IMG/VR virus record: IMGVR_UViG_3300017613_002335 | From: a virus | Direction: 5' to 3' (one strand) | Length of the DNA stretch: 56,209 bases | In this document: one piece after another, positions 1 to 56,209 of the stretch | How positions within the stretch are numbered: the stretch's first letter is position 1 | Layout: each line of letters opens with the position of its first letter | Made by a program: the position numbers and the translations under genes | The notes under the pieces: generated by a model | The model's input: the letters and a program-made list of their open reading frames with translations, nothing else | What the model was told of the DNA's origin: nothing | The model's database searches: none

Positions 1-121
1 AGGAACCTTTGAAAATAAAGATTTGTTAAAAGGGGTTGGTGCAAGGTGGAAACAAAAACAATGGAGGTTTGATCATGACCCAACAAAAAATATCGCCAAG
101 GCACTCAGAGATAAACATGGA
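1..121. repeat. Terminal overlap copy 1 (identical to 56089-56209)
   Basis: Base-for-base identity over 121 nt. It lies inside an open reading frame. Confidence 0.97.
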
Positions 122-3100
122 ATATTACAACCAGATAGTGAAAAAACACCCGGAGATCGAGGAACAAGTGATGAAAATCTGGATGGACGATCACCCGGGG
201 TGGCCGGATCTGTTAGAAAAAAGGGAACCCACAAAATGGGAACTCTTGATGATCCTGAAAGGTATGTCCAAACAGACACAATAGCTGCGATCAACAAAGG
301 GAAAGAATTCGGAATTCCCCAAAAAGTTTTAAACGAACAAGTCGATGATATTGCAAGGATAGTAAAAGCGCATAATGAAAAGACCGGCATTTTTCTCCTT
401 GCGAATGAGGCTGGTACAGGAAAGTCATTTGTACTTGGTGGTGCTATGCAGGAATTGCAGCGCAATGGTGCAAAAAAGATACTCTATGTGACGATGAATA
501 ATGGATTGGTCAACCAACTCAAGAAAGATCTTTCCGCATTTGATATAAAAAATGTTGAATTCATCACATACGCGAAACTACGCAAAACGACTCCAGCATC
601 GTATGACGCATTGATTTTTGATGAGAGTCAAAATATTAAAAATGTGAAATCCGCTGTCGGGAAAAGAGCAAACCTTTTCATTGAACAGTCAAAATTTTCA
701 ATATTTGCTTCAGCCACACCATTTGAAAACCCAGTTGAGGCCGCATACCTTGAACCGACAAATATTTTTTTTAGTGGTCATTGGGACTGGGCAATTGACC
801 ATGGTGCATACACCAGCCAGTTCAGAAACAACAAGTTTTTGGTTTGGCCTGGTCAGGGTTCTGAACAAAACGCTATTGATGCAAGGAACTGGCTTATAGA
901 TAAAGGTGTGATGACTCAGCGAGACATGCAACTTGATCCTAAAACATCAGAAGTCAAAGTAAGTAAAGTCTCGGTTGATGCTGATTATGTGAGTATGTAT
1001 ACCAGCATAACAAATGCTTTTGATTATGCGATGGATAATCTCCCTGGTAAACAAAAGGGGCAATTGGCAGCTTATGGTGTGAACCTTAGAAAACGGATAC
1101 TTGAGGCAAGTAAACTTGACCAGGCTATCGCCGCTGCTAAATCTGCAATAAAGGAAGGCCGAAACCCAATTATTTTTGTTGAAACTAAAGCTGAACGGCG
1201 GATTGATACGGACAGTATTATTACAGCATATGATATGTGGGAACAAACACCACGGGATTTGCGAGATAAAAAACCTCCATATAGCAAAGTAACATATAAC
1301 GCAGCGAAGGCAATCCAAGATGCAGGGTTTGATGTCCTTACCTTAGAACCAACACAATCAAAAATTGTTGAAGCATTCGGTGAAGAAAATGTAGCTATAT
1401 ACACTGGCGCGGTTAGTGATATCAAGGCTCATAAGAACTTATCACAATGGCGTAAGGGGAACAAAAAGGTTTTGGTTGCAACTATGGCAAAAGGCGGCAC
1501 TGGGCTCAGTCTTCATGACACAGTCGGTGATCATCCTACAACCCAAATAAATTTAAATCTCCCATGGAAAGCAAGCGGTGTTGCCCAGGTTTCCGGTAGA
1601 TCAGCCCGATATGGGGTTGTTGGGAAACCCAAAACCGTTTGGATTTATGCCAAGAATATAGAGTTTGACAACGATTTGGCATCGCGTGTAACCCAACGCA
1701 TGAAAGACATGGGCGCGACGGTTAAGGGAGATATACCAGGGTTAGCGAAGGAGTTTGAGGATGCGTCTGGGGATGGTCGGGGTGAGAAGACAACAATCCG
1801 GGAAGCAATAGGGAAGACAAATACCAAGGTAACATCAGAAGACGGTAGGGCATATATTCTTGAAGATCTTGTTACAGGTATTTACAAAGCAGGGATGTCC
1901 CTTAAAGATTTTTCAGGAAAAGTTGCTGGTAAACTTGGTAGCGCATACAAAAAGGTAAAAGATGCTGTTGTCAAGATGTATCACGCGATCAACGCCCATC
2001 TTGATACATTTACATCTGGTTCTTCTGTTGGGGCTTTGACTTTATATCGAAAAGATGGGACAAGACCTCAATACCAAACCTTGAACCAATCCCCTGAAAA
2101 CCATTCCCCGTGGTATTCCAAAATGCGGGAAACCCTTAGTAAAAAACTCAATAATGCCCCTGCAAAAATGATGAAATCTCAAGTTAATTCATGGGCTAAA
2201 AAGGGCATGTTCAAGAAAGAAGAACTTGAATGGTCTGGATTGAATGAATGGCTTGATTCTAAAAAAGGTAAGGTCACAAAACAAGAAGCTCTTGATTATC
2301 TTGATCAGAATCAGGTTCAGGTTGAGGAAGTTGTTAAGGGTGAAAATTTGAGTGAAAGATCTTTAGCACATGAAGAAATATCACTATACGTTAACGATGA
2401 ACTTGGAGACGGTCTTTATTTTGATGATAGAGGGCCAGAAGGGTATAGTTACATAATTGAAGAAGATAAAGATGGTAACCTTGGAGAAGTAGTCCATGAA
2501 GGTTATGCAGACGAAATTGCCGAAAGCTTAAATTTAGAAATAAGAACCCCGGAAGAACAAACAAAATTCTCAGACTACCAACTCCCCGGAGGCAAAAAAT
2601 ACAAAGAGATTTTACTGACGTTGCCATCTAAATCCGGATTAAAAAAACTCACAGGCTTTAATAGCATATCAGAAGCAAGTAAAAGAGCAGAAAAATTAAA
2701 ACAAGATTACAAATCCCCCCATTGGGACGAACCAAATGTATTAGCCCATGTCCGAATGTCAGAGCGTGAGATTGATGGTAAAAAAGTCCTGCATGTTGAG
2801 GAAATCCAAAGTGACTGGCACCAAAGAGGTAGGGAGAAAGGGTATGCGTCAGGACCATTAGCTGAACTACCAAAAGATACCCGTGTCTATTCAAAAAATA
2901 TGGCGATTAATGCCAAGACAATCCGTAATAACTTCAAAAAACACTATGACACTGTAATTGATGGGTTGAGTAAAGTGTATGACGGATTGTCAGAATCCGA
3001 GCAAAAAAAGATAGAAAAACTTGATGATGCTGTTCAAGATTATTTTGATAAAGATCCAAATACTGAAAATGTAGGGGACCCAATACTATTTGTTGAATGG

Positions 3101-6100
3101 GCAAACAAAGTCAAACCAGGGACATTCTCAGACGAGTTTATAAATCCAGTTAGAAAGACTAAAAAATGGTTTGTTAAAGGCCCAGGCAAATATTCACGGG
3201 GTAGTAGAAGTTTGATAGATTCTGCCGGTGATGTCATTATAGGTAGGGGTAGGAGTGAGAATGAAGCAGTAAAAGATGCTCTTAAAAATGTAAATGACTA
3301 TAACATTTCACAATCTACACCCAACGCCCCATTCAAAAAAACATGGCCCATGCTCGCTTTTAAACGGATGGTCAGATACGCAGCGGAGAACGGGTTTGAT
3401 ACTATTGCTTGGACTCAAGGTACAGAACAGGCTGATCGGTATGATTTGAGTAAGCACATAGAGGAAATTTTATATTTCACCCCGGGACCCGGTAAAGTTA
3501 GAATGGATATTCAAACTATTGACGGGGAACGCATAAACTCTTTCGATGAACTAATGACTTTTGAAGAAGCTGAAGATGTTGTTGGTAAAGAAATTGTTCA
3601 AAAAATGCAGAATAGTGAAGGTGACAAAAAACGCCATGGGGAGAGATCTTTGTCAGGTATCGATCTCAAAGTAGGCGGCGAAGGAATGCTTGCCTTCTAT
3701 GACAAGATCCTACCCGCCGAAGTAAATAAATTCTTCAATAAAAAAGCATGGGGTAAGTCTCGGGTCGGGGAGATTGATGTTTTTACAAATGAGGCATATG
3801 AAGACTCAGATTATGCAGAATTAGATGATTTGACAAGGAAAATTGCTAAAGAAAAAGGGGAGCTTGAAACTCTACATGCTTTAGAAATAACCAAAGAAAT
3901 GAAATCCAAATCCCTGAAAGAAGGCATGCCCTTATTCCAAGGCAAGTCAATTGACAAAACTGGGGAAAATGCTAAACTATCAGGCAAAGAAAAACTAAAA
4001 GCCCTATTTCAATCAAAGAAGGATAAGAAAGATGCCCTGCGTAAAAGTAAACGGGATAAGGTATTATCTAAAACCGGAAGCATTACAAGACAAAGACTTT
4101 ATGCAGCGATTGAAAACATCGGGGATGCCTCAAAAGCAAAAATCACAATCCCTGCCAACCGAAAACAAAAAACCCTTAACAAACTTGGAAAAGCACTCGG
4201 ATTAAAAACAGTATTCTTTAAAACCTCTGATCCAGATACCAATATAACAGGATTTACCTACCCCGGCACAGATCAATTATTTATCAATCTTTCATCCGGT
4301 GTTCCAGAAATTGGTATACTCGGTCATGAAGTAACCCACCAGATAAAGAACAATCACCCTGACCTTTACGATTATCTTGTTAGCGAATTTGAAAATAATA
4401 AAAAAGATTATTTCCTTTACGCTGCTACAGAACAAACCAATCGTGAACTTGCGAACCTGCCCAAATTATCAGAAGCGGATTTGCTTGAGGAATTTATAGG
4501 CGATTTTGCAGGGGATAGCTTTCAACGTCCTGAATTCTGGTCAAAGTTAAATCAAAAATCTCCTTCAATGTCTCAGAAGTTATTCAGCGCAATTAAAAAA
4601 GTTGTGGCTAAAATCAAATCATTTATAACCAGAGCGGAACAGTATGTGGTTGATATTGATAAGGCTCAAGGTGCTATTGCTCATGCTATGAGTGAGGCTA
4701 TTAATCGTGGAAATGGCTTGAAAACTAAGCCGAATAGTGGTAGCAAGTTTTCAGTGACAGATAAAAAGGGGAAGGGCAACATATCCACTGAATCAAACCC
4801 CGTTACGCCCGCTGGTGGAGTGAAATTCAAGAAAATAAAAGACATCCCTATAGAGGACGGCCAAATTCACATTCGTTTTTCAGATAGGATAAGCGATGAT
4901 TTAGAAAGGGGTTGGTCTGGATTTATGGGGGAGAGAGCAGACAATTCCCCTGAGGGTGCAGTTCAACAAGATTTCGGGCAAAGTTTAAAATTTGAAGAAA
5001 TTCACGAAGATTTATATCATTTTTTTGGGGAAGGTGGTGAAAAGCTAGGAGAAGTCAGAAAAGACCCACATACCAAAGAATGGGTTCACGTTGACCATGA
5101 CGGTGTTGCAGGTTTTGATCTAGATGCTGGAAAATATGGTTCAACATTAAGCGATATTATAACTAATTTAGAAAAAGATTCATATGCTTCTTGGTCTTTT
5201 GGTTCATCAAGCGACAGTGGAAAAATATGGAAAGAAGATAACCCAATAACGCTTTATTCTGGTAGTATTGGCGACAATAAAGATATAAACATCATCCTCA
5301 CTGGTGCATCTAAAAAAACAAGAGATAAATTTCTATCCCCTAAACCATCCAGCACACCGGGCGCAGGTGTGCAAAGTAGTACCTCCTCCTTCCAAACAGT
5401 CAAGAACACAGCAACCAAGGCATTTAAAAAATGGAGTAAAGGGCTTAAAGATAATGGCAAATATAAAACAGGAGAACCGGTTTTATTAAAAGCATCTCAT
5501 GGAAGTTTTTCAGCAGGTGGTTTAAACAAGTTTAGTGCAGAAATGACCGGAAGTGGGATATACGGGAGTGCTGAAAATAATAGAATCGGGCATTATTTCA
5601 CAACAGATCGGTATATTGCATCTGAATATGCGACAGGTTACGATGTAGAAAATCTGAATCAAGAAGATGAATATGACGAATTTCTTCATGATAGTATTTT
5701 AGATGGAGAGATTGTTGAAGGTGCTGGGATTATAGATGCGCACATCAGGCTCGACAACCCTTATGTTATTTCTGGTAAAAAGTTTTCTAAATTTGTTGAG
5801 GGAAAAACAAAAGATGTAGATAGCCTTATCTCTGTATTGGATAATGGTGGTCATGATGGTGTCATAGTGGTCTGGTCTGACAAGTCTCCATCAGCTAAGA
5901 TATTATACAAAGAAGCTTACGATAAAAATATAAAAGTGATGCAAAAGGCGTATGAAAAAGCATCTATTAAGCAACAGAAACATTTAGAAATGGTAGATCA
6001 TATTTTCCATCAATGGATGGAAAAAGAAAGAGCAGATGAACTCCCAGATGTCGTGAGGGAAAATTTTAAGATAATAAATAAAAATGACATCTTCAAAGGG

Positions 6101-9100
6101 TTAAGTGTAGACGAGTCTGCTAAAGAATATTTATCAGGAGAAGACAAATGGATAATTGTACGTCCAGATGCAGCGAATAACGCCCAAATAAAATCCATCC
6201 ACAACAAAGGCACATGGGATAAAAACAACCCTGATATCAGGTATCAAACCTCCGAAGATCTTGGACACGATGGTTTTTCAATAGAGGACAATTCAAGCTT
6301 TGTTGAAGATTTCAAGCATAATATTGTTGATGAGCTTAGTCCGGTATCAAAGCTTTACAAAGCAATTAAAAAGGATATCCCAGAAGCCGCAGACTTTAGA
6401 TTAAAGGAACAATTAAGAGTCAGTAAAGCCAAGGGTGATATCGATAAAGCAGAAGAAAAATATTTCAAGCCAATCAAGCAACTTATTGGCCTTGGGAAAC
6501 TAACCGTGGAGTTGGTTGACGAGTTCCTTTATGCCCGTCATGCACCAGAGGCCAATGCCAGGTTAAGGTTGACCAATGCGCGGCATTACCTGAGAAAGCT
6601 GGCAGATGCACAAAGAGGGGACAGCCTCAAAAATAAGATTGCAGAAATGGACGCTGATTTTGAGTTGATGCAATTCCCAACCAATGAGATTCAGGAGAGT
6701 TATTTAGACCTCCTAGAATCTGAATTGGGTACAATTGAAGAAACCTTTGCAGCTGCCAACCAAAAATTAATGAGGGCTGAATCAAAGCTTGATTCTCCAC
6801 TATCTGAAAGCCAGATTGAAAAAGCTGAAAAATCGATAGCATATCATAAAAAGATAGTTGATAAGATCGATAGAGAATTCGATGTCAGAGACAAATGGGA
6901 AACTTTTAGCGCGAAACCTTCAGGCATGACTGACGGCCACATTGACCCAAGAGACAATGAAGCCAAAGAGATTTCTGACAAGTGGAAAGACAACAAAACC
7001 ATGGCTAAAATTGCAAAGCTGTACGACGCAATGAACGCTGAAGGTCTTGAAATATCCCATGATGCAGGCCGACTGTCAGATGAAGAATATAATGCTATCA
7101 AGGGTACTTTCGATTATTATGCTCCACTGTTCAGGGAAGGGTATGAAAAGAAACGCGCTTTTAAAGGTATCGGGGGTGGTGTCACAAATTTAGGTTCTGA
7201 TGTAAATCCCAGGGGCGGGTCCACAAAAAGAGCGGTCCATCTTCTGGCGAATGGTTTTGTGAATCATGAGAAAAAAATCATAAATGCCAAAAAAGCAGAG
7301 GTCGCATCGGCTTTTATCAAGTTCATAAAAATGAACCCGAACAAAGACTTCCTGAGTTTTGAAGAACCCAAAACAGTCGCTACATATGACGGGTCAGGTA
7401 ATATCGAAAGAAGGCCAGCGTTTTTTATTGGTAAGGACGAACCAAAGATAAAAGTTAAAACTGATGGTAAGGTTTATATAGTCTCAGCCAGTCCAAACAA
7501 TATACATGCCATGCGGATACTTGATATTATCCAGGGGAATGATCACAATTCAGGTCCGATTGTAAATGCTTTGGGTAAATTAAACCGAAGACTTGCCGCA
7601 GTAAACACCACATGGAACCCTGAATTTATTTTCTCTAACCTTGCGCGTGACCTTCAAACCGCTGCTTTTAATTTGACCGATACAGAAGTATCGAACATGA
7701 GGAAAACGATATTTAAGAATGTCCCAAAAGCTATGAAGGGTCTTTACAGTTCCATGCAGGGTGACGGCTCCCATGAGTGGGTGAGTATAGTCAAGCGATA
7801 CGAATCATCCGGGGCAAAGATAGGCTGGATCGATTACGGTAAGGATATTGAAACAAAGGCCGCGAAACTTGAAAGCCAGATAGATTTATTCCGGGAAGGA
7901 CATAAGACCAAAAAAGCGGCCGCTAAATTGGTTGAGCTTGTCGAGGACTATAACTCGATTGTTGAAAATGCGGTCAGGCTGTCCACATTTAAGGCCGGTA
8001 TTGATTCTGGTATGTCAGAGGCAAAGGCCGCAATCATGGCAAAGGGTTTGACTGTAAACTTTAACCAGAAAGGTGCTTACGGCCCTGTCATAAATAGTCT
8101 TTACCTTTTTGCAAATGCAGGCATCCAGGGATCAACCCGGATTTTTAAAACGATTAAAAATAACCCTAAGAAAATGGCTAAAATTTTGGGTGGCACCATG
8201 GGGCTGGCAACCATATTGGCCATTGCGAATAGGTCACTGGGCGGCGATGATGAAGACGATATACCATACTATGATCAGGTTGACGATTACCTGAAAGCAA
8301 GAAACATGATCTTTATGATACCCGGGACTAAGGGTAAGTATGCTAAAATACCATTGCCCTGGGGATATAATGTATTCTGGGCGTTAGGTACTGAGATTGG
8401 TGATCTTGCGATAAAAGATGATTATAGCCCACTGGATGGTGCAAGCCGAATGTTAGCAACTGCCCTGGATGCATTTAACCCGTTGCAATCTGCTACTGTC
8501 CTGCAAACTTTATCGCCAACCGTCGGAGATCCGTTTGTCCAGGTTGGTGAAAACAAAACATTTTTTGGTTCTCCATTAATGCCAGAGGGCAACCCGTTTT
8601 CACGAACACCAGAACCAGACTCTGAAAAATACTGGGGATCTGTCAGACCAACATCTAAGATGCTGGCCAAAGCTGCGAATACAATCAGCGGTGGAAATAA
8701 AGTAAAACCCGGCATGGTTGATGTGTCTCCCGAAACGCTTGATTTAGTCTGGGACACTTTTACAGGCGGGGCCGGACGATTCCTATCGGATACAGTTTCC
8801 CTGCCAATCAGGGCGTTGTCCGGGGATCTAAAGACTTCAAAAATACCTGGGCTTAGAAGAGTTTTGGGCTCTCAATCAGAATATAAAGTCACAACTGATT
8901 ATAGATCTAACATAACCTATATATATAGATTGCATGAACAGGCAAAAGAGTATCCGGCAAAGAAAAAGAAATTACGCAAGAATAAAGTGTACACGCTTTA
9001 TACATCTGCGAAAAAATATGAATCGAGAATAAAAAAACTGAACACCCTTTTAAAACGGGCAAAAACCGAAAAAGGAAAAGAGAAAATTAAAAAACGGATA

Positions 9101-9154
9101 GAAAAGTTAAAACGGGCATTCAATAAAAAGGTTATCTTACGGAGGGCTTCTTGA
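1..9154 (+). CDS. Giant virion polyvalent protein, C-terminal part (continuation of 52601..56209 across the circular junction)
   Basis: Same frame as 52601 and open from base 2. ORF-track entry 23..9154 is only the portion after an internal TTG. Motifs: NEAGTGKS (404-427), FDESQNIKN (617-643), ATMAKGGTGLSLHD (1478-1519), EEIQSDWHQRGREKGY (2798-2845), HEVTH (4325-4339), H..Y..E-like block (5470-5890), hydrophobic helices (8090-8420), Lys/Arg-rich tail (8940-9151). Confidence 0.85.
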   Translation, partial: GTFENKDLLKGVGARWKQKQWRFDHDPTKNIAKALRDKHGILQPDSEKTPGDRGTSDENLDGRSPGVAGSVRKKGTHKMGTLDDPERYVQTDTIAAINKGKEFGIPQKVLNEQVDDIARIVKAHNEKTGIFLLANEAGTGKSFVLGGAMQELQRNGAKKILYVTMNNGLVNQLKKDLSAFDIKNVEFITYAKLRKTTPASYDALIFDESQNIKNVKSAVGKRANLFIEQSKFSIFASATPFENPVEAAYLEPTNIFFSGHWDWAIDHGAYTSQFRNNKFLVWPGQGSEQNAIDARNWLIDKGVMTQRDMQLDPKTSEVKVSKVSVDADYVSMYTSITNAFDYAMDNLPGKQKGQLAAYGVNLRKRILEASKLDQAIAAAKSAIKEGRNPIIFVETKAERRIDTDSIITAYDMWEQTPRDLRDKKPPYSKVTYNAAKAIQDAGFDVLTLEPTQSKIVEAFGEENVAIYTGAVSDIKAHKNLSQWRKGNKKVLVATMAKGGTGLSLHDTVGDHPTTQINLNLPWKASGVAQVSGRSARYGVVGKPKTVWIYAKNIEFDNDLASRVTQRMKDMGATVKGDIPGLAKEFEDASGDGRGEKTTIREAIGKTNTKVTSEDGRAYILEDLVTGIYKAGMSLKDFSGKVAGKLGSAYKKVKDAVVKMYHAINAHLDTFTSGSSVGALTLYRKDGTRPQYQTLNQSPENHSPWYSKMRETLSKKLNNAPAKMMKSQVNSWAKKGMFKKEELEWSGLNEWLDSKKGKVTKQEALDYLDQNQVQVEEVVKGENLSERSLAHEEISLYVNDELGDGLYFDDRGPEGYSYIIEEDKDGNLGEVVHEGYADEIAESLNLEIRTPEEQTKFSDYQLPGGKKYKEILLTLPSKSGLKKLTGFNSISEASKRAEKLKQDYKSPHWDEPNVLAHVRMSEREIDGKKVLHVEEIQSDWHQRGREKGYASGPLAELPKDTRVYSKNMAINAKTIRNNFKKHYDTVIDGLSKVYDGLSESEQKKIEKLDDAVQDYFDKDPNTENVGDPILFVEWANKVKPGTFSDEFINPVRKTKKWFVKGPGKYSRGSRSLIDSAGDVIIGRGRSENEAVKDALKNVNDYNISQSTPNAPFKKTWPMLAFKRMVRYAAENGFDTIAWTQGTEQADRYDLSKHIEEILYFTPGPGKVRMDIQTIDGERINSFDELMTFEEAEDVVGKEIVQKMQNSEGDKKRHGERSLSGIDLKVGGEGMLAFYDKILPAEVNKFFNKKAWGKSRVGEIDVFTNEAYEDSDYAELDDLTRKIAKEKGELETLHALEITKEMKSKSLKEGMPLFQGKSIDKTGENAKLSGKEKLKALFQSKKDKKDALRKSKRDKVLSKTGSITRQRLYAAIENIGDASKAKITIPANRKQKTLNKLGKALGLKTVFFKTSDPDTNITGFTYPGTDQLFINLSSGVPEIGILGHEVTHQIKNNHPDLYDYLVSEFENNKKDYFLYAATEQTNRELANLPKLSEADLLEEFIGDFAGDSFQRPEFWSKLNQKSPSMSQKLFSAIKKVVAKIKSFITRAEQYVVDIDKAQGAIAHAMSEAINRGNGLKTKPNSGSKFSVTDKKGKGNISTESNPVTPAGGVKFKKIKDIPIEDGQIHIRFSDRISDDLERGWSGFMGERADNSPEGAVQQDFGQSLKFEEIHEDLYHFFGEGGEKLGEVRKDPHTKEWVHVDHDGVAGFDLDAGKYGSTLSDIITNLEKDSYASWSFGSSSDSGKIWKEDNPITLYSGSIGDNKDINIILTGASKKTRDKFLSPKPSSTPGAGVQSSTSSFQTVKNTATKAFKKWSKGLKDNGKYKTGEPVLLKASHGSFSAGGLNKFSAEMTGSGIYGSAENNRIGHYFTTDRYIASEYATGYDVENLNQEDEYDEFLHDSILDGEIVEGAGIIDAHIRLDNPYVISGKKFSKFVEGKTKDVDSLISVLDNGGHDGVIVVWSDKSPSAKILYKEAYDKNIKVMQKAYEKASIKQQKHLEMVDHIFHQWMEKERADELPDVVRENFKIINKNDIFKGLSVDESAKEYLSGEDKWIIVRPDAANNAQIKSIHNKGTWDKNNPDIRYQTSEDLGHDGFSIEDNSSFVEDFKHNIVDELSPVSKLYKAIKKDIPEAADFRLKEQLRVSKAKGDIDKAEEKYFKPIKQLIGLGKLTVELVDEFLYARHAPEANARLRLTNARHYLRKLADAQRGDSLKNKIAEMDADFELMQFPTNEIQESYLDLLESELGTIEETFAAANQKLMRAESKLDSPLSESQIEKAEKSIAYHKKIVDKIDREFDVRDKWETFSAKPSGMTDGHIDPRDNEAKEISDKWKDNKTMAKIAKLYDAMNAEGLEISHDAGRLSDEEYNAIKGTFDYYAPLFREGYEKKRAFKGIGGGVTNLGSDVNPRGGSTKRAVHLLANGFVNHEKKIINAKKAEVASAFIKFIKMNPNKDFLSFEEPKTVATYDGSGNIERRPAFFIGKDEPKIKVKTDGKVYIVSASPNNIHAMRILDIIQGNDHNSGPIVNALGKLNRRLAAVNTTWNPEFIFSNLARDLQTAAFNLTDTEVSNMRKTIFKNVPKAMKGLYSSMQGDGSHEWVSIVKRYESSGAKIGWIDYGKDIETKAAKLESQIDLFREGHKTKKAAAKLVELVEDYNSIVENAVRLSTFKAGIDSGMSEAKAAIMAKGLTVNFNQKGAYGPVINSLYLFANAGIQGSTRIFKTIKNNPKKMAKILGGTMGLATILAIANRSLGGDDEDDIPYYDQVDDYLKARNMIFMIPGTKGKYAKIPLPWGYNVFWALGTEIGDLAIKDDYSPLDGASRMLATALDAFNPLQSATVLQTLSPTVGDPFVQVGENKTFFGSPLMPEGNPFSRTPEPDSEKYWGSVRPTSKMLAKAANTISGGNKVKPGMVDVSPETLDLVWDTFTGGAGRFLSDTVSLPIRALSGDLKTSKIPGLRRVLGSQSEYKVTTDYRSNITYIYRLHEQAKEYPAKKKKLRKNKVYTLYTSAKKYESRIKKLNTLLKRAKTEKGKEKIKKRIEKLKRAFNKKVILRRAS

Positions 9155-9419
9155 GTTTTTTACTAAACAAAGGTGACAGTGCAAAGTACCAGGCACAAGG
9201 AACAAGGAATAGCAGGGGCCAGATATGCCCAATGGCACCCAGTAATCCATATACTGCTATTGCAACTATTACAAAAGCGAGAATTTTGTATTCTTCATCA
9301 GAATGCAAAATGAATGCGACAGGGAACGAACCGAATAGGATAGCGATGAATAATATTTCTAAAATTAAATTGATGGTATCCCCTCTGAATTGTTTGAGCC
9401 CTAAGATTAACGATAACAC
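9132..9419 (-). CDS. Small multi-pass membrane protein, antisense to the late operon (possible moron)
   Basis: 95-aa ORF with three clear hydrophobic helices. It fills an otherwise 410-nt gap. GTG start, no obvious SD. It overlaps the 3' end of the giant gene by 23 nt. Confidence 0.5.
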   Translation of the reverse strand: MLSLILGLKQFRGDTINLILEILFIAILFGSFPVAFILHSDEEYKILAFVIVAIAVYGLLGAIGHIWPLLFLVPCAWYFALSPLFSKKLKKPSVR

Positions 9420-9502
9420 TATTAATAAAAATATGATATACTTTTAATAACTAAATACTTAGATCCCGAGTCGGCCAACCCGGGATCTAAACAAAAAAAC
9501 TA

Positions 9503-9550
9503 AAGGGGCAATACGGTGTCTAAAACATTGTATTGCCCCTTTTCTATTTT
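9503..9550 (+). terminator. Rho-independent terminator after the giant gene
   Basis: Perfect 12-bp stem AAGGGGCAATAC (9503-9514) / GTATTGCCCCTT (9530-9541), 15-nt loop, then TTTTCTATTTT. Confidence 0.75.
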
Positions 9551-9565
9551 GAAAGGATTTGAAAA

Positions 9566-9856
9566 ATGATTTTAGCACCGATTAATGAAACCTTACCCGC
9601 AACCGGAGCAGGGGCAGCAAAAATTTCACTTGGAGCTGCACAGGATTGTGAAGATTATGCAATACAGGCAAGAGGGGCTGTTGATATGAAAATATCCAAT
9701 GTGGAGGAGCTTACAACTTATTTCACTGTCAAGGCGAACTCATCCCAATCATTAAATGAAGCCTTGGGAAAAGGAGCGGCTTTTTTCTGGGCTGAGTCAA
9801 AGTCAACGGAAGATACAGTCGAAATCTTACCACTTCGAAGACATCGAAATAGGTAA
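9566..9856 (+). CDS. Hypothetical protein (96 aa)
   Basis: ORF with AAAGGA 9 nt upstream of the ATG. It ends just before the SD of the tail-fibre gene. Confidence 0.5.
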   Translation: MILAPINETLPATGAGAAKISLGAAQDCEDYAIQARGAVDMKISNVEELTTYFTVKANSSQSLNEALGKGAAFFWAESKSTEDTVEILPLRRHRNR

Positions 9857-9869
9857 AGGGTGGAGATCT

Positions 9870-12221
9870 ATGCTTAGAATCGGAAATGGCTTCACAGGAA
9901 ACCAAATGTTGACAATTGGCAAAGGAATTTCAATTTCTTCACCCAATAATTACACGGACTATAACTTTTATCTGAACAGCTCATTTGCAGATATAGTATC
10001 AACACAACCCATGGTGACAGCTCTTGATTCGGGTCGTGTTGATTATTCCGGTAACACCTACGGTGCGAACGAACCTGTGATTGATGGTGGTAAGCTACTC
10101 ACTGGCGGATCGTTTACTAATTTGATTATCCGATCAGAAGATACAAGCAACTGGACAGGCTCAGGCCCGTGGACACAAAGCGTCAATATCACATCTACTG
10201 GAACTTACACGGTATCGACTGACCTGAACGGCGCTACTGTAACAGTGACCGCAGGAACAGCTACAATAGATGCCGGTGCGAGTGCAACCTATGGTAGTCC
10301 AGATCAGTTTGTGGTTTCTGGTACGGGTACAGTTACTATAAGCACTGATACGGCAGACCCTAAAGCACAATTGACTAAATCAACATATAAATTGCCATAC
10401 GTCAAAACAACCACAGACACAATAACCGTACCTCTCAATTACTCAGACGATGACGAGGGGTACAAGTGGCCTATTGGTTCTGTGCTGCCTGATATTGATT
10501 CTGATTATTGGCAGGAGGTTGATGGGGTTGAACTGGTTACTAATGGTGATTTCGAAACGAACATAACAGGATGGTCAGGTTATACTAGTACTACAACAGC
10601 GGAACATGAAACAACCATTACTGATTTAAGCTCTGCTGGTGCAATGAAATGTATCAATGTAGATGGCGGCAATCAGTGGTTTGCGCGAACATCAGATGAT
10701 TTAACTTTAAAAGCTGGGTCAATATACAAAATGGTTGGTAGGGTTTATATTCCGACTGGATATTCTGGCGGAGGTGCCCCTTACATAACAGAGGCAGGCA
10801 CATTTACAGGTAGTAGTGAAGTAATATCAAAGGCAAGCATATCTTTGTTAGACCAGTGGCAAACTGTTACTACCATTATAACTGTAGGTTCTGATATATA
10901 TGGAAGGGTGTACCTTAGAAGTACATCAAATGCAGATGCAGGTAGTATACTATATTGGGATAATATTACTGTAAAACAAATAGAACCCTCAACAGCCTGG
11001 CAAAACTGTGCAAGCAACCTTCAGGATAGTTTGGACGGTGAGCCTGATGGAACGGAGCTGATTGGTAATGGTGATTTTTCGACAGGTGATTTCACAGGAT
11101 GGTCGAATAATGACGGTTGTACAATTAATGGAAGTAATCAAGTTGTATTTGATACTGCATTAAACGCTAACCCAAGACTAATGCAAAATGCAGGGGTATC
11201 CACTGGTGATTATTTATACTTAACATATGATATAATATCTACTACGCAGGTGAGTGGTAATTTTGTGCTATATTCAGGTGGGTTTACTACTGGTTCGGTA
11301 ACTATACCGTCAACTGTTGGGCCTCAGATTTTTAGAGTTCAAGCAACAGCAACAGGTGATTTATATTTTAGATTGGTTGGTGCAAGTTCTGGAACTATTG
11401 TAGCCGATAATTTTTCAATGCAAGTAGTTGATGATGCACAAGGCGAAATCCACGTGGATTGGACTCCGAAGTTTGATGCTGATGAGATGACAGATAATAA
11501 TCAAAGTATTTTGGATCTGAATGAGACGGGTGCTGGTGATGGATTTATAATGCATGGTAACTCTGGTAATATCCTTTTGTATGATACTGGGGTGCCTAAC
11601 TATACTTTTACTAGCATCGGATACGTAGCAAACACAAACTATCTAATCAAGGCAATCTACGGTCACAAGGCAGACGATACGCTGAGTGCTGATATTGATA
11701 GAACGTTTGCTATTAATTCTGGCTCTCCAACGATTAACGGGGATGTGATTGATTTTATAGATGAAGAAAGTAGCGTTGTTGACACATCTTACTGGGTATT
11801 AGGCTACACTTATACAGTCAATGCAACAGTTTCAAATTATTCAGGTAGTGGGGATATTACTTTACCATTTGATGGTGGCGCTACACAAGCTATAACAGTA
11901 GGTGCTGTGGTCAGTGCTAATGGTACATATGAGTATGATTATACCCCATCAGTTACAACATATGTCAAAATAGCCTCAGAGGCAGGCCATACAGCAACGG
12001 TAACTATCAATTCAATCAAAAGAGTCAATCAACCCAAGATGCAATTAATAGTAGAAGACAAATCCGGTGCAACAGGCCCATGGGAAAGCTCTGTTGTTGA
12101 CTTTGATGGATCATTCCTTACTGATCCTAACGCAGATAATAATTTATCACTGGCCTGGGAGAATGAGTATTTTCAGGAATTTGGATCAATTAAAATATAT
12201 AAGGAACCTCAATCATGGTAG
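9870..12221 (+). CDS. Tail fibre / receptor-binding protein with two CBM-like (NGDFE..GW) jelly-roll modules
   Basis: ORF 9756..12221. The likely start is ATG 9870, preceded by GGGTGGAG. Two copies of the signature EL(V/I)xNGDF(E/S)..(I/F)TGWS at 10531-10585 and 11053-11110. Ser/Thr/Gly-rich beta-type composition. Confidence 0.7.
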   Translation: MLRIGNGFTGNQMLTIGKGISISSPNNYTDYNFYLNSSFADIVSTQPMVTALDSGRVDYSGNTYGANEPVIDGGKLLTGGSFTNLIIRSEDTSNWTGSGPWTQSVNITSTGTYTVSTDLNGATVTVTAGTATIDAGASATYGSPDQFVVSGTGTVTISTDTADPKAQLTKSTYKLPYVKTTTDTITVPLNYSDDDEGYKWPIGSVLPDIDSDYWQEVDGVELVTNGDFETNITGWSGYTSTTTAEHETTITDLSSAGAMKCINVDGGNQWFARTSDDLTLKAGSIYKMVGRVYIPTGYSGGGAPYITEAGTFTGSSEVISKASISLLDQWQTVTTIITVGSDIYGRVYLRSTSNADAGSILYWDNITVKQIEPSTAWQNCASNLQDSLDGEPDGTELIGNGDFSTGDFTGWSNNDGCTINGSNQVVFDTALNANPRLMQNAGVSTGDYLYLTYDIISTTQVSGNFVLYSGGFTTGSVTIPSTVGPQIFRVQATATGDLYFRLVGASSGTIVADNFSMQVVDDAQGEIHVDWTPKFDADEMTDNNQSILDLNETGAGDGFIMHGNSGNILLYDTGVPNYTFTSIGYVANTNYLIKAIYGHKADDTLSADIDRTFAINSGSPTINGDVIDFIDEESSVVDTSYWVLGYTYTVNATVSNYSGSGDITLPFDGGATQAITVGAVVSANGTYEYDYTPSVTTYVKIASEAGHTATVTINSIKRVNQPKMQLIVEDKSGATGPWESSVVDFDGSFLTDPNADNNLSLAWENEYFQEFGSIKIYKEPQSW

Positions 12222-12733
12222 ACCTTGTTAAAGCAAAAGTTGAAGATGTTGAAATCACTGAAGTAACACCTGAATTCAATATCAGCTCTGTGCAGGTTGG
12301 GACTCTGGCTAATGGGTATAAAGTGCTGCATGTATTATTTCCCAAATATCTGCTCAAGCGTCTTAGATCCTGTAATAAAGACGAACTCCTAACTACTGAC
12401 GGGGTTAAAAATATCGGTTTAGCTGGATTTCGTGGGTTTACTAAAAAAGAACTGTTCGCTACTTATCCGGGACTTAAAGGAACTACTTTAATTGATGATG
12501 TTGAAGTTCCTAAACTAATGCCTCACAGATGGAATAGCAAAGGATCGCCTCATACCACTGGTTACTTTGTTGTCAGTCCGGCATTACCTGCAAAGCGTAG
12601 AGTAACAATCAAAGCGAGCAAGAAAATAAAACTTAGTGAATTTTCTGTACGGACCAAGTGGATAAAGAGAATGATTAAGAAAGAAGAAATCATTCTTGCT
12701 GAAAAAGAAGAAATCGCCGCCGTTAATCAATAA
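12215..12733 (+). CDS. Hypothetical protein downstream of tail fibre (possible fibre accessory protein)
   Basis: 172-aa ORF. Its start overlaps the tail-fibre stop (ATGGTAG). No recognisable motif. Confidence 0.55.
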   Translation: MVDLVKAKVEDVEITEVTPEFNISSVQVGTLANGYKVLHVLFPKYLLKRLRSCNKDELLTTDGVKNIGLAGFRGFTKKELFATYPGLKGTTLIDDVEVPKLMPHRWNSKGSPHTTGYFVVSPALPAKRRVTIKASKKIKLSEFSVRTKWIKRMIKKEEIILAEKEEIAAVNQ

Positions 12734-12745
12734 AAAGGGACTGCA

Positions 12746-13054
12746 ATGACTGAAAAACTGATACTGGAAAAACTCGATCAGATGGAAAAGAAGGTTGATA
12801 AAATCGAAACAGCGGTTGGACTCATTGCGGTTCAAACTGAGAGGATAAATAATATCTCAGGACAAGTAAATAGCTTGTGGTCTAAGTATGACGAGGCTTT
12901 CAGCCCGGAAGGAATTCTTAATCAGGTTAAAAATTTCCAGGCATCTTGCCCCCGCGATCAAATCAAAAATGATCTGTCGAAACAATGGAAAGTTCTATTG
13001 CTGTTGTCAACGGTTGTTACCGGATGCCTGCTTAAAGCCTTTGGGGTGTTATGA
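12746..13054 (+). CDS. Lysis-associated membrane protein (holin-like, C-terminal TM anchor)
   Basis: 102 aa: coiled-coil N-terminus and a single C-terminal hydrophobic helix (WKVLLLLSTVVTGCLLKAFGVL). ATGA overlap with the endolysin start. Confidence 0.45.
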   Translation: MTEKLILEKLDQMEKKVDKIETAVGLIAVQTERINNISGQVNSLWSKYDEAFSPEGILNQVKNFQASCPRDQIKNDLSKQWKVLLLLSTVVTGCLLKAFGVL

Positions 13055-13416
13055 TCAATTTTAAAGAAGATGAATTCTATTGTCCATGCGGTGAATGTGA
13101 CCTTGATTTTGAGGACATGGACGAAGATATTGTTTTGGATCTTGACCGGGCCAGGGGGTACGCGGAAGTTCCTTTTAAATTGAATTCAACCATCCGATGC
13201 ATGGCACACAACCTCAAACCAGAAGTTGGTGGCTCAAAAACCTCAAGTCATCCCAAAGGCCTGGCTGCAGATATAGAGTGTAAAACTTCTTATGCCAGGT
13301 ACAAGATTATTTATGGACTCAGAAAAGCCGGGTTTAATCGAATTGGAATAGGGAAGAATTTTGTCCATGCGGATAAGGATCCAGATAAACCAAAAGAATT
13401 AATGTGGGTATATTAA
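13051..13416 (+). CDS. Endolysin, peptidase M15 (LAS-type zinc D,D- / L-Ala-D-Glu peptidase)
   Basis: SSHPKGLAADI (13244-13276) and FVHAD match the SxHxxGxAxD ... H.D zinc-ligand pattern of the M15 family. 121 aa. Confidence 0.8.
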   Translation: MINFKEDEFYCPCGECDLDFEDMDEDIVLDLDRARGYAEVPFKLNSTIRCMAHNLKPEVGGSKTSSHPKGLAADIECKTSYARYKIIYGLRKAGFNRIGIGKNFVHADKDPDKPKELMWVY

Positions 13417-13427
13417 AGGATGGGAAA

Positions 13428-13553
13428 ATGAAAGATTTTTGGAATGGGCTAACCCCAAGGACAAGGCAAGTTGCCGTAGCTGTTATCGGTGTCGTTGTTA
13501 TTGCATCTATGTATTTCGGTGTATTTGATCAATTGGTAGCATTGGTAAAATGA
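13428..13553 (+). CDS. 41-aa single-TM peptide (holin/antiholin/spanin-like), below the ORF-track size cut-off
   Basis: ATG 13428 encodes MKDFWNGLTPRTRQVAVAVIGVVVIASMYFGVFDQLVALVK. The stop overlaps the next ATG (ATGA at 13550). Confidence 0.5.
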   Translation: MKDFWNGLTPRTRQVAVAVIGVVVIASMYFGVFDQLVALVK

Positions 13554-14017
13554 CACTTCTTCAACCAAATTTGAGCCCGGTCCCAATGAATGATCAATAT
13601 GCATTATTGGATGATTATTCGATTAAATATGGAAACACGAAAATAACGGTCCCTGAATTCTTTATTTATGATGGTGCATCGATACCGTCGTTCGGGTGGT
13701 TGGTTACATATACACCGTTTCACCCAGACATCATGGCACCCGCTTTGATCCACGACTGGCTATACGTTAATCATCAGCTTACCCGGGGCATGGCAGATCA
13801 GATACTATATGATTTGATGATTCTGAATGGTGCAAATAAAACCAAGGCGAAATTAATGTATCAGGCTGTCAGGATCGGTGGTGGTGCTGCATGGGATAAC
13901 AGCGATGAGGATATTAAAAAAATTATGCTGTTATATTCACTTTGCAAGTTAAACAATAGCTTTGATGAATATCATTTCCCAGTACATATTGTTTTTGATC
14001 AGCGTCGTGTCGGGTAA
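13550..14017 (+). CDS. DUF1353-like protein
   Basis: FIYDGASIP ... IHDWLY ... R..AD motif order, as in DUF1353 proteins. Confidence 0.6.
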   Translation: MTLLQPNLSPVPMNDQYALLDDYSIKYGNTKITVPEFFIYDGASIPSFGWLVTYTPFHPDIMAPALIHDWLYVNHQLTRGMADQILYDLMILNGANKTKAKLMYQAVRIGGGAAWDNSDEDIKKIMLLYSLCKLNNSFDEYHFPVHIVFDQRRVG

Positions 14018-14107
14018 AAAAGTCAGAAAAAAAAGCAAAAGCACTCAAAACACCCACTCAAAATTTTATTCCGGTTTTTTTGGAAGTCTGGAAAGGGTTG
14101 CCATTAC

Positions 14108-14159
14108 TGGTCGGGGCGGCAGGATTTGAACCTGCGACATCTTGCTCCCAAAGCAAGCG
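14108..14159 (-). other. 3' portion of a tRNA-Pro(UGG) gene (anticodon stem to CCA, no D-arm): attP-type remnant
   Basis: The reverse complement reads CTTGC-TTTGGGA-GCAAG-ATGTC-GCAGG-TTCAAAT-CCTGC-CGCCCCG-A-CCA. The sequence 5' of the anticodon stem has no D-arm or acceptor strand. Confidence 0.75.
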
Positions 14160-14262
14160 GTATAGTTTTGAAAGCCCACAACAGCCTATAATACAGGAGG
14201 TTGTTTTCTACTGAATACTATATAGTATCTCAATTATACCCAAAAGTTCTCAAATAAGTGTC

Positions 14263-14720
14263 TCAAATTTTACCACCGAATTTTTTATATAATTTATCAA
14301 GCGCAGTTACTTCTGAACTAGGTGTCGAATGTAAATATATCTCTGTTGTCTGCAATGCTTTATGACCGAGCAAACCGCCTATGGATTTTTTTGATATCTT
14401 TTCTGCATCTGCCAGATATGTTGCAACAAAATGACGGATATTATGGAATCCAAAAGCAGGATTTATTTTTGCTCTCTTACAAAGTCCTTTCATTAATTTA
14501 GGACGGTGCTTAAATCTATTGTTAGTTTTTGTATTAAAATACACATACTTTTCGTTTTTCCTATTATTCCATCGCGCTTTCAATAATCTATACAATCCTT
14601 CATTCATATGGCAAGTAATCGGTTCATACGCACCGGAACTCCTTTTTCTGGTCCACCTTGTAACTGTTTTTTTTGTAAAATTAACGTCCTGCCATTTCAA
14701 TCTTAATATTTCTGGTAGCA
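14263..14720 (-). pseudogene. Truncated second tyrosine integrase (C-terminal catalytic half only)
   Basis: The C-terminal ~150 aa of ORF 14263..14952 align with the full integrase (LRLKWQDVNF / LRLTWDDVNF; HRPKLMKGLCKRA / HRPKFMKGLCKRA; FGFHNIRH / FGFHTLRH; LLGH..LQTTEIYLH / MLGH..QKTTEIYLH). The segment carrying catalytic Arg-I and the whole N-terminal domain are missing. The upstream part of the ORF is read-through over a tRNA fragment. Confidence 0.75.
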
Positions 14721-14732
14721 CTTTTTGGCGGC
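14713..14732. repeat. 20-bp direct repeat TGGTAGCACTTTTTGGCGGC, copy 1
   Basis: Identical to 14923-14942. It sits exactly at the truncation point of the integrase remnant. Confidence 0.9.
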
Positions 14733-14829
14733 GGCTTTTATGGTAAATGTGCAAAAAACAGGGCACCGGGTAGAATGAACACCCCATATAAAGCCTATAT
14801 ACAAGGCTATTCAAAACCCGACCGTAAGT

Positions 14830-14874
14830 CTGGGGGACAAGTGGTCGCAAGTTCAAATCTTGCCGTCCCGACCA
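14830..14874 (+). other. 3' portion of a tRNA-Pro(GGG) gene: probable attP core of the intact integrase
   Basis: CTGGGGG-ACAAG-TGGTC-GCAAG-TTCAAAT-CTTGC-CGTCCCG-A-CCA. There is no complementary 5' anticodon-stem strand, D-arm or acceptor 5' strand upstream. It lies 17 nt from the integrase stop. Confidence 0.7.
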
Positions 14875-14890
14875 TTTAATACCAAGGGTT

Positions 14891-15970
14891 TCAGCGTTTC
14901 GTTGGAATCCTTTTTTTGTCTTTGGTAGCACTTTTTGGCGGCACCTTTTCATTTTTTTGTGTAAATTTTCCCGAAATTGAGTCTACTGCAACCGTGTCAG
15001 CATCCTTTAATTCATGTAAATAAATTTCTGTTGTTTTCTGGTCGGCATGGCCCAACATATTCTGAATTGTCTTATATGATATTTTGGGGTTATCATTTAA
15101 TAAAGAGGCCATTAAATGCCTGAGTGTATGGAAACCAAAATGTGGGATAATTCCAGCTCGTTTACATAAACCTTTCATGAATTTTGGTCTGTGCTGATAT
15201 CGATCATCATATCTCTTATTATAAAAAACCCAAATATCTTGTTCTCGGTGTTCCCATCTTTTCCACAATATATCATATAACTCATCATTAATTTTTACAG
15301 GCACTTCTTTCCAGGATCCGTCTTTGGTTTTTCTAGTTGTCTTTGTTAGGATCCTTTTATCAAAATTCACATCATCCCAGGTCAGTCTTAAAACCTCATC
15401 AATTCTTGCCAGAGTGTTTAATAGGACAAGCAACAAATCCCTTTCATCTGTTTTCGGGTCTGCTGCCAGCACCAGTTTAATTACATCTGATTCCTGGGGG
15501 ATAACTTTCTTTTTTGGTGTGTGTGGCATCTTCTCTATTTTCTTTATTGGGTTACGGTCAATAACTTCCAAAATATCTTTTGCATATGTAAAAAATGCTG
15601 ATAAGTCCCTTCTGTGAACATTATAATTATTATTGCTGTGCCGTGTTTCAAGATACGCCTTTATCGTTGGTGTTGTCAGTTCATCTATCTGGAAATCATT
15701 TTCCAAAAAGATAAAAAATTGCTGGTAGACATACTTTTTATATTTATATACTGCTTTAACAAATCTTCTTTCTGCATGATCGAGATATTTATTAACCGCC
15801 TCCGAATAAGCCATGCCTGTTTGGATCGGTGTTTTTACCTGTTTTCTTCTTTTTGACCTTGCTACCTCTGCGCTTCGCCGGTCTTTGTAGCCCCGACCGT
15901 AATATCCCTGACCCTGATACTGGAAACGATAACACCAATGTTTTCGGGTCTTGTCCTTCCATAATCCCAT
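14891..15970 (-). CDS. int: Tyrosine recombinase / phage integrase
   Basis: 359 aa. Catalytic pattern R (LARIDEV) ... HTLRH ... GH..QKTTEIYLH. AGGAGG 10 nt upstream of ATG 15970, with an in-frame TAA just upstream. Confidence 0.9.
   Translation of the reverse strand: MGLWKDKTRKHWCYRFQYQGQGYYGRGYKDRRSAEVARSKRRKQVKTPIQTGMAYSEAVNKYLDHAERRFVKAVYKYKKYVYQQFFIFLENDFQIDELTTPTIKAYLETRHSNNNYNVHRRDLSAFFTYAKDILEVIDRNPIKKIEKMPHTPKKKVIPQESDVIKLVLAADPKTDERDLLLVLLNTLARIDEVLRLTWDDVNFDKRILTKTTRKTKDGSWKEVPVKINDELYDILWKRWEHREQDIWVFYNKRYDDRYQHRPKFMKGLCKRAGIIPHFGFHTLRHLMASLLNDNPKISYKTIQNMLGHADQKTTEIYLHELKDADTVAVDSISGKFTQKNEKVPPKSATKDKKRIPTKR
14923..14942. repeat. 20-bp direct repeat TGGTAGCACTTTTTGGCGGC, copy 2
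   Basis: Identical to 14713-14732, 210 bp away. It lies inside the 3' end of the intact integrase gene. Confidence 0.9.
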
Positions 15971-16124
15971 ATATTATTTCCCTCCTGAATCGTAAGACTC
16001 CTAATCCTGCTGGATGAAAGCCATATAGCTTTCTTTGATGTTTGTACACTGTTTTTACGGAAATTCGCAACAGTGAAGAAACATCTTCGGGGGTTAATAA
16101 TTTATTTGGTCTGGGTCCGGTCAA
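15792..16124 (-). CDS. xis: Excisionase-like HTH protein (MerR/AlpA-type); 3' end uncertain
   Basis: The N-terminal 60 aa (LLTPEDVSSLLRISVKTVYKHQRKLYGFHPAGLGVLRFRREIIYGIMEG) fit the excisionase HTH pattern. The frame stays open 179 nt into int, so the annotated C-terminal tail may not be functional. Confidence 0.55.
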   Translation of the reverse strand: MTGPRPNKLLTPEDVSSLLRISVKTVYKHQRKLYGFHPAGLGVLRFRREIIYGIMEGQDPKTLVLSFPVSGSGILRSGLQRPAKRRGSKVKKKKTGKNTDPNRHGLFGGG

Positions 16125-16174
16125 GGGGTTTCCTTTTTATATCATATAATCTTGTCTGAATTATTGTTCATGTT

Positions 16175-16426
16175 TCACGAGATTAGGTACCCACAGCAAG
16201 TTTCTGTTCCTGGGTCCACCTCTGTATATCCAGCATCAAAAACTCGGAAGGCATTAATATTTTTCCCCACTTCTTCCTTATATTTCTTATCACTCAAGCC
16301 AAGGACAATTATTGTTATGGAGGGGTTAGTGACCCGACATCCGATAGCAGCGTGTACCGCTTGAGCGACAAGCTTGCCAATACTCATTTTTAAATTTTTC
16401 CGGTATAATACTCTTAATTTTGTCAT
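16175..16426 (-). CDS. Compact PTH2-family peptidyl-tRNA hydrolase-like protein (83 aa)
   Basis: KLRVLYRKNLKMSIGKLVAQAVHAAIG and FRVFDAGYTEVDPGTETCCGY parallel the PTH2 blocks (VVR.DLKMGKGK.AAQ..HAA and DAGRTQI.PGS.TVL). ATGA-coupled to the upstream gene. Confidence 0.65.
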   Translation of the reverse strand: MTKLRVLYRKNLKMSIGKLVAQAVHAAIGCRVTNPSITIIVLGLSDKKYKEEVGKNINAFRVFDAGYTEVDPGTETCCGYLIS

Positions 16427-16869
16427 GAATTCAATTTAGCCCTTATTGTTTCGAATAATGAATAAGCACATCTCGTCATGTCAGAATAATGCTCTGCTTT
16501 CATTTCTTCCTGCATCACATCGCGCTTATGGGGCCGCTGAAAATGCCCAAGTTCATGACTGAACATTGAGAGGATATCAATAGTATCGGCTGTTTTAAAA
16601 TCAATCCAGATATGCAACTCATCCTTCCCAGACACAAACCCCCATAAGCCAGCTTGCTTAATATTATTTATGACCTCTTTTTGAGACATTTCAATTTCAT
16701 TTCCCTTACCATCGAACCCCCCAAATCCACCATTATCTTCAAAATCACTACCCCAATATGCCTCCCACACACTTTCTGCCGAATCATATAAAACAACATC
16801 ATATATTTTTGGTATTTTTGTTAAATTGCTTGAATAATTGTCGTTAAAGCTTACCCCAATCCTTTCCAT
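16423..16869 (-). CDS. Putative zinc metallopeptidase (HExxH)
   Basis: SHELGHFQRPH near the C-terminus. Likely start is ATG 16869 with GGGGAG upstream (ORF track starts at 16926). Its stop overlaps the PTH2-like start. Confidence 0.5.
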   Translation of the reverse strand: MERIGVSFNDNYSSNLTKIPKIYDVVLYDSAESVWEAYWGSDFEDNGGFGGFDGKGNEIEMSQKEVINNIKQAGLWGFVSGKDELHIWIDFKTADTIDILSMFSHELGHFQRPHKRDVMQEEMKAEHYSDMTRCAYSLFETIRAKLNS

Positions 16870-16935
16870 TTTTAACTCCCCTATCCTGTGGAAACCTGAT
16901 GTTCCCGAAATACGTTTCGGGAACATGGCGCATCA

Positions 16936-17184
16936 TTAAGCAAAATCAAGCATTTCACTAATTCTGTCATTAATTTTACCTTTTATATCTCGCATAGGTG
17001 TTGATTCTCCTGGTTTTATTTTAGATGGGATAATAAAACCAATCTCAACCTCCTTGCCAACAATAGAGTATTCTTGGTTAAATGGATCATCTTCTTCAAC
17101 ATCCTTAAATGCTGCATCAAGTTCGGGTTTAAATTCATCATCAATGGTGAAAAGACACTGATTGGTGTGGCTTGACAATATCAT
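16936..17184 (-). CDS. Hypothetical protein (82 aa)
   Basis: ORF in the same-strand operon; ATGA overlap with the upstream gene. Confidence 0.5.
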   Translation of the reverse strand: MILSSHTNQCLFTIDDEFKPELDAAFKDVEEDDPFNQEYSIVGKEVEIGFIIPSKIKPGESTPMRDIKGKINDRISEMLDFA

Positions 17185-17402
17185 GATCTATTCCTGATCT
17201 TGACCATTTTCATAAGAAATATTCGGCCCTGCCAAAGCTTGAAATGAATCTCATATCCATCTGATAATTGAACGTAGGTCGGCAGAAAAAACAATAATGG
17301 ATACTGCCATTTTTTAATTTTCGCTCTATTCAAATCATTTTCACTGAATAAATAATTTTGACAAAACGGGTTATCTGTATTTGCTTTTTCTGACCAGTTC
17401 AT
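17181..17402 (-). CDS. Hypothetical protein (73 aa)
   Basis: ORF in the same-strand operon. Confidence 0.45.
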   Translation of the reverse strand: MNWSEKANTDNPFCQNYLFSENDLNRAKIKKWQYPLLFFLPTYVQLSDGYEIHFKLWQGRIFLMKMVKIRNRS

Positions 17403-17494
17403 GATCTATTCCTTATCTAATGTGGGGCAGGTCCGCACTCAACAGAGTCCAGGCAGCGGATACCTGATGGCCTGGTATCACCCCACATAATGTA

Positions 17495-17674
17495 TTAGTA
17501 AGAACACTCGTAACAACTATTTTTTTTCCAATCATCCCTTAATAATTTCTTCCGTAATACTGGTTCCCCACAGTAACAATTATTCTTCCATGGATAACAG
17601 ACATGCTGCTTTCCATCCTTACCAATACAATCAATAAAATCTTTATCTTGATCCCTCTTTTCCCATTCTTCCAT
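17495..17674 (-). CDS. Cys-rich 59-aa protein (below the ORF-track cut-off)
   Basis: ATG 17674 encodes MEEWEKRDQDKDFIDCIGKDGKQHVCYPWKNNCYCGEPVLRKKLLRDDWKKNSCYECSY. Six Cys residues. It fills the gap between neighbouring - strand genes. Confidence 0.45.
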   Translation of the reverse strand: MEEWEKRDQDKDFIDCIGKDGKQHVCYPWKNNCYCGEPVLRKKLLRDDWKKNSCYECSY

Positions 17675-17698
17675 TTTTTCACCGTGAATGATTATATG

Positions 17699-18040
17699 TT
17701 ATAAATTTGCGACTGCCTTTATAAAAATCTCTTTAGTTTCTGCCCGTGAAAATTGACCAAGAGAAATCATTTTTTTCGCCTCACGGAGTTCTTCTGCGTC
17801 TTCTGTTATTGGAATAATCGTTAAGCTAATATGGATATCTTCATCAGAACAGTCAGAAGCATCAATATTTAAGTATGACTCAATATAGGCCGTTTCTTTT
17901 GGAAAGATCTCTTTAAAATTGCACCCTAAAAATCCAGCTGTAAAACAAATTTTAATTTCGCTTGCAAGGTTTAAATTGCCGTATTTATATCCATTCTTAA
18001 ATTCAGATCTTTCACCAGTTTTATATGCTCTATGTTCCAT
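17699..18040 (-). CDS. Hypothetical protein (113 aa)
   Basis: ORF only; no motif recognised. Confidence 0.5.
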   Translation of the reverse strand: MEHRAYKTGERSEFKNGYKYGNLNLASEIKICFTAGFLGCNFKEIFPKETAYIESYLNIDASDCSDEDIHISLTIIPITEDAEELREAKKMISLGQFSRAETKEIFIKAVANL

Positions 18041-18092
18041 TATTCCCCTCTGTTTTTTACATCATAAAGTTGCTTAAATTATTATTCATGTT

Positions 18093-18734
18093 TCACGCAA
18101 AAAGCCCTAATTGTTCTTCTTCAACCTTTTGGTTTTTCATTGCTGTTTTGAATATATATTCGCCGACTTCTGGATTAACCATATTTCTTAAAAGCTTTCG
18201 TTTGTCTGGCACATCAAACGAAGAAATATCATATCCAAAAATTACATTTTTAGCTCCGTGGATCTGATTATGAGCAACTCCACGACCTTTAAATTTTTTG
18301 GGTGGTGTATAAAAATTAGCCCAAAATTGATGTCTATCCAATTTGAAAGAAGGTTCAACAATTGGGTCATAATATGGGATTACGTTTTCCACTGTCCATA
18401 TTTGTTTCTTTGCATAATGCTTCAGAAGAGTTATCTCTTCCCAAAGCCTTATATCTGGATATACAGCTGGATATTGACCTTGAATCGCTGCCATTCGCCT
18501 AATGTCGCTATGGCTTGGACATGGTGGACTTGCCCAGATATAATCAAATTCTTTGTAATGTTCTAAAAGATATTGATGAGCATCACCAACTATCAACTTA
18601 TCATTAGGGTAATAGTGGTGGTATACTTCAGCAATTTTTGGATCGAACTCAACAGCAGTCACCTGGACATTATCCCAAAGCTTTCGATTACCCCCGATCC
18701 CAGCATATAGATTTAAGACTTTTATCTGTTCCAC
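18093..18734 (-). CDS. Compact DNA cytosine-C5 methyltransferase-like protein (orphan)
   Basis: Motif I LYAGIGG, motif IV SPPCPSHS, motif VI TVENV, motif X-like LLRNMVNPEV. GTG start with GAGGGGAG upstream. Only 213 aa. No nuclease partner adjacent. Confidence 0.7.
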   Translation of the reverse strand: MEQIKVLNLYAGIGGNRKLWDNVQVTAVEFDPKIAEVYHHYYPNDKLIVGDAHQYLLEHYKEFDYIWASPPCPSHSDIRRMAAIQGQYPAVYPDIRLWEEITLLKHYAKKQIWTVENVIPYYDPIVEPSFKLDRHQFWANFYTPPKKFKGRGVAHNQIHGAKNVIFGYDISSFDVPDKRKLLRNMVNPEVGEYIFKTAMKNQKVEEEQLGLFA

Positions 18735-18761
18735 GCTGTTCTCCCCTCTAATCTTTATCTT

Positions 18762-18860
18762 TTATAAATCTGAATCCCGATCCATACACCAACCGACACA
18801 TACACCCACAGACATTGCAAGTATAATCAGGATTGCTGCTACTGTGATATGGATTGTCAT
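18762..18860 (-). CDS. 32-aa hydrophobic peptide (possible)
   Basis: MTIHITVAAILIILAMSVGVCVGWCMDRDSDL. The ATG overlaps the upstream stop (ATGA). Confidence 0.3.
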   Translation of the reverse strand: MTIHITVAAILIILAMSVGVCVGWCMDRDSDL

Positions 18861-19276
18861 ATTGCCCACCTCTCAAAATCCTCAAAAGCCTTCGCATAAA
18901 TTTCCTCTTGCTCACACTTCGAATCAACGAGATCCAAGCACCACGTTGCCCGTGTTAAAACTGGATCAAGAAAAAACCATTTATCAGGTTTGATATATGC
19001 CCGGATATCAACGAGACCGGCGATCAGGAAAGCCAATGTCTCAATGATATTAATATCTCGTTCATGCTGACAAACTTCGTCAACTTTTTTTTCAATTTGA
19101 CGAATTTTGCTGGTAGTCAGGGGAGGGAACGGGTATCGCTGAGTTGCTTCGAATCCTGCCTCATGAAGTTTTTGGCCACGCCATTTAATCCGATCGTCTC
19201 CATTTGAGTTTGCCAAGATGTTGCCGATTGCTGCAGAAAGGCTCAGGATGGAAAATACTTTTGTGGAAGAGTTCAT
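18857..19276 (-). CDS. Hypothetical protein (139 aa)
   Basis: ORF; ATGA-type overlap with the upstream gene. Confidence 0.5.
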   Translation of the reverse strand: MNSSTKVFSILSLSAAIGNILANSNGDDRIKWRGQKLHEAGFEATQRYPFPPLTTSKIRQIEKKVDEVCQHERDINIIETLAFLIAGLVDIRAYIKPDKWFFLDPVLTRATWCLDLVDSKCEQEEIYAKAFEDFERWAI

Positions 19277-19467
19277 TTTTTTACGACTCCCATTTTTAGA
19301 TTACGCAGGCCGGCAATCCAGGCAAAAGACCTCATAGTCTGGTCGATTTGCACAGGTCGGGAAAAAGAATCTATGATTTGATTTTTATTTGAACTGGTAT
19401 GAAAACAAAAAACCGGCTGCATATCCGTTGTGGATTGACCGGTTTTTTTAATCGATTTTTTCTGCAT
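19273..19467 (-). CDS. Hypothetical protein (64 aa)
   Basis: ORF only. Confidence 0.4.
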   Translation of the reverse strand: MQKKSIKKTGQSTTDMQPVFCFHTSSNKNQIIDSFSRPVQIDQTMRSFAWIAGLRNLKMGVVKK

Positions 19468-19564
19468 GGCTCATACTCCTTGTGAGTACGAACCTGAATT
19501 CTTTGGACGAGGATTCGCTATAAATATTGCATGGATATTATTTCACTGTCAACGATTATTTTTT

Positions 19565-20191
<627 letters not shown>

Positions 20192-20250
20192 CCTGGATTG
20201 TGTAACATACCCATGTCGGTCTATTATTACAACATTATCAGGCTCCCGAT

Positions 20251-20832
20251 CTAAGCTGATCGAGTGTCTTCCTCTTCCCCCAACGCCTTTCCTGGCAGCC
20301 TCCGAAACTTACGGAGTTTTATATCAATAATATCGTTGATTTCTTCTAACTCCGTTGGGGCGAGTCTCTCTAATTCCACTAATTTGTGGTTAATGTCGAA
20401 AGCAAGTTCTGCTTGAGAGAATTCTAAAACCAACTTCTGATGCTTTGATATATGGTGCCCTTCCAGGTCGTTAATCGCGCGGTTTTTTGATTCTGCCGTT
20501 AATTTTTTAAGGGCATCCTCCATGTCTGATACTTTTTCTGACAGCACATCCGGCGTGGTGTATGGGGCGAGTTCTGCACGACCGGCTTTTAGGATTTCTT
20601 CGTATGGCGTGTTTGTGACCTCTGATATTTTTTTACGCACACTGTACGGAATCCGTGTGAATTTACGTTCTCCGTTATCATTCATTCTTCCAGAATGATA
20701 TGCCGTGATTGTTGGCCCAGGGACACCAATTAATTTTGCCAGTTTAGTTCCTGTTATAACACGATCATATTTAACGTGTTTTTTTAACCAGGCCCTAAAT
20801 ATTTCTTCTTCATTTTCCATAATTTTTAACAT
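20251..20832 (-). CDS. HTH transcriptional regulator, probable lysogeny repressor (CI-like, no S24 peptidase domain)
   Basis: HTH segment TGTKLAKLIGVPGPTITAYHSG. Divergent from a Cro-like gene across an operator-rich 121-bp spacer. The C-terminal half is helical/coiled-coil. Confidence 0.65.
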   Translation of the reverse strand: MLKIMENEEEIFRAWLKKHVKYDRVITGTKLAKLIGVPGPTITAYHSGRMNDNGERKFTRIPYSVRKKISEVTNTPYEEILKAGRAELAPYTTPDVLSEKVSDMEDALKKLTAESKNRAINDLEGHHISKHQKLVLEFSQAELAFDINHKLVELERLAPTELEEINDIIDIKLRKFRRLPGKALGEEEDTRSA

Positions 20833-20846
20833 AGTTTATCTTCTCT

Positions 20847-20943
20847 TTAACGACAAGGTTAAAAAAGGCTAATAATTACCGTGTCTTAGGCATTGTTTAA
20901 CTTTTTGTTAAAAAAACTTGACTTAGGTTAAAGTTTAACCTAA
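20847..20943. promoter_or_regulatory. Three operator-like palindromes sharing GTTAA(A) half-sites
   Basis: TTAAC-N6-GTTAA (20847-20862). TTTAAC-N5-GTTAAA (20896-20912). Perfect 10+1+10 palindrome TTAGGTTAAA-G-TTTAACCTAA (20923-20943). Confidence 0.65.
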
Positions 20944-20946
20944 AAT
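20918..20946 (+). promoter_or_regulatory. Sigma70-type rightward early promoter (TTGACT-17-TAAAAT)
   Basis: -35 at 20918-20923, 17-nt spacer, -10 at 20941-20946. The ATG of the Cro-like gene is only 7 nt after the -10, implying a leaderless or near-leaderless mRNA. The 21-bp palindrome covers the spacer. Confidence 0.6.
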
Positions 20947-20953
20947 TAGCAAC

Positions 20954-21163
20954 ATGACTAACAGGCAATTCATATCAAACACATTCGGAATCACTGAACA
21001 ATACCTTTCAATGTTGCTCAACGGCGAAAGAAAAGTGTCCTGGCCAATAGCAGAGAAACTTTCAGATATATTCCCAGGCAAATCAATTTCACAGTGGAAA
21101 CGGGCAACTCCAAAAGAACTAAGGCAAGCATTTGAACAATTAGATGAGGTAGAAGTAATATGA
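20954..21163 (+). CDS. Cro-like HTH regulator (69 aa)
   Basis: FGITEQYLSMLLNGERKVS HTH. First gene of the rightward operon, divergent from the repressor. Confidence 0.65.
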   Translation: MTNRQFISNTFGITEQYLSMLLNGERKVSWPIAEKLSDIFPGKSISQWKRATPKELRQAFEQLDEVEVI

Positions 21164-21236
21164 GCCTTTTCCATGCCTACCATTATCAACCAAGCGGGAA
21201 TAAAAAAACAGAAAATAATATTTCGGAGTTTTGTAA

Positions 21237-21479
21237 ATGATGGATACGATTTTAAACGCCGCCCTTGAAAACTGCGGCACAGCAAGCGTTTTGGCAGAAG
21301 AAATAGGGTCATCACCATCTGAATTATCTAAATTTAGATCCGGAGATGGGGCGTTAAAAATCCATCATTTAAAAAAACTTTTTAAGATCTCCGGATTGAC
21401 TGTCACAAGCCAGCGGGAAAAAGACGGGTTGATTAACGCCGCACTTACCTTTGCTGATTTGTATAAACACAAACAATAA
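21237..21479 (+). CDS. Small HTH regulator (CII-like by position)
   Basis: GTASVLAEEIGSSPSELSKFRSG resembles the HTH of CII-type early regulators. 80 aa. Confidence 0.5.
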   Translation: MMDTILNAALENCGTASVLAEEIGSSPSELSKFRSGDGALKIHHLKKLFKISGLTVTSQREKDGLINAALTFADLYKHKQ

Positions 21480-21533
21480 CTAAACGAACTTGGATTTTTT
21501 GGACGAGGGTTCAAGTTCAAAAGGAGAAAAACT

Positions 21534-21704
21534 ATGAAACAGGCAAAAGACGCAGTCATGGGCATGATAACAATAATCGGTTTAATGCTGATTATGTGCT
21601 GCGATACTAACACACCCGGTCAACTGTTTTGGATTGTATTTTTAGGTTTCGGCTTGCTGTGTCTCGGTGGGCGGGGGCTGATTGTTAATAACCGTAGGGG
21701 GTAA
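21534..21704 (+). CDS. 56-aa two-TM membrane protein (below the ORF-track cut-off)
   Basis: AAGGAG 7 nt upstream of ATG 21534. MKQAKDAVMGMITIIGLMLIMCCDTNTPGQLFWIVFLGFGLLCLGGRGLIVNNRRG. Confidence 0.55.
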   Translation: MKQAKDAVMGMITIIGLMLIMCCDTNTPGQLFWIVFLGFGLLCLGGRGLIVNNRRG

Positions 21705-21706
21705 GT

Positions 21707-21889
21707 ATGTGTTACCAAAATTGCCAACACGAAAATTATCACGGTGACTGTACAAAAGGTAGTTACCCCACCGGGTGGATATGCCCACCGGATGCAGAAG
21801 AATGTGACGAATGTCTTGAAATCTTCGACTCATCTGATCTTGATGATGGGTTGTGTAAAGAATGTCAGACTGAAAAGGAGAAAATATGA
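21707..21889 (+). CDS. Cys-rich small protein (60 aa)
   Basis: Seven Cys residues, including CDEC and CKEC pairs. Same-strand operon. Confidence 0.5.
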   Translation: MCYQNCQHENYHGDCTKGSYPTGWICPPDAEECDECLEIFDSSDLDDGLCKECQTEKEKI

Positions 21890-22251
21890 AAGAACCAAAA
21901 ACAATACAGGAAGCAATAACATTACTGCAAAAATCTATTGAAATCGTTCTGCCGGGTATGGCAGTCGCAGTTAATATCTCATTAGCGGCAAAGGAAGGTG
22001 TTAAGGCCGTTGAGCAGCTTGATATCGAACCTGAAGTGGCAAAAAAAATTGACATGGAAGCACTCAGGGCGGTTTTGAACGCATACGCCAAAAAGGTTGG
22101 ACCTACCGATGCAATTGAACTGGTCAAGTCTTTCACTGGTGGGAGCAAGAACCCTGTAGATATCCCGGTTGAAAAATATAATGACCTTTTAGACGCAATT
22201 GGTGAGATCGAGATCGAATTGAAAAAGGATGCAAATAAGGAGGCCGCATGA
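21886..22251 (+). CDS. Hypothetical protein (121 aa)
   Basis: ATGA-coupled ORF immediately upstream of the nuclease gene. Confidence 0.55.
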   Translation: MKEPKTIQEAITLLQKSIEIVLPGMAVAVNISLAAKEGVKAVEQLDIEPEVAKKIDMEALRAVLNAYAKKVGPTDAIELVKSFTGGSKNPVDIPVEKYNDLLDAIGEIEIELKKDANKEAA

Positions 22252-23432
22252 ACGATCAGCAAATGGATCTTGAACATTCGCCGGTCGGCCCTTCAAGTTT
22301 AGCCGCTATTATCCTTTGTCCTGGCAGGGTTCGAATGTCTGAAGGTATTAAAGACACAACCTCTTTCGCTGCGGCTCAAGGCACAGTAGCACATGAGATC
22401 GGAGAGAAAAAACTCAAAGGTAAACGCTATCCTAAAGTCGGAATCTCTAAAATCCAAGATGGGCATGAAATCGATATTGAAAAAGATATGATCGATGCCG
22501 TAAAAGTCTACGTCAACCATATCAATTCTTTAAAAAAAGGGATGGATCTTCATTACACGGAATCAATTGAAACATCAAACTCCTTGGCATTTCTTGGTCT
22601 GCCAGAGGTATTCGGTACGGCTGATTATTCGTTATCCATCCCGTTTCATACCTTATATATAAGGGACTACAAACATGGTTCGGGTGTTATGGTTGAAGCA
22701 GAAGGAAATCCACAACTGATGGCATACGCCCTTATTGCTGGGCAGGAAATGATTGAAACCTATGATAAAATCAACATGGGGATTGTCCAACCAAGGACCC
22801 GTGACGGTGAACCCATTAAAGTTTGGGAAACCACACCAAAAGATTTGCTTGCCTGGGCCAACGATGTTTTAACCCCAACCGTTAATCTTGCATTATCCGA
22901 TAATGCCCCACTTAACCCAGGTAGTAAACAGTGTCAATGGTGCCGAGCTAAAGATATTTGTCCAGTGTTGGCGAAAAAAGCAATGACTATTGCACAAGAA
23001 GATTTTAAAGACTTTGCAGATTTCAAGCCTGATCAGGTTGTTGGATCTACCCCAATTGAACAAGTCGCAAAAGTATACTCCCAATTACCGCTATTGAAAC
23101 AATTCATCAAAGCCGTTGAAGCAAGGGTATTCAATACCTTGTCTGTTGGTGATCCTGTGAAAGGGTTCAAGTTGGTTAAGGGTAGGCGGTCAAGATCCTG
23201 GGGTGATGAAATCAAAGCAGTAAAGACCTTGAGGCAGTTAAATATTGATCCGTATGAAATGAAACTTTTAACCCCTGCAAAAGCAGAAAAACAATTGGAT
23301 AAGGACGGCAAGAAGGAGGTCAAACGCCTTATTTCAGTAAGCGAGGGGAAACCTTCAATTGTAAAAGAAACCGATAAACGAGAAGCCATTACAACGGCAA
23401 AAGACGATTTTAAACAATTTAAAAAGGATTAA
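22248..23432 (+). CDS. PD-(D/E)XK exonuclease, DUF2800/Cas4-like
   Basis: 394 aa. DYKHGSGVMVEAEGNPQL core and a C-terminal Cys cluster (CQWCRAKDICP). Located upstream of a DUF2815-like SSB, as in the known conserved module. Confidence 0.65.
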   Translation: MNDQQMDLEHSPVGPSSLAAIILCPGRVRMSEGIKDTTSFAAAQGTVAHEIGEKKLKGKRYPKVGISKIQDGHEIDIEKDMIDAVKVYVNHINSLKKGMDLHYTESIETSNSLAFLGLPEVFGTADYSLSIPFHTLYIRDYKHGSGVMVEAEGNPQLMAYALIAGQEMIETYDKINMGIVQPRTRDGEPIKVWETTPKDLLAWANDVLTPTVNLALSDNAPLNPGSKQCQWCRAKDICPVLAKKAMTIAQEDFKDFADFKPDQVVGSTPIEQVAKVYSQLPLLKQFIKAVEARVFNTLSVGDPVKGFKLVKGRRSRSWGDEIKAVKTLRQLNIDPYEMKLLTPAKAEKQLDKDGKKEVKRLISVSEGKPSIVKETDKREAITTAKDDFKQFKKD

Positions 23433-23436
23433 AACG

Positions 23437-24018
23437 ATGACAGAAAAAAACGAAAAACTTATCACGAAATACATCACACCCGAAATAGTATGCTCTTTCC
23501 CTTATCTTTTCGAAAAATCCGATTATACGGAAAAATATGGGTTATCTATTCCAATCAAAACCGATGCAAAAGCAGCAATTAAAAAAATCCGTACCATGAT
23601 TGGTAACGCCGCAGAAAATAAATGGGGCAAAAAAGCAAGAGCAGAAGTTGGAAAAAAGATTGCCAGCCCATTACGTGACGGTACAAAAGAAAAAGCGGAT
23701 GATGAACTTTATCGTGATTCTATTTTCTTTTCTGCCAATTCGGCAGACAAAAAACCGGGCGTTATTGGTCCCGATCTTGAACCGATTATGGATATTGATG
23801 AAATATACCCAGGATGTATTATCCGAGCCTCAGTGAATTTTTATGCCTATGATTTTAAGGGCAAAAAGGGTGTTGCCTGCGGTTTAAATAATGTCATGAA
23901 AATTAAAGACGGTGAACAGATCGGCGGCAAGTCAAGTGCAGAATCCGACTTTGCGGAGTATGCAGACGATGACACTTTTTCTGAAAAAACAGAAGCAGAA
24001 GAAGAAACAGTATTCTAA
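23437..24018 (+). CDS. ssDNA-binding protein, DUF2815-like
   Basis: N-terminal CSFPYLFEKS block. Acidic C-terminal tail DDDTFSEKTEAEEETVF ending in Phe, typical of SSB protein-interaction tips. Confidence 0.6.
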   Translation: MTEKNEKLITKYITPEIVCSFPYLFEKSDYTEKYGLSIPIKTDAKAAIKKIRTMIGNAAENKWGKKARAEVGKKIASPLRDGTKEKADDELYRDSIFFSANSADKKPGVIGPDLEPIMDIDEIYPGCIIRASVNFYAYDFKGKKGVACGLNNVMKIKDGEQIGGKSSAESDFAEYADDDTFSEKTEAEEETVF

Positions 24019-24306
24019 ATGAAACAATCTGAAAAAACCATAGAAAGATATCTGAGCAAGGCCGTCAAACTATTAGGTGGTCTTGCTGTAAAGGGTAACA
24101 CGGTCAACTCTAAAGGATACCCGGACCGTGTTATCCACCTTCCAGGTGGTTTGATTGGATTTTTAGAACTTAAATCAGAGGGTAAAAAACCAAGAAAACT
24201 ACAAAGCCATTGGTTAACTTTACTTTCCGATATGGGTTTTAAAACAGGATTTGCAGATACAAAAGAAAAAGTTGATAAATTTTTAAGGGAATTATTAAAT
24301 GCTTAA
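24019..24306 (+). CDS. VRR-NUC domain nuclease
   Basis: GYPDRVIHLPGGLIGFLELKSEGKKPRKLQ fits the PD...E.K VRR-NUC core. 95 aa. Confidence 0.7.
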   Translation: MKQSEKTIERYLSKAVKLLGGLAVKGNTVNSKGYPDRVIHLPGGLIGFLELKSEGKKPRKLQSHWLTLLSDMGFKTGFADTKEKVDKFLRELLNA

Positions 24307-25663
24307 CTTATCTCACTTGCATCAATACCAAAAAGATATAGCAAATTTTATATTAAAAAAACAAAGTGCTTTTGTTGTAGCTGAGATGGGTCTAGGAAAA
24401 ACAGTATCAACCTTATCGGCTATTAATTATCTGCAAAAAGAGAAAGGGTTTAAATCAGCTCTCGTTTTAGCACCACTCAGAGTAGTTTATAACTCCTGGC
24501 CGGATGAACTTGAAAAATGGGAGCATTTAACAGGTACTAAATACCACATTATTCATGGCAAAGGTAAACAACCCTTCCTCCCGAAAGTACCTTTTTATTT
24601 TTCCAACTACGAATCCCTACCTTATATAATAGATAAGAAACTACATAAACCATGTGAAGTTTTAGTTTTAGATGAATCCAGTATGATTAAGAATCACAAA
24701 ACTAAACGATTTAAGATGCTTAAAAAGATTATCAAGTCGTTCAAAAAAGTAATTCTGCTTACAGGAACCCCCTCCCCATCTGGTAACCTCACAGAATTAT
24801 TTTCTCAGACGTTTATACTCGATCAGGGGAAACGATTCGGGACATCATTTTGGAAATTCCAACGGCAATATTACGATAGTGATTACATGGGGTATAATTG
24901 GGATCTAAAACCCGGAGCAAGAAAAGAGATAGAAAGCAGGGTTAAAAATTTAGCCATAGTTTTAAAATCAAAGGATTATTTAAAACTCCCAGCGTGTATT
25001 CAAAACACTATTATAGTCGATCTGCCAAAAAAAATTAGAGATCAATACATTGAGCTTGAAAAAGAATTTATTTTGCAAATCAATGACGATTTTATAACCG
25101 CTGCCAATGCCGCTGTTCTATCATCAAAATTAAGACAGGTTACAGCAGGCGCATTATATCTTGAGGATGGCAAGGAATATAAACTTTTACACCAGGAAAA
25201 AATAGAAGCATTAAAAGAAATAGTTGATGGCACAAACTCCAATATCCTTTGTGCTTTCCAGTTTAAATTTGAACGGTCATTACTTAGCCGGGCGTTTCCT
25301 GATGCTGAATTTATAGATGGTTCAACCACGGCAAAAGACAGTCAAAAAATCATCAAAAAATGGAATGCTAAAAAAATTTGCCTTTTATGTGCAAACCCGA
25401 TGAGCGTGGGGCATGGTTTGAATTTACAATCTGGTGGCAACGTCCTGGTTTGGATATCACCGGATTGGTCCCTGGAAAGAACATTACAAATGAATGCCAG
25501 GGTGTATCGGCAAGGCCAGAAAAAAAAAGTTTTTATCCATACTATCGCCTGTAAAAATACGGTTGATTTAGCTGTGATTGATGCACTTAAACATAAATCA
25601 GACGGGCAGAACGCCACTATTGATGCCTTAAAACGATATATAAAAATAAAAGGGAAGGTATGA
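24299..25663 (+). CDS. SNF2-family helicase
   Basis: Motif I EMGLGKT, motif II VLVLDESSMIKN, motif III LLTGTP, motif V SVGHGLNLQ, motif VI NARVYRQGQ. Confidence 0.85.
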   Translation: MLNLSHLHQYQKDIANFILKKQSAFVVAEMGLGKTVSTLSAINYLQKEKGFKSALVLAPLRVVYNSWPDELEKWEHLTGTKYHIIHGKGKQPFLPKVPFYFSNYESLPYIIDKKLHKPCEVLVLDESSMIKNHKTKRFKMLKKIIKSFKKVILLTGTPSPSGNLTELFSQTFILDQGKRFGTSFWKFQRQYYDSDYMGYNWDLKPGARKEIESRVKNLAIVLKSKDYLKLPACIQNTIIVDLPKKIRDQYIELEKEFILQINDDFITAANAAVLSSKLRQVTAGALYLEDGKEYKLLHQEKIEALKEIVDGTNSNILCAFQFKFERSLLSRAFPDAEFIDGSTTAKDSQKIIKKWNAKKICLLCANPMSVGHGLNLQSGGNVLVWISPDWSLERTLQMNARVYRQGQKKKVFIHTIACKNTVDLAVIDALKHKSDGQNATIDALKRYIKIKGKV

Positions 25664-25857
25664 AGTTTACCAGAAAAAGCAACCATTGTGCCGGAACAGT
25701 TTTTAGTGTTTCTCAATCAGGGCCACACAAGAAACTTACCTGCGAAGAGTGTGGAAAATATATCAAATTTATCTCGGCAATAGAAGAACGATATTTAATA
25801 CAGTTAAACATGATTAAAGATAACAAAAACATAGTTAATCTTGGACAAAACATTTAA
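25660..25857 (+). CDS. Small zinc-ribbon-like protein (65 aa)
   Basis: HC ... CEEC arrangement; ATGA-coupled to the helicase. Confidence 0.45.
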   Translation: MKFTRKSNHCAGTVFSVSQSGPHKKLTCEECGKYIKFISAIEERYLIQLNMIKDNKNIVNLGQNI

Positions 25858-25957
25858 AGGCAATGTTCTATAATAGGAAAACATTTAAAGGCAATGTTCT
25901 ATAATAGAAAAACATTTAAAGGCAATGTTCTATAATAGAAAAACATTTAAAGGCAAT
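25850..25957. repeat. 3.5 tandem copies of a 31-bp iteron (ACATTTAAAGGCAATGTTCTATAATAGRAAA)
   Basis: Units at 25850-25880, 25881-25911, 25912-25942, and a partial unit at 25943-25957. One G/A difference in total. Each unit contains TATAAT. The array ends 1 nt before the ATG of an RHH gene. Confidence 0.95.
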
Positions 25958-25958
25958 C

Positions 25959-26138
25959 ATGAAAAAAACTTTTACAATCAAGCTACAAGGTGATGAACTA
26001 AAAAACATGGAGAAAATTGCTGCAACAGAATATCGAAGCGTAACACAACAAATTCAAAAAATTATTAATGAGTTTGTGAAAAATAGTTCTGTTGAATCTG
26101 AAAAGGATACTGACCATGAGGACGTATTCCCGAATTAA
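25959..26138 (+). CDS. Ribbon-helix-helix (CopG/Arc-like) DNA-binding protein, 59 aa (below the ORF-track cut-off)
   Basis: MKKTFTIKLQGDELKNMEKIAATEYRSVTQQIQKIINEFV shows beta-strand, helix, helix periodicity typical of RHH, with an acidic tail. Confidence 0.55.
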   Translation: MKKTFTIKLQGDELKNMEKIAATEYRSVTQQIQKIINEFVKNSSVESEKDTDHEDVFPN

Positions 26139-26179
26139 TCCCCATTGTTTTTTGGTGCCGCCTATAGGGGTGTCGCTTT

Positions 26180-28567
26180 ATGGTACAATATTACAAGGAC
26201 TTAGCTCTTAAACTTTATAAAAAGGGATATAAGCCTATCCCTATCCGACCAAAAAGTAAGATCCCTTTTATGTCCCAGGGGGAATCCTGGCAAGTCGATA
26301 TCACGGAGAAACAAGTTCAAGAATGGGCCGCAAATGGTAAAGGGGCGGGTGGAATTGCTTTAACCGGGATCGGTGGTCTTGATTTCGATATAAAAGAGAA
26401 ATCTGTGTCGAACGCACTTATAAAATACATCAGAGAAAACATTCAAGACAACACACCTATCAGGATTGGGTTAGCACCAAAATTTCTTATCCCGGTTTCA
26501 CCTGAGTCAGATATAAAAAAGAAATGGAAAAATACTTGGTTTGATCAATCCGGGGAAAAACATGAAATAGAATTCCTATCGCCAGGGGATCAATATTTTT
26601 TAGTCTTTGGCATCCACCCTGATACCAAAGAGGAATACAAGTGGGTGAAAAATAATTCAGTTTTATCTATCGAACAATCAGAGTTGCCAGTTGTGGATGG
26701 AATAGACCTATCAGGGATTGAGGATAAATTCGACACTCTCGCAAAAAAAAACGGTTGGACAAGGGGAGAAAATAAAAAAAACAATCACCCAGAGGGGGCA
26801 GAAGATTTCGACCTATCAGATATTAAAATGGGCGGTGAAATGGCAGACCGGGCAGGGGTTAAAGAACTTGCATCCTGGTTAAAATTTTTGCCGACGGACT
26901 GGGTTGATGATCGGGATAATTGGATAACCATCGGGGCTGCCCTACACCATGAAACTGGTGGGTCTAATGAGGGGTGGTCAATCTTTGATAAATGGTCCCA
27001 AAAATCTAAAAAATATAAAAACAGAGCCGACACTATAAAAAGGTGGGAATCGTTCACAACTGGAAAAGGCATTAAAGACGGCAGGAATTGCAGTACCAGA
27101 GGAACAATAATTCACATTTTAAAAGAAGCAGGGGTTTGGGAAGAAGCCCAAAAAGCAGGGAACAAGATCAGAGATGAAATATCCGCTAAAACTGCCGACA
27201 AAAAAAACGCTGACAATGCAAATGATATCGTAAAAAAAATGAATAAAAAGCATGCTGTTATCCGTATCGGGTCAAAGGTCAGAATTATGAACGAGGGTAA
27301 GAGTATGGATGGGGGGCTTGACTTGGGATTTTTGAGTGTACCTGATTTTAATACAATGTATTCCAATAAAAAAACAACCGACCCTTTCGACCCGAAAAAG
27401 AAAAAGACACTAAGCAAAATATGGATAAATGACCCGTGTCGGAGGGAATATAAAGGCATTGTTTTTGAACCGACCGGGAGCGAAAGGACTACAACAGAAC
27501 TTGAAGGGTATTACAACATCTGGAAAGGGTTGTCAGTCAAACCATCCAAGGGAGATTGGGGGTATTTTAAAGACCATATTTATGAAGTAATCGCTGATGG
27601 CAATGAATCCATGGGAAAATGGATTATAGCGTGGGTTGCGCGGATCGTTCAGCAACCCGGTGGTGTAAGGCCAGGAACATCGATTGTATTGAAAGGGGGC
27701 CAAGGAATAGGTAAGGGTGTTTTTGTTAATACTCTCGGTGATTTCTTCGGGGACCACTTTTTGCCTGTTTCTCATGCGTCTCAAGTTGCTGGACGGTTCA
27801 ACTCTCACCTAACCAATAAGATACTTGTTTTTATTGATGAAGGTTTCTGGGCTGGTGACAAGAAAAGTGAGGGCGTTTTAAAAAGCATTATCACTGAACC
27901 ATATCTGGCAATTGAACAGAAAGGCGTTGATATTATCAGAGTTAAAAACAATATCAATCTGGTTATGGCATCTAATAATGATTGGGTGGTCCCTGCAAAT
28001 ATTGCAGAAAGACGTTTTTGTGTCCTTGATGTTAGCGATAAAAGACAGGGGGATAAACCATATTTTAAACAGGTCATGCAGCAGATGTATCGCAAAGGAG
28101 GCTTGCAAGCAATGCTGTATGACCTGTTAAAAATGGATATCTCTGATGTGGATCTTGGAACCTTTGAACAGACCAAAGGGTTATTCGAACAGAAAATACA
28201 TTCAATGTCTACTGAAATGCAATATTGGTACGAACGGTTGCAAGAAGGGGATCTGTTGTCAGAACGGGATGATAACAATGATTATGCGAACTCCTGGAAT
28301 GAAGTCAAAAACAAAGAGCAGTATGAGGATTACCTGATCTTCGTTGACAAAATGAAAGAACGCTTTCCACTTTCACCAACTCAATTCGGAATTTTTATTA
28401 AAAAGATATGTCCTGGCATTAAAGTGAGAAGAGAAACAAGCGGAACACACAGGGAAAAAACAAGAAAATTTCAGGAGTTGGCAATGTGCCGGAGTGAGTT
28501 CGATAAGCAATTTAAATTTAAAATAGAATGGGATACTGAAGATGAACAAGAAGAACTACCATTTTAA
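26180..28567 (+). CDS. Primase-helicase (prim-pol N-terminus, PriCT-2-like middle, D5/P4-alpha-type SF3 helicase C-terminus)
   Basis: GIGGLDFDIKEK acidic catalytic-type block. WITIGAALHHETGG..GWSIFDKWSQKSKKY (PriCT-2-like). Walker A LKGGQGIGKG and Walker B ILVFIDEG. Confidence 0.8.
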   Translation: MVQYYKDLALKLYKKGYKPIPIRPKSKIPFMSQGESWQVDITEKQVQEWAANGKGAGGIALTGIGGLDFDIKEKSVSNALIKYIRENIQDNTPIRIGLAPKFLIPVSPESDIKKKWKNTWFDQSGEKHEIEFLSPGDQYFLVFGIHPDTKEEYKWVKNNSVLSIEQSELPVVDGIDLSGIEDKFDTLAKKNGWTRGENKKNNHPEGAEDFDLSDIKMGGEMADRAGVKELASWLKFLPTDWVDDRDNWITIGAALHHETGGSNEGWSIFDKWSQKSKKYKNRADTIKRWESFTTGKGIKDGRNCSTRGTIIHILKEAGVWEEAQKAGNKIRDEISAKTADKKNADNANDIVKKMNKKHAVIRIGSKVRIMNEGKSMDGGLDLGFLSVPDFNTMYSNKKTTDPFDPKKKKTLSKIWINDPCRREYKGIVFEPTGSERTTTELEGYYNIWKGLSVKPSKGDWGYFKDHIYEVIADGNESMGKWIIAWVARIVQQPGGVRPGTSIVLKGGQGIGKGVFVNTLGDFFGDHFLPVSHASQVAGRFNSHLTNKILVFIDEGFWAGDKKSEGVLKSIITEPYLAIEQKGVDIIRVKNNINLVMASNNDWVVPANIAERRFCVLDVSDKRQGDKPYFKQVMQQMYRKGGLQAMLYDLLKMDISDVDLGTFEQTKGLFEQKIHSMSTEMQYWYERLQEGDLLSERDDNNDYANSWNEVKNKEQYEDYLIFVDKMKERFPLSPTQFGIFIKKICPGIKVRRETSGTHREKTRKFQELAMCRSEFDKQFKFKIEWDTEDEQEELPF

Positions 28568-28860
28568 TACGGCACACACGATCCACCTTGTCACACCTAC
28601 ATTTTTAAGTGTGTCGTTACAAGTATCTGTTTTTGTTAAGGATACAAGCGTGTCATACTTGGCACACCTATTTTACTTTTTTTACTATATTTTTTTTTCT
28701 TGCGTGAATTCGCTCAAATTTACGCAAATTAAAGATTATATTAATACTATATATAAGTATGACAAGTATGACAAGTATGACATATATAGTAATTACAATA
28801 ACTTATCACGACACACTTGTGACACACCTGGCATACTCTCAACCGAACAGCGTCCTCCTG
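28568..28860. promoter_or_regulatory. Origin-like non-coding region: G(G/T/A)CACAC boxes flanking an AT-rich core
   Basis: GGCACACACG (28571), TGTCACACC (28590), GTGTGTCGT (28610, inverted), GTGTCATACTTGGCACACC (28650-28668), T-rich block 28670-28700, ACGACACACTTGTGACACACCTGGCATACT (28809-28838). AAGTGTGTCGT (28608-28618) is the inverted partner of ACGACACACTT (28811-28821). Confidence 0.55.
28755..28781. repeat. 3 x 9-bp tandem repeat AAGTATGAC flanked by a 9-bp inverted repeat
   Basis: AAGTATGAC x3 (28755-28781), bracketed by ACTATATAT (28746-28754) and ATATATAGT (28782-28790). The same 9-mer core occurs inverted at 28651-28660. Confidence 0.9.
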
Positions 28861-29114
28861 GGGTTACTTTTCCCCATGGGATCCTTATAACAAATCTTCG
28901 CTGAAAAATTTTCAACAGAAATAAAGATTTGATCCATGGGACACTTTAAAACTTAAAAATTGAAAGGGGAACATCATGATTTGCCAACGATGCGGAAAAC
29001 TAATTGATCTTGGATGTGGGTGCTGTCCATTTTGTGGATTGTGACAGGGGTTCTCTCATCCAGGATGGATGCACTGGGGATAACATCATGGACTACTTTA
29101 AAGGAGAATAAAAA

Positions 29115-29912
29115 ATGAATTACGACAAAATTTATCATGATTTTATTGGCAAGGACAAAGTGCAGCCGATCAGTATCACAAAAAAGAAAGGCAACATATG
29201 GTCGCTAAAATATCGAGAAGGGCGGCTTGTCAGGACAATAGATTGTGATAACCGGGATGATTTAGATAAAATATTGATCGAATTCGGAGGCAAAAACCCG
29301 GAAACATGCAAGGCTGACGGGCGTTTCCTGGAATTAAATTTTACCTGGGGGGCAAGCGAATTGTTCGATTGTGGACATCGGATCACAAAGATTTCAATCA
29401 GAGGATCTAAAGTGACCCGCCAGAAAAATATTCCGTTTGAGTTGCCAACTGGCACTGGTCATCAATCTGCAATACAGTCGAAAAAAAGAAACTCTGATTC
29501 TATATCGCTTAAAATGAAAGATAGCGAAGATGCTGTGTTAACGCGGTCATTCTCCAGTGTCGAAGAATTCGACGAGCTCCTGGCTTATATTCAAAATCAC
29601 ACTTCATTAAAAGATTTGAATTGGTTTGTGACACTTATCGGAACAGAGTCAAGACAAACAGGGAAGCAATGTGTGTGGAAGCGTGTCCAAGCTGGAGACG
29701 GGACAAGGCGAATGGTTTTGGAATTGCGGGAGCTAAACGGAAAAGATTTTCGCGATTGTGTCCGGCAAGACATCTTCGACGCCGCAGGCGATATGTTTAA
29801 CGCGCCATGCAGACGAATCACGATTAAGAAAAAGAAACCTGCAGAAAAGGACATTTGCCAGTTCGCGGCAGAGGACGGTTCAATCGATATTTCGGGATAT
29901 GAATCTGTTTAA
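29115..29912 (+). CDS. Hypothetical protein (265 aa)
   Basis: ORF with GGAGAA upstream; no motif recognised. Confidence 0.6.
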   Translation: MNYDKIYHDFIGKDKVQPISITKKKGNIWSLKYREGRLVRTIDCDNRDDLDKILIEFGGKNPETCKADGRFLELNFTWGASELFDCGHRITKISIRGSKVTRQKNIPFELPTGTGHQSAIQSKKRNSDSISLKMKDSEDAVLTRSFSSVEEFDELLAYIQNHTSLKDLNWFVTLIGTESRQTGKQCVWKRVQAGDGTRRMVLELRELNGKDFRDCVRQDIFDAAGDMFNAPCRRITIKKKKPAEKDICQFAAEDGSIDISGYESV

Positions 29913-29930
29913 CAATGGAAAGGATAAGCA

Positions 29931-30131
29931 ATGACAAAAGATGAAGAAAGAACCGGATTGAAAGAACTGGAAGCCCTGATGAATAATACGCAGAAACAGA
30001 TTCAAGTATTGATTCAAGAGAACGAAAAATTCAAACGGGCTTTACGGTATTATGCAGACAAGAAGCACATGCGGGATATTGCCATGGTTGACCAGGGCAC
30101 AATCGCAAGATATGCGTTGCTAAAAATATGA
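29931..30131 (+). CDS. Hypothetical coiled-coil protein (66 aa)
   Basis: ORF with AAAGGA upstream. Confidence 0.5.
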   Translation: MTKDEERTGLKELEALMNNTQKQIQVLIQENEKFKRALRYYADKKHMRDIAMVDQGTIARYALLKI

Positions 30132-30910
30132 TCACCTGTGAAAAGCTTAAAGCGACAATATCATCAGGCACGTGTATTGCTCGACAAAAGAACATTGCCA
30201 AGAACAATGGCCACGGCAACGGAAAACACTGGGGAAACAACGGAAGCAGCTGGTTGAATACGACCGTATGCCAAGACTGTAAAATCGGCTTAAAACTGTA
30301 TGAGAAATCGCTCCAGGGGAGTAAAAAAATGAAAGAAGTAGACAAAAAACGCTGTTCGAAAAAAGATTGCTTAAAATTATTACCGGCAACTCTTGAATAT
30401 TTTCATTCAATGCCAAAGTCTCAAGACGGATTGTCTTATTACTGCAAGGAATGCCAAAGGAAAATTTCCAGAGATAATTACGACAAAAGAAAGGCTGCGG
30501 AAAAGCCTAAAAAATTAATTAAACCCAATGATCATCTGAGATCCGAACCTAAAGTTGACGAGACAAAACCGTTAAGGATTAAAAAAATGACACAGGAATT
30601 ACCGAAAAAAAATATCCCATTGAAACAGACATGCAGTACTTGTGATCGAACCCTGGAAATAAATACTGATAATTTTCACCGGAATGTTGCCATGGAAACA
30701 GGTTTTACAAAACAGTGCAAGGATTGCCGGAATAGGAATAAACGAATACTCCGGGGACATGATGACCAAACGATACTTCTGGATTTCTCAAACTATCCGG
30801 AGATCTTGGGAAAATTGAATGACTGGGCTGCAGATAACATGAGGGATCCCGGCATGCAGATAATTTTCGCACTAAAAAATGATGTCCTGGCAAAAAGGGA
30901 AGCTGGATAA
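30128..30910 (+). CDS. Protein with two repeated zinc-ribbon units
   Basis: CSKKDCLKLLPATLEYFHSMPKSQDGLSYYCKECQRK and CSTCDRTLEINTDNFHRNVAMETGFTKQCKDCRNR share the pattern C-x2-C ... FH ... G ... C-K-x-C. Confidence 0.6.
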   Translation: MITCEKLKATISSGTCIARQKNIAKNNGHGNGKHWGNNGSSWLNTTVCQDCKIGLKLYEKSLQGSKKMKEVDKKRCSKKDCLKLLPATLEYFHSMPKSQDGLSYYCKECQRKISRDNYDKRKAAEKPKKLIKPNDHLRSEPKVDETKPLRIKKMTQELPKKNIPLKQTCSTCDRTLEINTDNFHRNVAMETGFTKQCKDCRNRNKRILRGHDDQTILLDFSNYPEILGKLNDWAADNMRDPGMQIIFALKNDVLAKREAG

Positions 30911-31167
30911 TGAAAAAAGACTGTGGGCATTGCAGCAAAAACTATACAGGTGAGTGTAAACCTTCCGATGTTGCAGACTGTTACCGGCAGGGGCGGCATA
31001 CAAAATTCGTGTCACGGTCCCCTGAGTTTTGCCCGGATTGCGGCGGTGAATCAACGGTACACAGGACTGACAAGGATTTAAAAGCAATTGATTACTGTAT
31101 TCCACGTACCCGTATCTGCAGTGCCTGTGGTCAAACTTTTAAAACTGGGGAGTTTTTGTTGAGTTGA
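30910..31167 (+). CDS. Cys-rich protein with NrdR-like zinc ribbon
   Basis: CPDCGGESTVHRTD...PRTRICSACGQTFKTGEF follows the CPxCG..x..V..T ... R.R.C..C...F.T.E pattern of the NrdR N-terminus. No ATP-cone. 85 aa. Confidence 0.45.
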   Translation: MKKDCGHCSKNYTGECKPSDVADCYRQGRHTKFVSRSPEFCPDCGGESTVHRTDKDLKAIDYCIPRTRICSACGQTFKTGEFLLS

Positions 31168-31174
31168 TTTATAG

Positions 31175-31489
31175 ATGTTAAACAAAAAAAAGGATAAATT
31201 ATCTATGGCTAAATACCGAAAAAAACCAGTAGTGATTGAAGCGGTCCAGTATACTGGAGATCTTTCAAGTGTTTATGACTTTGTAAAATCAACAAGAAGG
31301 GTAATTGTTGACGAGATCGATTATAGGGTAATTGTTGACGAGATCGATTATCTGGTGATTAAAACGCTTGAGGGTGATATGAGAGCAGATAAGGGGGATT
31401 GGATTATTAAGGGGATCTCTGGTGAATTCTATCCATGCAAACCGGATATCTTTAAGGCTACTTATGATGAGGTTAACGATGGAAGATAA
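31175..31489 (+). CDS. Hypothetical protein carrying an in-frame 27-bp tandem duplication
   Basis: 104-aa ORF. RVIVDEIDY is encoded twice by identical DNA. Confidence 0.6.
   Translation: MLNKKKDKLSMAKYRKKPVVIEAVQYTGDLSSVYDFVKSTRRVIVDEIDYRVIVDEIDYLVIKTLEGDMRADKGDWIIKGISGEFYPCKPDIFKATYDEVNDGR
31298..31351. repeat. Perfect 2 x 27-bp tandem duplication
   Basis: AGGGTAATTGTTGACGAGATCGATTAT at 31298-31324 and again at 31325-31351. Confidence 0.95.
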
Positions 31490-31733
31490 TTTTTTGTATA
31501 CCCGACAAGTCTTAACAAAAGAGCTGAATAAAATCGGTGGTGAAATATTTGCCAGGAAAGTTATGGAGCTTCAGGTTGAAATGGGGAACGAAGAAGCTAA
31601 GAAGGCAATTAATATAGACAAGATGTTCTCAACAATCATTTTAGATGCATCAAAAGGAACGGAAGAGAAGTTGTTCGAAATAATTGAAGCTATAGAAATT
31701 TTAAACAAATATGCAAAGGAGGACCGCCAATGA
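31479..31733 (+). CDS. Hypothetical protein (84 aa)
   Basis: The likely start ATG 31479 overlaps the upstream stop. The ORF track starts at 31422. Confidence 0.5.
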   Translation: MEDNFLYTRQVLTKELNKIGGEIFARKVMELQVEMGNEEAKKAINIDKMFSTIILDASKGTEEKLFEIIEAIEILNKYAKEDRQ

Positions 31734-31784
31734 AAAAATAAATTTTAAACAGTTCAGATTTGAATTAAAATCGGTATAAACGTG

Positions 31785-31820
31785 AAAAGCCCTGTCAAAT
31801 AACTTGATGGGGCTTTTTTT
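31785..31820. terminator. Bidirectional hairpin terminator between convergent operons
   Basis: AAAAGCCC (31785-31792) / GGGCTTTT (31810-31817) followed by more T residues. The A-run and T-run arrangement allows termination from either side. Confidence 0.55.
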
Positions 31821-31836
31821 GTGGGGTTGTTGTGGG

Positions 31837-32034
31837 TTATAACCGATCTTCTTCCTTGAGTTCGATATAAATATCAAGGGCTTTCTCGACTGTTTCCGCT
31901 TGGTTCTTTCGGGTCTTGAGCCATTCCACAAGGTCAACTCTGATACGCGTGTTGAATGGCACCCTCGGGTTTTCTACCTTTGGCCGGCCCATCTTCTTTC
32001 CTGGACCGGCTTTTCTTGGACCGCCTCTTGTCAT
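31837..32034 (-). CDS. Small basic DNA-binding-like protein (RHH-like C-terminus)
   Basis: The likely start ATG 32034 overlaps the upstream stop (ATGA). GRPKVENPRVPFNTRIRVDLVEWLK. Confidence 0.45.
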   Translation of the reverse strand: MTRGGPRKAGPGKKMGRPKVENPRVPFNTRIRVDLVEWLKTRKNQAETVEKALDIYIELKEEDRL

Positions 32035-32381
32035 GCTCCCATCCTTCTCTCTGCTTCGCATTCTTGTTGATAATTCCACTCATCAAGGCGATACTGATCA
32101 TATGCTTTTCGGAGAGCATCGTCAACGATAGACCAGTCAACAACCTTAATCACCCTTTTGCCGCCGCATTCGTAACAATCAACGTCATAAACACCTGACA
32201 TATAATCCCCATAAAAATCTGGATCCTGCTCAAAGCTTTCCTGGCTGAGTCCGTGGCCGTCAACATTCGGGTTGACATGGGAGCCCTTGCCTTTACACCG
32301 GGGACAAACTTTATAAATAGTTTTTTCCAGCTTGATTTCCATTCCTTCATGATCGTAAAATTTGATATATTCTTTCGGCAT
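32031..32381 (-). CDS. Protein with DnaJ-type CxxCxGxG zinc-finger motifs
   Basis: Likely start ATG 32381 with AAGGAG 9 nt upstream. Motifs CPRCKGKG and CYECGGKR. Confidence 0.6.
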   Translation of the reverse strand: MPKEYIKFYDHEGMEIKLEKTIYKVCPRCKGKGSHVNPNVDGHGLSQESFEQDPDFYGDYMSGVYDVDCYECGGKRVIKVVDWSIVDDALRKAYDQYRLDEWNYQQECEAERRMGA

Positions 32382-32382
32382 T

Positions 32383-32634
32383 TTAATAGTCTCCTTCACA
32401 TTGTCCACAAATATAATCAGGTCCACCAGCGTCACCGACATAAGAACCATGGGGGCAGATATCACCCGGGGTGTCTCTCCAGCCTTGCGGGTATTGTTTT
32501 TCCAGACGATTCTGGCATTCGTCACAAATTAATTCGGTCCCGTGGATTGAAGTGGAACCGCATGGGGATTTAATTTCTTTGTATCCGTACCCGCGTGGTA
32601 CGAACTGACTGACTTTGTTTTTGCATCTACTCAT
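32383..32634 (-). CDS. Cys-rich small protein (83 aa)
   Basis: Likely start ATG 32634 with AAGGAG upstream. Contains CDEC, C..H and CGQC pairs. Confidence 0.55.
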   Translation of the reverse strand: MSRCKNKVSQFVPRGYGYKEIKSPCGSTSIHGTELICDECQNRLEKQYPQGWRDTPGDICPHGSYVGDAGGPDYICGQCEGDY

Positions 32635-32716
32635 GATTACTCTCCTTTTTTGTGGGTTTAAACGCTTATTCGGAGGCTCGATTGAGTCAAGCCCCCTGAT
32701 AAGGGTTAGAACACCA

Positions 32717-32998
32717 CTAAATATACCTAACAGCTTCTCTGATAGCTGAATCGACACCTTTAATACTCCATCTCTGCTCCGCGTCGATGTATAATTCATG
32801 TTTCGCTCTACCCTGCAAGAGAGAAGACAAATTCCAGGCTGGAAGACTTGAATATTCGTTAAACTTACCATTAAAACTCTGTTCTGGGAAAAGAACCCAT
32901 TTCCCGCCGCGCTGTTTCATTGCCATCCTGTATTCTTCTTGAAGCTTCTTTCCGGCCATAAATCCAGTGATTTTTGATTTAAGTATGATTTTTTCCAT
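32717..32998 (-). CDS. Hypothetical protein (93 aa)
   Basis: ATG 32998 with AAGGAG 7 nt upstream. Confidence 0.5.
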   Translation of the reverse strand: MEKIILKSKITGFMAGKKLQEEYRMAMKQRGGKWVLFPEQSFNGKFNEYSSLPAWNLSSLLQGRAKHELYIDAEQRWSIKGVDSAIREAVRYI

Positions 32999-33027
32999 TC
33001 TCACTCTCCTTTCCTGTGGGTTAAGTG

Positions 33028-33312
33028 TTATAAATGTTTAAATTTCTCACCGCTCCGGCTGTATTTAAGATAGGTGCATCCATAACTCGGCATTCCGAAA
33101 TCATCCAGGGGATGGAAATTTTCTTCTTCCATCCGGCCTTCAAAATAAAGGTTGTCATCATCATCATATATTTTGAACCGGACCGGCATCCCTTTCGCGG
33201 AGTCTTTCGCGTAATCAAATCGGGAACTGGTTGTTCCAATTTCTGTAGGAAAAGAATAATTCCCCAGGGGTTCGTTGATGATGTCTTTTGTGATTCTCCA
33301 TTGATTTGGCAT
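33028..33312 (-). CDS. Hypothetical protein (94 aa), first gene of the leftward cluster
   Basis: ORF with AAGGAGAA upstream. Confidence 0.55.
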   Translation of the reverse strand: MPNQWRITKDIINEPLGNYSFPTEIGTTSSRFDYAKDSAKGMPVRFKIYDDDDNLYFEGRMEEENFHPLDDFGMPSYGCTYLKYSRSGEKFKHL

Positions 33313-33472
33313 TTCGTTCTCCTTGTTTGTAGGTTTTAATTAAATCGTCGAACAGCTCCATTCTACGCTATTTTAGCTAAATGTCAAGACAAAAAGCAAA
33401 TAAATAAAAAAATATCACTCTCGCCATATCTGACGAGTAACATTCAAAATCATCATGTAAAATTAAATCATA

Positions 33473-33658
33473 ATGCGAAAAAGACGCTCACAAAAAAGGG
33501 AGAGCATCGAGTCATTTTTGAGGAGAGGTGGCAAAATTAAGTATTTACCGCAAATAATCATGATCGAATCGCAGTATCGGCCTATCAGGCCTATGGGATC
33601 GCAAATGTTAGGACAACCCAAGGACTGTTATCGTTTGCCTATTTATGGGGGATGCTGA
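33473..33658 (+). CDS. Possible small basic protein (61 aa)
   Basis: ORF only, with no SD. It overlaps the terS start. Confidence 0.3.
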   Translation: MRKRRSQKRESIESFLRRGGKIKYLPQIIMIESQYRPIRPMGSQMLGQPKDCYRLPIYGGC

Positions 33659-34260
33659 TGGCTAAACGGAAATTCATCGACTGGGATTCTGTTGAACCGT
33701 TATATCGGTTAGGAAAACTTTCTAATTGTGAAATCTGCAGGCAATATGCTGCAGATCACGAACATTCCCAAACCTGGAAAACTACTGTAACTGAAGCTGC
33801 AATTCGTTTAAGAGCAAAAGCAAAAGGGTGGGAAAGAAATCTTGCCGACAGGGTCAGGACTAAAGTCAAAGAAAATTTAGTTCGAACTCCGCTTCGAGAC
33901 TCGAATCAAGAAAAACAACTTTCTGATCAAGAGATCATTGACAAAGCTGCGGAGATTGCAGCTGATGTTGTTTTACGTCACAGGGAAGAAATCAAAGCCC
34001 TTCTTAATATTGAAAATGCATTATTGGAAGAACTATCAAATGGTCCTAAAAAACTCTATCTATCGACGTTCCAGGGGGAAATTCTTGAAAAAGAAGTCAG
34101 TTTGACGGTTAAAGAGAAGTCCGCGACTTTAAAGGATTTAGCTGCGGTCCGGGCGCAAAGAGTCACTCTTGAACGGCAGGCGTATAATCTCAATGATAAT
34201 TCTAATCCGGATGAAGACCTCGAGGGCGTTGTTATTGAGTTTGTGGGGGTTAAGCCATGA
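33652..34260 (+). CDS. terS: Terminase small subunit
   Basis: Located immediately upstream of terL and coupled to it. N-terminal HTH-like segment (LGKLSNCEICRQY). 202 aa. Confidence 0.65.
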   Translation: MLMAKRKFIDWDSVEPLYRLGKLSNCEICRQYAADHEHSQTWKTTVTEAAIRLRAKAKGWERNLADRVRTKVKENLVRTPLRDSNQEKQLSDQEIIDKAAEIAADVVLRHREEIKALLNIENALLEELSNGPKKLYLSTFQGEILEKEVSLTVKEKSATLKDLAAVRAQRVTLERQAYNLNDNSNPDEDLEGVVIEFVGVKP

Positions 34261-35537
34261 AATCCAAGGCCCAATTTCCTGAAAAATTAAAGTTCTTATT
34301 TAAGCCGCATAGGTACAAAGTTGCTTATGGTGGCCGAGGAAGTGGAAAGTCCTGGGGTTTTGCCCGGGCATTGTTGATTTTGGGAATAAAGAAAAAATTG
34401 AGAATACTCTGCGCTCGAGAAGTCCAGGATTCAATTAAGCAATCAGTACATAAACTCCTGGGTGATCAGATTGAGTTATTAAAAATCAGTAGCCGGTATC
34501 AAGTTTTAGACACTATAATTCGTGGAAAGAACGGCACTGAGATCATGTTTACTGGGTTGTCTACATTGACAGTTGATTCAATAAAATCTTTCGAGGGTGT
34601 TGATATTGTTTGGGTCGAAGAGGGGCAGGTAATCACTGAAAGATCCTGGAAAATTCTTGTACCGACTATTCGAAAAGATGATTCTGAAATTTGGGTATCA
34701 TATAACCCAGAGCTTGAGACTGATCCCACGCATGACCGATTTGTCACCAAACAGCCGCAGGATGCGGTGGTTGTTAAGATGAACTACAGCGACAATCCAT
34801 TTTTTAACACCGTAATGGAAAAAGAGCGTATTGAGTGCCAAAAGAACGATCCGAAAGGATATCCAAATATATGGGAAGGTGAATGTCGGCCAGCGGTCGA
34901 GGGCGCTATATATCATGATGGAATCCAAAAAGCCGAAAATAATAAACGTGTGTGCAATGTCCCATATGACCCATATTTAAAGGTTCATGTTGTGTTTGAT
35001 CTCGGATGGAACGATTCAATGGGGATTTCGTTAGTCCAACGGCATTATTCAGAAATCAGAATCATCGAATATATAGAAGACTCTCACAAAACGCTTGATC
35101 ACTATTCAGCCGAGTTAAAAAAGAAAAATCTCAACTGGGGCAAGGTTTGGTTGCCACATGATGGATATTCCGGAGATTATAAAACTGGGAAAACAACAGC
35201 GCAAATCATGAAAAAGTTTGGGTGGCGTGTCCCAAAAAAGGAAGAGATTGTCAAGGTCGGAGTTGAGGAGGGTATCAAAATTACGAGAATGGCATTTGGC
35301 AGGATGGTGTTTGATAAGGTTAAAGCGGCCAGGCTGGTTGAGTGTATTAAAAGATACCGAAGGCATATTAATAAACAGACTGGTGAACCTGGGGCCCCGG
35401 TGCATGATGAGTTCTCTCATGGTGCAGACAACCTGAGATATATTTCCGTAAATGCAGACAAAATGACAAATGAAGACCAAAGACCCGTTGAGATAATACA
35501 AGGTTATGGACCGATGGACGCGGCGATTAATTATTAG
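34257..35537 (+). CDS. terL: Terminase large subunit (PBSX/Terminase_3-like)
   Basis: Walker A YGGRGSGKSW, Walker B IVWVEEGQ. 426 aa. Confidence 0.85.
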   Translation: MKSKAQFPEKLKFLFKPHRYKVAYGGRGSGKSWGFARALLILGIKKKLRILCAREVQDSIKQSVHKLLGDQIELLKISSRYQVLDTIIRGKNGTEIMFTGLSTLTVDSIKSFEGVDIVWVEEGQVITERSWKILVPTIRKDDSEIWVSYNPELETDPTHDRFVTKQPQDAVVVKMNYSDNPFFNTVMEKERIECQKNDPKGYPNIWEGECRPAVEGAIYHDGIQKAENNKRVCNVPYDPYLKVHVVFDLGWNDSMGISLVQRHYSEIRIIEYIEDSHKTLDHYSAELKKKNLNWGKVWLPHDGYSGDYKTGKTTAQIMKKFGWRVPKKEEIVKVGVEEGIKITRMAFGRMVFDKVKAARLVECIKRYRRHINKQTGEPGAPVHDEFSHGADNLRYISVNADKMTNEDQRPVEIIQGYGPMDAAINY

Positions 35538-35549
35538 GGCAAAAACACT

Positions 35550-37841
35550 ATGGACGAAAGAGAAAAATTTTACAACGAGGATGAGCATCAGAGCGAGGAA
35601 GAATCTCAGAATCAAGAGAAGATGCGCCTGATTGATGCGCTTGCTGAAAATTTGCTGGCCAAACGAGATATCGCTGTTGAGTTCAGGGCCGCTTCTGGTA
35701 TCGAATCGATATGGTTAGAAGATGAAATAGCGTTCGGGGATGTTCTTAATCAACGTAACCGCACATCAATGCTTGACCACGCGACCGGTGCCGCTCCGAT
35801 TAGAAATAACAATGGCCCTGCAAGATCTGTTGTTGAAGTCAATATCATCCGGGGCAAATGCGAGACAGCCGAAGGGCGTTTTTCCGATATCCAATTGCCG
35901 GTTGACGATAAAAATTGGGGACTGAAAGTAACACCAAAGCCAGAAATCAAGACAGCAATGAAAGATGATACCCAGGCAGCAGACCTGGAAGGGAACCCGC
36001 TTTTTAATGATGATGAGACTCCGATGACGATTGCGGATGTCGCAAAGTCTGACCATGATGCAATCAAGGAAAAAATGAAGGAGATGGAAACCGAGATTGA
36101 CGACCAGCTGACCGAGTGCAGTTATAACGGTGAACAGCGGAAAGTTATCAGAGCATCATCCAGAGGTGGTACTGGCATCCTAAAAGGCCCGAACGTCGTT
36201 AAAACAGTCAAAAAGACATGGGAGCCGCAAGGCGAAGGACCGCAAACTGTCCATGTCCTGAAAACCGAAGAAGAAAACAAGCCTTCATCAAAATACGTTG
36301 ACAAATGGAACATATTCCCTGATCCGGACGTTGAAGAAGATATTCAACGAGCAGCTTACATCTGGGAACGAGACATGATCTTGCCTAGAGAGTTGCGGGC
36401 ACTAATTAATGTTGACGGATATTTCTCCGATCAGATCCTGAAAATATTCGAAGAGCAACCCATTCGGAACGCTGCCAGAATTGGCAAAAAATCAAACAAA
36501 TATACAATCCGGCAGTCAACTGTAAGCCATGGCAGCCTGTACGAGAAATGGGAATATTACGGTGATTTAAACCGTGATGACCTGGAAGCGCTTGAAGTTG
36601 ATATCAGTCATGACATGATGTCCCAAAGCTTTTCGGCTGTTGTTGTTTTCGTTAATGATCGGCCTATCAAGTGCGAGTTGAATACATTGGATACTGGTGA
36701 AATACCATATGATTTCTTCCCCTGGACACAGATACCAGGCTCACCATGGGGTTTGGGCCTTGCTCAGATGCTCAAGTGGTGGCAGCGGATAATTATCGGG
36801 TCATTCCGCGCACTAATGGACAATCAATCTGATTCATCCGGTGCCAATGTTGTTATCGGTCCCGGGATTTATCCGGCAGATGGTAAATGGGAGTTGCGCG
36901 GCAAAAAGATTTGGCGGCTGAATGATGAACTCGATGCTGATGTAAGGAAAGCTTTTTCTCAATTCCAGATTGGCAACAACCAGGAACAGATACAGGCGGT
37001 TATTGAACTGGCATTGAGGTTTATTGACATGGAAACGTCATTGCCGGCCATGTTTCAGGGTGAGCATGAAAGCGCACCGGACACACTGGGTGCCACAAAT
37101 ATAATGGTCGATGCTAATAACGTTGCATTGCGAACCAGGGTCAAACTCTATGATGATTTGGTGACTCGACCGCACTTGACCCGATATTACAATTGGAACA
37201 TGCAGTACAACAAAAACCCGGAGATCAAAGGCGATTATAAGGTTGATGCCCGGGGTACGTCTGTATTGCTGGAGAAGGATCAGAAAGCACAGACACTGAT
37301 GCAGGTCATGGCCGCTAAACAGGATCCGGATGTCAATCTGCTTGTTGACTGGGAAAAGGCCACAAAGCAGATGTTTACGTCAATGAGGCTTGATATTCTT
37401 AAATCTCCTGAAGATTTGAAAAAAGCCAAAGAAGCCATGGCACAGCAGCCGGCACCGATGGACCCGAAACTTGAGATCGCAAAGATGAAGCTTGATGGTG
37501 ACATGGCCAAAGCTGAAATGGTTAATAACGCTGACATGGCAGAAATCCAGGCAAAGAGCAATTCAACCCTTGAGGATAGGCAAATAAGGTCAGCGGACGC
37601 AGCGGCCGACAGGGAACACGAACGTACTATGAAACAGATGGACCTCCAGATAAAGATGATGGAGTTCGCATCAAGAGAGGGAATTTCCCTTGAGCAGATT
37701 AAGGCGAAGCTGGCCGGGGATACAATGAAACTAAAGACTCAGGTTGCACTTGCTGGTCCCGATAAAAAAGGGCCGCAGGTTGCCACGCCGGTCGTTGAAC
37801 CAGAGGGCCGGGCACCTGACGGAATGGCTTATCAAGCATGA
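35550..37841 (+). CDS. Portal protein
   Basis: 763-aa ORF directly after terL, with an acidic/helical C-terminus. Call is based on position and size. Confidence 0.7.
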   Translation: MDEREKFYNEDEHQSEEESQNQEKMRLIDALAENLLAKRDIAVEFRAASGIESIWLEDEIAFGDVLNQRNRTSMLDHATGAAPIRNNNGPARSVVEVNIIRGKCETAEGRFSDIQLPVDDKNWGLKVTPKPEIKTAMKDDTQAADLEGNPLFNDDETPMTIADVAKSDHDAIKEKMKEMETEIDDQLTECSYNGEQRKVIRASSRGGTGILKGPNVVKTVKKTWEPQGEGPQTVHVLKTEEENKPSSKYVDKWNIFPDPDVEEDIQRAAYIWERDMILPRELRALINVDGYFSDQILKIFEEQPIRNAARIGKKSNKYTIRQSTVSHGSLYEKWEYYGDLNRDDLEALEVDISHDMMSQSFSAVVVFVNDRPIKCELNTLDTGEIPYDFFPWTQIPGSPWGLGLAQMLKWWQRIIIGSFRALMDNQSDSSGANVVIGPGIYPADGKWELRGKKIWRLNDELDADVRKAFSQFQIGNNQEQIQAVIELALRFIDMETSLPAMFQGEHESAPDTLGATNIMVDANNVALRTRVKLYDDLVTRPHLTRYYNWNMQYNKNPEIKGDYKVDARGTSVLLEKDQKAQTLMQVMAAKQDPDVNLLVDWEKATKQMFTSMRLDILKSPEDLKKAKEAMAQQPAPMDPKLEIAKMKLDGDMAKAEMVNNADMAEIQAKSNSTLEDRQIRSADAAADREHERTMKQMDLQIKMMEFASREGISLEQIKAKLAGDTMKLKTQVALAGPDKKGPQVATPVVEPEGRAPDGMAYQA

Positions 37842-38464
37842 TATTTGAAAGACAAAATAGAGACAAAGCACAGAAACCCGCACCGGAGCAATCCGCTGCA
37901 ATAAAACCCGCCAGTGATGCCGGGGGAGGATGTGAGAAAATGACACAACCAAGTGATGTGTATGAAATGGAAAGAAAGATCGAACATTTAACAAAGGATA
38001 ATGAACGTTTGATTGAAGTTGTCACTAAACAGAGAGAACTTCTTGAGAGCGATGCCGTTGTCATCAAACTTTTGAAAGAGCGAAAAAAGGAAGGTGAAAC
38101 ACAGACCTTTCGCAGGCTGAAACCTTTTAGCGCGATAAGTCCACAGGAAGAGATCACGGAACTGAAAAAAGAAGCAGCTGGAAACCAACGGCTACTGAAG
38201 CATCATGAAAGAATAATATACAAACAAAGCGATGCTATCAAAAATCATAAAAAAACAATTGAACAATTGAGGGGTGAAGTTGATAGATTAGAAGAAATTG
38301 ATGTGGGAAACTTCAAATTTCTCCAGAGAAACCTCCTTGATGGCCATCGGTGGACATGCAAAGAACTCCACGACAAATTTACTTCACCGATTCATCTACT
38401 TTCCGAACGAGTAGATGCCCTGGAAGAACAATTTACAAACATTAACTTTGGGGATGTAATATGA
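37838..38464 (+). CDS. Coiled-coil head-module protein
   Basis: 208-aa ORF. An alternative start is ATG 37940, preceded by GGGGGAGGA. Confidence 0.55.
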   Translation: MIFERQNRDKAQKPAPEQSAAIKPASDAGGGCEKMTQPSDVYEMERKIEHLTKDNERLIEVVTKQRELLESDAVVIKLLKERKKEGETQTFRRLKPFSAISPQEEITELKKEAAGNQRLLKHHERIIYKQSDAIKNHKKTIEQLRGEVDRLEEIDVGNFKFLQRNLLDGHRWTCKELHDKFTSPIHLLSERVDALEEQFTNINFGDVI

Positions 38465-38736
38465 AATTCGCACCCAGAAAATTTTATTTGCACGACCAGG
38501 GCAGGGCAATTGCTGTTTTAGGGACCGTTAAAACTTTTGCATGGGGTTTGATGCTGGTTATCGAGGAAACGGACATGACCGGCCATTCTATCAGCTGCGT
38601 GACCGTTAATCATTCTGATGCAGACACCTGGACTGAGATAGGTGAGACTGAGTTCATCCAGCACTTCAACACGAAAAAAGACCCTAATGCAGCGGTTGAA
38701 GAGGTCACGGAGAATGATGGGAGAGTGTTAAATTGA
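38461..38736 (+). CDS. Hypothetical protein (91 aa)
   Basis: ATGA-coupled ORF. Confidence 0.55.
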   Translation: MKFAPRKFYLHDQGRAIAVLGTVKTFAWGLMLVIEETDMTGHSISCVTVNHSDADTWTEIGETEFIQHFNTKKDPNAAVEEVTENDGRVLN

Positions 38737-39053
38737 TTCGGAAAATAAGAGAAGCATTCCATATGGGCGGTACTGAAGCGGAACAACCCGAGCAGCAGGA
38801 AGCATTTGAAGCGACATTACCGGACAATGAAGACAGCCATGGCACTGGTGAGTTGAACGTCAATTCAAGCACCTGGGCGTTCGTTGCGGCCTGGGCAGAT
38901 GAGCGGATTGAAAAATGCAGAACTCAAAATGATAATCCGACATTATCCGAGAGGGATACTGCCAATTTGCGAGGTCAGATAAAAACGCTAAAGAGTTTAA
39001 AAGGCCTGCCAGACGCAGACAGTACAATTATAAGGGGGATATTGAGCAGATAA
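38733..39053 (+). CDS. Hypothetical protein (106 aa)
   Basis: Coupled ORF. Confidence 0.55.
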   Translation: MIRKIREAFHMGGTEAEQPEQQEAFEATLPDNEDSHGTGELNVNSSTWAFVAAWADERIEKCRTQNDNPTLSERDTANLRGQIKTLKSLKGLPDADSTIIRGILSR

Positions 39054-39117
39054 TTTAACCAACAATTAGGGTGAAGCAGGAAGTCCGGCCAGACTGATAG
39101 CTGACGCAAGATTTAAG

Positions 39118-39167
39118 AAGGGGGCAATACGGTGTCCGTATACATCGTATTCGCCCTCTTTTTTTAT
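39118..39167 (+). terminator. Rho-independent terminator/attenuator upstream of scaffold and capsid genes
   Basis: Stem GAAGGGGGCAATACG / CGTATTCGCCCTCTT with one bulge, followed by T7. It shares the 16-mer GGGGCAATACGGTGTC with the terminator at 9503. Confidence 0.7.
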
Positions 39168-39248
39168 GCCCTAACCCAAATATCAAACCGAGCCGGGAAA
39201 CCGCCTCAAGCTCACCCGCAATACCCGGGTGAAGGAGAAAAACCAAAG

Positions 39249-40145
39249 ATGGATGAGACAATCGAGCTAACAGAAGCAGAAGAACAAAAGATCAGGGAAG
39301 AGGCAAGGGCAGAAGTGTTTGATGGCAAAGAGCCGGTGGTTGATGAGACTCCCGCCTCAACGCAGCCTGAAGGCACTAATGATGTTGCAACGCCTGATCA
39401 AGATGGCGCCGCAGCCGAGAAAGATGTTGACGAGTGGGCCGGGGTAAATCCCGCCGTGCGTAAGCAACTGGAAACTATTTCTCAAAAGGTCGGCACCCTT
39501 GATGCTATGGAAGGTCGCTTAAAGCAAACCGAACGTCGAATCGGATCGATTCAAAATGAGTTCCACAACGCGAACCAGGCAGCAAAAGAAGTTGAGGATG
39601 CGCCCAGCAAAGCAGAAATGGCCGCAGCCGCAGAAGATGACAAAGCCTGGGATGAGTTGAAAGAGGATTTTCCCGAATGGGCAACCGCAGTTGAAAATAA
39701 GATCGCCGCAGCCAGCGCCGGTTTTAAGCAGCCGGATGTCAGTGATATAAGGGAAAACCTTTCATCAGTCAAGGATAGTATGGTCACGAGTGAGGTCTTT
39801 GAAAAGAGACTTGTGAATCTGATGCACCCTGGCTACGAGCAAACGATCCAATCACCTGAGTACACGGACTGGATAACTAAGCAGCCCGAAGACGTTCAGC
39901 AAAAAGCGAACTATGGCACAACCGCCGATGACGCGGTTCACGTTCTTAATCTGTTTAAACAATCGACAGTCACCCATCAGAAAACCCCAGAGGAAATTGC
40001 TGCAGCCCGGGACAAACGGTTGGAGAACTCTATTTCCACGCCATCCGGTCCCAAAAGTCGGCCTCCCAAGTCCGAGGCTGACATGAGCGAGCAGGAACTC
40101 CGTCAAACCATTGCAAAAGAGGAATTTGGCGATAATTACGAATAA
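39249..40145 (+). CDS. Scaffolding protein (probable)
   Basis: ATG 39249 with AAGGAG upstream. The ORF-track start at 39132 lies inside the terminator. Acidic, helical, 298 aa, directly upstream of the capsid gene. Confidence 0.55.
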   Translation: MDETIELTEAEEQKIREEARAEVFDGKEPVVDETPASTQPEGTNDVATPDQDGAAAEKDVDEWAGVNPAVRKQLETISQKVGTLDAMEGRLKQTERRIGSIQNEFHNANQAAKEVEDAPSKAEMAAAAEDDKAWDELKEDFPEWATAVENKIAAASAGFKQPDVSDIRENLSSVKDSMVTSEVFEKRLVNLMHPGYEQTIQSPEYTDWITKQPEDVQQKANYGTTADDAVHVLNLFKQSTVTHQKTPEEIAAARDKRLENSISTPSGPKSRPPKSEADMSEQELRQTIAKEEFGDNYE

Positions 40146-40162
40146 AAATGAGGTAATAAAAG

Positions 40163-41197
40163 ATGCAAAAATATAGTTCTCCAGTAGCAGCCAGGAATAC
40201 CATCCGGGCCGAAATGAAGATGCTGAAACATGCCGAACCTATCCAGGTTATCGGAAAATTTGGTGCTCAGAAAGAGCAGCCTTTAAAAAAGACCGATACT
40301 GTTGTTTTTCGTCGGTTGAAACCCTTTAACGCGACCAACGCAGAAGTGCCGAACATTACAGCGGCAAACTTTGTAACAACTGAGGGCCAGACTCCAGATG
40401 CAAACACTATCGATTACACCGATGTGAGTGTCACCCTTGATCAGTATGCAGTGCTGTTTAAATACAGTTCTAAATCTGAATTGATGTACGAGGACAACAT
40501 TCCTGAAGATATGTGTAAGCTGACTGGTGAAACTCTTGGCGAAGTGGCCGAGTTGGTGGCATACGGTGGCATTAAAGCCGGTTCAAGCGTGATCTATGCC
40601 AATGGCTCCGCAAGAGCTTCCGTAAATACCACCATTACCCTGCAGAAACTGAGATCAGCCGCAAGATCAATGGAAAAAAACAGGGCGCATCTGGTTACAT
40701 CCACCATTAAACCTGGCCCAAATTTCGGCACTTCAAGTGTTGAACCCGGGTATGTTGTTTTCCATCATTCTGATTGCAACAGCGATATTAGAGATCTGCC
40801 CGGATTCACCAAGCGTGTTGATTATGGATCGGCTATCAAGGCTGTTCATCCGCGTGAGATTGGTTCGTGTGAAGAGTTCAGGTTTGTTTCTTCTCCGTTG
40901 TTCGCGCCTTACCTGGCGGGTGGCGCGAGTTCGACGAATACCGGCATGGTAAGTGCTGGCACGTCCAATTGCGACGTTTACCCCATGATCATTATGGGCG
41001 ACGAAGCTTTTGGCCATGTCAGTCTTAAAGGCCACGGTCAGACTTCTATTTCTCCAACAATCATCAGAGCAGGCGACAAAAACCACGCCAACCCATCCGG
41101 CATGTTTGGATATGTGGGCGCGGATTTCTGGTATGCCAGCGCTCGACTGAACGAGAATTGGATGTATCGCATCGAGGTTTGTGTCACTGACCTTTAA
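40163..41197 (+). CDS. Major capsid protein (probable)
   Basis: 344 aa, with a strong SD (GAGGTAA). Call is based on position after portal and scaffold. Confidence 0.7.
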   Translation: MQKYSSPVAARNTIRAEMKMLKHAEPIQVIGKFGAQKEQPLKKTDTVVFRRLKPFNATNAEVPNITAANFVTTEGQTPDANTIDYTDVSVTLDQYAVLFKYSSKSELMYEDNIPEDMCKLTGETLGEVAELVAYGGIKAGSSVIYANGSARASVNTTITLQKLRSAARSMEKNRAHLVTSTIKPGPNFGTSSVEPGYVVFHHSDCNSDIRDLPGFTKRVDYGSAIKAVHPREIGSCEEFRFVSSPLFAPYLAGGASSTNTGMVSAGTSNCDVYPMIIMGDEAFGHVSLKGHGQTSISPTIIRAGDKNHANPSGMFGYVGADFWYASARLNENWMYRIEVCVTDL

Positions 41198-41300
41198 TAC
41201 ATGAGGTTTTAAACCGCCTCTAAAAATAATGTGGGGGTAAGTCTTTTTATCCCCACGCCACAAAGACCTCTTGAGTAAGCAGGGGCAGGAGTAAAAAGAT

Positions 41301-42335
41301 ATGGGAAATAAAATTCAAAACTTTATTAATGCAATACCAGGCGGAAGAACCCAGAGAGCAATCCGGGGTTTAATGAGCATGGTGTTTGATGATTCGGCAG
41401 CGAGCAATTTGCAGATCAAAGACGCCAGCGGGAAAATTACCCTTGCAGATGGGACCAGTATCCCGGCAGCGGGTACGGCTGGTTATTCGGTTGGATGTGA
41501 ATTCAAGTTGACCAATGCGTCTACAGGACAGTGTCCCAGATGGATTAATCAAGGGTCGGTCACATCGTGCCTATTTGTACCAACTGGGCCAGTTACCGGC
41601 TATGGCATTTACGCTGCTGGTGCCAGAGGCGCGTCAAACGGGTCTACCACGGAAATTATCAGTGGCGAAGGATTTGCAAACACTGATATCGCTATTGCAG
41701 GTCACATTAAATCAAATGATGACGATTACATAGCCAGTGTTGCAATGACAGACGATGAGGCAGAGATGCTGATCACGGCAGACGCTGATCCGTTAACCGC
41801 TCATGGATACCTGTGGGCAGCACTCAGGAATCAATGCGCTCCTGGATGGGATATTGCCTATGCTGGTACGGCTGTTTCGACGGCAGCGACTACAACGGCT
41901 ATCACAGTTGCCGGTGTTTTAGCGACCGATATTGCACTTGCCTGTTATCAGGTGACGGATGACACCGACGCAATTGAGAAAACGGTGTGTTCAGCCAATA
42001 CTATAACCGTAAGTCATTCTGCCACATCCAGCACAGGTCATACAATCGGTTACGTTGTTTTACGACCACGGGGAGCGTTTAAGCCCAGTCACTATATTTG
42101 CGCGGCAGACAGTGCCGTTGCAACTACAGCCGATGCGACAGGTGTTGCTACCAATGATGTCACTATCAGCGGAGCCCTTACAACGGATGTCGCTTTTGCA
42201 GTCATCCACACTCAAGGTGGAACTATCGAGATTGCCAGGGCTCAAGTCTCAACCGCCGGGACGTTGACGGTTCAATTCGGTAGCGATCCCAGTACAACCA
42301 GTGCGTTTTCATACATGCTCTTACGGGCATACTAA
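41301..42335 (+). CDS. Capsid-associated protein with three internal ~56-aa repeats (decoration-like)
   Basis: Repeats at aa 119-176, 200-255 and 287-342 share G...TD(I/V)A(I/L/F)A ... (I/L)T(V/A) ... Y(L/V/M).(A/V/L)LR. Confidence 0.6.
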   Translation: MGNKIQNFINAIPGGRTQRAIRGLMSMVFDDSAASNLQIKDASGKITLADGTSIPAAGTAGYSVGCEFKLTNASTGQCPRWINQGSVTSCLFVPTGPVTGYGIYAAGARGASNGSTTEIISGEGFANTDIAIAGHIKSNDDDYIASVAMTDDEAEMLITADADPLTAHGYLWAALRNQCAPGWDIAYAGTAVSTAATTTAITVAGVLATDIALACYQVTDDTDAIEKTVCSANTITVSHSATSSTGHTIGYVVLRPRGAFKPSHYICAADSAVATTADATGVATNDVTISGALTTDVAFAVIHTQGGTIEIARAQVSTAGTLTVQFGSDPSTTSAFSYMLLRAY

Positions 42336-42383
42336 ACATATTTTTTTTAATTTTTTTTAATTCAAAAGATACGAGGTAAACAA

Positions 42384-42845
42384 ATGGACAATTTAAATCA
42401 TGACGCGAGAGGCGGGACTTTCTGCCTTGGCAATACAGGAGTAATCATTGATGCCAACGCAAAAGCTGACGCTGAGACACTGGACGATATTCCATACTGC
42501 ATCAAGGGGTTGATGTATACATTGAGTTCCGGTGATGGGGATATCCAGCTTGACGGGTTCACGGTAACTACTCTTTACACAGCACTCTTTACTGTTTGTG
42601 TTGATAGTTCTGGGACTATTACCGTCACAAAAAGCACTGAGGTGGCGAATGCGGACATTACAGCCGGGAGTAAGGTCTTACACTGGCCAGAGCCGACCGC
42701 AAATACATGCCCGATTGCAGGAATAAAACTCAAAAACGGTTCTGCTTCCGTATTTACAGGCGGTTCAACACTACTGGATGCAAGTGATATCACTTTCACT
42801 GCATACAATTTTTTCGCCAGGCCTACAACCCCAATAACATCATAA
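42384..42845 (+). CDS. Virion structural protein (hypothetical)
   Basis: 153-aa ORF with SD GAGGTAA. Confidence 0.55.
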   Translation: MDNLNHDARGGTFCLGNTGVIIDANAKADAETLDDIPYCIKGLMYTLSSGDGDIQLDGFTVTTLYTALFTVCVDSSGTITVTKSTEVANADITAGSKVLHWPEPTANTCPIAGIKLKNGSASVFTGGSTLLDASDITFTAYNFFARPTTPITS

Positions 42846-42908
42846 GGGGATTTTAATCAACCTAAGTAATCAGGGGGGTGAAACTCCCCCCTCCGGAGAT
42901 TTAAACAC

Positions 42909-43364
42909 ATGACAAAAAAAAAAGTAACGGAAGCGCACTCAGGTGATCTTCGAAAAGGCGAGTCTATTCCCATCGGTGAAATCGGGAAGGACAGTGCCGG
43001 AATTGATCCAGTGTCTGAAAACGATCATGCAAAGGCCATCGATGATGAGGTTTTTGCAAACCAGATGCTGACAATTGTCATTGCGACAAGCAACGATAAA
43101 GAAGATTTAACAATTGTGACTCCCAGCGTTAATGGTGTCAATCAACCGATTGTACGGGGTGTTGAATCACAAATTAAACGCAAATACGTCGAGGCACTGG
43201 CAAGATGCACATACACACGATACGAGCAAAAAACGCCAGATCCGAGCAAGCCAGACAAGATCCAGATGATCGAAAGAATCAGTTTGGTTTATCCGTTTTC
43301 AGTTTTGCACGATCCGCATCCAAACGGTCGTGAATGGCTGAAAGACATCCTGAAAGCGGCCTAA
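42909..43364 (+). CDS. Virion structural protein (hypothetical; head-tail adaptor by position)
   Basis: 151-aa ORF. Confidence 0.5.
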   Translation: MTKKKVTEAHSGDLRKGESIPIGEIGKDSAGIDPVSENDHAKAIDDEVFANQMLTIVIATSNDKEDLTIVTPSVNGVNQPIVRGVESQIKRKYVEALARCTYTRYEQKTPDPSKPDKIQMIERISLVYPFSVLHDPHPNGREWLKDILKAA

Positions 43365-43367
43365 CCA

Positions 43368-44033
43368 ATGACTTTTCTTGAAATTTGCAAACGGCTCAGA
43401 AGCGAGGCAGGGTTGAGTGGGACTGGACCTGCTTCTGTCATCAGTCAGACGGGTGAATCGAAAAAGATTGTCGAATGGGTCCAGGCGGCTGATGAAGATA
43501 TCCAGAATATGTATCCGGACTGGGAATTTTTGCGGGATGATTTCAGTTTTTCGACTATCGCCGCGCAACAGTCATATACGCCAACACAGGCGGGAGAATC
43601 AACCCTTGCAAATTGGAAAGTCAATGAGCGTGGGGATGTAAGGATTTATTCTTCTGTCTTAGATGAATCATATTTGGTTTATATGCCGTGGCAGGAATTT
43701 AAAAGCACATATCTGTTTGGATCATCCAGAAGTCAAACGGGCAGGCCCACAGTGTTCAGTATTAAGCCGAACAACTCAATCATTTTTCATCCGATACCGA
43801 ACGCTGTCTTTAATTGCAATGGAGAGTTCTATGGCAAAGCCGTGACAATGGCAACCAATACGGCAGACCCACAATTTCCAAGTCAATTCCACATGATTTT
43901 GGTTTGGAGAGCGTTGACACTTTACGGGGCATACGATGCAGCGGACGAGCGATACACCCATGGCCAAAATGAATACTTGCGTATTTTGACCGCTTTGAAG
44001 CGTGACCAGATGCCGCAGATAACTTGGGGATAG
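43368..44033 (+). CDS. Tail/neck structural protein (hypothetical)
   Basis: 221-aa ORF immediately preceding a 677-aa structural gene. This short-then-long pairing resembles tail tubular A/B arrangements of podoviruses. Confidence 0.45.
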   Translation: MTFLEICKRLRSEAGLSGTGPASVISQTGESKKIVEWVQAADEDIQNMYPDWEFLRDDFSFSTIAAQQSYTPTQAGESTLANWKVNERGDVRIYSSVLDESYLVYMPWQEFKSTYLFGSSRSQTGRPTVFSIKPNNSIIFHPIPNAVFNCNGEFYGKAVTMATNTADPQFPSQFHMILVWRALTLYGAYDAADERYTHGQNEYLRILTALKRDQMPQITWG

Positions 44034-44034
44034 A

Positions 44035-46068
44035 ATGAGAATAGCAAAAGTAAGAACTGTTCCTGAATACACCAAATTTGGTGGCGGTCTTGACCTGAAG
44101 ACACCGACCATGTCGGTTAGTCCCGGGGCGTTAATGGCTGGCATGAATTATGAGGCAGGGACAGACGGCGGGTACATGCGTATTGATGGGTATGAACGAT
44201 ACGACGGCAGGACTTCTCCTTCGGCTGGCACATATTATTATTGTCCTGTTTCATTGACCGCCACTGTCAGCGTTGATGATACCATAACCGGCGTGACCAG
44301 CAGCGCGACTGGTGTCGTGATTGTTGCGGGAGGCGCTTATCTTTGCGTATCTAAAGTGACCGGCACATTTGCCGCTGAGAATATCACGGTTGGGGGTAGT
44401 CCTGTTGGTGCGATATCGGTTACGCCTTCTCTTGCCGGGGAAACGACCGGGCCACTTCACGCCACAGCGTTAAACCTGGCCGCAAGTCTCTATCGATCTG
44501 ACATTTCAGCACCAACCGGGTCCGGGGCGTTGAGAGGGTTGGGCCTGTTAAAAGGTACTCTTTATAGTTTTAGGGACAATGCCGGTGGTACGGCTGGACT
44601 TATTTATAAAGCCACTTCAAGTGGTTGGTCGGAAATAACCCTTTATCATGAGATCAGCTTTAATACTGGCCTTGAGTCCATTGCAGACGGGACCGCAATC
44701 ACTCAGACCGTTAGCGCCGCAGAAGGGACCGTAAAAAGGACGGTTTTAGAATCCGGTGCGTGGGATGATAGTGATGGTGTCGGCAGACTGATTATTTCTG
44801 TAGACGATGGGACGTTCGACGCAACCGGGGAAATACAAGTTTCTTCTGTAACCAAGATGACAGCTACCAGCCTTGCAACTGAGATCACGATTGACCCGGG
44901 CGGCAGATACGAAACCCTGGAGCATAATTTTTATGCCAGCCTGGATACAAAAAGGATGTATGGCTGTGATGGTGTTAACCGGGGATTTGAATTTGATGGG
45001 TCTGTTTATGTTCCCATTGATACTGGCATGACAACCGATACCCCTGAATATTGCAAGGTCCATAAAAAACAACTCTGCTTTTCTTTTAAGGGATCATCCC
45101 AAAATTCAGGCCCAGGGTTCCCCTATGAGTGGACAGCGGTTTCAGGTAGTGCAGAAACCGCACTGGGAGATGACATTACCGGATATGTGTCATTACCTGG
45201 CAAAGCACTTGGAATTCTGGCAAGGAACCTTTCAGAACAGCTTATTGGCAATAATAGCGACGACTGGAAACTTGATTCTATCTCTGATGAAGTCGGTTGT
45301 ATTCCCAGGACAGCGCAAAAAATCGGATATGCATTTTGTATGGATGACCGCGGCATAATATCAATTACGCCATCTGATAAGTACGGTAATTTCGAACAGA
45401 ATACGATCAGTCGTTTGGTTCAGCCGTTGATTAATAATATGCGTAAGGTTGTCGTTGCATCAACGGTATACAAAACGAGGAACCAATACAGGCTATATGG
45501 TTCTGACGGGTCCGGGGTCTGCATGACAATCTTAAATGAGGGTGTCGCTTTTACCCAGTTTCAGTATCCGGATAACGTGGCTTGCGTCATATCAGGCGAG
45601 GATTCAACGGGCAAGGACGTTGTTTTCTTTGGTGACGATGCAGGAATGGTCTACCAGGCAGACAAAGGATCCTCATTCGACGGTGAAGAAATCGAATCAT
45701 ATATCAGGCTCCCTTTTAACAATTCCAAGTCTCCATCATTAAAAAAGACTTACAAAAAAGCAACCATTGAAATGTCAGCCGAAGTGTACACACAACTAAA
45801 GTTTTTACCTGATTTTTCTTATGGCGATGAAAATATCCCGGCTCATGTTTCATCCACGGTGGAAGCACAGGGGGCCGGCGGGTATTGGGATATCGATAAC
45901 TGGGATGAAATATTTTATGACGCTTCAATCGTGGCTGAACCCAGTTTCAGGATTGAAGGAGCAGGAAAAAACTTAGGTTTGATAGTTTATTCAACGAGCG
46001 CAACAGATTTAGGCCACAAGCTTGACGGGGCCATTATCCATTATATTCCGAGGAGATTAGAAAGATGA
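44035..46068 (+). CDS. Large tail structural protein (nozzle/tubular-B-like by position)
   Basis: 677-aa ORF with beta-rich composition. Confidence 0.5.
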   Translation: MRIAKVRTVPEYTKFGGGLDLKTPTMSVSPGALMAGMNYEAGTDGGYMRIDGYERYDGRTSPSAGTYYYCPVSLTATVSVDDTITGVTSSATGVVIVAGGAYLCVSKVTGTFAAENITVGGSPVGAISVTPSLAGETTGPLHATALNLAASLYRSDISAPTGSGALRGLGLLKGTLYSFRDNAGGTAGLIYKATSSGWSEITLYHEISFNTGLESIADGTAITQTVSAAEGTVKRTVLESGAWDDSDGVGRLIISVDDGTFDATGEIQVSSVTKMTATSLATEITIDPGGRYETLEHNFYASLDTKRMYGCDGVNRGFEFDGSVYVPIDTGMTTDTPEYCKVHKKQLCFSFKGSSQNSGPGFPYEWTAVSGSAETALGDDITGYVSLPGKALGILARNLSEQLIGNNSDDWKLDSISDEVGCIPRTAQKIGYAFCMDDRGIISITPSDKYGNFEQNTISRLVQPLINNMRKVVVASTVYKTRNQYRLYGSDGSGVCMTILNEGVAFTQFQYPDNVACVISGEDSTGKDVVFFGDDAGMVYQADKGSSFDGEEIESYIRLPFNNSKSPSLKKTYKKATIEMSAEVYTQLKFLPDFSYGDENIPAHVSSTVEAQGAGGYWDIDNWDEIFYDASIVAEPSFRIEGAGKNLGLIVYSTSATDLGHKLDGAIIHYIPRRLER

Positions 46069-46601
46069 GTAATGAATATTATACTTCTCCAACTGACATA
46101 GCCCCAGCAGGAAAGGTCAGGTCATCCCAGATAAACGATATGGATGCGGCCATCGATGCGGCATTTGATAATATTCCTACTAGTATGTCTGCCTTAAAAG
46201 CTGAAATAGTCGCAGCCAGGGACGGGGAAACCGATTTAGATACAAGGATATCAACCGCTGAAACCGGGGCCGGAGCCAGTGCTACAGCAGCAGCAGCCAG
46301 CGCGACAGCATCGGCCAATTCTGCTACATCATCCAGTTCAAGTGCGAGTGACTCTGCGGCCAGTGCAACAGAGTCGTCTGGATATGCCACCAATTCAGCG
46401 GCTTCCGCAGCAGCAGCACAGGCCTTGGTTGATTCAAGTATTGCAGAAGGAATAAACGGGGCTACAGCGAAAACAACCCTTGTTGGTGGGGATAAAATTG
46501 GCCTTGTCGATTCTGAGGATTCTAATGCCCTAAAAAAAGTAACGATGGAATCTTTTAGGCTCGACCAAAAAGAAACTCTTAGACAAGCATTTTTATTATA
46601 G
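46065..46601 (+). CDS. Tail-fibre-like protein with Ala/Ser low-complexity helical segment
   Basis: GAGASATAAAASATASANSATSSSSSASDSAASATESSGYATNSAASAAAAQA is typical of fibre shaft segments. Confidence 0.55.
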   Translation: MSNEYYTSPTDIAPAGKVRSSQINDMDAAIDAAFDNIPTSMSALKAEIVAARDGETDLDTRISTAETGAGASATAAAASATASANSATSSSSSASDSAASATESSGYATNSAASAAAAQALVDSSIAEGINGATAKTTLVGGDKIGLVDSEDSNALKKVTMESFRLDQKETLRQAFLL

Positions 46602-46608
46602 GTGATAC

Positions 46609-46956
46609 ATGGCTTTTATTTACAAACAGTTTTGCGAAACAACATTGCCATCGTCGGTTGGTACACTTTGTACAAATGGGGCATCGAAAACGGGATATAT
46701 CCGTTTGGTATCAATTCACAATGGGAATACCACAGCAGAGACAGTAAAGCTGTACAAGGTGCCCAATAATGGTGGGGCAGTTGGTACAGCGAGTGCAGCA
46801 AATGAAATACTCAACAGGTCGATAGAGGCTGGAGGTGATGCGATTATTGAGTTCGCCATTCCTGGGAGGATGATGATAGCTGAAAATGATTCAATCCAGG
46901 GAGAAACGACTACAGCATCAAAGGTCAGTGTTGAGATTACAGGGGGAGAAGAATAA
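46609..46956 (+). CDS. Hypothetical tail-module protein (115 aa)
   Basis: ORF with SD. Confidence 0.5.
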   Translation: MAFIYKQFCETTLPSSVGTLCTNGASKTGYIRLVSIHNGNTTAETVKLYKVPNNGGAVGTASAANEILNRSIEAGGDAIIEFAIPGRMMIAENDSIQGETTTASKVSVEITGGEE

Positions 46957-47228
46957 TGGGAGCAACAATTTACCCTGAACCCGGGTCATTAAAACTAAAA
47001 CAGAACATAACAGATACCGGGACGCTTTCGGCTGGATCACTTGTCAAGGCTGTAACTATCCCAACCACAGTTGTAAAGGCCAAAACAACCATGAATGTAT
47101 GGGTATCTGGGCTAGCAGTCGTAACTTATCACCCGGTTTTTACAGATGGTGACACTATAACTGTAACCGTTAAGGGAGGAAGTGATTTCGCTGTTACTAT
47201 TTCAATTGAACTTTTGGAGGTCTATTAA
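46956..47228 (+). CDS. Hypothetical tail-module protein (90 aa)
   Basis: Coupled ORF. Confidence 0.5.
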   Translation: MGATIYPEPGSLKLKQNITDTGTLSAGSLVKAVTIPTTVVKAKTTMNVWVSGLAVVTYHPVFTDGDTITVTVKGGSDFAVTISIELLEVY

Positions 47229-47410
47229 TGGCTGATAAATATTACATCAAAGTAAACGGCAGTAATGAAATAACAGGTACAGCATCATGTCACGGATCTA
47301 TTGGGATTGTTAAGCCTGAATTTGTTGAAATCACTGAAAGCCTTTTTGCACAGGCTGAACCGGGCAAGATTTATAACCCTGAAACCGGGGAAATTACTGA
47401 GGCTGAATAA
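47228..47410 (+). CDS. Hypothetical tail-module protein (60 aa)
   Basis: Coupled ORF. Confidence 0.45.
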   Translation: MADKYYIKVNGSNEITGTASCHGSIGIVKPEFVEITESLFAQAEPGKIYNPETGEITEAE

Positions 47411-48339
47411 TGGTAGCTTTTCACACCCCAACATATTCACAAAATAAAGCTGATTGGCTGAATGAAAAAGGCCAGACGTTTCTAAAAAAATACCAGGGCC
47501 CATGGACAGCAAAAGAGTTTTTGGAAGTGATCAGTGAATGGAACATAACCCCCAGACAGCACTATCAAAAGTTTGGCATGAAAGAGAATGTATCCCCGTA
47601 TCAGGATTGGGACGAATACATTTATCTGACAAACAAAAAGAACCAGCTCAATTCGATTGGAGAAACTCATTCTGGTGTTCCTGCCTATTGCTGGCATGAA
47701 GGCAATTTAAGGTCTGTCCTGGCACGATATGGCATGACGCCACTTATCCATTATGAACGATATGGCAGGGCAGAGGGGATATCATTTCTACCTAAAGATA
47801 TATGGGTGCCAAGCATCTTGGACGCTCATTTCTATGAATATGCCGGAAACGGTGATTGTCCATTCCTCTTGAATTTTTTAATAGGGCCGTTTGAAAACGT
47901 CATCAAAAGTTTGATGAAAGACAATCCTTTGATGAAACCTTTGATCCTGGGGGACGCCTGTCCAAAGTATGGGGAATGCCCAGGACATCCGACACATAAC
48001 AAATTGACAGAAGTTGATATTGATTATCCTTTATATTCCGGGGGTGCGACACAGTATGGAAGCCCAGTCGAACAGATGTGGTTAAGTACTGATCCAGCAA
48101 ACATGATTCTGGACGAGGATAAAGTCAACTGGTGGGTAATCTGGCAGCTTTTAACACGGCTTAAAGTAGCGTTCCATAGCCATCAAACTCAATTCATCGT
48201 TCATGAAAAAGTTTTTGATTTTATCGGCAAACATATCACTCAAACACAATTAAACGAACTTCGGGTTATTTCGACCTTTGATGAGGGTGTCCATTGGAAC
48301 CACCACACACACATGCACATAAATTTGTTGCAGAGATAA
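47410..48339 (+). CDS. Tail-module protein: two HY..G..EG repeats plus a possible LAS-type metallopeptidase C-terminal domain
   Basis: Repeats at 47548-47601 and 47737-47787. THNKLTEVD has the same H(+7)D spacing as the M15 endolysin, and NHHTHMH supplies further His ligands. Confidence 0.5.
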   Translation: MVAFHTPTYSQNKADWLNEKGQTFLKKYQGPWTAKEFLEVISEWNITPRQHYQKFGMKENVSPYQDWDEYIYLTNKKNQLNSIGETHSGVPAYCWHEGNLRSVLARYGMTPLIHYERYGRAEGISFLPKDIWVPSILDAHFYEYAGNGDCPFLLNFLIGPFENVIKSLMKDNPLMKPLILGDACPKYGECPGHPTHNKLTEVDIDYPLYSGGATQYGSPVEQMWLSTDPANMILDEDKVNWWVIWQLLTRLKVAFHSHQTQFIVHEKVFDFIGKHITQTQLNELRVISTFDEGVHWNHHTHMHINLLQR

Positions 48340-48348
48340 GGGGATGCG

Positions 48349-49587
48349 ATGCAATTCAATGAAGATGTATATTACAAAAATCAGGTCGCGCGACTCAATG
48401 CAGGGACGGAAGCCCACCACGGAGTCAAGGCAAAGCAATGGACTGTTGATAATCTTAAAAGGGTATTTGGTGAGGTAGGTCATACCGCACAATCACATTA
48501 TCAACAGCACGGTATGAAAGAAGGCGTTGCCCCTTATGCGGATTGGAATAAAAATGTTTATGATGCAAATAAGGTTGTCCAGGCCAATGATACTGGTGTT
48601 GTAAATACAAACCTTGGCGTTACAAAAGGGGGCTGGAATACAACTAATCTGAACGAGGCCATGAAGTCTGGTGGAATGAATTCATTACAACATTATGAAA
48701 AGTTTGGCCGGGCTGAGGGCGTTTCTCCCTATGCAAAAACCGGCACGACTCCGATTGTTCAATCGATGTTTTCAGCAAATAGTGGGAACGGCACCCCGAC
48801 CTTGAAAAATGTGACCCCGTACGTACCGCCAGAAAAAGACTTGGTGCAAGGTCGGCTAAATGGACTACTTGCCAAGGGAGGCACTTATATGACCAGTGCC
48901 AGGAAAGCTGGCGAAAGGGTCGCTCATTCAAGGGGGCTGTTGAACTCCAGTCTTGCGGGTCAGCATTCCGAGGAAGCAGCAATAAAAGCCGCTCTTCCTA
49001 TTGCACAGCAGGATTCAAAATCGTTGATCGATGCAGGAACGGCACATCAAAAATATCAAACGGATGTAGGTATCATTTCTGCCCAGGAAACAGCGAGTTC
49101 AAGATTGTCAGCACAATCATATATCCAAGACAGGGGATTGGCTGAATTAAAGGGCTTGATAGAATCTGGGCTATCTTCACAGGATGCCGCGCAAAAACTT
49201 GGGTTATCGGCAGCCGACGCCGCTCAAAAGCTTAAATACCTGGAATTGGATGCTTCTTACAAACGATGGCTGTCTTCCCAGGACGCCACACAGAAACTTG
49301 CACTTGATAAACAGCAGCAGGAGCATGCAGATATCAGAGCGAAAGCCGAAAGGGATTTAAAAACTACTCTTTTAAATGCAGAACTTTCAACATCTGAAAA
49401 CAACACCAGGGCGGCTCAAGTGACAAGTCTTGGCAATAATTATCAGGCTAAATACTTAGAAATCCAAATGAGTACCACAACAAAGTCTGAAGACAAACCC
49501 GATCTAATTAAAAGTCTAAAAGAAAAATATCAGGCGAGTATGCAAGGTGTAGCCGGTATTTATGGGGTGACGCTCACATGGACATAA
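48349..49587 (+). CDS. Tail-module protein: two HY..G..EG repeats plus a Gln/Ala/Ser-rich coiled-coil C-terminal half
   Basis: Repeats at 48484-48537 and 48679-48732. 412 aa. Confidence 0.55.
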   Translation: MQFNEDVYYKNQVARLNAGTEAHHGVKAKQWTVDNLKRVFGEVGHTAQSHYQQHGMKEGVAPYADWNKNVYDANKVVQANDTGVVNTNLGVTKGGWNTTNLNEAMKSGGMNSLQHYEKFGRAEGVSPYAKTGTTPIVQSMFSANSGNGTPTLKNVTPYVPPEKDLVQGRLNGLLAKGGTYMTSARKAGERVAHSRGLLNSSLAGQHSEEAAIKAALPIAQQDSKSLIDAGTAHQKYQTDVGIISAQETASSRLSAQSYIQDRGLAELKGLIESGLSSQDAAQKLGLSAADAAQKLKYLELDASYKRWLSSQDATQKLALDKQQQEHADIRAKAERDLKTTLLNAELSTSENNTRAAQVTSLGNNYQAKYLEIQMSTTTKSEDKPDLIKSLKEKYQASMQGVAGIYGVTLTWT

Positions 49588-50030
49588 AGCGATGCTACGA
49601 CGCACATATTATAGATGGGATTTTAACCCATCCAGAGGTCCGGGACTGGTTGACGGATGATAATTCCCCTCAAGATTATCAAACCGTGATTCATCCTCAG
49701 ATAGTTTATTTAATAGATGAGGATCACACGGGCGTAATACGGCTTGACCCAATGAATAGTGTTACCTGTTCGGTCCATATTGCCACCAGGCCTGAAATGT
49801 GGGGAAGAGGTCATCAATTTGCAAAAGATGTCATGAAGTGGGGGTTTAAAAATACTCTCTACCAAAAGGTAGTGGGAATTATCCCGGGATATAATGACCG
49901 GGTAATAAAATTAGTAAAAGACTTGGGGTTTAAGCAAGAAGGGATGATCACAAAATCATTCCTGAAACGCTGGAAACTCCATGACCAACTTATATTTTGT
50001 TTAAATAAAGGAGATGTGCCATGCCAATGA
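49578..50030 (+). CDS. GNAT-like acetyltransferase-fold protein (tentative)
   Basis: WGRGHQFAKDVMKWGF and DLGFKQEG resemble the acetyl-CoA-binding (R/Q)xxGxG/A and C-terminal LGF blocks. 150 aa. Confidence 0.4.
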   Translation: MDIKRCYDAHIIDGILTHPEVRDWLTDDNSPQDYQTVIHPQIVYLIDEDHTGVIRLDPMNSVTCSVHIATRPEMWGRGHQFAKDVMKWGFKNTLYQKVVGIIPGYNDRVIKLVKDLGFKQEGMITKSFLKRWKLHDQLIFCLNKGDVPCQ

Positions 50031-50782
50031 TAGTAGCTCCTATCGCAAGTTTTGTGACAGGTATAGTCGGCACAGGTGTAATCGGTGCTGTTGTAACTAA
50101 GGCCGTTGTCGGGGCGGTGTATGGTGCCTTAATCGGTGCCGCTACATCTGCCATTACAGGCGGTGATATTCTACAGGGGGCGCTGAAAGGGGCGCTTTTT
50201 GGTGGGCTTGCCGGGGGGGTGATGAGTGGCTTGCAAATAGCCACAGGAATGAGCAGCGCGTCGGCACAATTGGCCGATATGGGTGTGGGGTTGGGCGCAC
50301 CAACGAGCGGACCGCCATTTGTTGAGACTGTTCAAGGTCCGTTAAATGCAGGAGCTACAGCCCCAATTGAGGCAGCAACACCAATAATACCCGCAACCGG
50401 TGGCGGTGGGGGCGGTGGGGGCGGCGGTGGCGGTGGTGGATCAACTCCAATTCCAGCGGAAGCACCACCTGTTAAAAAACCGGGTGTCTTCAGCTCAGTA
50501 TTTGGTGAAGGCGGTATGAGCGATGGAACATCCAGAATACTTGCCGGTGGTGTGACAGGCGCTGCAGGGGCGTTGCTGGAAAAAGAACCTGAAACCAACT
50601 CAGAGTATGCAAAAAAATTACAAGAACTTAACAGAACCGCTCCGTATGTCGAGGAAGGTATACCAACATATTCACAGGCAACGTCAAACATCAAAATACC
50701 TGATTTCTGGGAAAACTCATATAAATTGGTTAGCCCCAAAGCATCAAATCCCGGACTATTAGCAGCAGGAGGGACCGCATAA
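50021..50782 (+). CDS. Glycine-zipper membrane protein with a poly-Gly tract (internal virion / ejection protein by position)
   Basis: The N-terminal 75 aa are GxxxG/A-rich hydrophobic sequence. 14 consecutive Gly codons at 50399-50440. Confidence 0.6.
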   Translation: MPMIVAPIASFVTGIVGTGVIGAVVTKAVVGAVYGALIGAATSAITGGDILQGALKGALFGGLAGGVMSGLQIATGMSSASAQLADMGVGLGAPTSGPPFVETVQGPLNAGATAPIEAATPIIPATGGGGGGGGGGGGGGSTPIPAEAPPVKKPGVFSSVFGEGGMSDGTSRILAGGVTGAAGALLEKEPETNSEYAKKLQELNRTAPYVEEGIPTYSQATSNIKIPDFWENSYKLVSPKASNPGLLAAGGTA

Positions 50783-51378
50783 TGAACCCGAATCAGCAAG
50801 CCCCGCCAATGGAGCAGATGCCAATGGATCAGCCAGGGCAAGAGACTCAAGTCCCGCCTGAAATGCAGGAACAGTTTGATTTATTTGTAATCAATGCGAT
50901 CAATGTTGTTCATGATAAAACTGTATCAGAGGGGATTTTGACAAGGATACTTCACAATGAGAATCGCCTTGAAGCAATTGCAGAGGCAACCGTTGATATC
51001 ACGATGCGCCTTGCAGACTCAGCAGAGGGTGAAGGCCTCCAAATATCAAATGAAGTCCTTGTCCATGGTGGGAATGCTGTTCTGGGTGAGATAATTACCA
51101 TGGCAGAAGCAGCCGGGATGCAGAAGCTAACTGATGAACAGAAGAATGAAGCTTTTCAGAGAGCAACAGCAATATTTATAAATTCATCTGTTGAATCTGG
51201 GAATATGTCAAAAGATCAACTGGTCCAGATGTCTGAACAGGCCCAACAAACCCCAGAGGGTCAGCAGATTGTCCAGACTATGCAGGAACAGGGTGGACAG
51301 GGCCCAGCACCTTCACCGGAACAGCCGATCCCGCCTGAACAACCAGGGGGAATACTTGCTCAAGGGGGTGCCGCATGA
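50782..51378 (+). CDS. Acidic Gln/Pro-rich internal virion protein (hypothetical)
   Basis: Coupled 198-aa ORF. Confidence 0.55.
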   Translation: MNPNQQAPPMEQMPMDQPGQETQVPPEMQEQFDLFVINAINVVHDKTVSEGILTRILHNENRLEAIAEATVDITMRLADSAEGEGLQISNEVLVHGGNAVLGEIITMAEAAGMQKLTDEQKNEAFQRATAIFINSSVESGNMSKDQLVQMSEQAQQTPEGQQIVQTMQEQGGQGPAPSPEQPIPPEQPGGILAQGGAA

Positions 51379-52601
51379 GTTTAGGCAAAGCGCTTTTAGG
51401 TTTTGTTAAGGGGGCCGGTCAAGGCTGGCAAGCCAATATCGAGGACCGTATTACAGACAAGCGGGATAAACAAAAAGCTGATGCCCTGGAAAAAAGGCAG
51501 ATCCGGCTTGAGGAATTGCGTCATACGAATAATATGGCATTGCAAGATGACAGCCAAAAATTTAAAAAATCTGAAAATGATCGTCTCGAAAAAGTAGAAA
51601 CTGATAAATACAACCGTAGAAAAAAGGTGGCTGATGAAGAAAAAGCCGCCGATATCGTCAAGGAAGAAAAAACTTATCAGCGCAGGAAGGGTGAGGATGA
51701 AATCACTTATCAACGTAGGATAGCAGAAGAATACAAAAATGATGAGATTACATATAAACGTCGAATAGGTGAGGATGAGATTACTTATCAACGTAGGATA
51801 GCCGCCGCCAAAAAAGAAAAGGCCGCAGAAATAGACAGGGAAGAAAAACTCTACCAGCGCAGAAAGGGTGACGAACAAACCACTCATGATCGTCGGGTGG
51901 CAAAAGAAGAAAAAACTTATCAGCGAAGAAAGGGTGAGAATAGTGTTGATACCCGGACAAAAGAATGGACTATTATTTCTCGTAAAGCATTATATATTCT
52001 GTCTAATTATGAAGGGTACACAGACAAGGAAACGGGTGAACTTATCCCCGCAATGATTGCGTTAAAACAACAAGCCGATGCTGGTAACAAAGACGCCATA
52101 TCAGATCTTGCGGCAATTAATGACTTTAATATAGAGGCAAGAAAATATTCACCTAAAGGGTTGGTAGCACCACCACCTAAAGGGGGAGATAAGAGTGGTC
52201 TTGAAGATTATTTCAAGGATACGAGCAAAATCAAAGAACCAATATTAAATCCAAAAAATAAGAAAGTTAAAGTAGAAGAACCCAAAAAAGATGAATTGTA
52301 CTTTCTGCCCAAAGCAGTCAGGGAAAAGTTAGATAAAGTTGAATATGGTTCTAAATATTCTAACAAGGATAAGGCACCGAGTCTGTTATCTACCATCAAG
52401 TCCAATGTTCAAGAAAAACTTTATAGTTCACAACCAGACGGAATGGTTAAAACAGGTGAAGACAAAATCACGGCTGTATTACGTCAAATGGGGTCATCCC
52501 TTGAGTTGAGAAAACGTAAAAACATAGCGGAAATTCTGCGTAAAGAATACTCGGAGATGACTGATGCTGAGATTATTAACATGCTTGAGAGAAGAAAATA
52601 A
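51375..52601 (+). CDS. Lys/Glu-rich protein with tandem (E)xTYQRR(K/I)(G/A)E repeats (internal virion protein by position)
   Basis: About 7 copies of TYQRR-type units at about 51655-51950. Coupled on both sides. Confidence 0.6.
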   Translation: MSLGKALLGFVKGAGQGWQANIEDRITDKRDKQKADALEKRQIRLEELRHTNNMALQDDSQKFKKSENDRLEKVETDKYNRRKKVADEEKAADIVKEEKTYQRRKGEDEITYQRRIAEEYKNDEITYKRRIGEDEITYQRRIAAAKKEKAAEIDREEKLYQRRKGDEQTTHDRRVAKEEKTYQRRKGENSVDTRTKEWTIISRKALYILSNYEGYTDKETGELIPAMIALKQQADAGNKDAISDLAAINDFNIEARKYSPKGLVAPPPKGGDKSGLEDYFKDTSKIKEPILNPKNKKVKVEEPKKDELYFLPKAVREKLDKVEYGSKYSNKDKAPSLLSTIKSNVQEKLYSSQPDGMVKTGEDKITAVLRQMGSSLELRKRKNIAEILRKEYSEMTDAEIINMLERRK

Positions 52602-55600
52602 TGTTTGAATTTGATTACTTAGGTGCCTTGGAAGTCGGGAGTCAGGACGAGATTGCAAGGTTCTTGTCTGGCAAGCTTGGTTTTGATTATGATACGGCCA
52701 CAGCCGATGGTGCTACATCAGCCGAAATCATTGACTATTTCTTTGATTCAAGGCGGGTCAAGATGCCTGATCGGGGGCCAGGTCCGGAACCAGAGAAAAA
52801 ATACAATTTCTTGGGTGGTGTTAAGGATGTCGGCAAGCTCTTGTATGATGTCCCTATTAATACAAAGGCGTCAATCGCTGCATTATTAGAAGATAAAAAC
52901 CCGGAACAGGAATACGACTGGAAAGATAAGGCCATTGAAGCCCAGGAAGAAAGGAATCTTGAGCGGTCTTCTGAGCCCGGTGGTGATGAGTATGTTGTTC
53001 CAGGCATAAAACGTCAGGCAATCAGGGATGCCGGGGCAAGTACCGGGTTTTCTCTTACTGCTATGGGAGCAGGACTCCCTGGTATCTTAGCTAGTTCCTA
53101 TGCGACTCCGATTGCCGGTGTACCACTTGCCTTGGCAGGATCGGGTAAAGCCGCATACAATATGGACAGGACCATGTTTACACGGCAACTGATAGGGGCC
53201 TATCGGCAGAATGTAAACCCTGATGCAACACCCGAAGAAATTGATGCCTTTGTTGAACAATCTCAACCATTAATTAACAAACATGGTTTGTGGGAAGCCA
53301 TACCGGAATCAATCGGTAATGTTGCACAAATGACCGGGATCGGGGCCATCTTCAAGGCCGCACTGGGGAAAACCATTGGTACAAAGATTTTTGGTGCAAT
53401 AGCGGGAATGTACGGTACAGAGCTTGGAACCGAAACCATAACCCAGACCGGGCAGCACAATACTGAAATTGAAGCCGGGTTGTCAGATGGTGATAAGCGG
53501 TCCTTTACTTCTCCGGGTGATATGCTTGAATCTTTTAAAGAGGTTGCACCCCAAACTGTTGTCTTAACTTCCTTGGGTGCTGGCGGTGGTGCTGTCGCCG
53601 GTACTGCAACCGGGATTTTAAAAGCCAAGACCGCGGATGATGCCATAGACGAGGCCAACAAGCAAATAGATGGCATCCTGGGCAAGGTATCCACTCCAGG
53701 CTACACGATGCCAGGGGAATTACCATTAGATCTTGATGTGGGTGATACTCCATCTGATCCATTCCAGAATGCTGCAGAGTTGACCGAAGATTTACCGCCA
53801 ATGACAGAATCTGAATACGTTGGTGGCTTAATATCTGATATGAAAAAAGAACAGGGGATTTTAGGACCACCTATTGAAGTGCCTGAAACAACCACAACAG
53901 AAGATGAATGGAATGCACATTATGGCCAGCCGACAAAAATTGAACTAATAGATAAGTGGCAAGCCCGTAAAGTTGATGTGCCTGAAACAAATCAAGATGA
54001 GTATAAGAAACAGCAGCAAAAAATAGACCAGGAGTCAGCTCTTTTTTCACAAAAATTAGATACCATGCAAAACGAAGTAAATACCACTGAAACTAAAGGT
54101 GTTACTCAAGAACATGGTGAACAGTATGAAACAATTCCGTATGGTGCGAATTCACCAAAATGGATGCAGGATCTGCCTACTTATTTAGATAAAAACGGTA
54201 AAAAAAGAGTCTATTCAAGAGTACAACTAAATGCTGTATTTAATAACATTAAAAGCGGGAAAAAATTAAATCCTAACCAGGAAGACTTATACAGGCATAT
54301 CGAAAAAGCAGCGAATGAAAATGCAGGCGAAACAGGAGAATTTGTAGCGCAAGAAGAAGCTGACGACCTTGAGAAAAAAGGATTTGATTTATTAGGATCA
54401 CAAAAGATCCCAGCCGGCGATCTGGATATAGGCGATAAAATTATTGCTACTGTCGATGGTGTTAAAGACGAATTTACGGTCCAAGAAGCTGATACACCAT
54501 TTGGTGATGTTGTACTAAAAGATGGTGTGACTAAAACTGTTGATGTTTTTGAACAGATTGACGTTGAGGCTATTAAAAAAGGTCCAGAGCCTGGGATTTT
54601 GAGCCAGACCGTTGAAGGGGCAAAACAACCCGATACAGAGACATTACCCGATAGTGCTGTTGATGGTACTCAGGAAAGCTTAAATATTGAAGACAATCCA
54701 ACCCAAGAAGACATAGAAGACATACAAGATGCTCAGAAAGCCCAAGAGGAATTTGAGGCAAGCGGAGAAGAAACAGTTTCCCTTGAAGATGTTAAAGCAG
54801 AACTTGAAGAAATACCTCAAGAGCAAGTGGTGGAGAAGGGTGAGGTAGAGATAGACGGAAAACAATATCGCAGGGTCAGTGGTGAGAATAGTTATAACGG
54901 TGTTAAGGTCGGCAATTGGGAATTCAAGTATAAAGATCAATGGCACCCTGTTAAAAACATCCAGATAAGACAAAACGCTGATAAAGTGTTGTTAGAAAAT
55001 CAAGATTCTGTTATTCCAGAAACAGTGACAGATAAAAAGGGGAAGGGCGACATATCCACTGAACAAACCACCGGTGAACCTAAAATTTACCACGACCCAC
55101 AATCAGGAAAACTTGTCCATGTTCAAAAAGGATGGCAGAAAGACGGTGGATATACCTTCTTTAAGACAGATGACTTAAAGAAACGTGGAAGGAATATCAG
55201 GGGGAAAACAGACCAAAGATATTGGTATGATACCAAAGAAGAGGCGGAAACCGCTCTTGCTGATTATGCTCAAAAGAATGGATTCACAGAAGCTACGGAA
55301 GAACAAAAATCTGAATCCACTCCTAAAAAGGAATACAACTACCCGAACCCAAAAACAAAAATTCCTATCCATCTAAAATGGTTGGCAAAATCAGCATGGG
55401 AGCATGAATCAGCAGAGGGATTTGAAGAAAATTTACTGCGTCTTATGCCAGAAAGCGGTGCTGTGACCGTTGACCAGTCTATAAGGCAAATGGAAGAGGC
55501 TGGGTTTAAATCTCCTTCAGATTTTTGGGAAGAGTCAATATCCCTGAAAGGGAAAATTCAAAAGACTCTTGATAAGCGTGATAGTAAAAAAAGGACAATT

Positions 55601-56209
55601 AAAAAATCCCCAAAGAAAACAGAAAAATTCTCAAGTGATTACGGATCTAACAACAAGGTCTTCACTAAAGAGGCCGCAGATAAAGCCAGGGAAATCCTCA
55701 GACAGAAACTGTCAGGGAATCAGTTAAATTCCGGCCTTGATCCTGAGATTGTCCAGGCTGGCATTCAGATCGCTGGCTATCATATTGAATCAGGTGCCAG
55801 AAGTTTTACTGCATATTCCAAGGCAATGATAAAGGATATCGGTGATGTCGTTAAACCATATCTTAGATCATGGTATGAGGCAGCAAGATATTATCCTGGG
55901 TTTGATGCCTCTGGTATGACAGATGGCAAGGACATTAAAGAGGTTGACACGGCCTCAGACAAAACAGATGATAAGACAGATGATGGCGATGTTAAAATCC
56001 TTTCTGATTTCGGTCTGTTTGTAGAACAGGATGGACTTACATGGGGTGTTTCTCAGAAAAAAAAATGGTACGACAAAGGGTCTGGAAAAGGAACCTTTGA
56101 AAATAAAGATTTGTTAAAAGGGGTTGGTGCAAGGTGGAAACAAAAACAATGGAGGTTTGATCATGACCCAACAAAAAATATCGCCAAGGCACTCAGAGAT
56201 AAACATGGA
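52601..56209 (+). CDS. Giant virion polyvalent protein, N-terminal part (continues at base 1; whole gene 4,213 codons)
   Basis: ATG at 52601 overlaps the upstream stop (TAATG). I read every codon from 52601 to 56209 and found no stop. The ORF track lacks it only because it has no stop inside the window. Gly/Ala-rich hydrophobic segments at about 53000-53640, followed by acidic linkers. Confidence 0.85.
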   Translation, partial: MFEFDYLGALEVGSQDEIARFLSGKLGFDYDTATADGATSAEIIDYFFDSRRVKMPDRGPGPEPEKKYNFLGGVKDVGKLLYDVPINTKASIAALLEDKNPEQEYDWKDKAIEAQEERNLERSSEPGGDEYVVPGIKRQAIRDAGASTGFSLTAMGAGLPGILASSYATPIAGVPLALAGSGKAAYNMDRTMFTRQLIGAYRQNVNPDATPEEIDAFVEQSQPLINKHGLWEAIPESIGNVAQMTGIGAIFKAALGKTIGTKIFGAIAGMYGTELGTETITQTGQHNTEIEAGLSDGDKRSFTSPGDMLESFKEVAPQTVVLTSLGAGGGAVAGTATGILKAKTADDAIDEANKQIDGILGKVSTPGYTMPGELPLDLDVGDTPSDPFQNAAELTEDLPPMTESEYVGGLISDMKKEQGILGPPIEVPETTTTEDEWNAHYGQPTKIELIDKWQARKVDVPETNQDEYKKQQQKIDQESALFSQKLDTMQNEVNTTETKGVTQEHGEQYETIPYGANSPKWMQDLPTYLDKNGKKRVYSRVQLNAVFNNIKSGKKLNPNQEDLYRHIEKAANENAGETGEFVAQEEADDLEKKGFDLLGSQKIPAGDLDIGDKIIATVDGVKDEFTVQEADTPFGDVVLKDGVTKTVDVFEQIDVEAIKKGPEPGILSQTVEGAKQPDTETLPDSAVDGTQESLNIEDNPTQEDIEDIQDAQKAQEEFEASGEETVSLEDVKAELEEIPQEQVVEKGEVEIDGKQYRRVSGENSYNGVKVGNWEFKYKDQWHPVKNIQIRQNADKVLLENQDSVIPETVTDKKGKGDISTEQTTGEPKIYHDPQSGKLVHVQKGWQKDGGYTFFKTDDLKKRGRNIRGKTDQRYWYDTKEEAETALADYAQKNGFTEATEEQKSESTPKKEYNYPNPKTKIPIHLKWLAKSAWEHESAEGFEENLLRLMPESGAVTVDQSIRQMEEAGFKSPSDFWEESISLKGKIQKTLDKRDSKKRTIKKSPKKTEKFSSDYGSNNKVFTKEAADKAREILRQKLSGNQLNSGLDPEIVQAGIQIAGYHIESGARSFTAYSKAMIKDIGDVVKPYLRSWYEAARYYPGFDASGMTDGKDIKEVDTASDKTDDKTDDGDVKILSDFGLFVEQDGLTWGVSQKKKWYDKGSGKGTFENKDLLKGVGARWKQKQWRFDHDPTKNIAKALRDKHG
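56089..56209. repeat. Terminal overlap copy 2 (identical to 1-121)
   Basis: Base-for-base identity over 121 nt. The offset of 56,088 is divisible by 3, so the reading frame is preserved across the junction. Confidence 0.97.

Follow-up and report, generated by a model that had tools for sequence, protein, structure and literature searches.

The 56,209-nucleotide viral DNA analysed here, which we call the window, encodes an SF2 helicase domain embedded in a giant protein. Our preferred interpretation, to which we assign a probability of roughly 55%, is that this helicase is the injected dsDNA-translocase cargo of a polyvalent virion protein, and that it would clear or block DNA-bound defence or nucleoid proteins. 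The domain belongs to a branch within the SWI2/SNF2 family that resembles strawberry notch (Sno), and does not fall outside SNF2. The protein carrying it is a mosaic “polyvalent” protein of an uncultivated, temperate and probably short-tailed phage.

The window is a circular assembly, in which bases 1-121 recur exactly at positions 56,089-56,209. A single open frame of 12,642 nt spans the junction on the plus strand (52,601 to 56,088, then 1 to 9,154), and the ORF that the preliminary description followed from near position 23 is the continuation of this frame. Given the exact 121-bp end repeat, the giant protein has 4,213 amino acids, with the helicase at about residues 1270-1740. The N-terminal 1,163 codons (52,601-56,088) begin with an ATG that overlaps the stop codon of the upstream ORF (TAATG, 52,599-52,603). 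The remainder (1-9,154) encodes residues 1164-4213 plus the stop, and the two parts together are a candidate polyvalent, DarB-like virion protein.

Pfam recognizes only the helicase and an LPD38 domain in the 4,213 residues. About 3,000 residues have no Pfam match, and these could change the picture. A regular-expression search found a sole HExxH motif (residues 2605-2609; 4,325-4,339, plus strand), which is a candidate zincin peptidase site and possibly serves processing. Polyvalent proteins can contain a zincin-like metallopeptidase (MPTase) that processes them into functional units. Neither MPTase-PolyVal nor another peptidase was matched by Pfam in the giant protein, including the surroundings of this motif.

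The helicase motifs quoted in the preliminary description occur at the positions it gave, read in the frame of the long ORF, and they form part of a complete two-lobed SF2 ATPase (window positions ~320-1,730, plus strand) with motifs I, Ia, II, III, V and VI intact. The RecA-like lobe 1 (320-970) contains a conserved upstream glutamine reminiscent of the Q-motif, motif I or Walker A (NEAGTGKS, 404-427, with GTGKS at 413-427), motif Ia (G.KKILYVT, between the other quoted motifs), motif II or Walker B (FDESQNIKN, 617-643, with DESQ at 620-631) and motif III (SATP, 710-721). A helical protrusion of the SWI2/SNF2 type (980-1,153) separates the lobes and has two long helices (residues 251-269 and 273-308 of the AlphaFold2 model). 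Lobe 2 (1,163-1,729) includes the part matching Pfam Helicase_C_4, and contains motif V (ATMAKGGTGLSLHD, 1,478-1,519, with KGGTGLSLHD at 1,490-1,519), the tripeptide LPW (1,559-1,567), motif VI (QVSGRSARYG, 1,586-1,615) and a post-motif helix (LASRVTQRMKDMGATVKG, 1,676-1,729).

Among 151 family members, GxGK[TS] and the DE of motif II are conserved in 100%, SAT-P in 96-99%, GGTGLSLH in 94-100%, LPW in 99% and Q..R..R.G in 99%. Pfam ResIII matches the helicase above its cut-off (28.9 bits). The AlphaFold2 model of the domain is confident (pLDDT 86.5, pTM 0.81), and Foldseek aligned it to 557 PDB entries at E ≤ 1e-3. The claim of a genuine SF2 ATPase is therefore borne out by the motifs, the Pfam matches, the model and the fold matches, and a chance pattern is excluded by Pfam, AlphaFold2, Foldseek and the profile search. 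Judging by its sequence, the ATPase is probably active. One might instead suppose that it is a decayed, non-catalytic remnant with a purely structural role as a spacer, given that motif II reads DESQ rather than the commoner DEAH and that the AAA_34 score is under the Pfam cut-off. We regard this as scarcely credible, since glutamine occupies that position in 10% of the family and in SsoRad54 (DEAQ), and all catalytic residues are present (the Walker A lysine, the Walker B DE, the motif VI arginines and the upstream glutamine).

The preliminary description had assigned the domain to the Sno type and set it apart from generic SNF2 proteins. The first part stands in a weakened form. The Sno models are the best specific Pfam matches, but at borderline scores: Helicase_C_4 (PF13871) gave 30.4, 30.8, 31.5 or 31.7 bits with different segment boundaries, against a cut-off of 30.5 (E about 2e-7), and AAA_34 (PF13872) gave 22.8-23.8 bits, below its cut-off of 27. 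The Helicase_C_4 match is missed when the whole fragment is scanned. It covers only profile positions 54-160 of 271 (motifs V to VI and the following helix) and leaves the last ~110 unmatched. Other family members match these models too. P0010 scores 41.2 bits with AAA_34, seven of 10 aligned members match AAA_34 (E < 1e-3) and four match Helicase_C_4, while among 28 matches of the profile word search, 17 carry AAA_34 and 11 Helicase_C_4. The more distant matches P0206-P0210 carry both models together.

The hallmark of Sno proteins is a C-terminal winged-helix domain (PMC5512222). We did not find this domain by sequence comparison: positions 160-271 of Helicase_C_4 are unmatched and the stand-alone homologues end early. 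Conservation within the family ceases near residue 1790. Given the scores near the cut-offs, the unmatched end of Helicase_C_4 and the little room for a winged helix, the family is best described as a Sno-like sister family.

The second part, that the helicase is not generic SNF2, lacks support. The best 50 of the 557 PDB fold matches are SWI2/SNF2 ATPases throughout (E 5e-14 to 7e-11), led by SsoRad54 (5e-14) and followed by Mot1, Chd1, ISW1, CSB, ZorD and RapA. Motif II is generic SNF2, with FDESQNIKN aligning to DEAQNIKN of SsoRad54. Searching PDB sequences with the single sequence yielded only a marginal match to SsoRad54, and searching with the profile yielded generic SF2 proteins and no Sno structure. 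Sno itself is a branch of SWI2/SNF2 (PMC5512222). Pfam scans found no match to SNF2-rel_dom (PF00176) in this helicase at E ≤ 0.05-1. Canonical SNF2 proteins carry a DxxWNP block, in whose place this helicase has LPW.

A profile of the helicase domain retrieved 14,003 representative proteins at E ≤ 1e-3. At E ≤ 1e-30, the family comprises at least 677 clusters (50% identity), almost entirely metagenomic. Within the best 150 family matches, 130 are proteins of at least 1,500 residues with the helicase as an internal module, and the median relative position of the helicase in these giants is 0.36. Five that we looked up are all located within phage structural modules. An N6_Mtase domain directly follows the helicase in 24 of the 130 (18%), and the other 106 have no methylase. 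Pfam confirmed N6_Mtase in both segments tested (35-38 bits); P0023 and P0045 carry PF02384.

With the window copy and the more typical P0013 as queries, tblastn against 50,697 GenBank phages returned only remote matches (21-26% identity), and cultured phages effectively lack the family. It is a large, almost metagenome-only family that current phage annotation (PHROGs, GenBank phages) misses. Among 72,556 plasmids, tblastn found one stand-alone Thermus homologue, whose position between IS elements is uninformative, and none of the plasmid matches is annotated as strawberry notch. The nearest relatives in the word search include stand-alone cellular homologues, e.g., in Thermus and Verrucomicrobia. 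The cluster names of ten relatives were uninformative. A neighbouring protein encoded in the window had no exact match in public assemblies.

Two relatives were considered and set aside. P0135 has the same length as Bcep22 gp75 (4,602 amino acids), but comes from an unrelated metagenomic contig, and the helicase of the real gp75 belongs to another subfamily. P0171 (1,169 amino acids) looked like a short orthologue, but starts at base 1 of its contig and is probably a truncated giant; it is therefore no evidence that the helicase part was added.

A small domain with a conserved GGRW..W motif, of the form G(G/A)RW...K.W, lies at residues ~1150-1203 (56,048-56,209, plus strand) and usually accompanies the helicase in relatives: of 159 relatives, 90-114 cover residues 1151-1250. 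It weakly resembles DUF5710. The P0013 copy scores 17.2 bits against PF18974 (E 0.004), which is under the cut-off. Since this is a 17-bit match in one relative and the window's own copy has no Pfam match, we did not adopt the DUF5710 identity.

At its other end, the giant protein has a conserved C-terminal module (6,269-9,154, plus strand) that many short-tailed phages have in their giant or virion proteins. This module includes LPD38 (PF18857; 8,270-8,827), which reaches 142.5-145.8 bits (cut-off 27) and is a polyvalent-protein domain found only in phages (PMC5512222). The module is matched in 354 phage records, and PHROG families 14770, 616 and 10691 match the C-terminal ~900 residues. About 700 residues are homologous to the C terminus of Bcep22 gp75 (24% identity over 695 amino acids, E 9e-45). 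In JC1, virions purified on CsCl yielded 51 unique peptides of gp69, a 79% identical orthologue of gp75 (PMC9144972). The giant protein has two properties of polyvalent proteins, being a large multi-domain polypeptide encoded among late and packaging genes and containing LPD38. An ART-PolyVal domain occurs in close relatives of the C-terminal module, but was not confirmed in the giant protein. The AlphaFold2 model of the C-terminal ~730 residues, including LPD38, is mostly helical and has no significant fold match in the PDB, so it provides no structural link to known ejection proteins.

The gene itself closes a structural module that includes the large terminase and portal genes (34,257-37,841) and an SU10-type adaptor (43,368-44,033, plus strand; PF24175, 41.7 bits). 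Directly upstream of it is a block of five ORFs (48,349-52,601, plus strand) encoding candidate co-ejected or internal proteins, in which we found no PHROG or Pfam matches. Four of the five (48,349-49,587, 50,021-50,782, 50,782-51,378 and 51,375-52,601) are free of cysteine. The giant protein likewise has no cysteine in 4,213 residues, against an expectation of about 47 (P about 3e-21), and 68 of the 130 related giants are cysteine-free. Carriers of the Sno-like module systematically avoid cysteine, which fits an unfolded passage through the tail and periplasm.

This context bears on the idea that the domain is an ordinary intracellular replication or recombination helicase, fused by chance to a large structural protein and not delivered at all. 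SF2 helicases are common replication genes in phages, and packaging is a prediction for this protein. However, the phage already has a primase-helicase (26,180-28,567) in its replication module, along with an SNF2 gene (24,299-25,663) that was rightly described as canonical (SNF2-rel_dom, 76 bits). The giant gene is instead in the late structural module, its product is free of cysteine, and most of its closest relatives are likewise giants, including the five in structural contexts. We consider a chance fusion quite improbable.

Since virions are known to package giant proteins of this kind, it is reasonable to infer that the helicase is injected and counters host defence, and the preferred interpretation can be put as follows. 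The LPD38-containing C-terminal module would bring the giant protein into the virion, and the protein would leave it together with the DNA. In the cell, the ATPase may load onto the entering phage dsDNA and track along it using ATP, such that host DNA-bound defence or nucleoid proteins would be removed or blocked before phage genes are expressed. Polyvalent proteins have been proposed to carry early life-cycle and anti-defence functions (PMC5512222). About one in five related giants has an N6-adenine methylase immediately after this helicase, an arrangement that suggests a DarB-like role in protecting DNA. With this partner lost or never present, the copy in the window would act by translocation or remodelling alone. 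Against the proposed role, SWI2/SNF2 ATPases have many cellular roles.

In phage T7, transcription by RNA polymerase accomplishes genome internalization. An analogous possibility is that the helicase is itself a genome-internalization motor, i.e., a translocase that is tethered to the ejected giant protein where the channel for ejection opens into the cytoplasm, and that reels phage dsDNA into the cell. It has the fold of dsDNA translocases, which do not unwind their substrate (Foldseek; SWI2/SNF2 properties according to PMC5512222), its ATPase motifs are strictly conserved, and the module forms part of a putative ejection protein, with a median relative position of 0.36 in related giants. Moreover, the 106 of 130 family members that lack a methylase imply that the motor has value by itself. 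By contrast, the helicase-methylase fusions in the remaining 18% favour modification or protection of DNA over its import, and the stand-alone cellular homologues cannot be import motors. We also know of no precedent for an SNF2-type internalization motor, and we judge this explanation unlikely.

The good structural matches to RapA and Mot1 raise another possibility, namely that the ATPase is an early-transcription or nucleoid-remodelling factor. Once injected, it would target the host's RNA polymerase or nucleoid proteins in the manner of these two proteins, to promote expression of the incoming phage genome and not to counter restriction. Such a role would suit the early functions proposed for polyvalent proteins (PMC5512222). 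However, we found no RNA polymerase-binding or other accessory domain like those in RapA or Mot1, the small DUF5710-like domain is the sole conserved neighbour, and the adenine methylases in relatives fit DNA protection better. This factor is decidedly unlikely in our view.

The helicase most likely enters the host along with the phage DNA as a cargo module. This idea is known, but the methylase that is its partner in P1 DarB is absent here. In some phages, a fifth of the genome encodes a giant “DarB-like” virion protein (22% in this phage, 22.1% in JC1). One very common module of such giants is now assigned to a Sno-like subfamily distinct from that of DarB. It mostly occurs without a methylase, which otherwise follows it, and its carriers avoid cysteine; together, these findings make the action of an injected SWI2/SNF2 motor on its own accessible to experiment. 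A bolder reading, which we hold to be unlikely, takes the protein as the founding example of a widespread class of methylase-independent injected motors that pull the genome in or clear host defence complexes off entering DNA. If true, genome entry or counter-defence would here follow a new mechanism. Candidate targets in that case are type I/III R-M translocases and SMC-like or nucleoid proteins.

We now compare the giant protein with known systems. In common with Sno/SBNO proteins, AAA_34 and Helicase_C_4 are the best specific Pfam models for this copy and its family, although the scores of this copy are at or under the curated cut-offs. Unlike in Sno, the stand-alone members P0008, P0009 and P0012 stop ~50-65 residues past the post-motif-VI helix, which leaves little room for a winged helix. 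With SsoRad54, RapA, ZorD of Zorya and DrmD, the helicase shares the overall fold, an inter-lobe helical insert, and motifs of the DExx-x-KN and (S/T)AT-P-x-x-N types. The resemblance to DrmD of DISARM is a weak NCBIfam similarity to its C-lobe (32 bits). The helicase differs from canonical SWI2/SNF2 proteins in having no Pfam match to SNF2-rel_dom and none of their accessory domains.

Bcep22 gp75 and JC1 gp69, from Lessievirus podoviruses, are also giant multi-domain polypeptides at the end of the virion module, with a homologous C-terminal module, an internal SWI2/SNF2-related ATPase as cargo and a shuffled modular architecture. By eye, without a scored alignment, residues ~1036-1110 of the giant protein resemble residues ~1351-1444 of gp75. 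However, the helicase of gp75 is of another subfamily (the helicase (A1) profile aligns to gp75 with 50.7% probability, in the C-lobe alone), and the giant protein differs from gp75 and gp69 in having no adenine methylase, SLT lysozyme or other cargo recognized by Pfam.

P1 DarB is a methylase-helicase antirestriction protein packaged in the capsid of a myovirus that has a dedicated Dar packaging pathway. The preliminary description regarded the two helicases as the same type and proposed a profile comparison. Scanned alone, the DarB helicase matches SNF2-rel_dom (45.8 bits) and Helicase_C, and neither of the Sno models. hhalign aligned the two in the C-lobe alone (89 columns, probability 91.7%), as did BLASTP (E 1e-5). 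The analogy also left out that DarB is a methylase-helicase dyad. Its N-terminal N6-adenine methylase (N6_Mtase, Eco57I) lies ahead of the helicase, whereas in the giant protein we found no Pfam methylase match across the 4,213 residues and no [NDS]PP[YFWH] motif by regular expression. The mechanism of DarB is thus not simply transferable. Relatives with a methylase show the reverse of the DarB order, with the helicase first. What the giant protein and DarB have in common is a large size, an SWI2/SNF2-related ATPase with a shared C-lobe signature (KxxxG(I/L)(N/S)LH ... L(T/N)LPW ... Q..GR..R.G) and, presumably, delivery along with the phage DNA.

The helicase belongs to a giant protein whose gene crosses the ends of the window. 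Positions 1-121 are an exact 121-bp repeat of 56089-56209, which shows the window to be a circular assembly of 56,088 bp. Across the 56088|1 junction the giant ORF stays open, and the gene extends on the + strand from 52601 to 56088 and on from 1 to 9154, encoding 4,213 amino acids. The start codon, an ATG at 52601, overlaps with the stop codon of the preceding ORF (TAATG); this ATG, and not a position near base 23 as in the preliminary description, is the start of the ORF. The helicase occupies approximately amino acids 1270-1740. We note that the linearisation point splits the largest gene of the window in two. In the 59.9-kb contig of a relative (P0171), an LPD38 protein with an ART-PolyVal domain (1-3510, 53% identical) begins at base 1, and this giant gene was probably cut in the same way. 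Given such splits, gene callers may systematically under-report giants of this kind.

The four motifs previously noted are all present on the + strand in a single frame, as read directly from the sequence: NEAGTGKS (404-427), FDESQNIKN (617-643), G.KKILYVT between these two, and ATMAKGGTGLSLHD (1478-1519). When the helicase segment was scanned alone with Pfam, ResIII scored 28.9 bits (cut-off 22.5) and Helicase_C ~22 bits (cut-off 23.5), while SNF2-rel_dom (cut-off 24.9 bits) was not matched. The model Helicase_C_4, discussed below, was missed when a 3,043-aa fragment was scanned whole, so segment boundaries affect the outcome. An AlphaFold2 model built with ten homologues (pLDDT 86.5, pTM 0.81) has two long helices between two RecA-like lobes. 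The best 50 Foldseek matches in the PDB are all SWI2/SNF2 ATPases, among them SsoRad54 (5e-14), Mot1, Chd1, ISW1, CSB, Zorya ZorD and RapA, and viral predicted structures that match are likewise of this type. At the level of fold, therefore, the preliminary description is wrong to set the region apart from generic SNF2. In a PDB sequence search, FDESQNIKN aligns with DEAQNIKN of SsoRad54. The domain is a complete and probably active SWI2/SNF2-type ATPase. Mot1 and RapA also exemplify another reading, a remodeller of early transcription or of the nucleoid, which we consider unlikely.

The preliminary description assigned the region to the strawberry notch (Sno) helicases, and among specific Pfam models the two for Sno do fit this copy and its family best. 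Among ten aligned homologues, seven match the N-terminal Sno model AAA_34 (best E 1.2e-10), four match the C-terminal model Helicase_C_4 and none matches SNF2-rel_dom. In a profile word search, precomputed AAA_34 and Helicase_C_4 annotations occur on 17 and 11 of 28 matches, respectively. More distant relatives from the word search (P0206-P0210) have both models, and a 4,171-aa giant (P0077) matches Helicase_C_4 strongly. Thus, there is a gradation from the family to proteins recognised by both Sno models. However, the window copy itself scores at or below the curated cut-offs, with 22.8-23.8 bits for AAA_34 (cut-off 27) and 30.4-31.7 bits for Helicase_C_4 (cut-off 30.5), and the final ~110 positions of the latter have no match in it. 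Stand-alone homologues stop within a few dozen residues past the helix that follows motif VI, so that there is hardly space for the C-terminal winged helix that is the hallmark of Sno according to Iyer et al. (PMC5512222). On these sequence comparisons, we class the helicase as a Sno-like sister family rather than a member of Sno.

A word-indexed search found just 12 relatives of the helicase, while an exhaustive profile search found 14,003 representatives with E<=1e-3, 3,965 with E<=1e-10 and 677 with E<=1e-30. For 130 of the best 150 profile matches, the helicase is internal to proteins of 1,500-7,800 amino acids. By contrast, tblastn searches of 50,697 GenBank phage records and 72,556 plasmids found practically no members of the family. 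Across 151 aligned members, GxGK[TS] and DE are conserved at 100%, SAT-P at 96-99%, GGTGLSLH at 94-100%, and LPW and Q..R..R.G at 99% each. This near-invariance of catalytic positions argues for selection on ATPase activity, and it is highly improbable that the domain is a dead spacer. The co-travelling unit (approximately amino acids 1150-1790) comprises a small G(G/A)RW..K.W domain, which is weakly DUF5710-like in one relative (17 bits), the helicase and a short tail; all other parts are shuffled among giants.

Several properties connect the carrier protein to the virion. Its gene is the last of the structural module, in which the large terminase (34257-35537), portal (35550-37841) and SU10-type adaptor (43368-44033) precede it. 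The contigs of five related giants were also inspected, and in each the giant is part of a phage structural module, adjoining SU10 adaptor, SU10 portal, capsid or tailspike genes. The last ~950 amino acids are a conserved module that contains LPD38 (Pfam, 146 bits), a domain that Iyer et al. describe solely from phage polyvalent proteins (PMC5512222). A tblastn search with this module matches 354 phage records, including Stx-converting podophages, Vibrio phages and the “DarB-like antirestriction” giants of Ralstonia and Burkholderia phages. It is 24% identical to the C-terminus of Bcep22 gp75 over 695 amino acids (E 9e-45), and 51 unique peptides of JC1 gp69, which is 79% identical to gp75, were detected in virions purified on CsCl (PMC9144972). 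An AlphaFold2 model of the module (6950-9151) is mostly helical (pLDDT 79) and has no significant PDB match, so that it cannot be linked by structure to known ejection proteins; no solved structure seems to exist for the fold of this phage module, which is very widespread. We infer from these properties that the giant protein is probably packaged as an internal or ejected virion protein. A motor for genome internalisation would also be carried in this way, but we regard this role as doubtful.

The giant protein contains no cysteine in 4,213 residues, versus ~47 expected from the other 43 ORFs of the window (mean 1.11%; P ~3e-21). Cysteine is likewise lacking from four of the five ORFs directly upstream (48349-49587, 50021-50782, 50782-51378 and 51375-52601) and from 68 of 130 related metagenomic giants. 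This avoidance plausibly reflects adaptation to transit through the tail and the oxidising periplasm in an unfolded state, and lack of cysteine may mark proteins that exit the virion unfolded and pass through the periplasm.

Other regions of the giant protein are less readily classified. Its only HExxH (4325-4339, amino acids 2605-2609) has no profile support and may belong to a processing metallopeptidase, a typical component of polyvalent proteins. Modules at ~2090-2870 (amino acids ~1860-2120) and ~3230-3980 (~2240-2490) carry the motifs VLHVEEIQSDWHQ and WTQGTEQADRY, which look nuclease-like by eye; the modules have no Pfam match and are found again in 10-16 other giants, where their position with respect to the helicase varies. 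One N-terminal region (~53030-53680, amino acids ~145-360) is rich in Gly/Ala and mildly hydrophobic; it has counterparts in the N-terminal parts of four other giants and shows weak similarity to the membrane protein MtrD (16.9 bits, below cut-off).

The phage (GC content 41.6%) is distant from cultured phages, its best portal match being 33.5% identical and from a freshwater metagenomic phage. Two adjoining, overlapping ORFs on the - strand (14263-14952 and 14891-15970) match Phage_integrase, and are either one integrase that has been split or frameshifted or else two recombinases; these integrase genes suggest a temperate lifestyle. The gene at 24299-25663 is a canonical SNF2 helicase (SNF2-rel_dom, 76 bits), as previously proposed, and clearly of another subfamily than the giant's helicase. 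Together with a DUF2800/PD-(D/E)XK nuclease just upstream (22248-23432, 255 bits) and a primase-helicase (26180-28567), it forms a replication module separate from the putative virion-borne helicase, and we think it quite improbable that the latter is an ordinary intracellular helicase. A 213-aa ORF on the - strand (18093-18734) has the C5-cytosine-methylase motifs YAGIGG, PPCP and ENV, and is the only methylase candidate among the ORFs scanned. A DNA_methylase match (Pfam, 1.3e-8) to one ORF of a 26-ORF batch including it presumably belongs to it.

While the helicase's identity, intactness, family, architecture and context are shown here, we infer its ejection, substrate and effect. Our favoured reading, to which we assign a probability of roughly 0.55, is that the module is a dsDNA translocase, carried as cargo by a polyvalent protein and delivered together with the phage genome, and that it works on the entering DNA ahead of phage gene expression. 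There it would displace or block DNA-bound host defence proteins or, in methylase-bearing relatives, could instead carry the methylase along DNA.

Phage P1 DarB, which the preliminary description credited with the same type of helicase, differs. Its gene (L001:10469-17236, - strand) encodes N6_Mtase/Eco57I, SNF2-rel_dom and Helicase_C domains (Pfam), and its helicase segment alone scores 45.8 bits for SNF2-rel_dom and matches neither Sno model. Just 89 C-lobe columns of DarB align with our family profile (hhalign probability 91.7%). Both contain the block L(N/T)LPW...Q..GR..R.G, so the two represent related branches within a single clade and are not of the same type. The defining feature of DarB is a methylase-helicase dyad (PMC5512222). 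By contrast, the window's giant protein lacks a methylase: no segment has a Pfam methylase match and no [NDS]PP[YFWH] motif occurs. It thus sits with the methylase-free majority of giants. In 24 of 130 giants, N6-adenine methylase motifs I and IV (NPPF) begin 30-70 residues past the helicase (e.g., P0013, amino acids 3040-3480, and P0017, 790-1230), and both post-helicase segments tested match N6_Mtase (35-38 bits), followed by ddrB-ParB (as in P0017) or a weak LPD26. Thus, the family sometimes forms a helicase-methylase dyad, in the reverse order to that of DarB.

That giant proteins transferred along with phage DNA carry SWI2/SNF2-related ATPases as cargo has been known since 2017, with Sno-like versions “in a few instances” (PMC5512222). 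To this we add a specific Sno-like subfamily, distinct from the helicases of DarB and Bcep22 gp75. It is large, nearly exclusive to giant proteins of uncultivated phages and mostly methylase-free; members that do have a methylase carry the two domains in reversed order, and the carrier proteins of the subfamily avoid cysteine.

Follow-up and report, generated by a model that had tools for sequence, protein, structure and literature searches.

A putative tRNA-Pro(GGG) integration module next to the probable relic of a tRNA-Pro(UGG) module in a circular phage genome

We read this locus, with a probability of about 0.8, as the integration module of a temperate Desulfobacteraceae phage together with the relic of the module that it replaced. 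The window, by which we mean the whole stretch of 56,209 nucleotides analysed (IMG/VR record IMGVR_UViG_3300017613_002335), is a circularly closed phage genome of 56.1 kb with a perfect 121-bp terminal overlap. Because the genome is closed, the att sites described here are attP sites and not prophage ends. A preliminary description had reported 3' parts of two different tRNA-Pro genes, a 20-bp direct repeat, and the C-terminal half of a second integrase downstream of an intact int gene. All four features were confirmed by tRNA matches, repeat search, BLASTP, and Pfam, and are listed with their neighbors in Table 1. The same description had offered module replacement and arm-type integrase-binding sites as alternatives; each reading holds, and the evidence supports both together.

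Table 1. Features of the integration locus, with positions in the window
Feature	Position	Strand	Description
attP-B P' arm (putative)	14044-14062	-	tandem TTTGAG-N7-TTTGAG; starts 45 and 58 nt past the UGG-core CCA
attP-B core	14108-14159	-	52-nt tRNA-Pro(UGG) 3' part, anticodon stem to CCA
attP-B P arm (putative)	14229-14267	-	TTTGAG-N7-TTTGAG (14249-14267) and a third unit, ATTGAG (14229-14234)
int' relic	14263-14712	-	last 149 codons and stop of a paralogous tyrosine integrase
R-left, attP-A P arm (putative)	14713-14739	+	13-bp tandem units TGGTAGCAC / TGGCGGCGG; 108 and 95 nt 5' of the GGG core
P-arm motif GGTAGAATGAA	14769-14779	+	between R-left and the GGG core; common to the attR P arm of the BB40 element (L147)
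attP-A core	14828-14874	+	47-nt identity block, tRNA-Pro(GGG) 3' part, anticodon stem to CCA
Terminator-like hairpin	14884-14919	+	13 pairs and T-tract, immediately 3' of the GGG-core CCA
int	14891-15970	-	intact tyrosine integrase, 359 aa; PF00589 E=2.8e-25, profile positions 11-169
R-right, attP-A P' arm (putative)	14923-14949	+	13-bp tandem units at +48/+61 past CCA, within the int 3' coding tail
Xis-like HTH gene	15792-16124	-	upstream of int and overlapping it; PF12728 HTH_17 E=3.9e-5

ARAGORN detected no complete tRNA gene in the window, and neither fragment forms a complete cloverleaf with a 5' acceptor strand and D arm. Rfam returned no match for the GGG fragment; for the UGG piece it returned a partial match (14117-14180, minus strand) at 28.1 bits, below the gathering score of 29, and the 5' part of that match is not genuine tRNA. 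As had been anticipated, then, the fragments are not complete tRNAs, and full tRNA-Pro genes with identical 3' ends do exist in other genomes. Host cores were counted as exact matches to the pattern scanned. The GGG fragment, first given as a 45-mer (14830-14874), was identical in 45 genomic tRNA-Pro(GGG) loci, all Desulfobacterales, among them loci of the isolate Desulfospira joergensenii DSM 10085 and of complete chromosomes. Identity with these loci always ran 2 nt further on the 5' side, so the block shared by attP-A and attB as a common core is 47 nt long. The UGG fragment, first given as 50 nt, is 52 nt long and matches 29 genomic loci exactly, each a complete tRNA-Pro(UGG) gene, with no extension of identity on its 5' side. 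These exact matches belonged mostly to Syntrophia, Omnitrophota, and unclassified genomes; the UGG 52-mer was also present in two contigs of 38% GC labelled Desulfobacula (L155 and L184). A host shift read from the two cores was not relied on, given that the UGG 52-mer is conserved across phyla and occurs in Desulfobacula-labelled contigs.

The tRNA 3' segment carried by attP-A is followed directly by the terminator-like hairpin, an arrangement suited to restoring the host tRNA upon integration. The hairpin overlaps the final int codons on the opposite strand, and comparable hairpins lie 3' of the tRNA in host attL junctions. Homology between the flanks of the two att regions covers 65 nt and reaches past the tRNA part, a correction to what was described before.

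The 20-mer occurs where it had been reported, at 14713-14732 and 14923-14942, in exactly two copies that are identical at 20 of 20 positions (two matches in 0 of 100 shuffles). It can be extended to 27 nt with 25/27 identity. Internally it consists of two tandem 13-bp units, with one such pair in each arm of attP-A and distinct from the core. Elements integrated at the same tRNA-Pro(GGG) gene each have their own tandem pair, seen in the attL/attR sets L106/L147 (GGGTTGCGG), L178/L107 (TGGGTCACGA), and L191/L162 (TGGGTCATAAA). L106, L147, and L107 have their pairs at +48/+61 and L154 at +50/+62; in the BB40 element the motif pairs are at +48/+61 and 107/95 (the latter in its attR, L147), compared to +48/+61 and 108/95 in the window. 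Homologous CCGCAACCAAAA pairs were found in the int tails of L006, L009, L011, and L012. The pair-core-pair layout also recurs in free attP sites of the integrase family (L013, L014, L018, L036, L041, and L054), and words shared by the flanks across the core were significant in 4 of these sites (at most 4 of 500 shuffles) and in the window (0 of 500). Because integrated elements at the same tRNA carry pairs of their own at equal offsets, the correct reading of the 20-mers is as putative arm-type integrase-binding sites. The conserved P-arm motif GGTAGAATGAA may possibly be a site for an accessory factor.

The repeat could instead be a functionless scar of the replacement, a duplication or the microhomology of an illegitimate join. 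One 20-mer copy does lie exactly at the int' breakpoint, and the copies are unusually long and fully identical. However, related elements that have no int' relic possess motif pairs of their own, on both arms and at identical nucleotide offsets, the repeat itself resembles the pairs in L006, L009, L054, and others in being composed of two 13-bp units, and the arm repeats of L054 are equally long (about 26 bp) and nearly identical. A microhomology join would, moreover, leave one copy and not two copies 210 bp apart. We consider a scar very improbable. The earlier placement of the 20-mer at the breakpoint is accurate for one copy, which abuts it, but as a putative arm site the repeat neither marks a recombination event nor results from one; the int' breakpoint abuts the outer edge of the putatively functional attP-A.

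The intact integrase has 180 homologs, and those 60-70% identical to it converge on tRNA genes. Its catalytic-domain residues Arg189, His281, Arg284, His308, and Tyr317 were invariant in an alignment of 26 family sequences. The first approximately 60 residues were strongly conserved across that alignment; in Pfam the N-terminal region matched no arm-binding family and gave only a weak Int_N match (residues 103-148, E=0.09). The Xis-like ORF scored 24.2 bits against HTH_17, below the cut-off of 27, and had no PHROG match; L005 has a similar gene in the equivalent position. Integrases 62-71% identical to int converge on complete tRNA-Pro(GGG) genes (L006, L027, L032, L056, and L154). Junctions of relatives were recovered as attL, with the full tRNA and int, and attR, with a copy of the core (L154, L006, L106/L147, L178/L107, and L191/L162). 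Prophage junctions in hosts, which had been proposed as a check, were thus obtained for relatives at tRNA-Pro(GGG) but not for the phage of the window, of which no lysogen was present among the 198 fetched loci; its use of attP-A is what we infer from these relatives.

Taken together, attP-A would be built as a classical site of the lambda/L5 type, with a 47-bp core between two tandem pairs of 13-bp arm sites. The working module would then comprise Int, the Xis-like protein, and attP-A. Protein binding and activity, like the direction and mechanism of the replacement, are presented here as a model. The N-terminal domain of Int would bind the arm pairs and its C-terminal domains the core, and Int would exchange strands inside the 47-bp identity. 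Integration would yield an intact tRNA gene whose 3' half and terminator are derived from the phage, with int adjoining it (attL), and would place the other arm and a copy of the core at the far end (attR).

The second integrase, int', is paralogous to int, with 45% identity over int residues 190-339 in the BLASTP alignment that had been called for. It retains the catalytic His-x-x-Arg, His, and Tyr, and it has no Arg-I and none of the N-terminal domains; BLASTP, PF00589, and alignments with relatives agree on this truncation, which the preliminary description had recognized. Homology begins at Glu81 of ORF 14263-14952 (nucleotide 14712) and runs to the stop at 14263, and the PF00589 match begins at profile position 40. 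In the alignment with relatives, the codons of Arg-I (Ala-Arg-Ile-Asp) are supplanted by the repeat, and the breakpoint accordingly falls at 14712/14713, within 2 nt. The DNA homology of L002 to the window likewise ends exactly at 14712. The previous statement that the homology starts exactly at the repeat is right in that the breakpoint abuts it, and the extent of 14263-14720 shortens to 14263-14712. An extension of the homology to 14859 by tblastn was attributed to chance, as it added approximately 14% identity through a tRNA-derived 'DLNLRP' stretch, and residues 1-80 of the ORF resemble integrases at chance level only.

No other integrase fragment, and no N-terminal half of int', was found in the window by tblastn with 16 family queries. 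We ruled out that an element had inserted into int', because that N-terminal half is nowhere else in the genome. The relic, as predicted from its sequence, cannot carry out catalysis because Arg-I, the core-binding domain, and the arm-binding domain are absent; it has the character of an integrase pseudogene, with essential parts lost and no fragment to complement them. Its frame is unbroken for the 149 codons and stays open for 80 codons more through attP-A (0.9% of shuffles), and an open frame is not expected of a truly old fossil. An exhaustive search returned no full-length close relative of int'. A word-index query with the 149 amino acids missed even the window's own int, at 45% identity, so that search was not exhaustive.

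The subclade of int' is known almost solely as damaged copies, which are N-terminally truncated genes for the catalytic domain only. In L002, L003, and the window, copies of this type adjoin an attP-type tRNA-Pro(UGG) 3' fragment, and for L002 and the window arm repeats can be recognized as well. The copy in L001 is next to a complete host tRNA-Pro(UGG) gene, and the copy in L005 is frameshifted at the same AT-rich stretch encoding NNNYN.

The pattern TTTGAG-N7-TTTGAG occurs just twice in 56 kb (0.04 expected), and both occurrences flank the UGG core. The units of the P arm are located 102, 89, and 69 nt 5' of the core and overlap the int' stop codon. In L002, too, the Pro(UGG) core is flanked on either side by units of the TTTGAGA type. 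As a predicted site, attP-B is structurally complete, with arm pairs at distances matching those of attP-A. No integrated elements with TTTGAG arms were found at UGG hosts.

These observations bear on whether the relic has been kept because it is useful. AttP-B could be a second landing site if a resident element provided a cognate Int' in trans, or the protein consisting of the catalytic domain only could interfere with competitors of the Int' type. The structural completeness of attP-B, the intact and open int' frame, and the recurrence of such copies beside att sites (L002 and L003) would fit. Against this, the int' of the window has no Arg-I and hence no recombination catalysis, no promoter or start-codon evidence was found for it, and the recurrence may reflect ascertainment bias or plain rarity; retention for such a use seems distinctly improbable. 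The broader proposal that the Pro(UGG) relic is not junk, whether because such int' copies are under selection (they might, for example, interfere with competing elements of the same integrase type), because it is a standby attP served by Int' in trans, or because the conserved NNNYN stretch is a recombination hot spot for domain swaps, is in our estimation quite unlikely.

Sister phages point to the order of events. In L192 and L194, whose DUF1353 lysis genes are 59-60% identical to that of the window, the lysis gene is followed by ACTCAAAA repeats and then by a tRNA-Pro 3' end. ACTCAAAA is the reverse-complement form of the attP-B arm repeats, and the tRNA-Pro attP in both sisters is of the attP-B type and in the same position as attP-B in the window. 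Another sister, L195, is integrated at tRNA-Pro with its lysis end abutting the complete host tRNA. L002 has an orthologous int'/attP-B cassette beside a gene that shares 57% identity with L194's last gene. A full-length int' was not seen in the sisters; L192 and L194 break inside the core, and int' in L002 starts at approximately residue 110. Since the sisters bear this attP type right after the same lysis module, and integration at that place is seen in one of them, we take the UGG module as the probable ancestral state and the GGG module as the later arrival; this direction rests on 3-4 moderately related sister contigs (57-64% identity).

The opposite order would make the GGG module ancestral, with int' and attP-B acquired later from another element or a decayed island. 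Decapitated integrase remnants are indeed common beside host tRNA genes (L001, L147, and L107), and the int' subclade consists almost exclusively of damaged copies. In the sisters, however, the site right behind this lysis gene is of the attP-B and not the GGG type, and one of them has integrated through such a site. AttP-B also has both arms and thus the attP form, whereas a chromosomal relic would be expected in the attL or attR form, and a relic of imprecise excision would sit outside the core and not within the P arm. We regard this order as unlikely.

With the UGG module taken as ancestral, the ancestor would have used a UGG-type site directly after the lysis module. Recombination, or an insertion followed by a deletion, would have introduced the GGG-type int/xis/attP cassette, and the same event would have removed the 5' half of the old int as far as the edge of the new, still-needed P arm. 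What would be left is an orphaned but complete attP-B immediately outside the P arm of attP-A, adjoined by the C-terminal 149 residues of its integrase. The suggestion in the preliminary description that an older int/attP(Pro-UGG) cassette had been overwritten and had left a fossil agrees with the loss of the N-terminal parts of int', the attP-B-type site in the sisters, the integration of L195, and the cassette in L002. Its further claim, that the phage records a switch between isoacceptor sites, stands as a record; such switching is routine in the int family, whose target tRNAs are Asp, Pro(GGG), Pro(UGG), and Val.

A junction formed as an assembly chimera of two phage variants with different integration modules was also weighed, as metagenome assemblies can fuse strains at shared repeats. 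The junction shares only 20-27 bp, which is less than the overlap length that the 121-bp terminal repeat implies for the assembler, and the products of both int and int' are recorded on 3 database contigs, the longest of 56,256 bp. A chimera is thus extremely unlikely. Comparison of the 3-kb region with GenBank phages yielded nothing except phage tRNA-Pro genes, and close relatives were absent from IMG/VR in single-protein queries with int, the DUF1353 protein, and an 821-aa tail-region protein.

Paired arm-type repeats flank tRNA or tmRNA cores in mycobacteriophages such as L5, Giles, and those of Cluster K (PMC3203893). Like these lambda/L5-type systems, the window has short direct-repeat pairs on both sides of a core of approximately 45-50 bp that is identical to the 3' part of a host tRNA, with int adjacent and a terminator separating the core from one of the arm pairs; arm motifs likewise differ among related integrases. 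It differs in the 13-bp period of its pairs, one of which is inside the int coding tail, and in its uncultivated Desulfobacteraceae hosts, and it is known from sequence alone. Within Cluster K, Pixie and the K1 phages differ in int/attP, and TM4 has no int/attP but has kept xis (PMC3203893). The mosaicism is similar in that close phages differ in int/attP and target and that remains of a lysogeny module persist after deletion. In the window, however, the old and new modules are adjacent, the old attP is complete, and half of the old integrase is still in frame.

Tandem accretion at chromosomal tRNA genes offers a further parallel, a relic arm pair or integrase remnant beside a core. The host MAGs BB40 and OB14 have a relic arm pair downstream of the attR core at tRNA-Pro(GGG), and BB40 additionally has a 60-aa C-terminal integrase remnant there. 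In contrast, the relic in the window is in a free phage genome, is inverted, corresponds to the other tRNA-Pro isoacceptor, and has the attP and not the attL/attR form. Integrases of the SSV type, described as 'suicidal', reportedly have attP inside the int ORF. The called ORF 14263-14952 resembles them in that it spans the attP core and would be split by integration. The likeness is superficial; its 80 residues on the 5' side have no integrase homology, so integrase sequence is not present in both halves around attP, and the real int is separate and complete.

The case is a tidy but ordinary instance of phage module swapping of a known kind, and it leaves the current understanding of site-specific recombination unaltered. 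For phages of marine sulfate reducers that are uncultivated (Desulfobacula, Desulfotignum, and Desulfobacter), it does provide an annotated attP in which core, both arm pairs, terminator, int, and xis are assigned. Such a site is useful for host assignment and for calling prophage boundaries, and it has potential as a tool for integration in these bacteria. The presence of the old and new modules in one genome documents isoacceptor retargeting by cassette exchange and not by gradual change. At the level of annotation, gene callers yield a spurious 'integrase' of 222-229 aa that reads through the attP site.

The window begins and ends with the same 121 bases, a perfect direct repeat; it is therefore a circularly closed assembly, and its unit length is 56,088 bp. 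A 3043-aa ORF has its start within this terminal overlap. ARAGORN identified no tRNA genes in the entire window, and this result, together with the circular closure, indicates that the tRNA pieces are attP cores of a free phage genome and not prophage junctions. A preliminary description had listed an intact integrase (int), 3' fragments of two tRNA-Pro genes, a 20-bp repeat, and the C-terminal half of a second integrase, and all of these elements were found where it had placed them. The fragments were not full tRNAs, as it had proposed; Rfam scored the UGG piece as a sub-threshold partial tRNA and did not detect the GGG piece. An Rfam match to YrlA (Y RNA-like; 23 bits, gathering score 69) was rejected as a chance match driven by the tRNA-like T-arm/acceptor of the UGG core. 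Int matched PF00589 nearly end to end, and the second integrase ORF matched this profile only from position 40 and was 45% identical to int residues 190-339. Genes for an M15 peptidase and a DUF1353 protein lie directly left of the att locus, with the integrase and an HTH protein to the right. An Xis-like HTH ORF overlaps the int start by approximately 170-180 nt in a different frame, and an overlap of the same size, also in another frame, was seen in locus L005 (180-494 and 325-717).

Positions of features in the window
Feature	Position	Strand	Remark
Terminal direct repeat	1-121; 56089-56209
3043-aa ORF	23-9154
51-nt repeat	4752-4802; 55023-55073		90% identity
YrlA match (rejected)	14065-14163	-
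attP-B core, tRNA-Pro(UGG)	14108-14159	-	52 nt
int' (integrase relic)	14263-14712	-
Second integrase ORF	14263-14952	-
Open stretch 5' of int'	14713-14952	-	ATG at 14952
20-bp repeat	14713-14732; 14923-14942
R-left, R-right (27 nt)	14713-14739; 14923-14949
attP-A core, tRNA-Pro(GGG)	14828-14874	+	47 nt
int	14891-15970	-
Xis-like HTH ORF	15792-16124
Iteron-like tandem repeats	25847-25957; 31298-31351		31 bp x ~3.5; 27 bp x 2
Elevated G+C	~35000-53000
ORF with coding repeats	51375-52601		repeats at 51660-51967

The 20-mer occurs exactly twice (0 of 100 shuffles had two matches) and is part of a longer 27-nt match (25/27 identity). The repeat resolves into two tandem 13-bp units (TGGTAGCAC.. and TGGCGGCAC..). 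Tandem CCGCAACCAAAA-type pairs occupy the same position, the integrase 3' coding tail, in four int relatives (L006, L009, L011, and L012). Hosts were scanned for exact matches to one degenerate pattern covering both tRNA fragments, using one genome per species (185,579 species). Four GGG cores lay outside a full tRNA; three had a full tRNA on their own contig, and the partner attL (L190) of the fourth (L111) was also among the matches. These are, therefore, integrated elements with attL and attR. Three attL/attR sets each carried their own motif pair at both element ends: GGGTTGCGG twice (L106/L147, the element of host MAG BB40), TGGGTCACGA twice (L178/L107), and TGGGTCATAAA twice (L191/L162). 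The BB40 pairs begin +48/+61 nt after CCA in attL and, in attR, end 107/95 nt ahead of the core; the 13-bp units of the window lie +48/+61 after CCA and 108/95 before the GGG core. A Desulfotignum attL, with an integrase C-terminus 71% identical, has its pair at +50/+62. The pair-core-pair layout is also present in the free attP of more distant family members (L013, L014, L018, L036, L041, and L054, the last with near-identical arm repeats of about 26 bp). The longest word common to both flanks was significant in the window (0/500 shuffles) and in four of the free attP sites (≤4/500). A GGTAGAATGAA motif between R-left and the core is common to the window and the BB40 P arm, and a 13-pair hairpin plus T-tract follows the CCA of the GGG core. 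The 20-mer could be taken for a recombination scar, but this was rejected because the motif pairs of relatives, each with its own sequence, sit at matching offsets on both arms. On this evidence, we identify R-left and R-right as the P and P' arm-type site pairs of a predicted active attP-A, which by its layout is a textbook arm-core-arm attP.

Only two copies of the motif TTTGAG-N7-TTTGAG exist in the genome (0.04 expected), and they flank the UGG core, one per side. These arm pairs lie 102/89 nt 5' and +45/+58 nt 3' of the core, nearly the spacing of attP-A. The site attP-B is thus structurally complete, the attP of a paralogous system. Relative to attP-A it is inverted: its integrase lies on the anticodon side, not the CCA side, and is cut down to its last 149 residues (int'). 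The earlier claims that homology starts at the repeat and that the first catalytic Arg (Arg-I) is gone held: similarity to the closest relatives ends exactly 5' of the Glu81 GAA codon, beyond which relatives read Ala-Arg-Ile/Val-Asp (the Arg-I box) and the window reads the repeat. Searches by tblastn with 16 family queries found no further integrase fragments in the genome, indicating that the N-terminal half of int' was lost, not displaced. The int' frame is unbroken and, on its 5' side, remains open for 80 more codons, crossing the GGG core and the two R copies and reaching an ATG; gene callers consequently report a 222-229-aa "integrase". Such an open stretch was found in only 0.9% of shuffles.

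The closest int' relatives (57-76% identity) were all short, and all were N-terminally damaged: L001 (6001-6642), L002 (121-801), L003 (1330-2019), and L005 (325-1333). The L002 and L003 copies start at NNYNAHRKD (approximately residue 110) with unrelated genes upstream, in L005 the same AT-rich AATAATAATTATAAT stretch carries two frameshifts, and the L001 copy is cut near Arg-I and adjoins a host tRNA-Pro(UGG). Exhaustive phmmer against 1.84 billion representatives found no full-length int' relative above approximately 53% identity; the int' cluster is represented by the 213-aa L001 remnant. Rarity and a recent event could explain the damaged relatives and the open int' frame, as could selection keeping such copies.

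Sister phages were reached through homologs of the DUF1353 gene, which is directly left of attP-B. L192 (64% nucleotide identity over 515 bp) and L194 run from the lysis module through the same ACTCAAAA repeats to a tRNA-Pro 3' end with matching orientation; each contig stops within the tRNA-Pro core. In L195, an integrated sister, a complete host tRNA-Pro(CGG) gene lies 60 bp past DUF1353, together with host metabolic genes; this junction is the attL that a site in the position of attP-B would be expected to give. The orthologous cassette in L002 is 71% identical in DNA to window 14108-14712, with the alignment ending exactly at the R-left boundary. TTTGAGA-type pairs flank its Pro(UGG)-type core on both sides, and the gene past its att site shares 57% identity with the last gene of L194. 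Judging from these layouts, the ancestral state of the lineage was most likely a UGG-type module at this position, with the GGG-type int/xis/attP cassette as the newcomer. Replacement may have occurred by a single illegitimate exchange or by insertion and then deletion. The breakpoint adjoins the outermost arm-type unit, a position that would fit loss allowed up to, but excluding, the still-needed P arm. The two readings offered previously, module replacement and 20-mers as arm-type sites, were thus both right and are complementary.

The host scan found the 45-nt GGG fragment, without mismatch, as the 3' part of tRNA-Pro(GGG) at 45 loci. Every locus carries a Desulfobacterales label; represented are Desulfobacula, Desulfotignum, Desulfobacter, Desulfobacterium, Desulfospira joergensenii DSM 10085, and complete Desulfobacteraceae chromosomes. 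Identity always ran 2 bases further 5', making the common core 47 nt. The UGG fragment was identical to tRNA-Pro(UGG) at 29 loci; most were from Syntrophia, unclassified "Deltaproteobacteria", or Omnitrophota, and two were on 38%-GC contigs with a Desulfobacula label. No genome among the scanned species matched both fragments exactly. A host shift between the modules is a possible hint and not a result, since conservation of the UGG sequence extends across phyla and the scan covered exact pattern matches only.

Across the loci surveyed (36 metagenomic and 7 other), integrases of the int family usually converge on complete tRNA genes for Asp(GTC), Pro(GGG), Pro(UGG), or Val(CAC), and relatives 61-63% identical to int use differing Pro isoacceptors. 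Retargeting among tRNAs is therefore routine in this family, and the locus represents an ordinary, though unusually legible, integration-module replacement in a temperate phage. Host chromosomes gather relic arm pairs and integrase stubs beside tRNA-Pro(GGG). The same relic pair (TGGTGTCG twice, at +48/+61) lies downstream of the attR core in two different Desulfobacteraceae MAGs (L147, ~2690-2830; L107, ~2965-3030), and L147 additionally has a 60-aa integrase C-terminal stub; this arrangement indicates tandem accretion at tRNA-Pro(GGG). Separately, a Desulfobacterium MAG (L149, ~160-240) has a lone TGGTAGCAC unit, the arm motif of the window, approximately 55 nt after tRNA-Pro(GGG), possibly left by an element whose arm specificity resembled that of the window.

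Elsewhere in the window, G+C climbs from approximately 0.39 to 0.44-0.48 over the presumed structural-gene block, which suggests mosaic origin. A 51-nt repeat and two sets of iteron-like tandem repeats were also present, and one ORF contains coding repeats with a 33-nt period.

Follow-up and report, generated by a model that had tools for sequence, protein, structure and literature searches.

A short phage PTH2-domain protein, predicted to be a minimal peptidyl-tRNA hydrolase, and its overlapping HExxH neighbour in a temperate-phage genome

The window, by which we mean the whole stretch of DNA analysed (56,209 nucleotides), is essentially the entire genome of an integrase-carrying temperate phage of ~56 kb and ~40% GC. 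Two ORFs on its minus strand, encoding proteins of 83 and 148 amino acids, had been picked out in a sequence-only reading as a peptidyl-tRNA hydrolase of the PTH2 type coupled to an HExxH protein. Both ORFs were found at the positions listed below, the ATGA stop/start overlap between them was read directly in the sequence, and the motifs quoted for the pair, RKNLKMSIGKLVAQAVHAA, FDAGYTEVDPGTET and SHELGH, were all present, the last of them corresponding to residues 104-109 of the 148-aa protein. The features of the locus and the landmarks of the genome are as follows.

16175..16426, minus strand: short PTH2-domain gene, 83 aa, predicted minimal peptidyl-tRNA hydrolase (ORF, Pfam PF01981)
16423..16869, minus strand: HExxH gene, 148 aa, predicted small zincin-like metallopeptidase (ORF, homologue P0034)
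16423..16426, minus strand: ATGA junction, where the HExxH stop (TGA) lies over the PTH2 start (ATG) (read from the sequence)
16877..16882, minus strand: GGGGAG Shine-Dalgarno, 7 nt upstream of the start codon of the 148-aa ORF (read from the sequence)
15792..16124, minus strand: Xis-like HTH_17 ORF, immediately downstream of the PTH2 gene in the same leftward gene string (Pfam HTH_17, below threshold)
14891..15970, minus strand: tyrosine integrase, last gene of the leftward string (Pfam Phage_integrase, 89.5 bits)
14851-14874: tRNA 3' fragment (att-like), after the integrase
18093..18734, minus strand: C5-methyltransferase-like gene, in the leftward string
34257..35537: terminase, followed by the structural genes
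23..9154: polyvalent protein, 3043 aa
13051..13416: Peptidase_M15 endolysin

At the junction, the ATG of the PTH2 gene occupies positions 16426-16424 and the TGA of the HExxH gene positions 16425-16423. The HExxH ORF may alternatively be read as a 167-aa protein, being open from 16926. The start at 16869 (148 aa) is favoured over that at 16926 because the sole close homologue of the protein, P0034 (~52% identity), begins at the equivalent position, because the GGGGAG Shine-Dalgarno is placed 7 nt upstream, and because the database copy of the HExxH protein, P0033, also has 148 aa. The nearest purine-rich element resembling a Shine-Dalgarno in front of the PTH2 gene is AAGGG, situated 13 nt before the ATG. 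Since the ATGA overlap is combined with such a poorly spaced element, it is plausible that ribosomes finishing the upstream HExxH gene go on to translate the PTH2 ORF (termination-reinitiation).

Both genes belong to a leftward string of minus-strand genes, tightly packed throughout, which runs from ~22277 down to the integrase. In the 5'->3' direction it comprises small ORFs of unknown function, the C5-methyltransferase-like gene, further small ORFs, the HExxH gene, the PTH2 gene and the Xis-like ORF, whose match to Pfam HTH_17 was sub-threshold (E = 3.9e-05, 24.2 bits with a cut-off of 27). The Xis-like ORF and the tyrosine integrase lie downstream of the pair on the same strand, in agreement with the int-proximal position ascribed to it earlier. 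Replication genes, coding for a DUF2800 nuclease, an Enc34-type ssDNA-binding protein, an SNF2 helicase and a primase, are transcribed rightward on the opposing side. By analogy, the leftward string looks like a lambda pL-type operon; scans for promoters and terminators gave counts near the shuffled expectation. No RNA family or notable repeat was detected within either gene in a scan of 13.9-18 kb, and ARAGORN found no intact tRNA in the window. The terminase shares only ~51% identity with those of the Pseudomonas H66/F116-like phages.

The 83-aa protein matched the Pfam family PF01981 with 41.5 bits (gathering score 23, E = 1.8e-10) over profile positions 2-96 of 115. In a phmmer search against all PDB sequences every significant match was a Pth2 protein (Ta0108, the proteins of S. 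solfataricus, P. horikoshii, A. fulgidus and M. jannaschii, human Bit1 and entry 24bt), and the lone match of another kind, a CheY-like protein, was non-significant (E = 1.4). When a family profile was used instead, the Pth2 matches were strengthened to E = 1e-12 to 1e-9. The AlphaFold model, built from 24 homologues (pLDDT 90.8), consists of four strands and two helices, with helix 1 between strands 1 and 2, helix 2 between strands 2 and 3, and strand 4 following on strand 3. Pth2 structures took the first nine places when this model was compared with the PDB by Foldseek, with a probability of 1.00 and query TM-scores of 0.63-0.75. Two of the checks proposed in the sequence-only reading, a PTH2 profile hit and the comparison of a model with Pth2 structures, have come out in its favour.

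Gap-free local alignments to S. solfataricus Pth2 (1xty) placed K18 of the phage protein on K18, D64 on D86 and T68 on T90. Mutagenesis by Fromant and co-workers in 2005 reportedly defined K18, D86 and T90 as the active site of the S. solfataricus enzyme. K18, D64, G66, T68 and E69, together with the NLKM and AQAVHA motifs, were invariant across the 24 aligned homologues, which share 43-63% identity with the window protein; the GK, D and T positions said to be kept are indeed retained. In more distant copies from viral contigs (40-54% identity) the strictly kept residues are the Lys and the Asp, Gly and Thr of the DxGxT loop; the helix motif differs among these copies, as does the position following the Thr. 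Some clade members carry DKGLT or DFGYT in place of DAGYT. Profile, fold and conserved active-site positions together bear out, well beyond chance, the PTH2-type identity originally seen by eye, and judged from the sequence comparisons and the model the 83-aa protein is almost certainly a PTH2 homologue.

The phage protein departs from canonical Pth2, which measures 116-120 aa and has four helices besides its four strands (PMC11202043). It lacks ~18 internal and ~15 C-terminal residues according to the alignments, rather than the continuous middle stretch of ~30 residues originally proposed; ~13 of the internal residues are missing after helix 1, where they form canonical helix 2, and the remainder before strand 3. 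Canonical Pth2 is reported as a dimer, and the lost helices and C-terminal tail might be required in dimerisation or for the binding of tRNA, which would count against the interpretation that we prefer below. The scores against the NCBIfam Pth2 equivalogs fell below the cut-offs (43.8 bits against 126 for NF003314, and 37.6 against 82 for TIGR00283), with the best stretch confined to the N-terminal ~30 residues. As these cut-offs were failed, the 83-aa protein is by sequence a divergent member of the PTH2 domain family and not an orthologue-grade Pth2. What it shares with archaeal and eukaryotic Pth2 (S. solfataricus, 1XTY; human PTRH2/Bit1, 1Q7S) is the alpha/beta core, a PF01981 score above the gathering threshold, the helix motif (R/K)xDLKMxxGKxxAQxxHA and the loop DAGxTxxxxGT, with the Lys, Asp and Thr conserved. 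It differs from them in having 83 aa instead of 116-120 and two helices instead of four, in being encoded by a bacteriophage, and in that its hydrolase activity is predicted.

The short form is not peculiar to the 83-aa protein, which sequence comparisons place in a widespread phage-borne clade of proteins of ~80-107 aa. Retained throughout this clade are the four-stranded sheet, the helix with the conserved Lys and the DAGxT loop, whereas two of the four canonical helices and the C-terminal tail are lost. The protein database yielded 32 homologues of 80-135 aa (nearly all of 80-107 aa), several of them named 'peptidyl-tRNA hydrolase' by JGI; IMG/VR added 17 loci on viral contigs of 11-463 kb, and GenBank 30 phage records, including Vibrio phage ICP1, Aeromonas phages, Shewanella phage 1/4 and Pseudaeromonas phage KLEP7. 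The ICP1 homologue is annotated as hypothetical, that of Shewanella phage 1/4 as 'peptidyl-tRNA hydrolase', and KLEP7 gp109 as 'peptidyl-tRNA hydrolase, Pth2 domain-containing'. The 83-aa protein also matches phrog_31188 and phrog_1866, both PHROGs of unknown function. A search of 185,579 representative genomes of bacteria and archaea gave only one partial match, in a Verrucomicrobiaceae MAG; the short clade is essentially viral.

Genes for the homologues, which come from cultured lytic phages and large uncultured viral contigs alike, are located in tRNA arrays and in modules for early functions or replication. The int-proximal cargo block, in which the gene pair had first been interpreted, is consequently no special setting of this family. 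The literature search returned genomic mentions only and no experimental study of a phage Pth2. PTH2 genes of jumbo phages, for which a role in ribosome rescue was proposed (PMC7824862), of Microcystis viruses (PMC12542629) and of a nanohaloarchaeal virus (bioRxiv 10.1101/2025.02.15.638363) have all been noted from sequence only. Phage PTH2 genes, the short ones included, are already present and named in databases, and the 83-aa gene, of a sort that standard pipelines annotate as such, counts as an ordinary accessory gene.

In three IMG/VR loci (L011, L014 and L018) the short PTH2 gene is located within a phage tRNA array, and in a fourth (L010) it lies ~2.5 kb from a tRNA-Met gene. In KLEP7 it is found three genes upstream of two genes for CCA-adding enzymes. 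A Thg1 gene occurred once among the neighbours, and in one locus the anti-Thoeris gene Tad6 was present ~2 kb away. The other neighbours form a mixed set of early and accessory genes (RecT, SSB, RusA, NinB, methyltransferases, QueC, PTPS, Tad6, NADAR). The tRNA arrays, CCA-adding enzymes, Thg1 and the early or accessory surroundings support an accessory role with early expression and an activity directed at tRNA. The inventory of the clade loci revealed no conserved association with known anti-defence genes, and the neighbours single out no specific defence system. Most neighbours of the clade members are unrelated to translation; this, like the missed equivalog cut-offs, speaks against the explanation preferred below.

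The HExxH protein belongs to a family of its own. An exhaustive profile search (E <= 0.001) collected 391 clusters, in which standalone proteins of 125-150 aa predominate, and across 50 diverse members the residues H105, E106, H109, E122 and A125 were invariant. E122 lies 13 residues after the second His. In the AlphaFold model (pLDDT 94) a beta-sheet is accompanied by the helix bearing HExxH (96-110) and by a long one (118-147) that carries E121 and E122; the predicted layout is a minimal gluzincin-like one within 148 aa. An invariant HExxH with a downstream Glu that may serve as the third zinc ligand, the combination expected of gluzincin-type zincins, is present, with metal coordination predicted from these residues.

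No curated family was matched above threshold in Pfam, PHROGs, NCBIfam or PADLOC. DUF2268 scored 13.9-14.2 bits with a cut-off of 23.6 and was weakly matched by 21 of the 50 family members, among which scattered matches to M48, reprolysin and astacin were also seen. The best match among PDB sequences was BepA (E = 0.25), a weak alignment around the strand and the HExxH region. Foldseek of the model against the PDB gave no solved structure at E < 0.4 (best E = 0.46), and against the viral models of BFVD it gave two unnamed relatives only. An unnamed PHROG, phrog_11676, was matched by 11 of the 50 members, and Erwinia and Pseudomonas phages encode family members that are annotated as hypothetical. 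Assignment to the DUF2268, M48/BepA or SprT-like peptidases was rejected, the matches being sub-threshold in every search. The arrangement resembles that of the DUF2268, M48 (BepA) and SprT-like zincins in that an HExxH helix follows a beta-sheet and is in turn followed by a helix with an invariant Glu. It differs from the known small zincins in that the family is standalone, phage-specific and ~125-150 aa long (148 aa here), in that the Glu stands only 13 residues past the second His, and in that neither a curated cut-off nor a solved structure was reached. Taken together, sequence and model predict a small gluzincin-like metallopeptidase of an uncharacterised phage family, for which both metal binding and catalysis would follow from the conserved residues.

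The best explanation of the locus as a whole, to which we assign a probability of roughly 65%, is that the 83-aa protein is a genuine short PTH2 acting early as a tRNA-recycling hydrolase, and that its HExxH neighbour is independent and incidental. That the protein is an active peptidyl-tRNA hydrolase is, on the conserved residues and the predicted fold, a somewhat better than even proposition. From the gene order, the PTH2 gene would probably be transcribed early from the leftward, lambda pL-like operon, and, given the ATGA overlap, it would probably be translated by coupling to the upstream HExxH ORF. The protein would then most likely hydrolyse the ester bond of peptidyl-tRNA or of N-blocked aminoacyl-tRNA, and the freed tRNA would go back into translation during phage growth. 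The benefit would lie in countering peptidyl-tRNA drop-off and possibly also host toxins that block aminoacyl-tRNA. A general benefit is possible because phage lambda depends on host Pth activity, as relayed in PMC12542629, and a defensive one because Pth reverses the acetylation of aminoacyl-tRNA by TacT (PMC9241777).

An alternative reading of the pair is a dedicated module in which the short PTH2 works together with the HExxH protein, either in a toxin-antitoxin-like manner or as a hydrolase and a protease acting on one target. Such a module would fit with the ATGA overlap and the weak ribosome-binding site of the PTH2 gene itself, as well as with the small size and accessory nature of both genes in the same operon. 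However, the partner was absent from all 26 other distinct loci: no HExxH-family gene was found by tblastn and HMM in the 5-8 kb flanks of 19 other distinct mini-PTH2 loci, and no PTH2 gene either in the 4 kb flanks of six viral loci of the HExxH family searched by HMM or beside P0034, the seventh such locus. The gene for P0034, the closest HExxH homologue, is followed by an unrelated ORF and has a SLOG-like ORF on its other side. When 14 window proteins were compared by tblastn with 22 loci, the HExxH protein remained unmatched at the PTH2 loci, and a motif scan of the neighbour inventory detected no HExxH motif in any immediate neighbour of the PTH2 genes. The window copy is the sole PTH2 found joined by an ATGA overlap to an HExxH gene, and each family has its own broad and independent distribution.

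The overlap does not serve as a specific signal either. Overlaps of 4 nt of the NTGA type were counted at 14 of the 65 same-strand neighbour pairs in the window, where they are the commonest type of junction, and an overlap of any kind at 26 of the 65. The ATGA was therefore ruled out as the mark of a special relationship, and we ascribe it to general operon compaction. Neither protein matched a PADLOC defence model; the nearby C5 methyltransferase alone did so, to the MTase models. A dedicated module is accordingly highly improbable, and the HExxH gene appears to be an independent accessory gene whose adjacency to the PTH2 gene is incidental and results from tight operon packing.

Two other readings concern the PTH2 protein itself. 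It might be a counter-defence enzyme that undoes an anti-phage attack of the host on charged tRNA, for example by GNAT toxins that N-acetylate aminoacyl-tRNA, or that deals with peptidyl-tRNA stranded after cleavage by an anticodon nuclease. This is a more specific version of the preferred explanation, and a reasonable one to consider since Pth reverses toxins of the TacT type and some clade members sit with tRNA genes. The jumbo-phage PTH2 was proposed to act after tRNA cleavage (PMC7824862); the tRNA arrays, CCA-adding enzymes and Thg1 found near clade members are themselves tied to tRNA-targeting defences; and both the Tad6 gene in one locus and the placing of the window copy among early accessory genes, next to one for a DNA methyltransferase, point in the same direction. 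Against it stand the lack of a conserved association with known anti-defence genes across the clade loci, the literature search, which found no publication on such a role, and the essential Pth1 that the hosts already own, so that an added benefit needs showing. We regard this specialised role as unlikely. The short PTH2 might also be catalytically dead or repurposed, serving as a PTH2-fold scaffold for the binding of a host protein or of the acceptor ends of tRNA, or as an enzyme hydrolysing another ester, e.g., unblocked aminoacyl-tRNA as a host shut-off device. The loss of two helices and the C-terminal tail, the failed equivalog cut-offs and the DKGLT or DFGYT variants, which may be seen as drift around the loop, are in keeping with this view. 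Yet the invariance of K18, D64, G66, T68, E69, NLKM and AQAVHA in the 24 homologues is the pattern expected of an enzyme, and the association with tRNA genes likewise argues against a change of function, which makes a dead or repurposed protein quite unlikely.

If the short clade is active, as the preferred hydrolase reading would have it, it would define a minimal Pth2 catalytic core of ~80 residues with four strands and two helices, and such a core would be the smallest known peptidyl-tRNA hydrolase. Recycling of peptidyl-tRNA would then join phage tRNAs, CCA-adding enzymes, Thg1 and RNA ligases among the tools by which phages keep their tRNA usable; it would bear on phage resistance to tRNA- and translation-directed defences, and would give a function to the ICP1 gene still annotated as hypothetical. 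A further-reaching and rather doubtful proposal is that the ~80-aa clade represents this minimal catalytic core deployed, in many cases together with the tRNAs and tRNA-repair enzymes of the phage, against host immunity that traps N-blocked or peptidyl-tRNA, in which case co-translation with the putative zincin could reflect a shared early anti-host programme.

The PTH2 proteins of the cultured phages ICP1, Shewanella phage 1/4 and KLEP7 are close in kind to the window protein, with 35-45% identity over 93-98% of the length and a size of ~89-102 aa, and their genes are likewise situated in early or accessory regions. Those of known lifestyle are lytic phages of 115-140 kb growing on Vibrio, Aeromonas and their relatives, whereas the window copy is carried by an integrase-encoding phage of ~56 kb and ~40% GC. 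The deletion of two helices, conserved throughout the clade, is in itself a modestly interesting structural point.

The short PTH2 genes of other viruses were found next to tRNA functions in several genomes. In three large uncultured viral contigs carrying homologues (L011, L014 and L018), arrays of tRNA genes enclosed the PTH2 gene, and in L018 a tRNA-Arg gene started immediately past the PTH2 stop codon. In Pseudaeromonas phage KLEP7 (OM654377.1; locus L031), two genes for tRNA nucleotidyltransferase (CCA-adding enzyme) were located three genes downstream of the short PTH2 gene gp109, which also had Clp protease and PhoH-like genes nearby. These neighbours of gp109 suggest a tRNA-maintenance cluster in KLEP7.

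Regions of other viruses with short PTH2 genes
L011 3807-5417, short PTH2 gene within tRNA array
L014 2614-9811, short PTH2 gene within tRNA array
L018 786-6573, short PTH2 gene within tRNA array
L031 2498-4741, region of short PTH2 gp109, phage KLEP7

Among the structures, the recently deposited "peptidyl-tRNA hydrolase" PDB 24bt (chain A, 127 aa) gave a better end-to-end alignment to the short protein than the classical archaeal entries did, and could itself be a viral Pth2.

A different neighbourhood was seen on the 45-kb viral contig L003, where a homologue of Tad6, the type I Thoeris inhibitor, was encoded at 8120-8719, about 2 kb downstream of a short PTH2 gene, with an ORF weakly matching Peptidase_M78 between the two. 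The sole close homologue of the HExxH protein, on the 964-bp contig L005, was preceded by a SLOG/DUF2493-like ORF (35-376), a call made by eye alone from the GTARGVD motif.

In the window itself, a second integrase sequence and several other features were recorded.

Additional features of the window
23-9154 (+), 3043-aa ORF, ResIII helicase-like region N-terminal, LPD38 domain C-terminal (142 bits)
14108-14180 (-), tRNA-like piece
14263-14750, C-terminal integrase remnant
14810-14874 (+), tRNA-like piece
18093-18734 (-), 213-aa C5-cytosine methyltransferase-like ORF, methylase profile match

The stretch 14108-14874 looks like an att region plus the relic of an earlier integrase. Both tRNA-like pieces flanked the integrase remnant and were mutually inverted, forming a 65-nt inverted repeat with 75% complementarity. 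One of them scored 28.1 bits as an Rfam tRNA, slightly below the cut-off of 29, and the second was a clean tRNA 3' half with a CCA end, immediately past the integrase stop. A 27-nt direct repeat, at 14713 and 14923, marked the ends of both integrase copies.

Matches of the methyltransferase-like ORF were confined to approximately the N-terminal third of methylase profiles (positions 1-84 of 324); the enzyme may be truncated or split. The 3043-aa ORF is a "large polyvalent protein" and may extend beyond the window start. Proteins of this kind are thought to enter together with phage or conjugative DNA.

Follow-up and report, generated by a model that had tools for sequence, protein, structure and literature searches.

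Introduction

What kind of gene spans both ends of a viral contig, and what might so long a product do for the phage that encodes it? The question is raised by the IMG/VR record IMGVR_UViG_3300017613_002335, a stretch of 56,209 nucleotides (the window in what follows), at the end of which a reading frame runs out without a stop and at the beginning of which a long frame is already open. A first-pass annotation, made from the sequence alone, had proposed that both are parts of one gene of exceptional size that encodes an internal virion protein.

Phage-type polyvalent proteins were defined as a class by Iyer et al., 2017 (PMC5512222), as large polypeptides which unite domains of unrelated biochemical activity and whose genes lie with the late or virion genes; LPD38 was reported only in proteins of this type, and a zincin-like MPTase was described as a common, non-obligatory hub domain. 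Several giant virion proteins have been studied. The gp69 protein of phage JC1 (4,515 aa) is encoded by 22.1% of a 61-kb podophage genome and 51 unique peptides of it were obtained from CsCl-purified virions (PMC9144972). Pavtok gp27 (5,007 aa) has been described as the longest phage protein known to date (PMC8402733). For phi24B gp47, a protein of 2,811 aa with LPD5, LPD1, LPD38 and a MuF-C peptidase, the phi24B study found that it is abundant in virions by mass spectrometry (MS) and invisible in the cryo-EM map, and proposed it as an ejection protein. The LPD38-bearing protein PTXU04_00025 (2,198 aa) is needed for efficient infection, since its knock-down by CRISPRi-ART cripples infection.

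Results

Bases 1-121 of the contig are identical to bases 56089-56209, forming an exact direct terminal repeat of 121 bp, and the contig therefore represents a circular assembly, or a circularly permuted one, of unit length 56,088 bp. When the overlap was counted once and 52601-56209 was joined to position 122 onward, the frame was open from the ATG at 52601 to the TGA at 9152-9154, which corresponds to a gene of 12,642 nt (4,213 codons plus stop) and to 22.5% of the unit length. As the closest in-frame stop on the 5' side is found at 52586-52588, the ATG at 52601, which overlaps the TAA of the upstream ORF 51375-52601, is the earliest possible start. At 41.6% GC, about 6% of codons should be stops, and a run of 4,213 codons free of them has a probability of about 1e-113. 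The entry in the ORF list, 23..9154 (3,043 aa), lacks the 5' part of the gene, as this leaves the window at its end. Calling ORFs on the linear form of a circularly permuted contig thus truncates the largest gene of this phage to 3,043 of 4,213 aa.

It is very improbable that this giant ORF represents two or more genes, or that chimeric ends or the collapse of a repeat created it in assembly. The contig ends do fall inside the gene, a 41-nt repeat within it could mislead an assembler, and the relative L004 has its homologous region in two ORFs of 1,006 and 1,447 aa, which indicates that a single polypeptide is not obligatory for function. However, the 121-bp overlap is exact, keeps the frame and is longer than the 41-nt repeat, and GC content and GC skew are smooth over the junction. 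Moreover, P0139, a metagenomic protein of 590 aa from a separate JGI contig, is colinear with aa 985-1538 of the giant protein (36% identity, E 4e-97), and the alignment passes through the overlap itself and includes WRFDHDPT, a motif encoded within it. The peptide from the overlap is conserved in this independent protein, and the colinearity through the junction indicates that the join is genuine. P0139 and P0142, both from other contigs, present the same order of conserved domain, linker and helicase over the junction, and other relatives possess internal, uninterrupted ORFs of 3,447-3,695 aa. The first-pass annotation had claimed a single uninterrupted gene around the contig ends that occupies about 22% of the genome, starts in a TAATG overlap and is represented in the ORF track by a partial call only; re-annotation on the circularised sequence bore this out.

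The features of the gene and its upstream neighbors are given in Table 1.

Table 1. Features of the giant gene and of the genes upstream, in the order of the circularised sequence. Positions are those of the window and amino acid (aa) numbers those of the joined translation.
Feature	Position	Strand	Basis or remark
Overlapping gene series upstream of the giant gene	48349..52601	+	overlapping starts/stops
Members of the series	48349-49587; 49578-50030 (GNAT); 50021-50782; 50782-51378; 51375-52601	+	
Giant gene, 5' part, codons 1-1203	52601..56209	+	stop-free in frame; ATG overlaps upstream stop as TAATG
Gly/Ala-rich hydrophobic region with small-xxx-small motifs, aa 141-340	53021..53620	+	Kyte-Doolittle, zipper motifs
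41-nt in-frame repeat, copy 2, VTDKKGKGDISTE, aa 809-821	55023..55063	+	N-terminal linker
Domain of ~110 aa, helical by eye, aa 1004-1115	55610..55945	+	common to DarB-like giants
Terminal duplicate of 56089-56209	1..121	.	assembly overlap; to be counted once
Giant gene, 3' part, codons 1204-4213 and TGA 9152-9154	122..9154	+	joined translation 4,213 aa
Strawberry-notch-type SF2 helicase, aa 1274-1750	332..1762	+	Pfam ResIII, AAA_34, Helicase_C_4
Two-lobed middle module of ~620 aa, aa 1860-2480	2090..3952	+	shared by >940 clusters
Zincin-like metallopeptidase, aa 2545-2745	4145..4747	+	GHEVTH aa 2604-2609; EEFIGD aa 2659-2664
41-nt in-frame repeat, copy 1, VTDKKGKGNISTE, aa 2748-2760	4752..4792	+	linker after peptidase
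Possible ART-PolyVal ADP-ribosyltransferase, aa 2992-3232	5486..6208	+	weak PF18760, ~100-aa insertion
Conserved C-terminal module, aa 3250-4213	6260..9151	+	LPD38, PHROGs, homology
Hydrophobic helix in C-terminal module, aa 3888-3906	8174-8230	+	
LPD38 (PF18857), aa 3920-4105	8270-8827	+	E 2.5e-41
Strongly basic tail, aa 4140-4213	8930-9151	+	

Near the N-terminus, the Kyte-Doolittle peaks (aa 146, 161, 315 and 321) and the densest window of zipper motifs all fall within aa 141-340, a candidate membrane-active segment judging from its sequence. Similar N-terminal hydrophobic regions were found in the giants of 933W, Bcep22 and Pavtok, in the relatives L002-L007 and in N4 gp50. An MtrD-like match to the same region was weak and was rejected as due to composition.

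The domain at aa 1004-1115 shows 54% identity to aa 1335-1441 of Bcep22 gp75 and 41% identity to Pavtok gp27, and matches in 71 phage records were obtained by tblastn, whereas no Pfam model matched. It is placed as in Bcep22 gp75, where a methylase lies downstream. DarB proteins have LPD36, a four-helix domain with a GxGU motif, on the N-terminal side of their methylase; the motif GxG[GAS] was not seen in the present domain, and Pfam has no LPD36 model. A longer stretch that includes the domain, aa 658-1121, is matched by PHROG 10089, which is labelled 'DarB-like antirestriction'. In the helicase that follows, motifs I (GTGKS), II (DESQ), III (SAT) and VI (QVSGRSAR) are intact, and its homologues P0137 and P0138 carry PF13872 and PF13871; NCBIfam gave only weak helicase matches in the giant protein. 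The region matching AAA_34, ResIII and Helicase_C_4 corresponds to the SF2 helicase of the SWI2/SNF2 clade that is characteristic of DarB.

No Pfam model matched the zincin-like region at aa 2545-2745. Nevertheless, its HExxH motif and the downstream EE..D, which contributes the downstream Glu, are invariant in nine homologous segments, and the region agrees with the MPTase description in PMC5512222. Further downstream, the match to PF18760 at aa 2992-3232 (E 0.011, 16.9 bits) is below the cut-off of 31.2 bits, and attempts to firm it up with phmmer and with a local profile made from relatives both gave weak results. Candidate residues by eye are H2996, Y3028 and E/D3217-3218. In close relatives, a clear ADP-ribosyltransferase (ART) domain immediately precedes the C-terminal module at this position, and aa 2992-3232 is a possible ADP-ribosyltransferase.

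In the C-terminal module, the LPD38 match reached 142 bits in Pfam, compared to a cut-off of 27 bits. The module matches PHROGs 14770, 616 and 10691, all of giant proteins, and shows 36-64% identity to proteins of uncultured phages, 29% identity to 933W p72 (E 1e-91) and 24% identity to Bcep22 gp75 (E 2e-43). Its AF2 model (pLDDT 76) is mostly helical and Foldseek gave no match with E < 0.1 in the PDB. Similarly, PDB sequences searched with phmmer and with profiles gave nothing for the full-length protein or for either its middle or its C-terminal module, and the GNAT-like, actin-like and transporter-like top Foldseek matches of the middle and C-terminal models were discarded as not significant. 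A peptidoglycan-degrading domain was not found in the giant protein with Pfam.

The module at aa 1860-2480 is widespread. A profile search collected 15,433 representatives at 50% identity, metagenomic proteins with this module reach 7,483 aa, and it often adjoins a zincin peptidase. Its invariant motifs include YQLPGG, HW.EPN.LAH.R, EEIQSDWHQ, APF..W and GGEGM..FYD, and His, Glu, Arg, Asp and Tyr occur at invariant positions. No match was found in Pfam, PHROG, NCBIfam or the PDB. With its AF2 model (pLDDT 77), Foldseek gave no PDB match with E < 0.1, and in BFVD the model matched only uncharacterised proteins of uncultured phages. The module may represent a major, never-described family of effector enzymes.

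The giant protein does not contain a single Cys residue in 4,213 aa, compared to 1.14% in the other ORFs (P ~1e-21), and none is present in the 1,271 aa of the four upstream products other than the GNAT. Cys is also absent from Bcep22 gp75, Pavtok gp27, N4 gp50, gp51 and gp52, and T7 gp15 and gp16, and its total exclusion may prove to be a computable signature that holds in general for podophage-ejected proteins. The two copies of the 41-nt linker repeat are identical in 40 of 41 nt, and none was expected in 100 shuffles. No occurrence of the repeat was found in IMG/VR; nothing outside the present genome supports the idea of a shared recombination cassette.

The giant gene is located on the same strand and in the same block as the terminase, portal and major capsid genes. 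As first described, it closes the block of virion genes after a run of small genes with overlapping starts and stops (at 49578, 50021, 50782, 51375 and 52601), which we verified in the ORF list. Homologues of the GNAT are Bcep22 gp69 and Pavtok gp23. The local order of GNAT, virion proteins, giant, and then lysis genes and integrase is that of Bcep22 and Pavtok. Judging from position and lack of Cys, the other upstream products could be internal or ejection proteins that accompany the giant; it is in these two traits that the genes at 50021, 50782 and 51375 fit the label internal-virion-type, which the first-pass annotation had given them. That annotation had also placed the giant gene directly before a tail fibre; the ORF of 821 aa at 9756-12221, the putative tail-fibre gene, had no match in PHROGs, Pfam or phage tblastn. 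A megablast search of GenBank phages with the structural module gave no match and the best match of the portal, to an uncultured phage, showed 33.5% identity, indicating that there is no close cultured relative.

Relatives in IMG/VR have ORFs of 2,354-3,695 aa that have the C-terminal module in common and differ in the middle, which fits an arrangement of chassis plus cargo. Among the known giants, Bcep22 gp75 and JC1 gp69 (Lessievirus, DarB-like) are also encoded by single ORFs, which take up 21.6-22.1% of temperate podophage genomes of 61-64 kb and close the virion module, preceded by the genes for a GNAT and for small virion proteins. Bcep22 gp75 shares with the present protein the ~110-aa domain, the C-terminal module with LPD38, in which gp75 also ends, and the absence of Cys; these two segments align, whereas the remainder does not. 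In contrast to the present giant, which lacks SLT, methylase and LPD3, it starts with an SLT lytic transglycosylase and contains an Eco57I-type adenine methylase, an SNF2-type helicase and LPD3; the present protein has instead the Strawberry-notch-type helicase, the zincin and the module at aa 1860-2480.

The giants of the Stx-converting Sepvirinae, 933W p72 and phi24B gp47, are likewise large and encoded beside virion genes, and their C-terminal ~740 aa, including LPD38, are homologous to the present giant. However, they are shorter (2,806-2,811 aa; 13.7% of the genome, 8,421 of 61,670 nt), lack a helicase and contain LPD5, LPD1 and a MuF-C peptidase. Gp27 of Erwinia phage Pavtok resembles our protein in its share of the genome (24.5%, 15,024 of 61,401 nt of a 61.4-kb podophage), in gene order, in the ~110-aa domain and in the lack of Cys, but it starts with SLT, ends in LPD37 and LPD39 rather than LPD38, and contains a methylase and an SNF2 helicase. 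DarB of P1 is the prototype of a capsid-packaged polyvalent protein with an SF2 helicase; unlike the methylase-free giant, it combines LPD36, an EcoKI/TaqI-like N6A-methylase with the motif NPP(Y/F), and a helicase. PTXU04_00025 also bears LPD38 but is half the size, with no other domains annotated in its paper, and is likened here by description. N4 gp50 (3,500 aa) may work in a similar way, as an analogy and not as a member of the family, for it shows no sequence similarity to the present giant, which lacks an RNA polymerase (RNAP) domain.

Discussion

ORF integrity, domain content, homology and synteny were observed directly in the present analysis. The protein combines unrelated activities in 4,213 aa (SF2 helicase, zincin, LPD38, possibly an ART and a large module), LPD38 is a signature domain of polyvalent proteins, and the gene belongs to the terminase, portal and capsid block with overlapping small genes upstream. 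We consider, with a probability of about 0.8, that it is a phage-type polyvalent protein, made late, packaged and ejected, composed of chassis and cargo, and processed by its zincin. By sequence, it is placed with the LPD38 giants of the Bcep22-like, 933W-like and Pavtok-like short-tailed phages. Points that speak against this reading are the missing peptidoglycan-degrading domain, where Bcep22 gp75 and Pavtok gp27 both begin with SLT, the missing DarB-type methylase, the ART match below its cut-off, the lack of PDB matches to the middle and C-terminal modules, the two ORFs of L004, and the lack of a functional assignment in about 40% of the length (aa 1-140, 340-1000, 1860-2480 and 2750-2990). 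An internal-virion or ejection role, as the first-pass annotation had suggested, seems the best reading by analogy, considering LPD38, synteny with Bcep22 and Pavtok, MS of homologues and the lack of Cys. In contrast, its view of the size as exceptional cannot be upheld: giant polyvalent or DarB-like proteins of short-tailed phages are an already known class and, with JC1 gp69, Pavtok gp27 and Bcep22 gp75 (4,602 aa) described, the present giant, though large, has precedents.

How the protein is packaged, ejected and processed in the present phage, and on what its domains act, we infer as follows. The giant would be made late and a few copies would be placed inside the capsid, together with the small Cys-free proteins encoded upstream. 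On infection it would leave through the tail in an at least partly unfolded state, either before the DNA or along with it. A conserved chassis, formed by the N-terminal hydrophobic small-xxx-small region and the C-terminal module of ~950 aa (hydrophobic helix, LPD38 and basic tail included), might, judging from its hydrophobicity and pattern of conservation, provide for packaging, exit and membrane contact. The variable middle would be cargo that acts in the cell in the first minutes. Here the Strawberry-notch-type SF2 enzyme, a helicase or translocase, probably works on incoming DNA or counteracts restriction, accompanied by the large middle module and possibly an ADP-ribosyltransferase. The zincin peptidase would cleave the polyprotein into working pieces.

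A true orthologue of DarB, that is, a packaged methylase-helicase which, as in P1, guards incoming DNA against type I restriction in cis, would explain the label of PHROG 10089, the SF2 helicase and the domain at aa 1004-1115, whose counterpart precedes the methylase-helicase pair in Bcep22 gp75; the helicase homologue P0138 even bears an N6 DNA methylase domain. We regard this as unlikely. No MTase family was found in Pfam or NCBIfam, the motif [ND]PP[YFW] occurs nowhere in the 4,213 aa, and with the methylase absent anti-restriction through methylation cannot apply. The helicase follows the conserved domain after only ~160 aa, Strawberry-notch helicases are a minority type among polyvalent proteins (PMC5512222), and there was no P1 record among the tblastn matches of the conserved domain. 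An N4-like virion RNA polymerase in disguise, suggested by size, virion-gene context, lack of Cys and similarly placed hydrophobic segments, is scarcely credible, in agreement with the first reading of the locus, as a phmmer search with filters off found nothing between the giant and N4 gp50 (best BLAST E 0.41) and no RNAP family was detected in Pfam, PHROGs or NCBIfam.

It is quite conceivable, although we lean against it, that the giant is mainly a structural ejectosome protein (like T7 gp16 or the NTD and CTD of N4 gp50) whose job is to build or extend a trans-envelope conduit, the enzyme-like domains being secondary or inactive. Its gene closes the series of internal proteins, Cys is excluded as in T7 gp15/16 and N4 gp50-52, all giants, like N4 gp50, carry hydrophobic segments close to their two termini, only the C-terminal module is kept in every relative, and a role of gp47 in a conduit was proposed in the phi24B study. 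However, active enzymes are suggested by the helicase motifs and the metal ligands of the zincin, all intact and conserved, and the middle is swapped among relatives, as expected of cargo and not of a scaffold. A role in the conduit overlaps with a packaged polyvalent protein more than it excludes one.

To phage specialists, the giant as such will be no surprise. With it, the LPD38 giants gain a divergent, low-GC member from an uncultured phage, one which keeps the end modules and differs in its cargo, with a methylase-free Strawberry-notch helicase, a zincin and a very common, unannotated module. Possible novelties are a never-described effector enzyme family in this middle module and Cys exclusion as a general signature of ejection, a tentative proposal to which we give slightly less than even chances; the 15,000-member unannotated module and the Cys-free signature are the parts that deserve follow-up. 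The swapping of cargo between kept ends supports the idea of a conserved delivery chassis with exchangeable effectors of early infection.

The gene continues across the ends of the contig

The window begins and ends with the same 121 bases, so the genome that the contig represents is circular or circularly permuted and 56,088 bp long. When 52601-56209 was joined to base 122 onward, a single open frame of 4,213 codons was obtained, ending at TGA 9152-9154, with a length of 12,642 nt including the stop codon and a share of 22.5% of the genome. Its product is called the giant here, and amino acid positions refer to it. ATG 52601 is the first start codon past the in-frame stop 52586-52588. The first-pass annotation had correctly read that it overlaps the TAA stop codon of the preceding ORF (TAATG) and that the mechanical ORF list shows only 23..9154 (3,043 aa) for this gene. 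By our own calculation, the chance of 4,213 stop-free codons at this base composition is about 1e-113, and neither GC content nor GC skew shows a break at the join. The homologous metagenomic protein P0139 (590 aa), encoded on a separate JGI contig, is colinear with aa 985-1538 (36% identity, E 4e-97), and this alignment spans the residues that the 121-bp overlap encodes, with the motif WRFDHDPT common to both proteins, which supports the join from outside the window. In P0142, another metagenomic homologue, the order of domains is as in the giant. The exact overlap, the joined frame and the P0139 alignment thus confirm the earlier proposal of one unbroken 4,213-codon gene around the contig ends.

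Domain content of the giant

Polyvalent proteins were defined by Iyer et al. (2017; PMC5512222), who predicted packaging and injection for those of phage type, listed LPD38 as phage-specific and described a zincin-like peptidase as a hub domain. The domains detected in the giant are listed in the table. The helicase contains motifs I (GTGKS), II (DESQ), III (SAT) and VI (QVSGRSAR). HExxH occurs once, as GHEVTH at aa 2604-2609 within a segment of about 200 aa; this motif and a downstream EE..D are both invariant across 9 homologous segments, and by its sequence the segment fits a zincin-like peptidase. The C-terminal module, which also holds a basic tail, was modeled as mostly helical (pLDDT 76) and had no match in the PDB.

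Features of the giant and their positions
Feature	Position (aa)	Position in window	Basis
N-terminal Gly/Ala-rich hydrophobic region	141-340		
Helicase, Strawberry-notch type	1274-1750		Pfam ResIII, AAA_34, Helicase_C_4
Two-lobed module of about 620 aa	1860-2480	2090-3952	
Possible ART-PolyVal domain	2992-3232		Pfam, below threshold
Hydrophobic helix in C-terminal module	3888-3906		
LPD38 (large polyvalent protein associated domain 38)	3920-4105		Pfam, E 2.5e-41

The two-lobed module has many invariant polar residues (EEIQSDWHQ, HW.EPN.LAH.R, GGEGM..FYD) and a model with a pLDDT of 77. It had no match in Pfam, PHROG or NCBIfam and no significant one in the PDB, and its BFVD matches were only uncharacterised proteins of uncultured phages. 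A word-indexed search found it in >940 clusters, and a full profile search yielded 15,433 representatives at 50% identity, 10,328 of them at E ≤ 1e-30. Often it occurs in tandem, or in stand-alone proteins of 660-900 aa that start with the same zincin peptidase.

The N-terminal third of the giant matches phrog_10089 ('DarB-like antirestriction') in PHROGs, and the C-terminal third matches three PHROGs families made from giant phage proteins. An adenine-methylase family was not among the Pfam matches, and motifs of the NPPY or DPPY type occur nowhere in the giant; since the methylase is missing, the giant is not a DarB orthologue. An N4-type RNA polymerase was rejected as well, as there is no similarity to N4 gp50, the N4 virion RNA polymerase, and the first-pass view that the two differ in kind holds. 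The giant is a new, divergent LPD38-type polyvalent ('DarB-like') giant of short-tailed temperate phages.

A 41-nt direct repeat (4752-4792 and 55023-55063, 40/41 identical) lies in frame in both copies and encodes VTDKKGKG(N/D)ISTE at two inter-domain linkers (aa 2748 and aa 809, respectively). Their close match in nucleotide sequence suggests a recent duplication or gene conversion, and recombination between the copies would remove aa 809-2747 in frame. The repeat had no match in IMG/VR; its peptides could be cleavage sites of the peptidase.

Relatives, precedents and gene neighborhood

The conserved part of the giant is its C-terminal ~950 aa, with 36-64% identity to proteins of uncultured phages, 29% to a 2,806-aa protein of the Stx phage 933W and 24% to Bcep22 gp75 (E 2e-43), which also has LPD38 at its end. 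A domain of about 110 aa (aa 1004-1115) shows 54% identity to Bcep22 gp75 and 41% to Pavtok gp27 and was found by tblastn in 71 phage records, for the most part annotated DarB-like. IMG/VR relatives on contigs of 54-62 kb have unbroken ORFs of 2,354-3,695 aa with the C-terminal module; their middle regions differ from that of the giant, and in one of them, L007, the similarity extends to part of the N-terminal region and to the peptidase. In L004 (IMGVR_UViG_3300027852_000043) the region is divided into two ORFs, 3763-6780 (1,006 aa) and 7322-11662 (1,447 aa), with about 540 nt between them, indicating that cargo and C-terminal module are able to exist as separate genes.

The first-pass annotation had considered a protein of this size exceptional. 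However, giants of similar or larger length and genome share have been published: JC1 gp69 has 4,515 aa and occupies 22.1% of a 61,182-bp podophage genome (PMC9144972), Bcep22 gp75 has 4,602 aa, and Pavtok gp27, with 5,007 aa, was named the longest known phage protein (PMC8402733). Together with the longest metagenomic proteins containing the two-lobed module (7,483 aa), these precedents make size and genome share typical of the class.

Upstream of the giant gene, its strand also encodes terminase, portal and major capsid protein. The closest portal match has 33.5% identity; no cultured phage is closely related. Locally, a GNAT acetyltransferase gene is followed by small overlapping genes, the giant and, further on, endolysin and integrase, and this order is identical in Bcep22 and Pavtok. 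The product of 51375-52601, the gene immediately before the giant, is highly charged and cysteine-free; degenerate 33-nt repeats at 51660-51967 encode peptide repeats of type EEKTYQRRKGEDEITYQRRIA. For ORF 9756-12221, after the giant, PHROGs, Pfam and phage tblastn provided no tail-fibre identity.

The phage is probably temperate. Two integrase-like ORFs, 14263-14952 (-) and 14891-15970 (-), are adjacent and overlap slightly; the 359-aa ORF seems complete, and the 229-aa ORF, which matches the C-terminal catalytic part only, may be a partial duplication or remnant. In 36000-54000, which covers the head/virion module and the 5' 1.4 kb of the giant gene, GC content is 44-48%; the remaining sequence, to which most of the giant gene belongs, has 35-42%. 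This contrast suggests that the modules are of mosaic origin. Between the helicase gene (end 25663) and the primase gene (start 26180), a 31-nt unit is repeated 3.6 times (25847-25957, 98% identity) and resembles iterons or a replication origin. Within ORF 19565-20191 (-), which encodes an uncharacterised 208-aa protein, a perfect (CTG)x20.7 microsatellite (19925-19986) gives rise to 20 consecutive glutamines, and a 27-nt unit is perfectly duplicated in tandem at 31298-31351 within ORF 31175-31489.

Evidence for a proposed ejection role

Among the homologues, JC1 gp69 is present in CsCl-purified virions (51 unique peptides; PMC9144972). The LPD38-containing phi24B gp47 (2,811 aa) is abundant in virions and missing from the cryo-EM map, and an ejection-protein role has been proposed for it. 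Phage PTXU04 needs its LPD38 protein for efficient infection.

Cysteine is absent from the giant (0/4,213 aa vs 1.14% in other ORFs, P about 1e-21) and from the products of four non-GNAT genes upstream (48349-49587, 50021-50782, 50782-51378 and 51375-52601; 0 in 1,271 aa). It is likewise absent from Bcep22 gp75 (0/4,602), Pavtok gp27 (0/5,007), N4 gp50/51/52 (0/3,500, 0/644, 0/150) and T7 gp15/16 (0/747, 0/1,318). A limited search of the ejection-protein literature found no mention of cysteine. All compared giants, the unrelated N4 gp50 included, have hydrophobic segments in their N-terminal ~600 residues and one hydrophobic helix 270-350 residues ahead of the C-terminus. The absence of cysteine and the common placement of hydrophobic segments, together with LPD38, synteny and the homologues found in virions, support the role of internal or ejection protein assigned earlier.

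Judging from homologues and the literature, the giant would be packed into the capsid together with the small upstream proteins and would exit via the tail, at least partly unfolded. Its conserved ends, the N-terminal hydrophobic region and the C-terminal module with hydrophobic helix, LPD38 and basic tail, would form a delivery chassis, and the middle, comprising a helicase or translocase, the two-lobed module and a possible ART, would be the cargo, whose pieces may be set free by the zincin peptidase.
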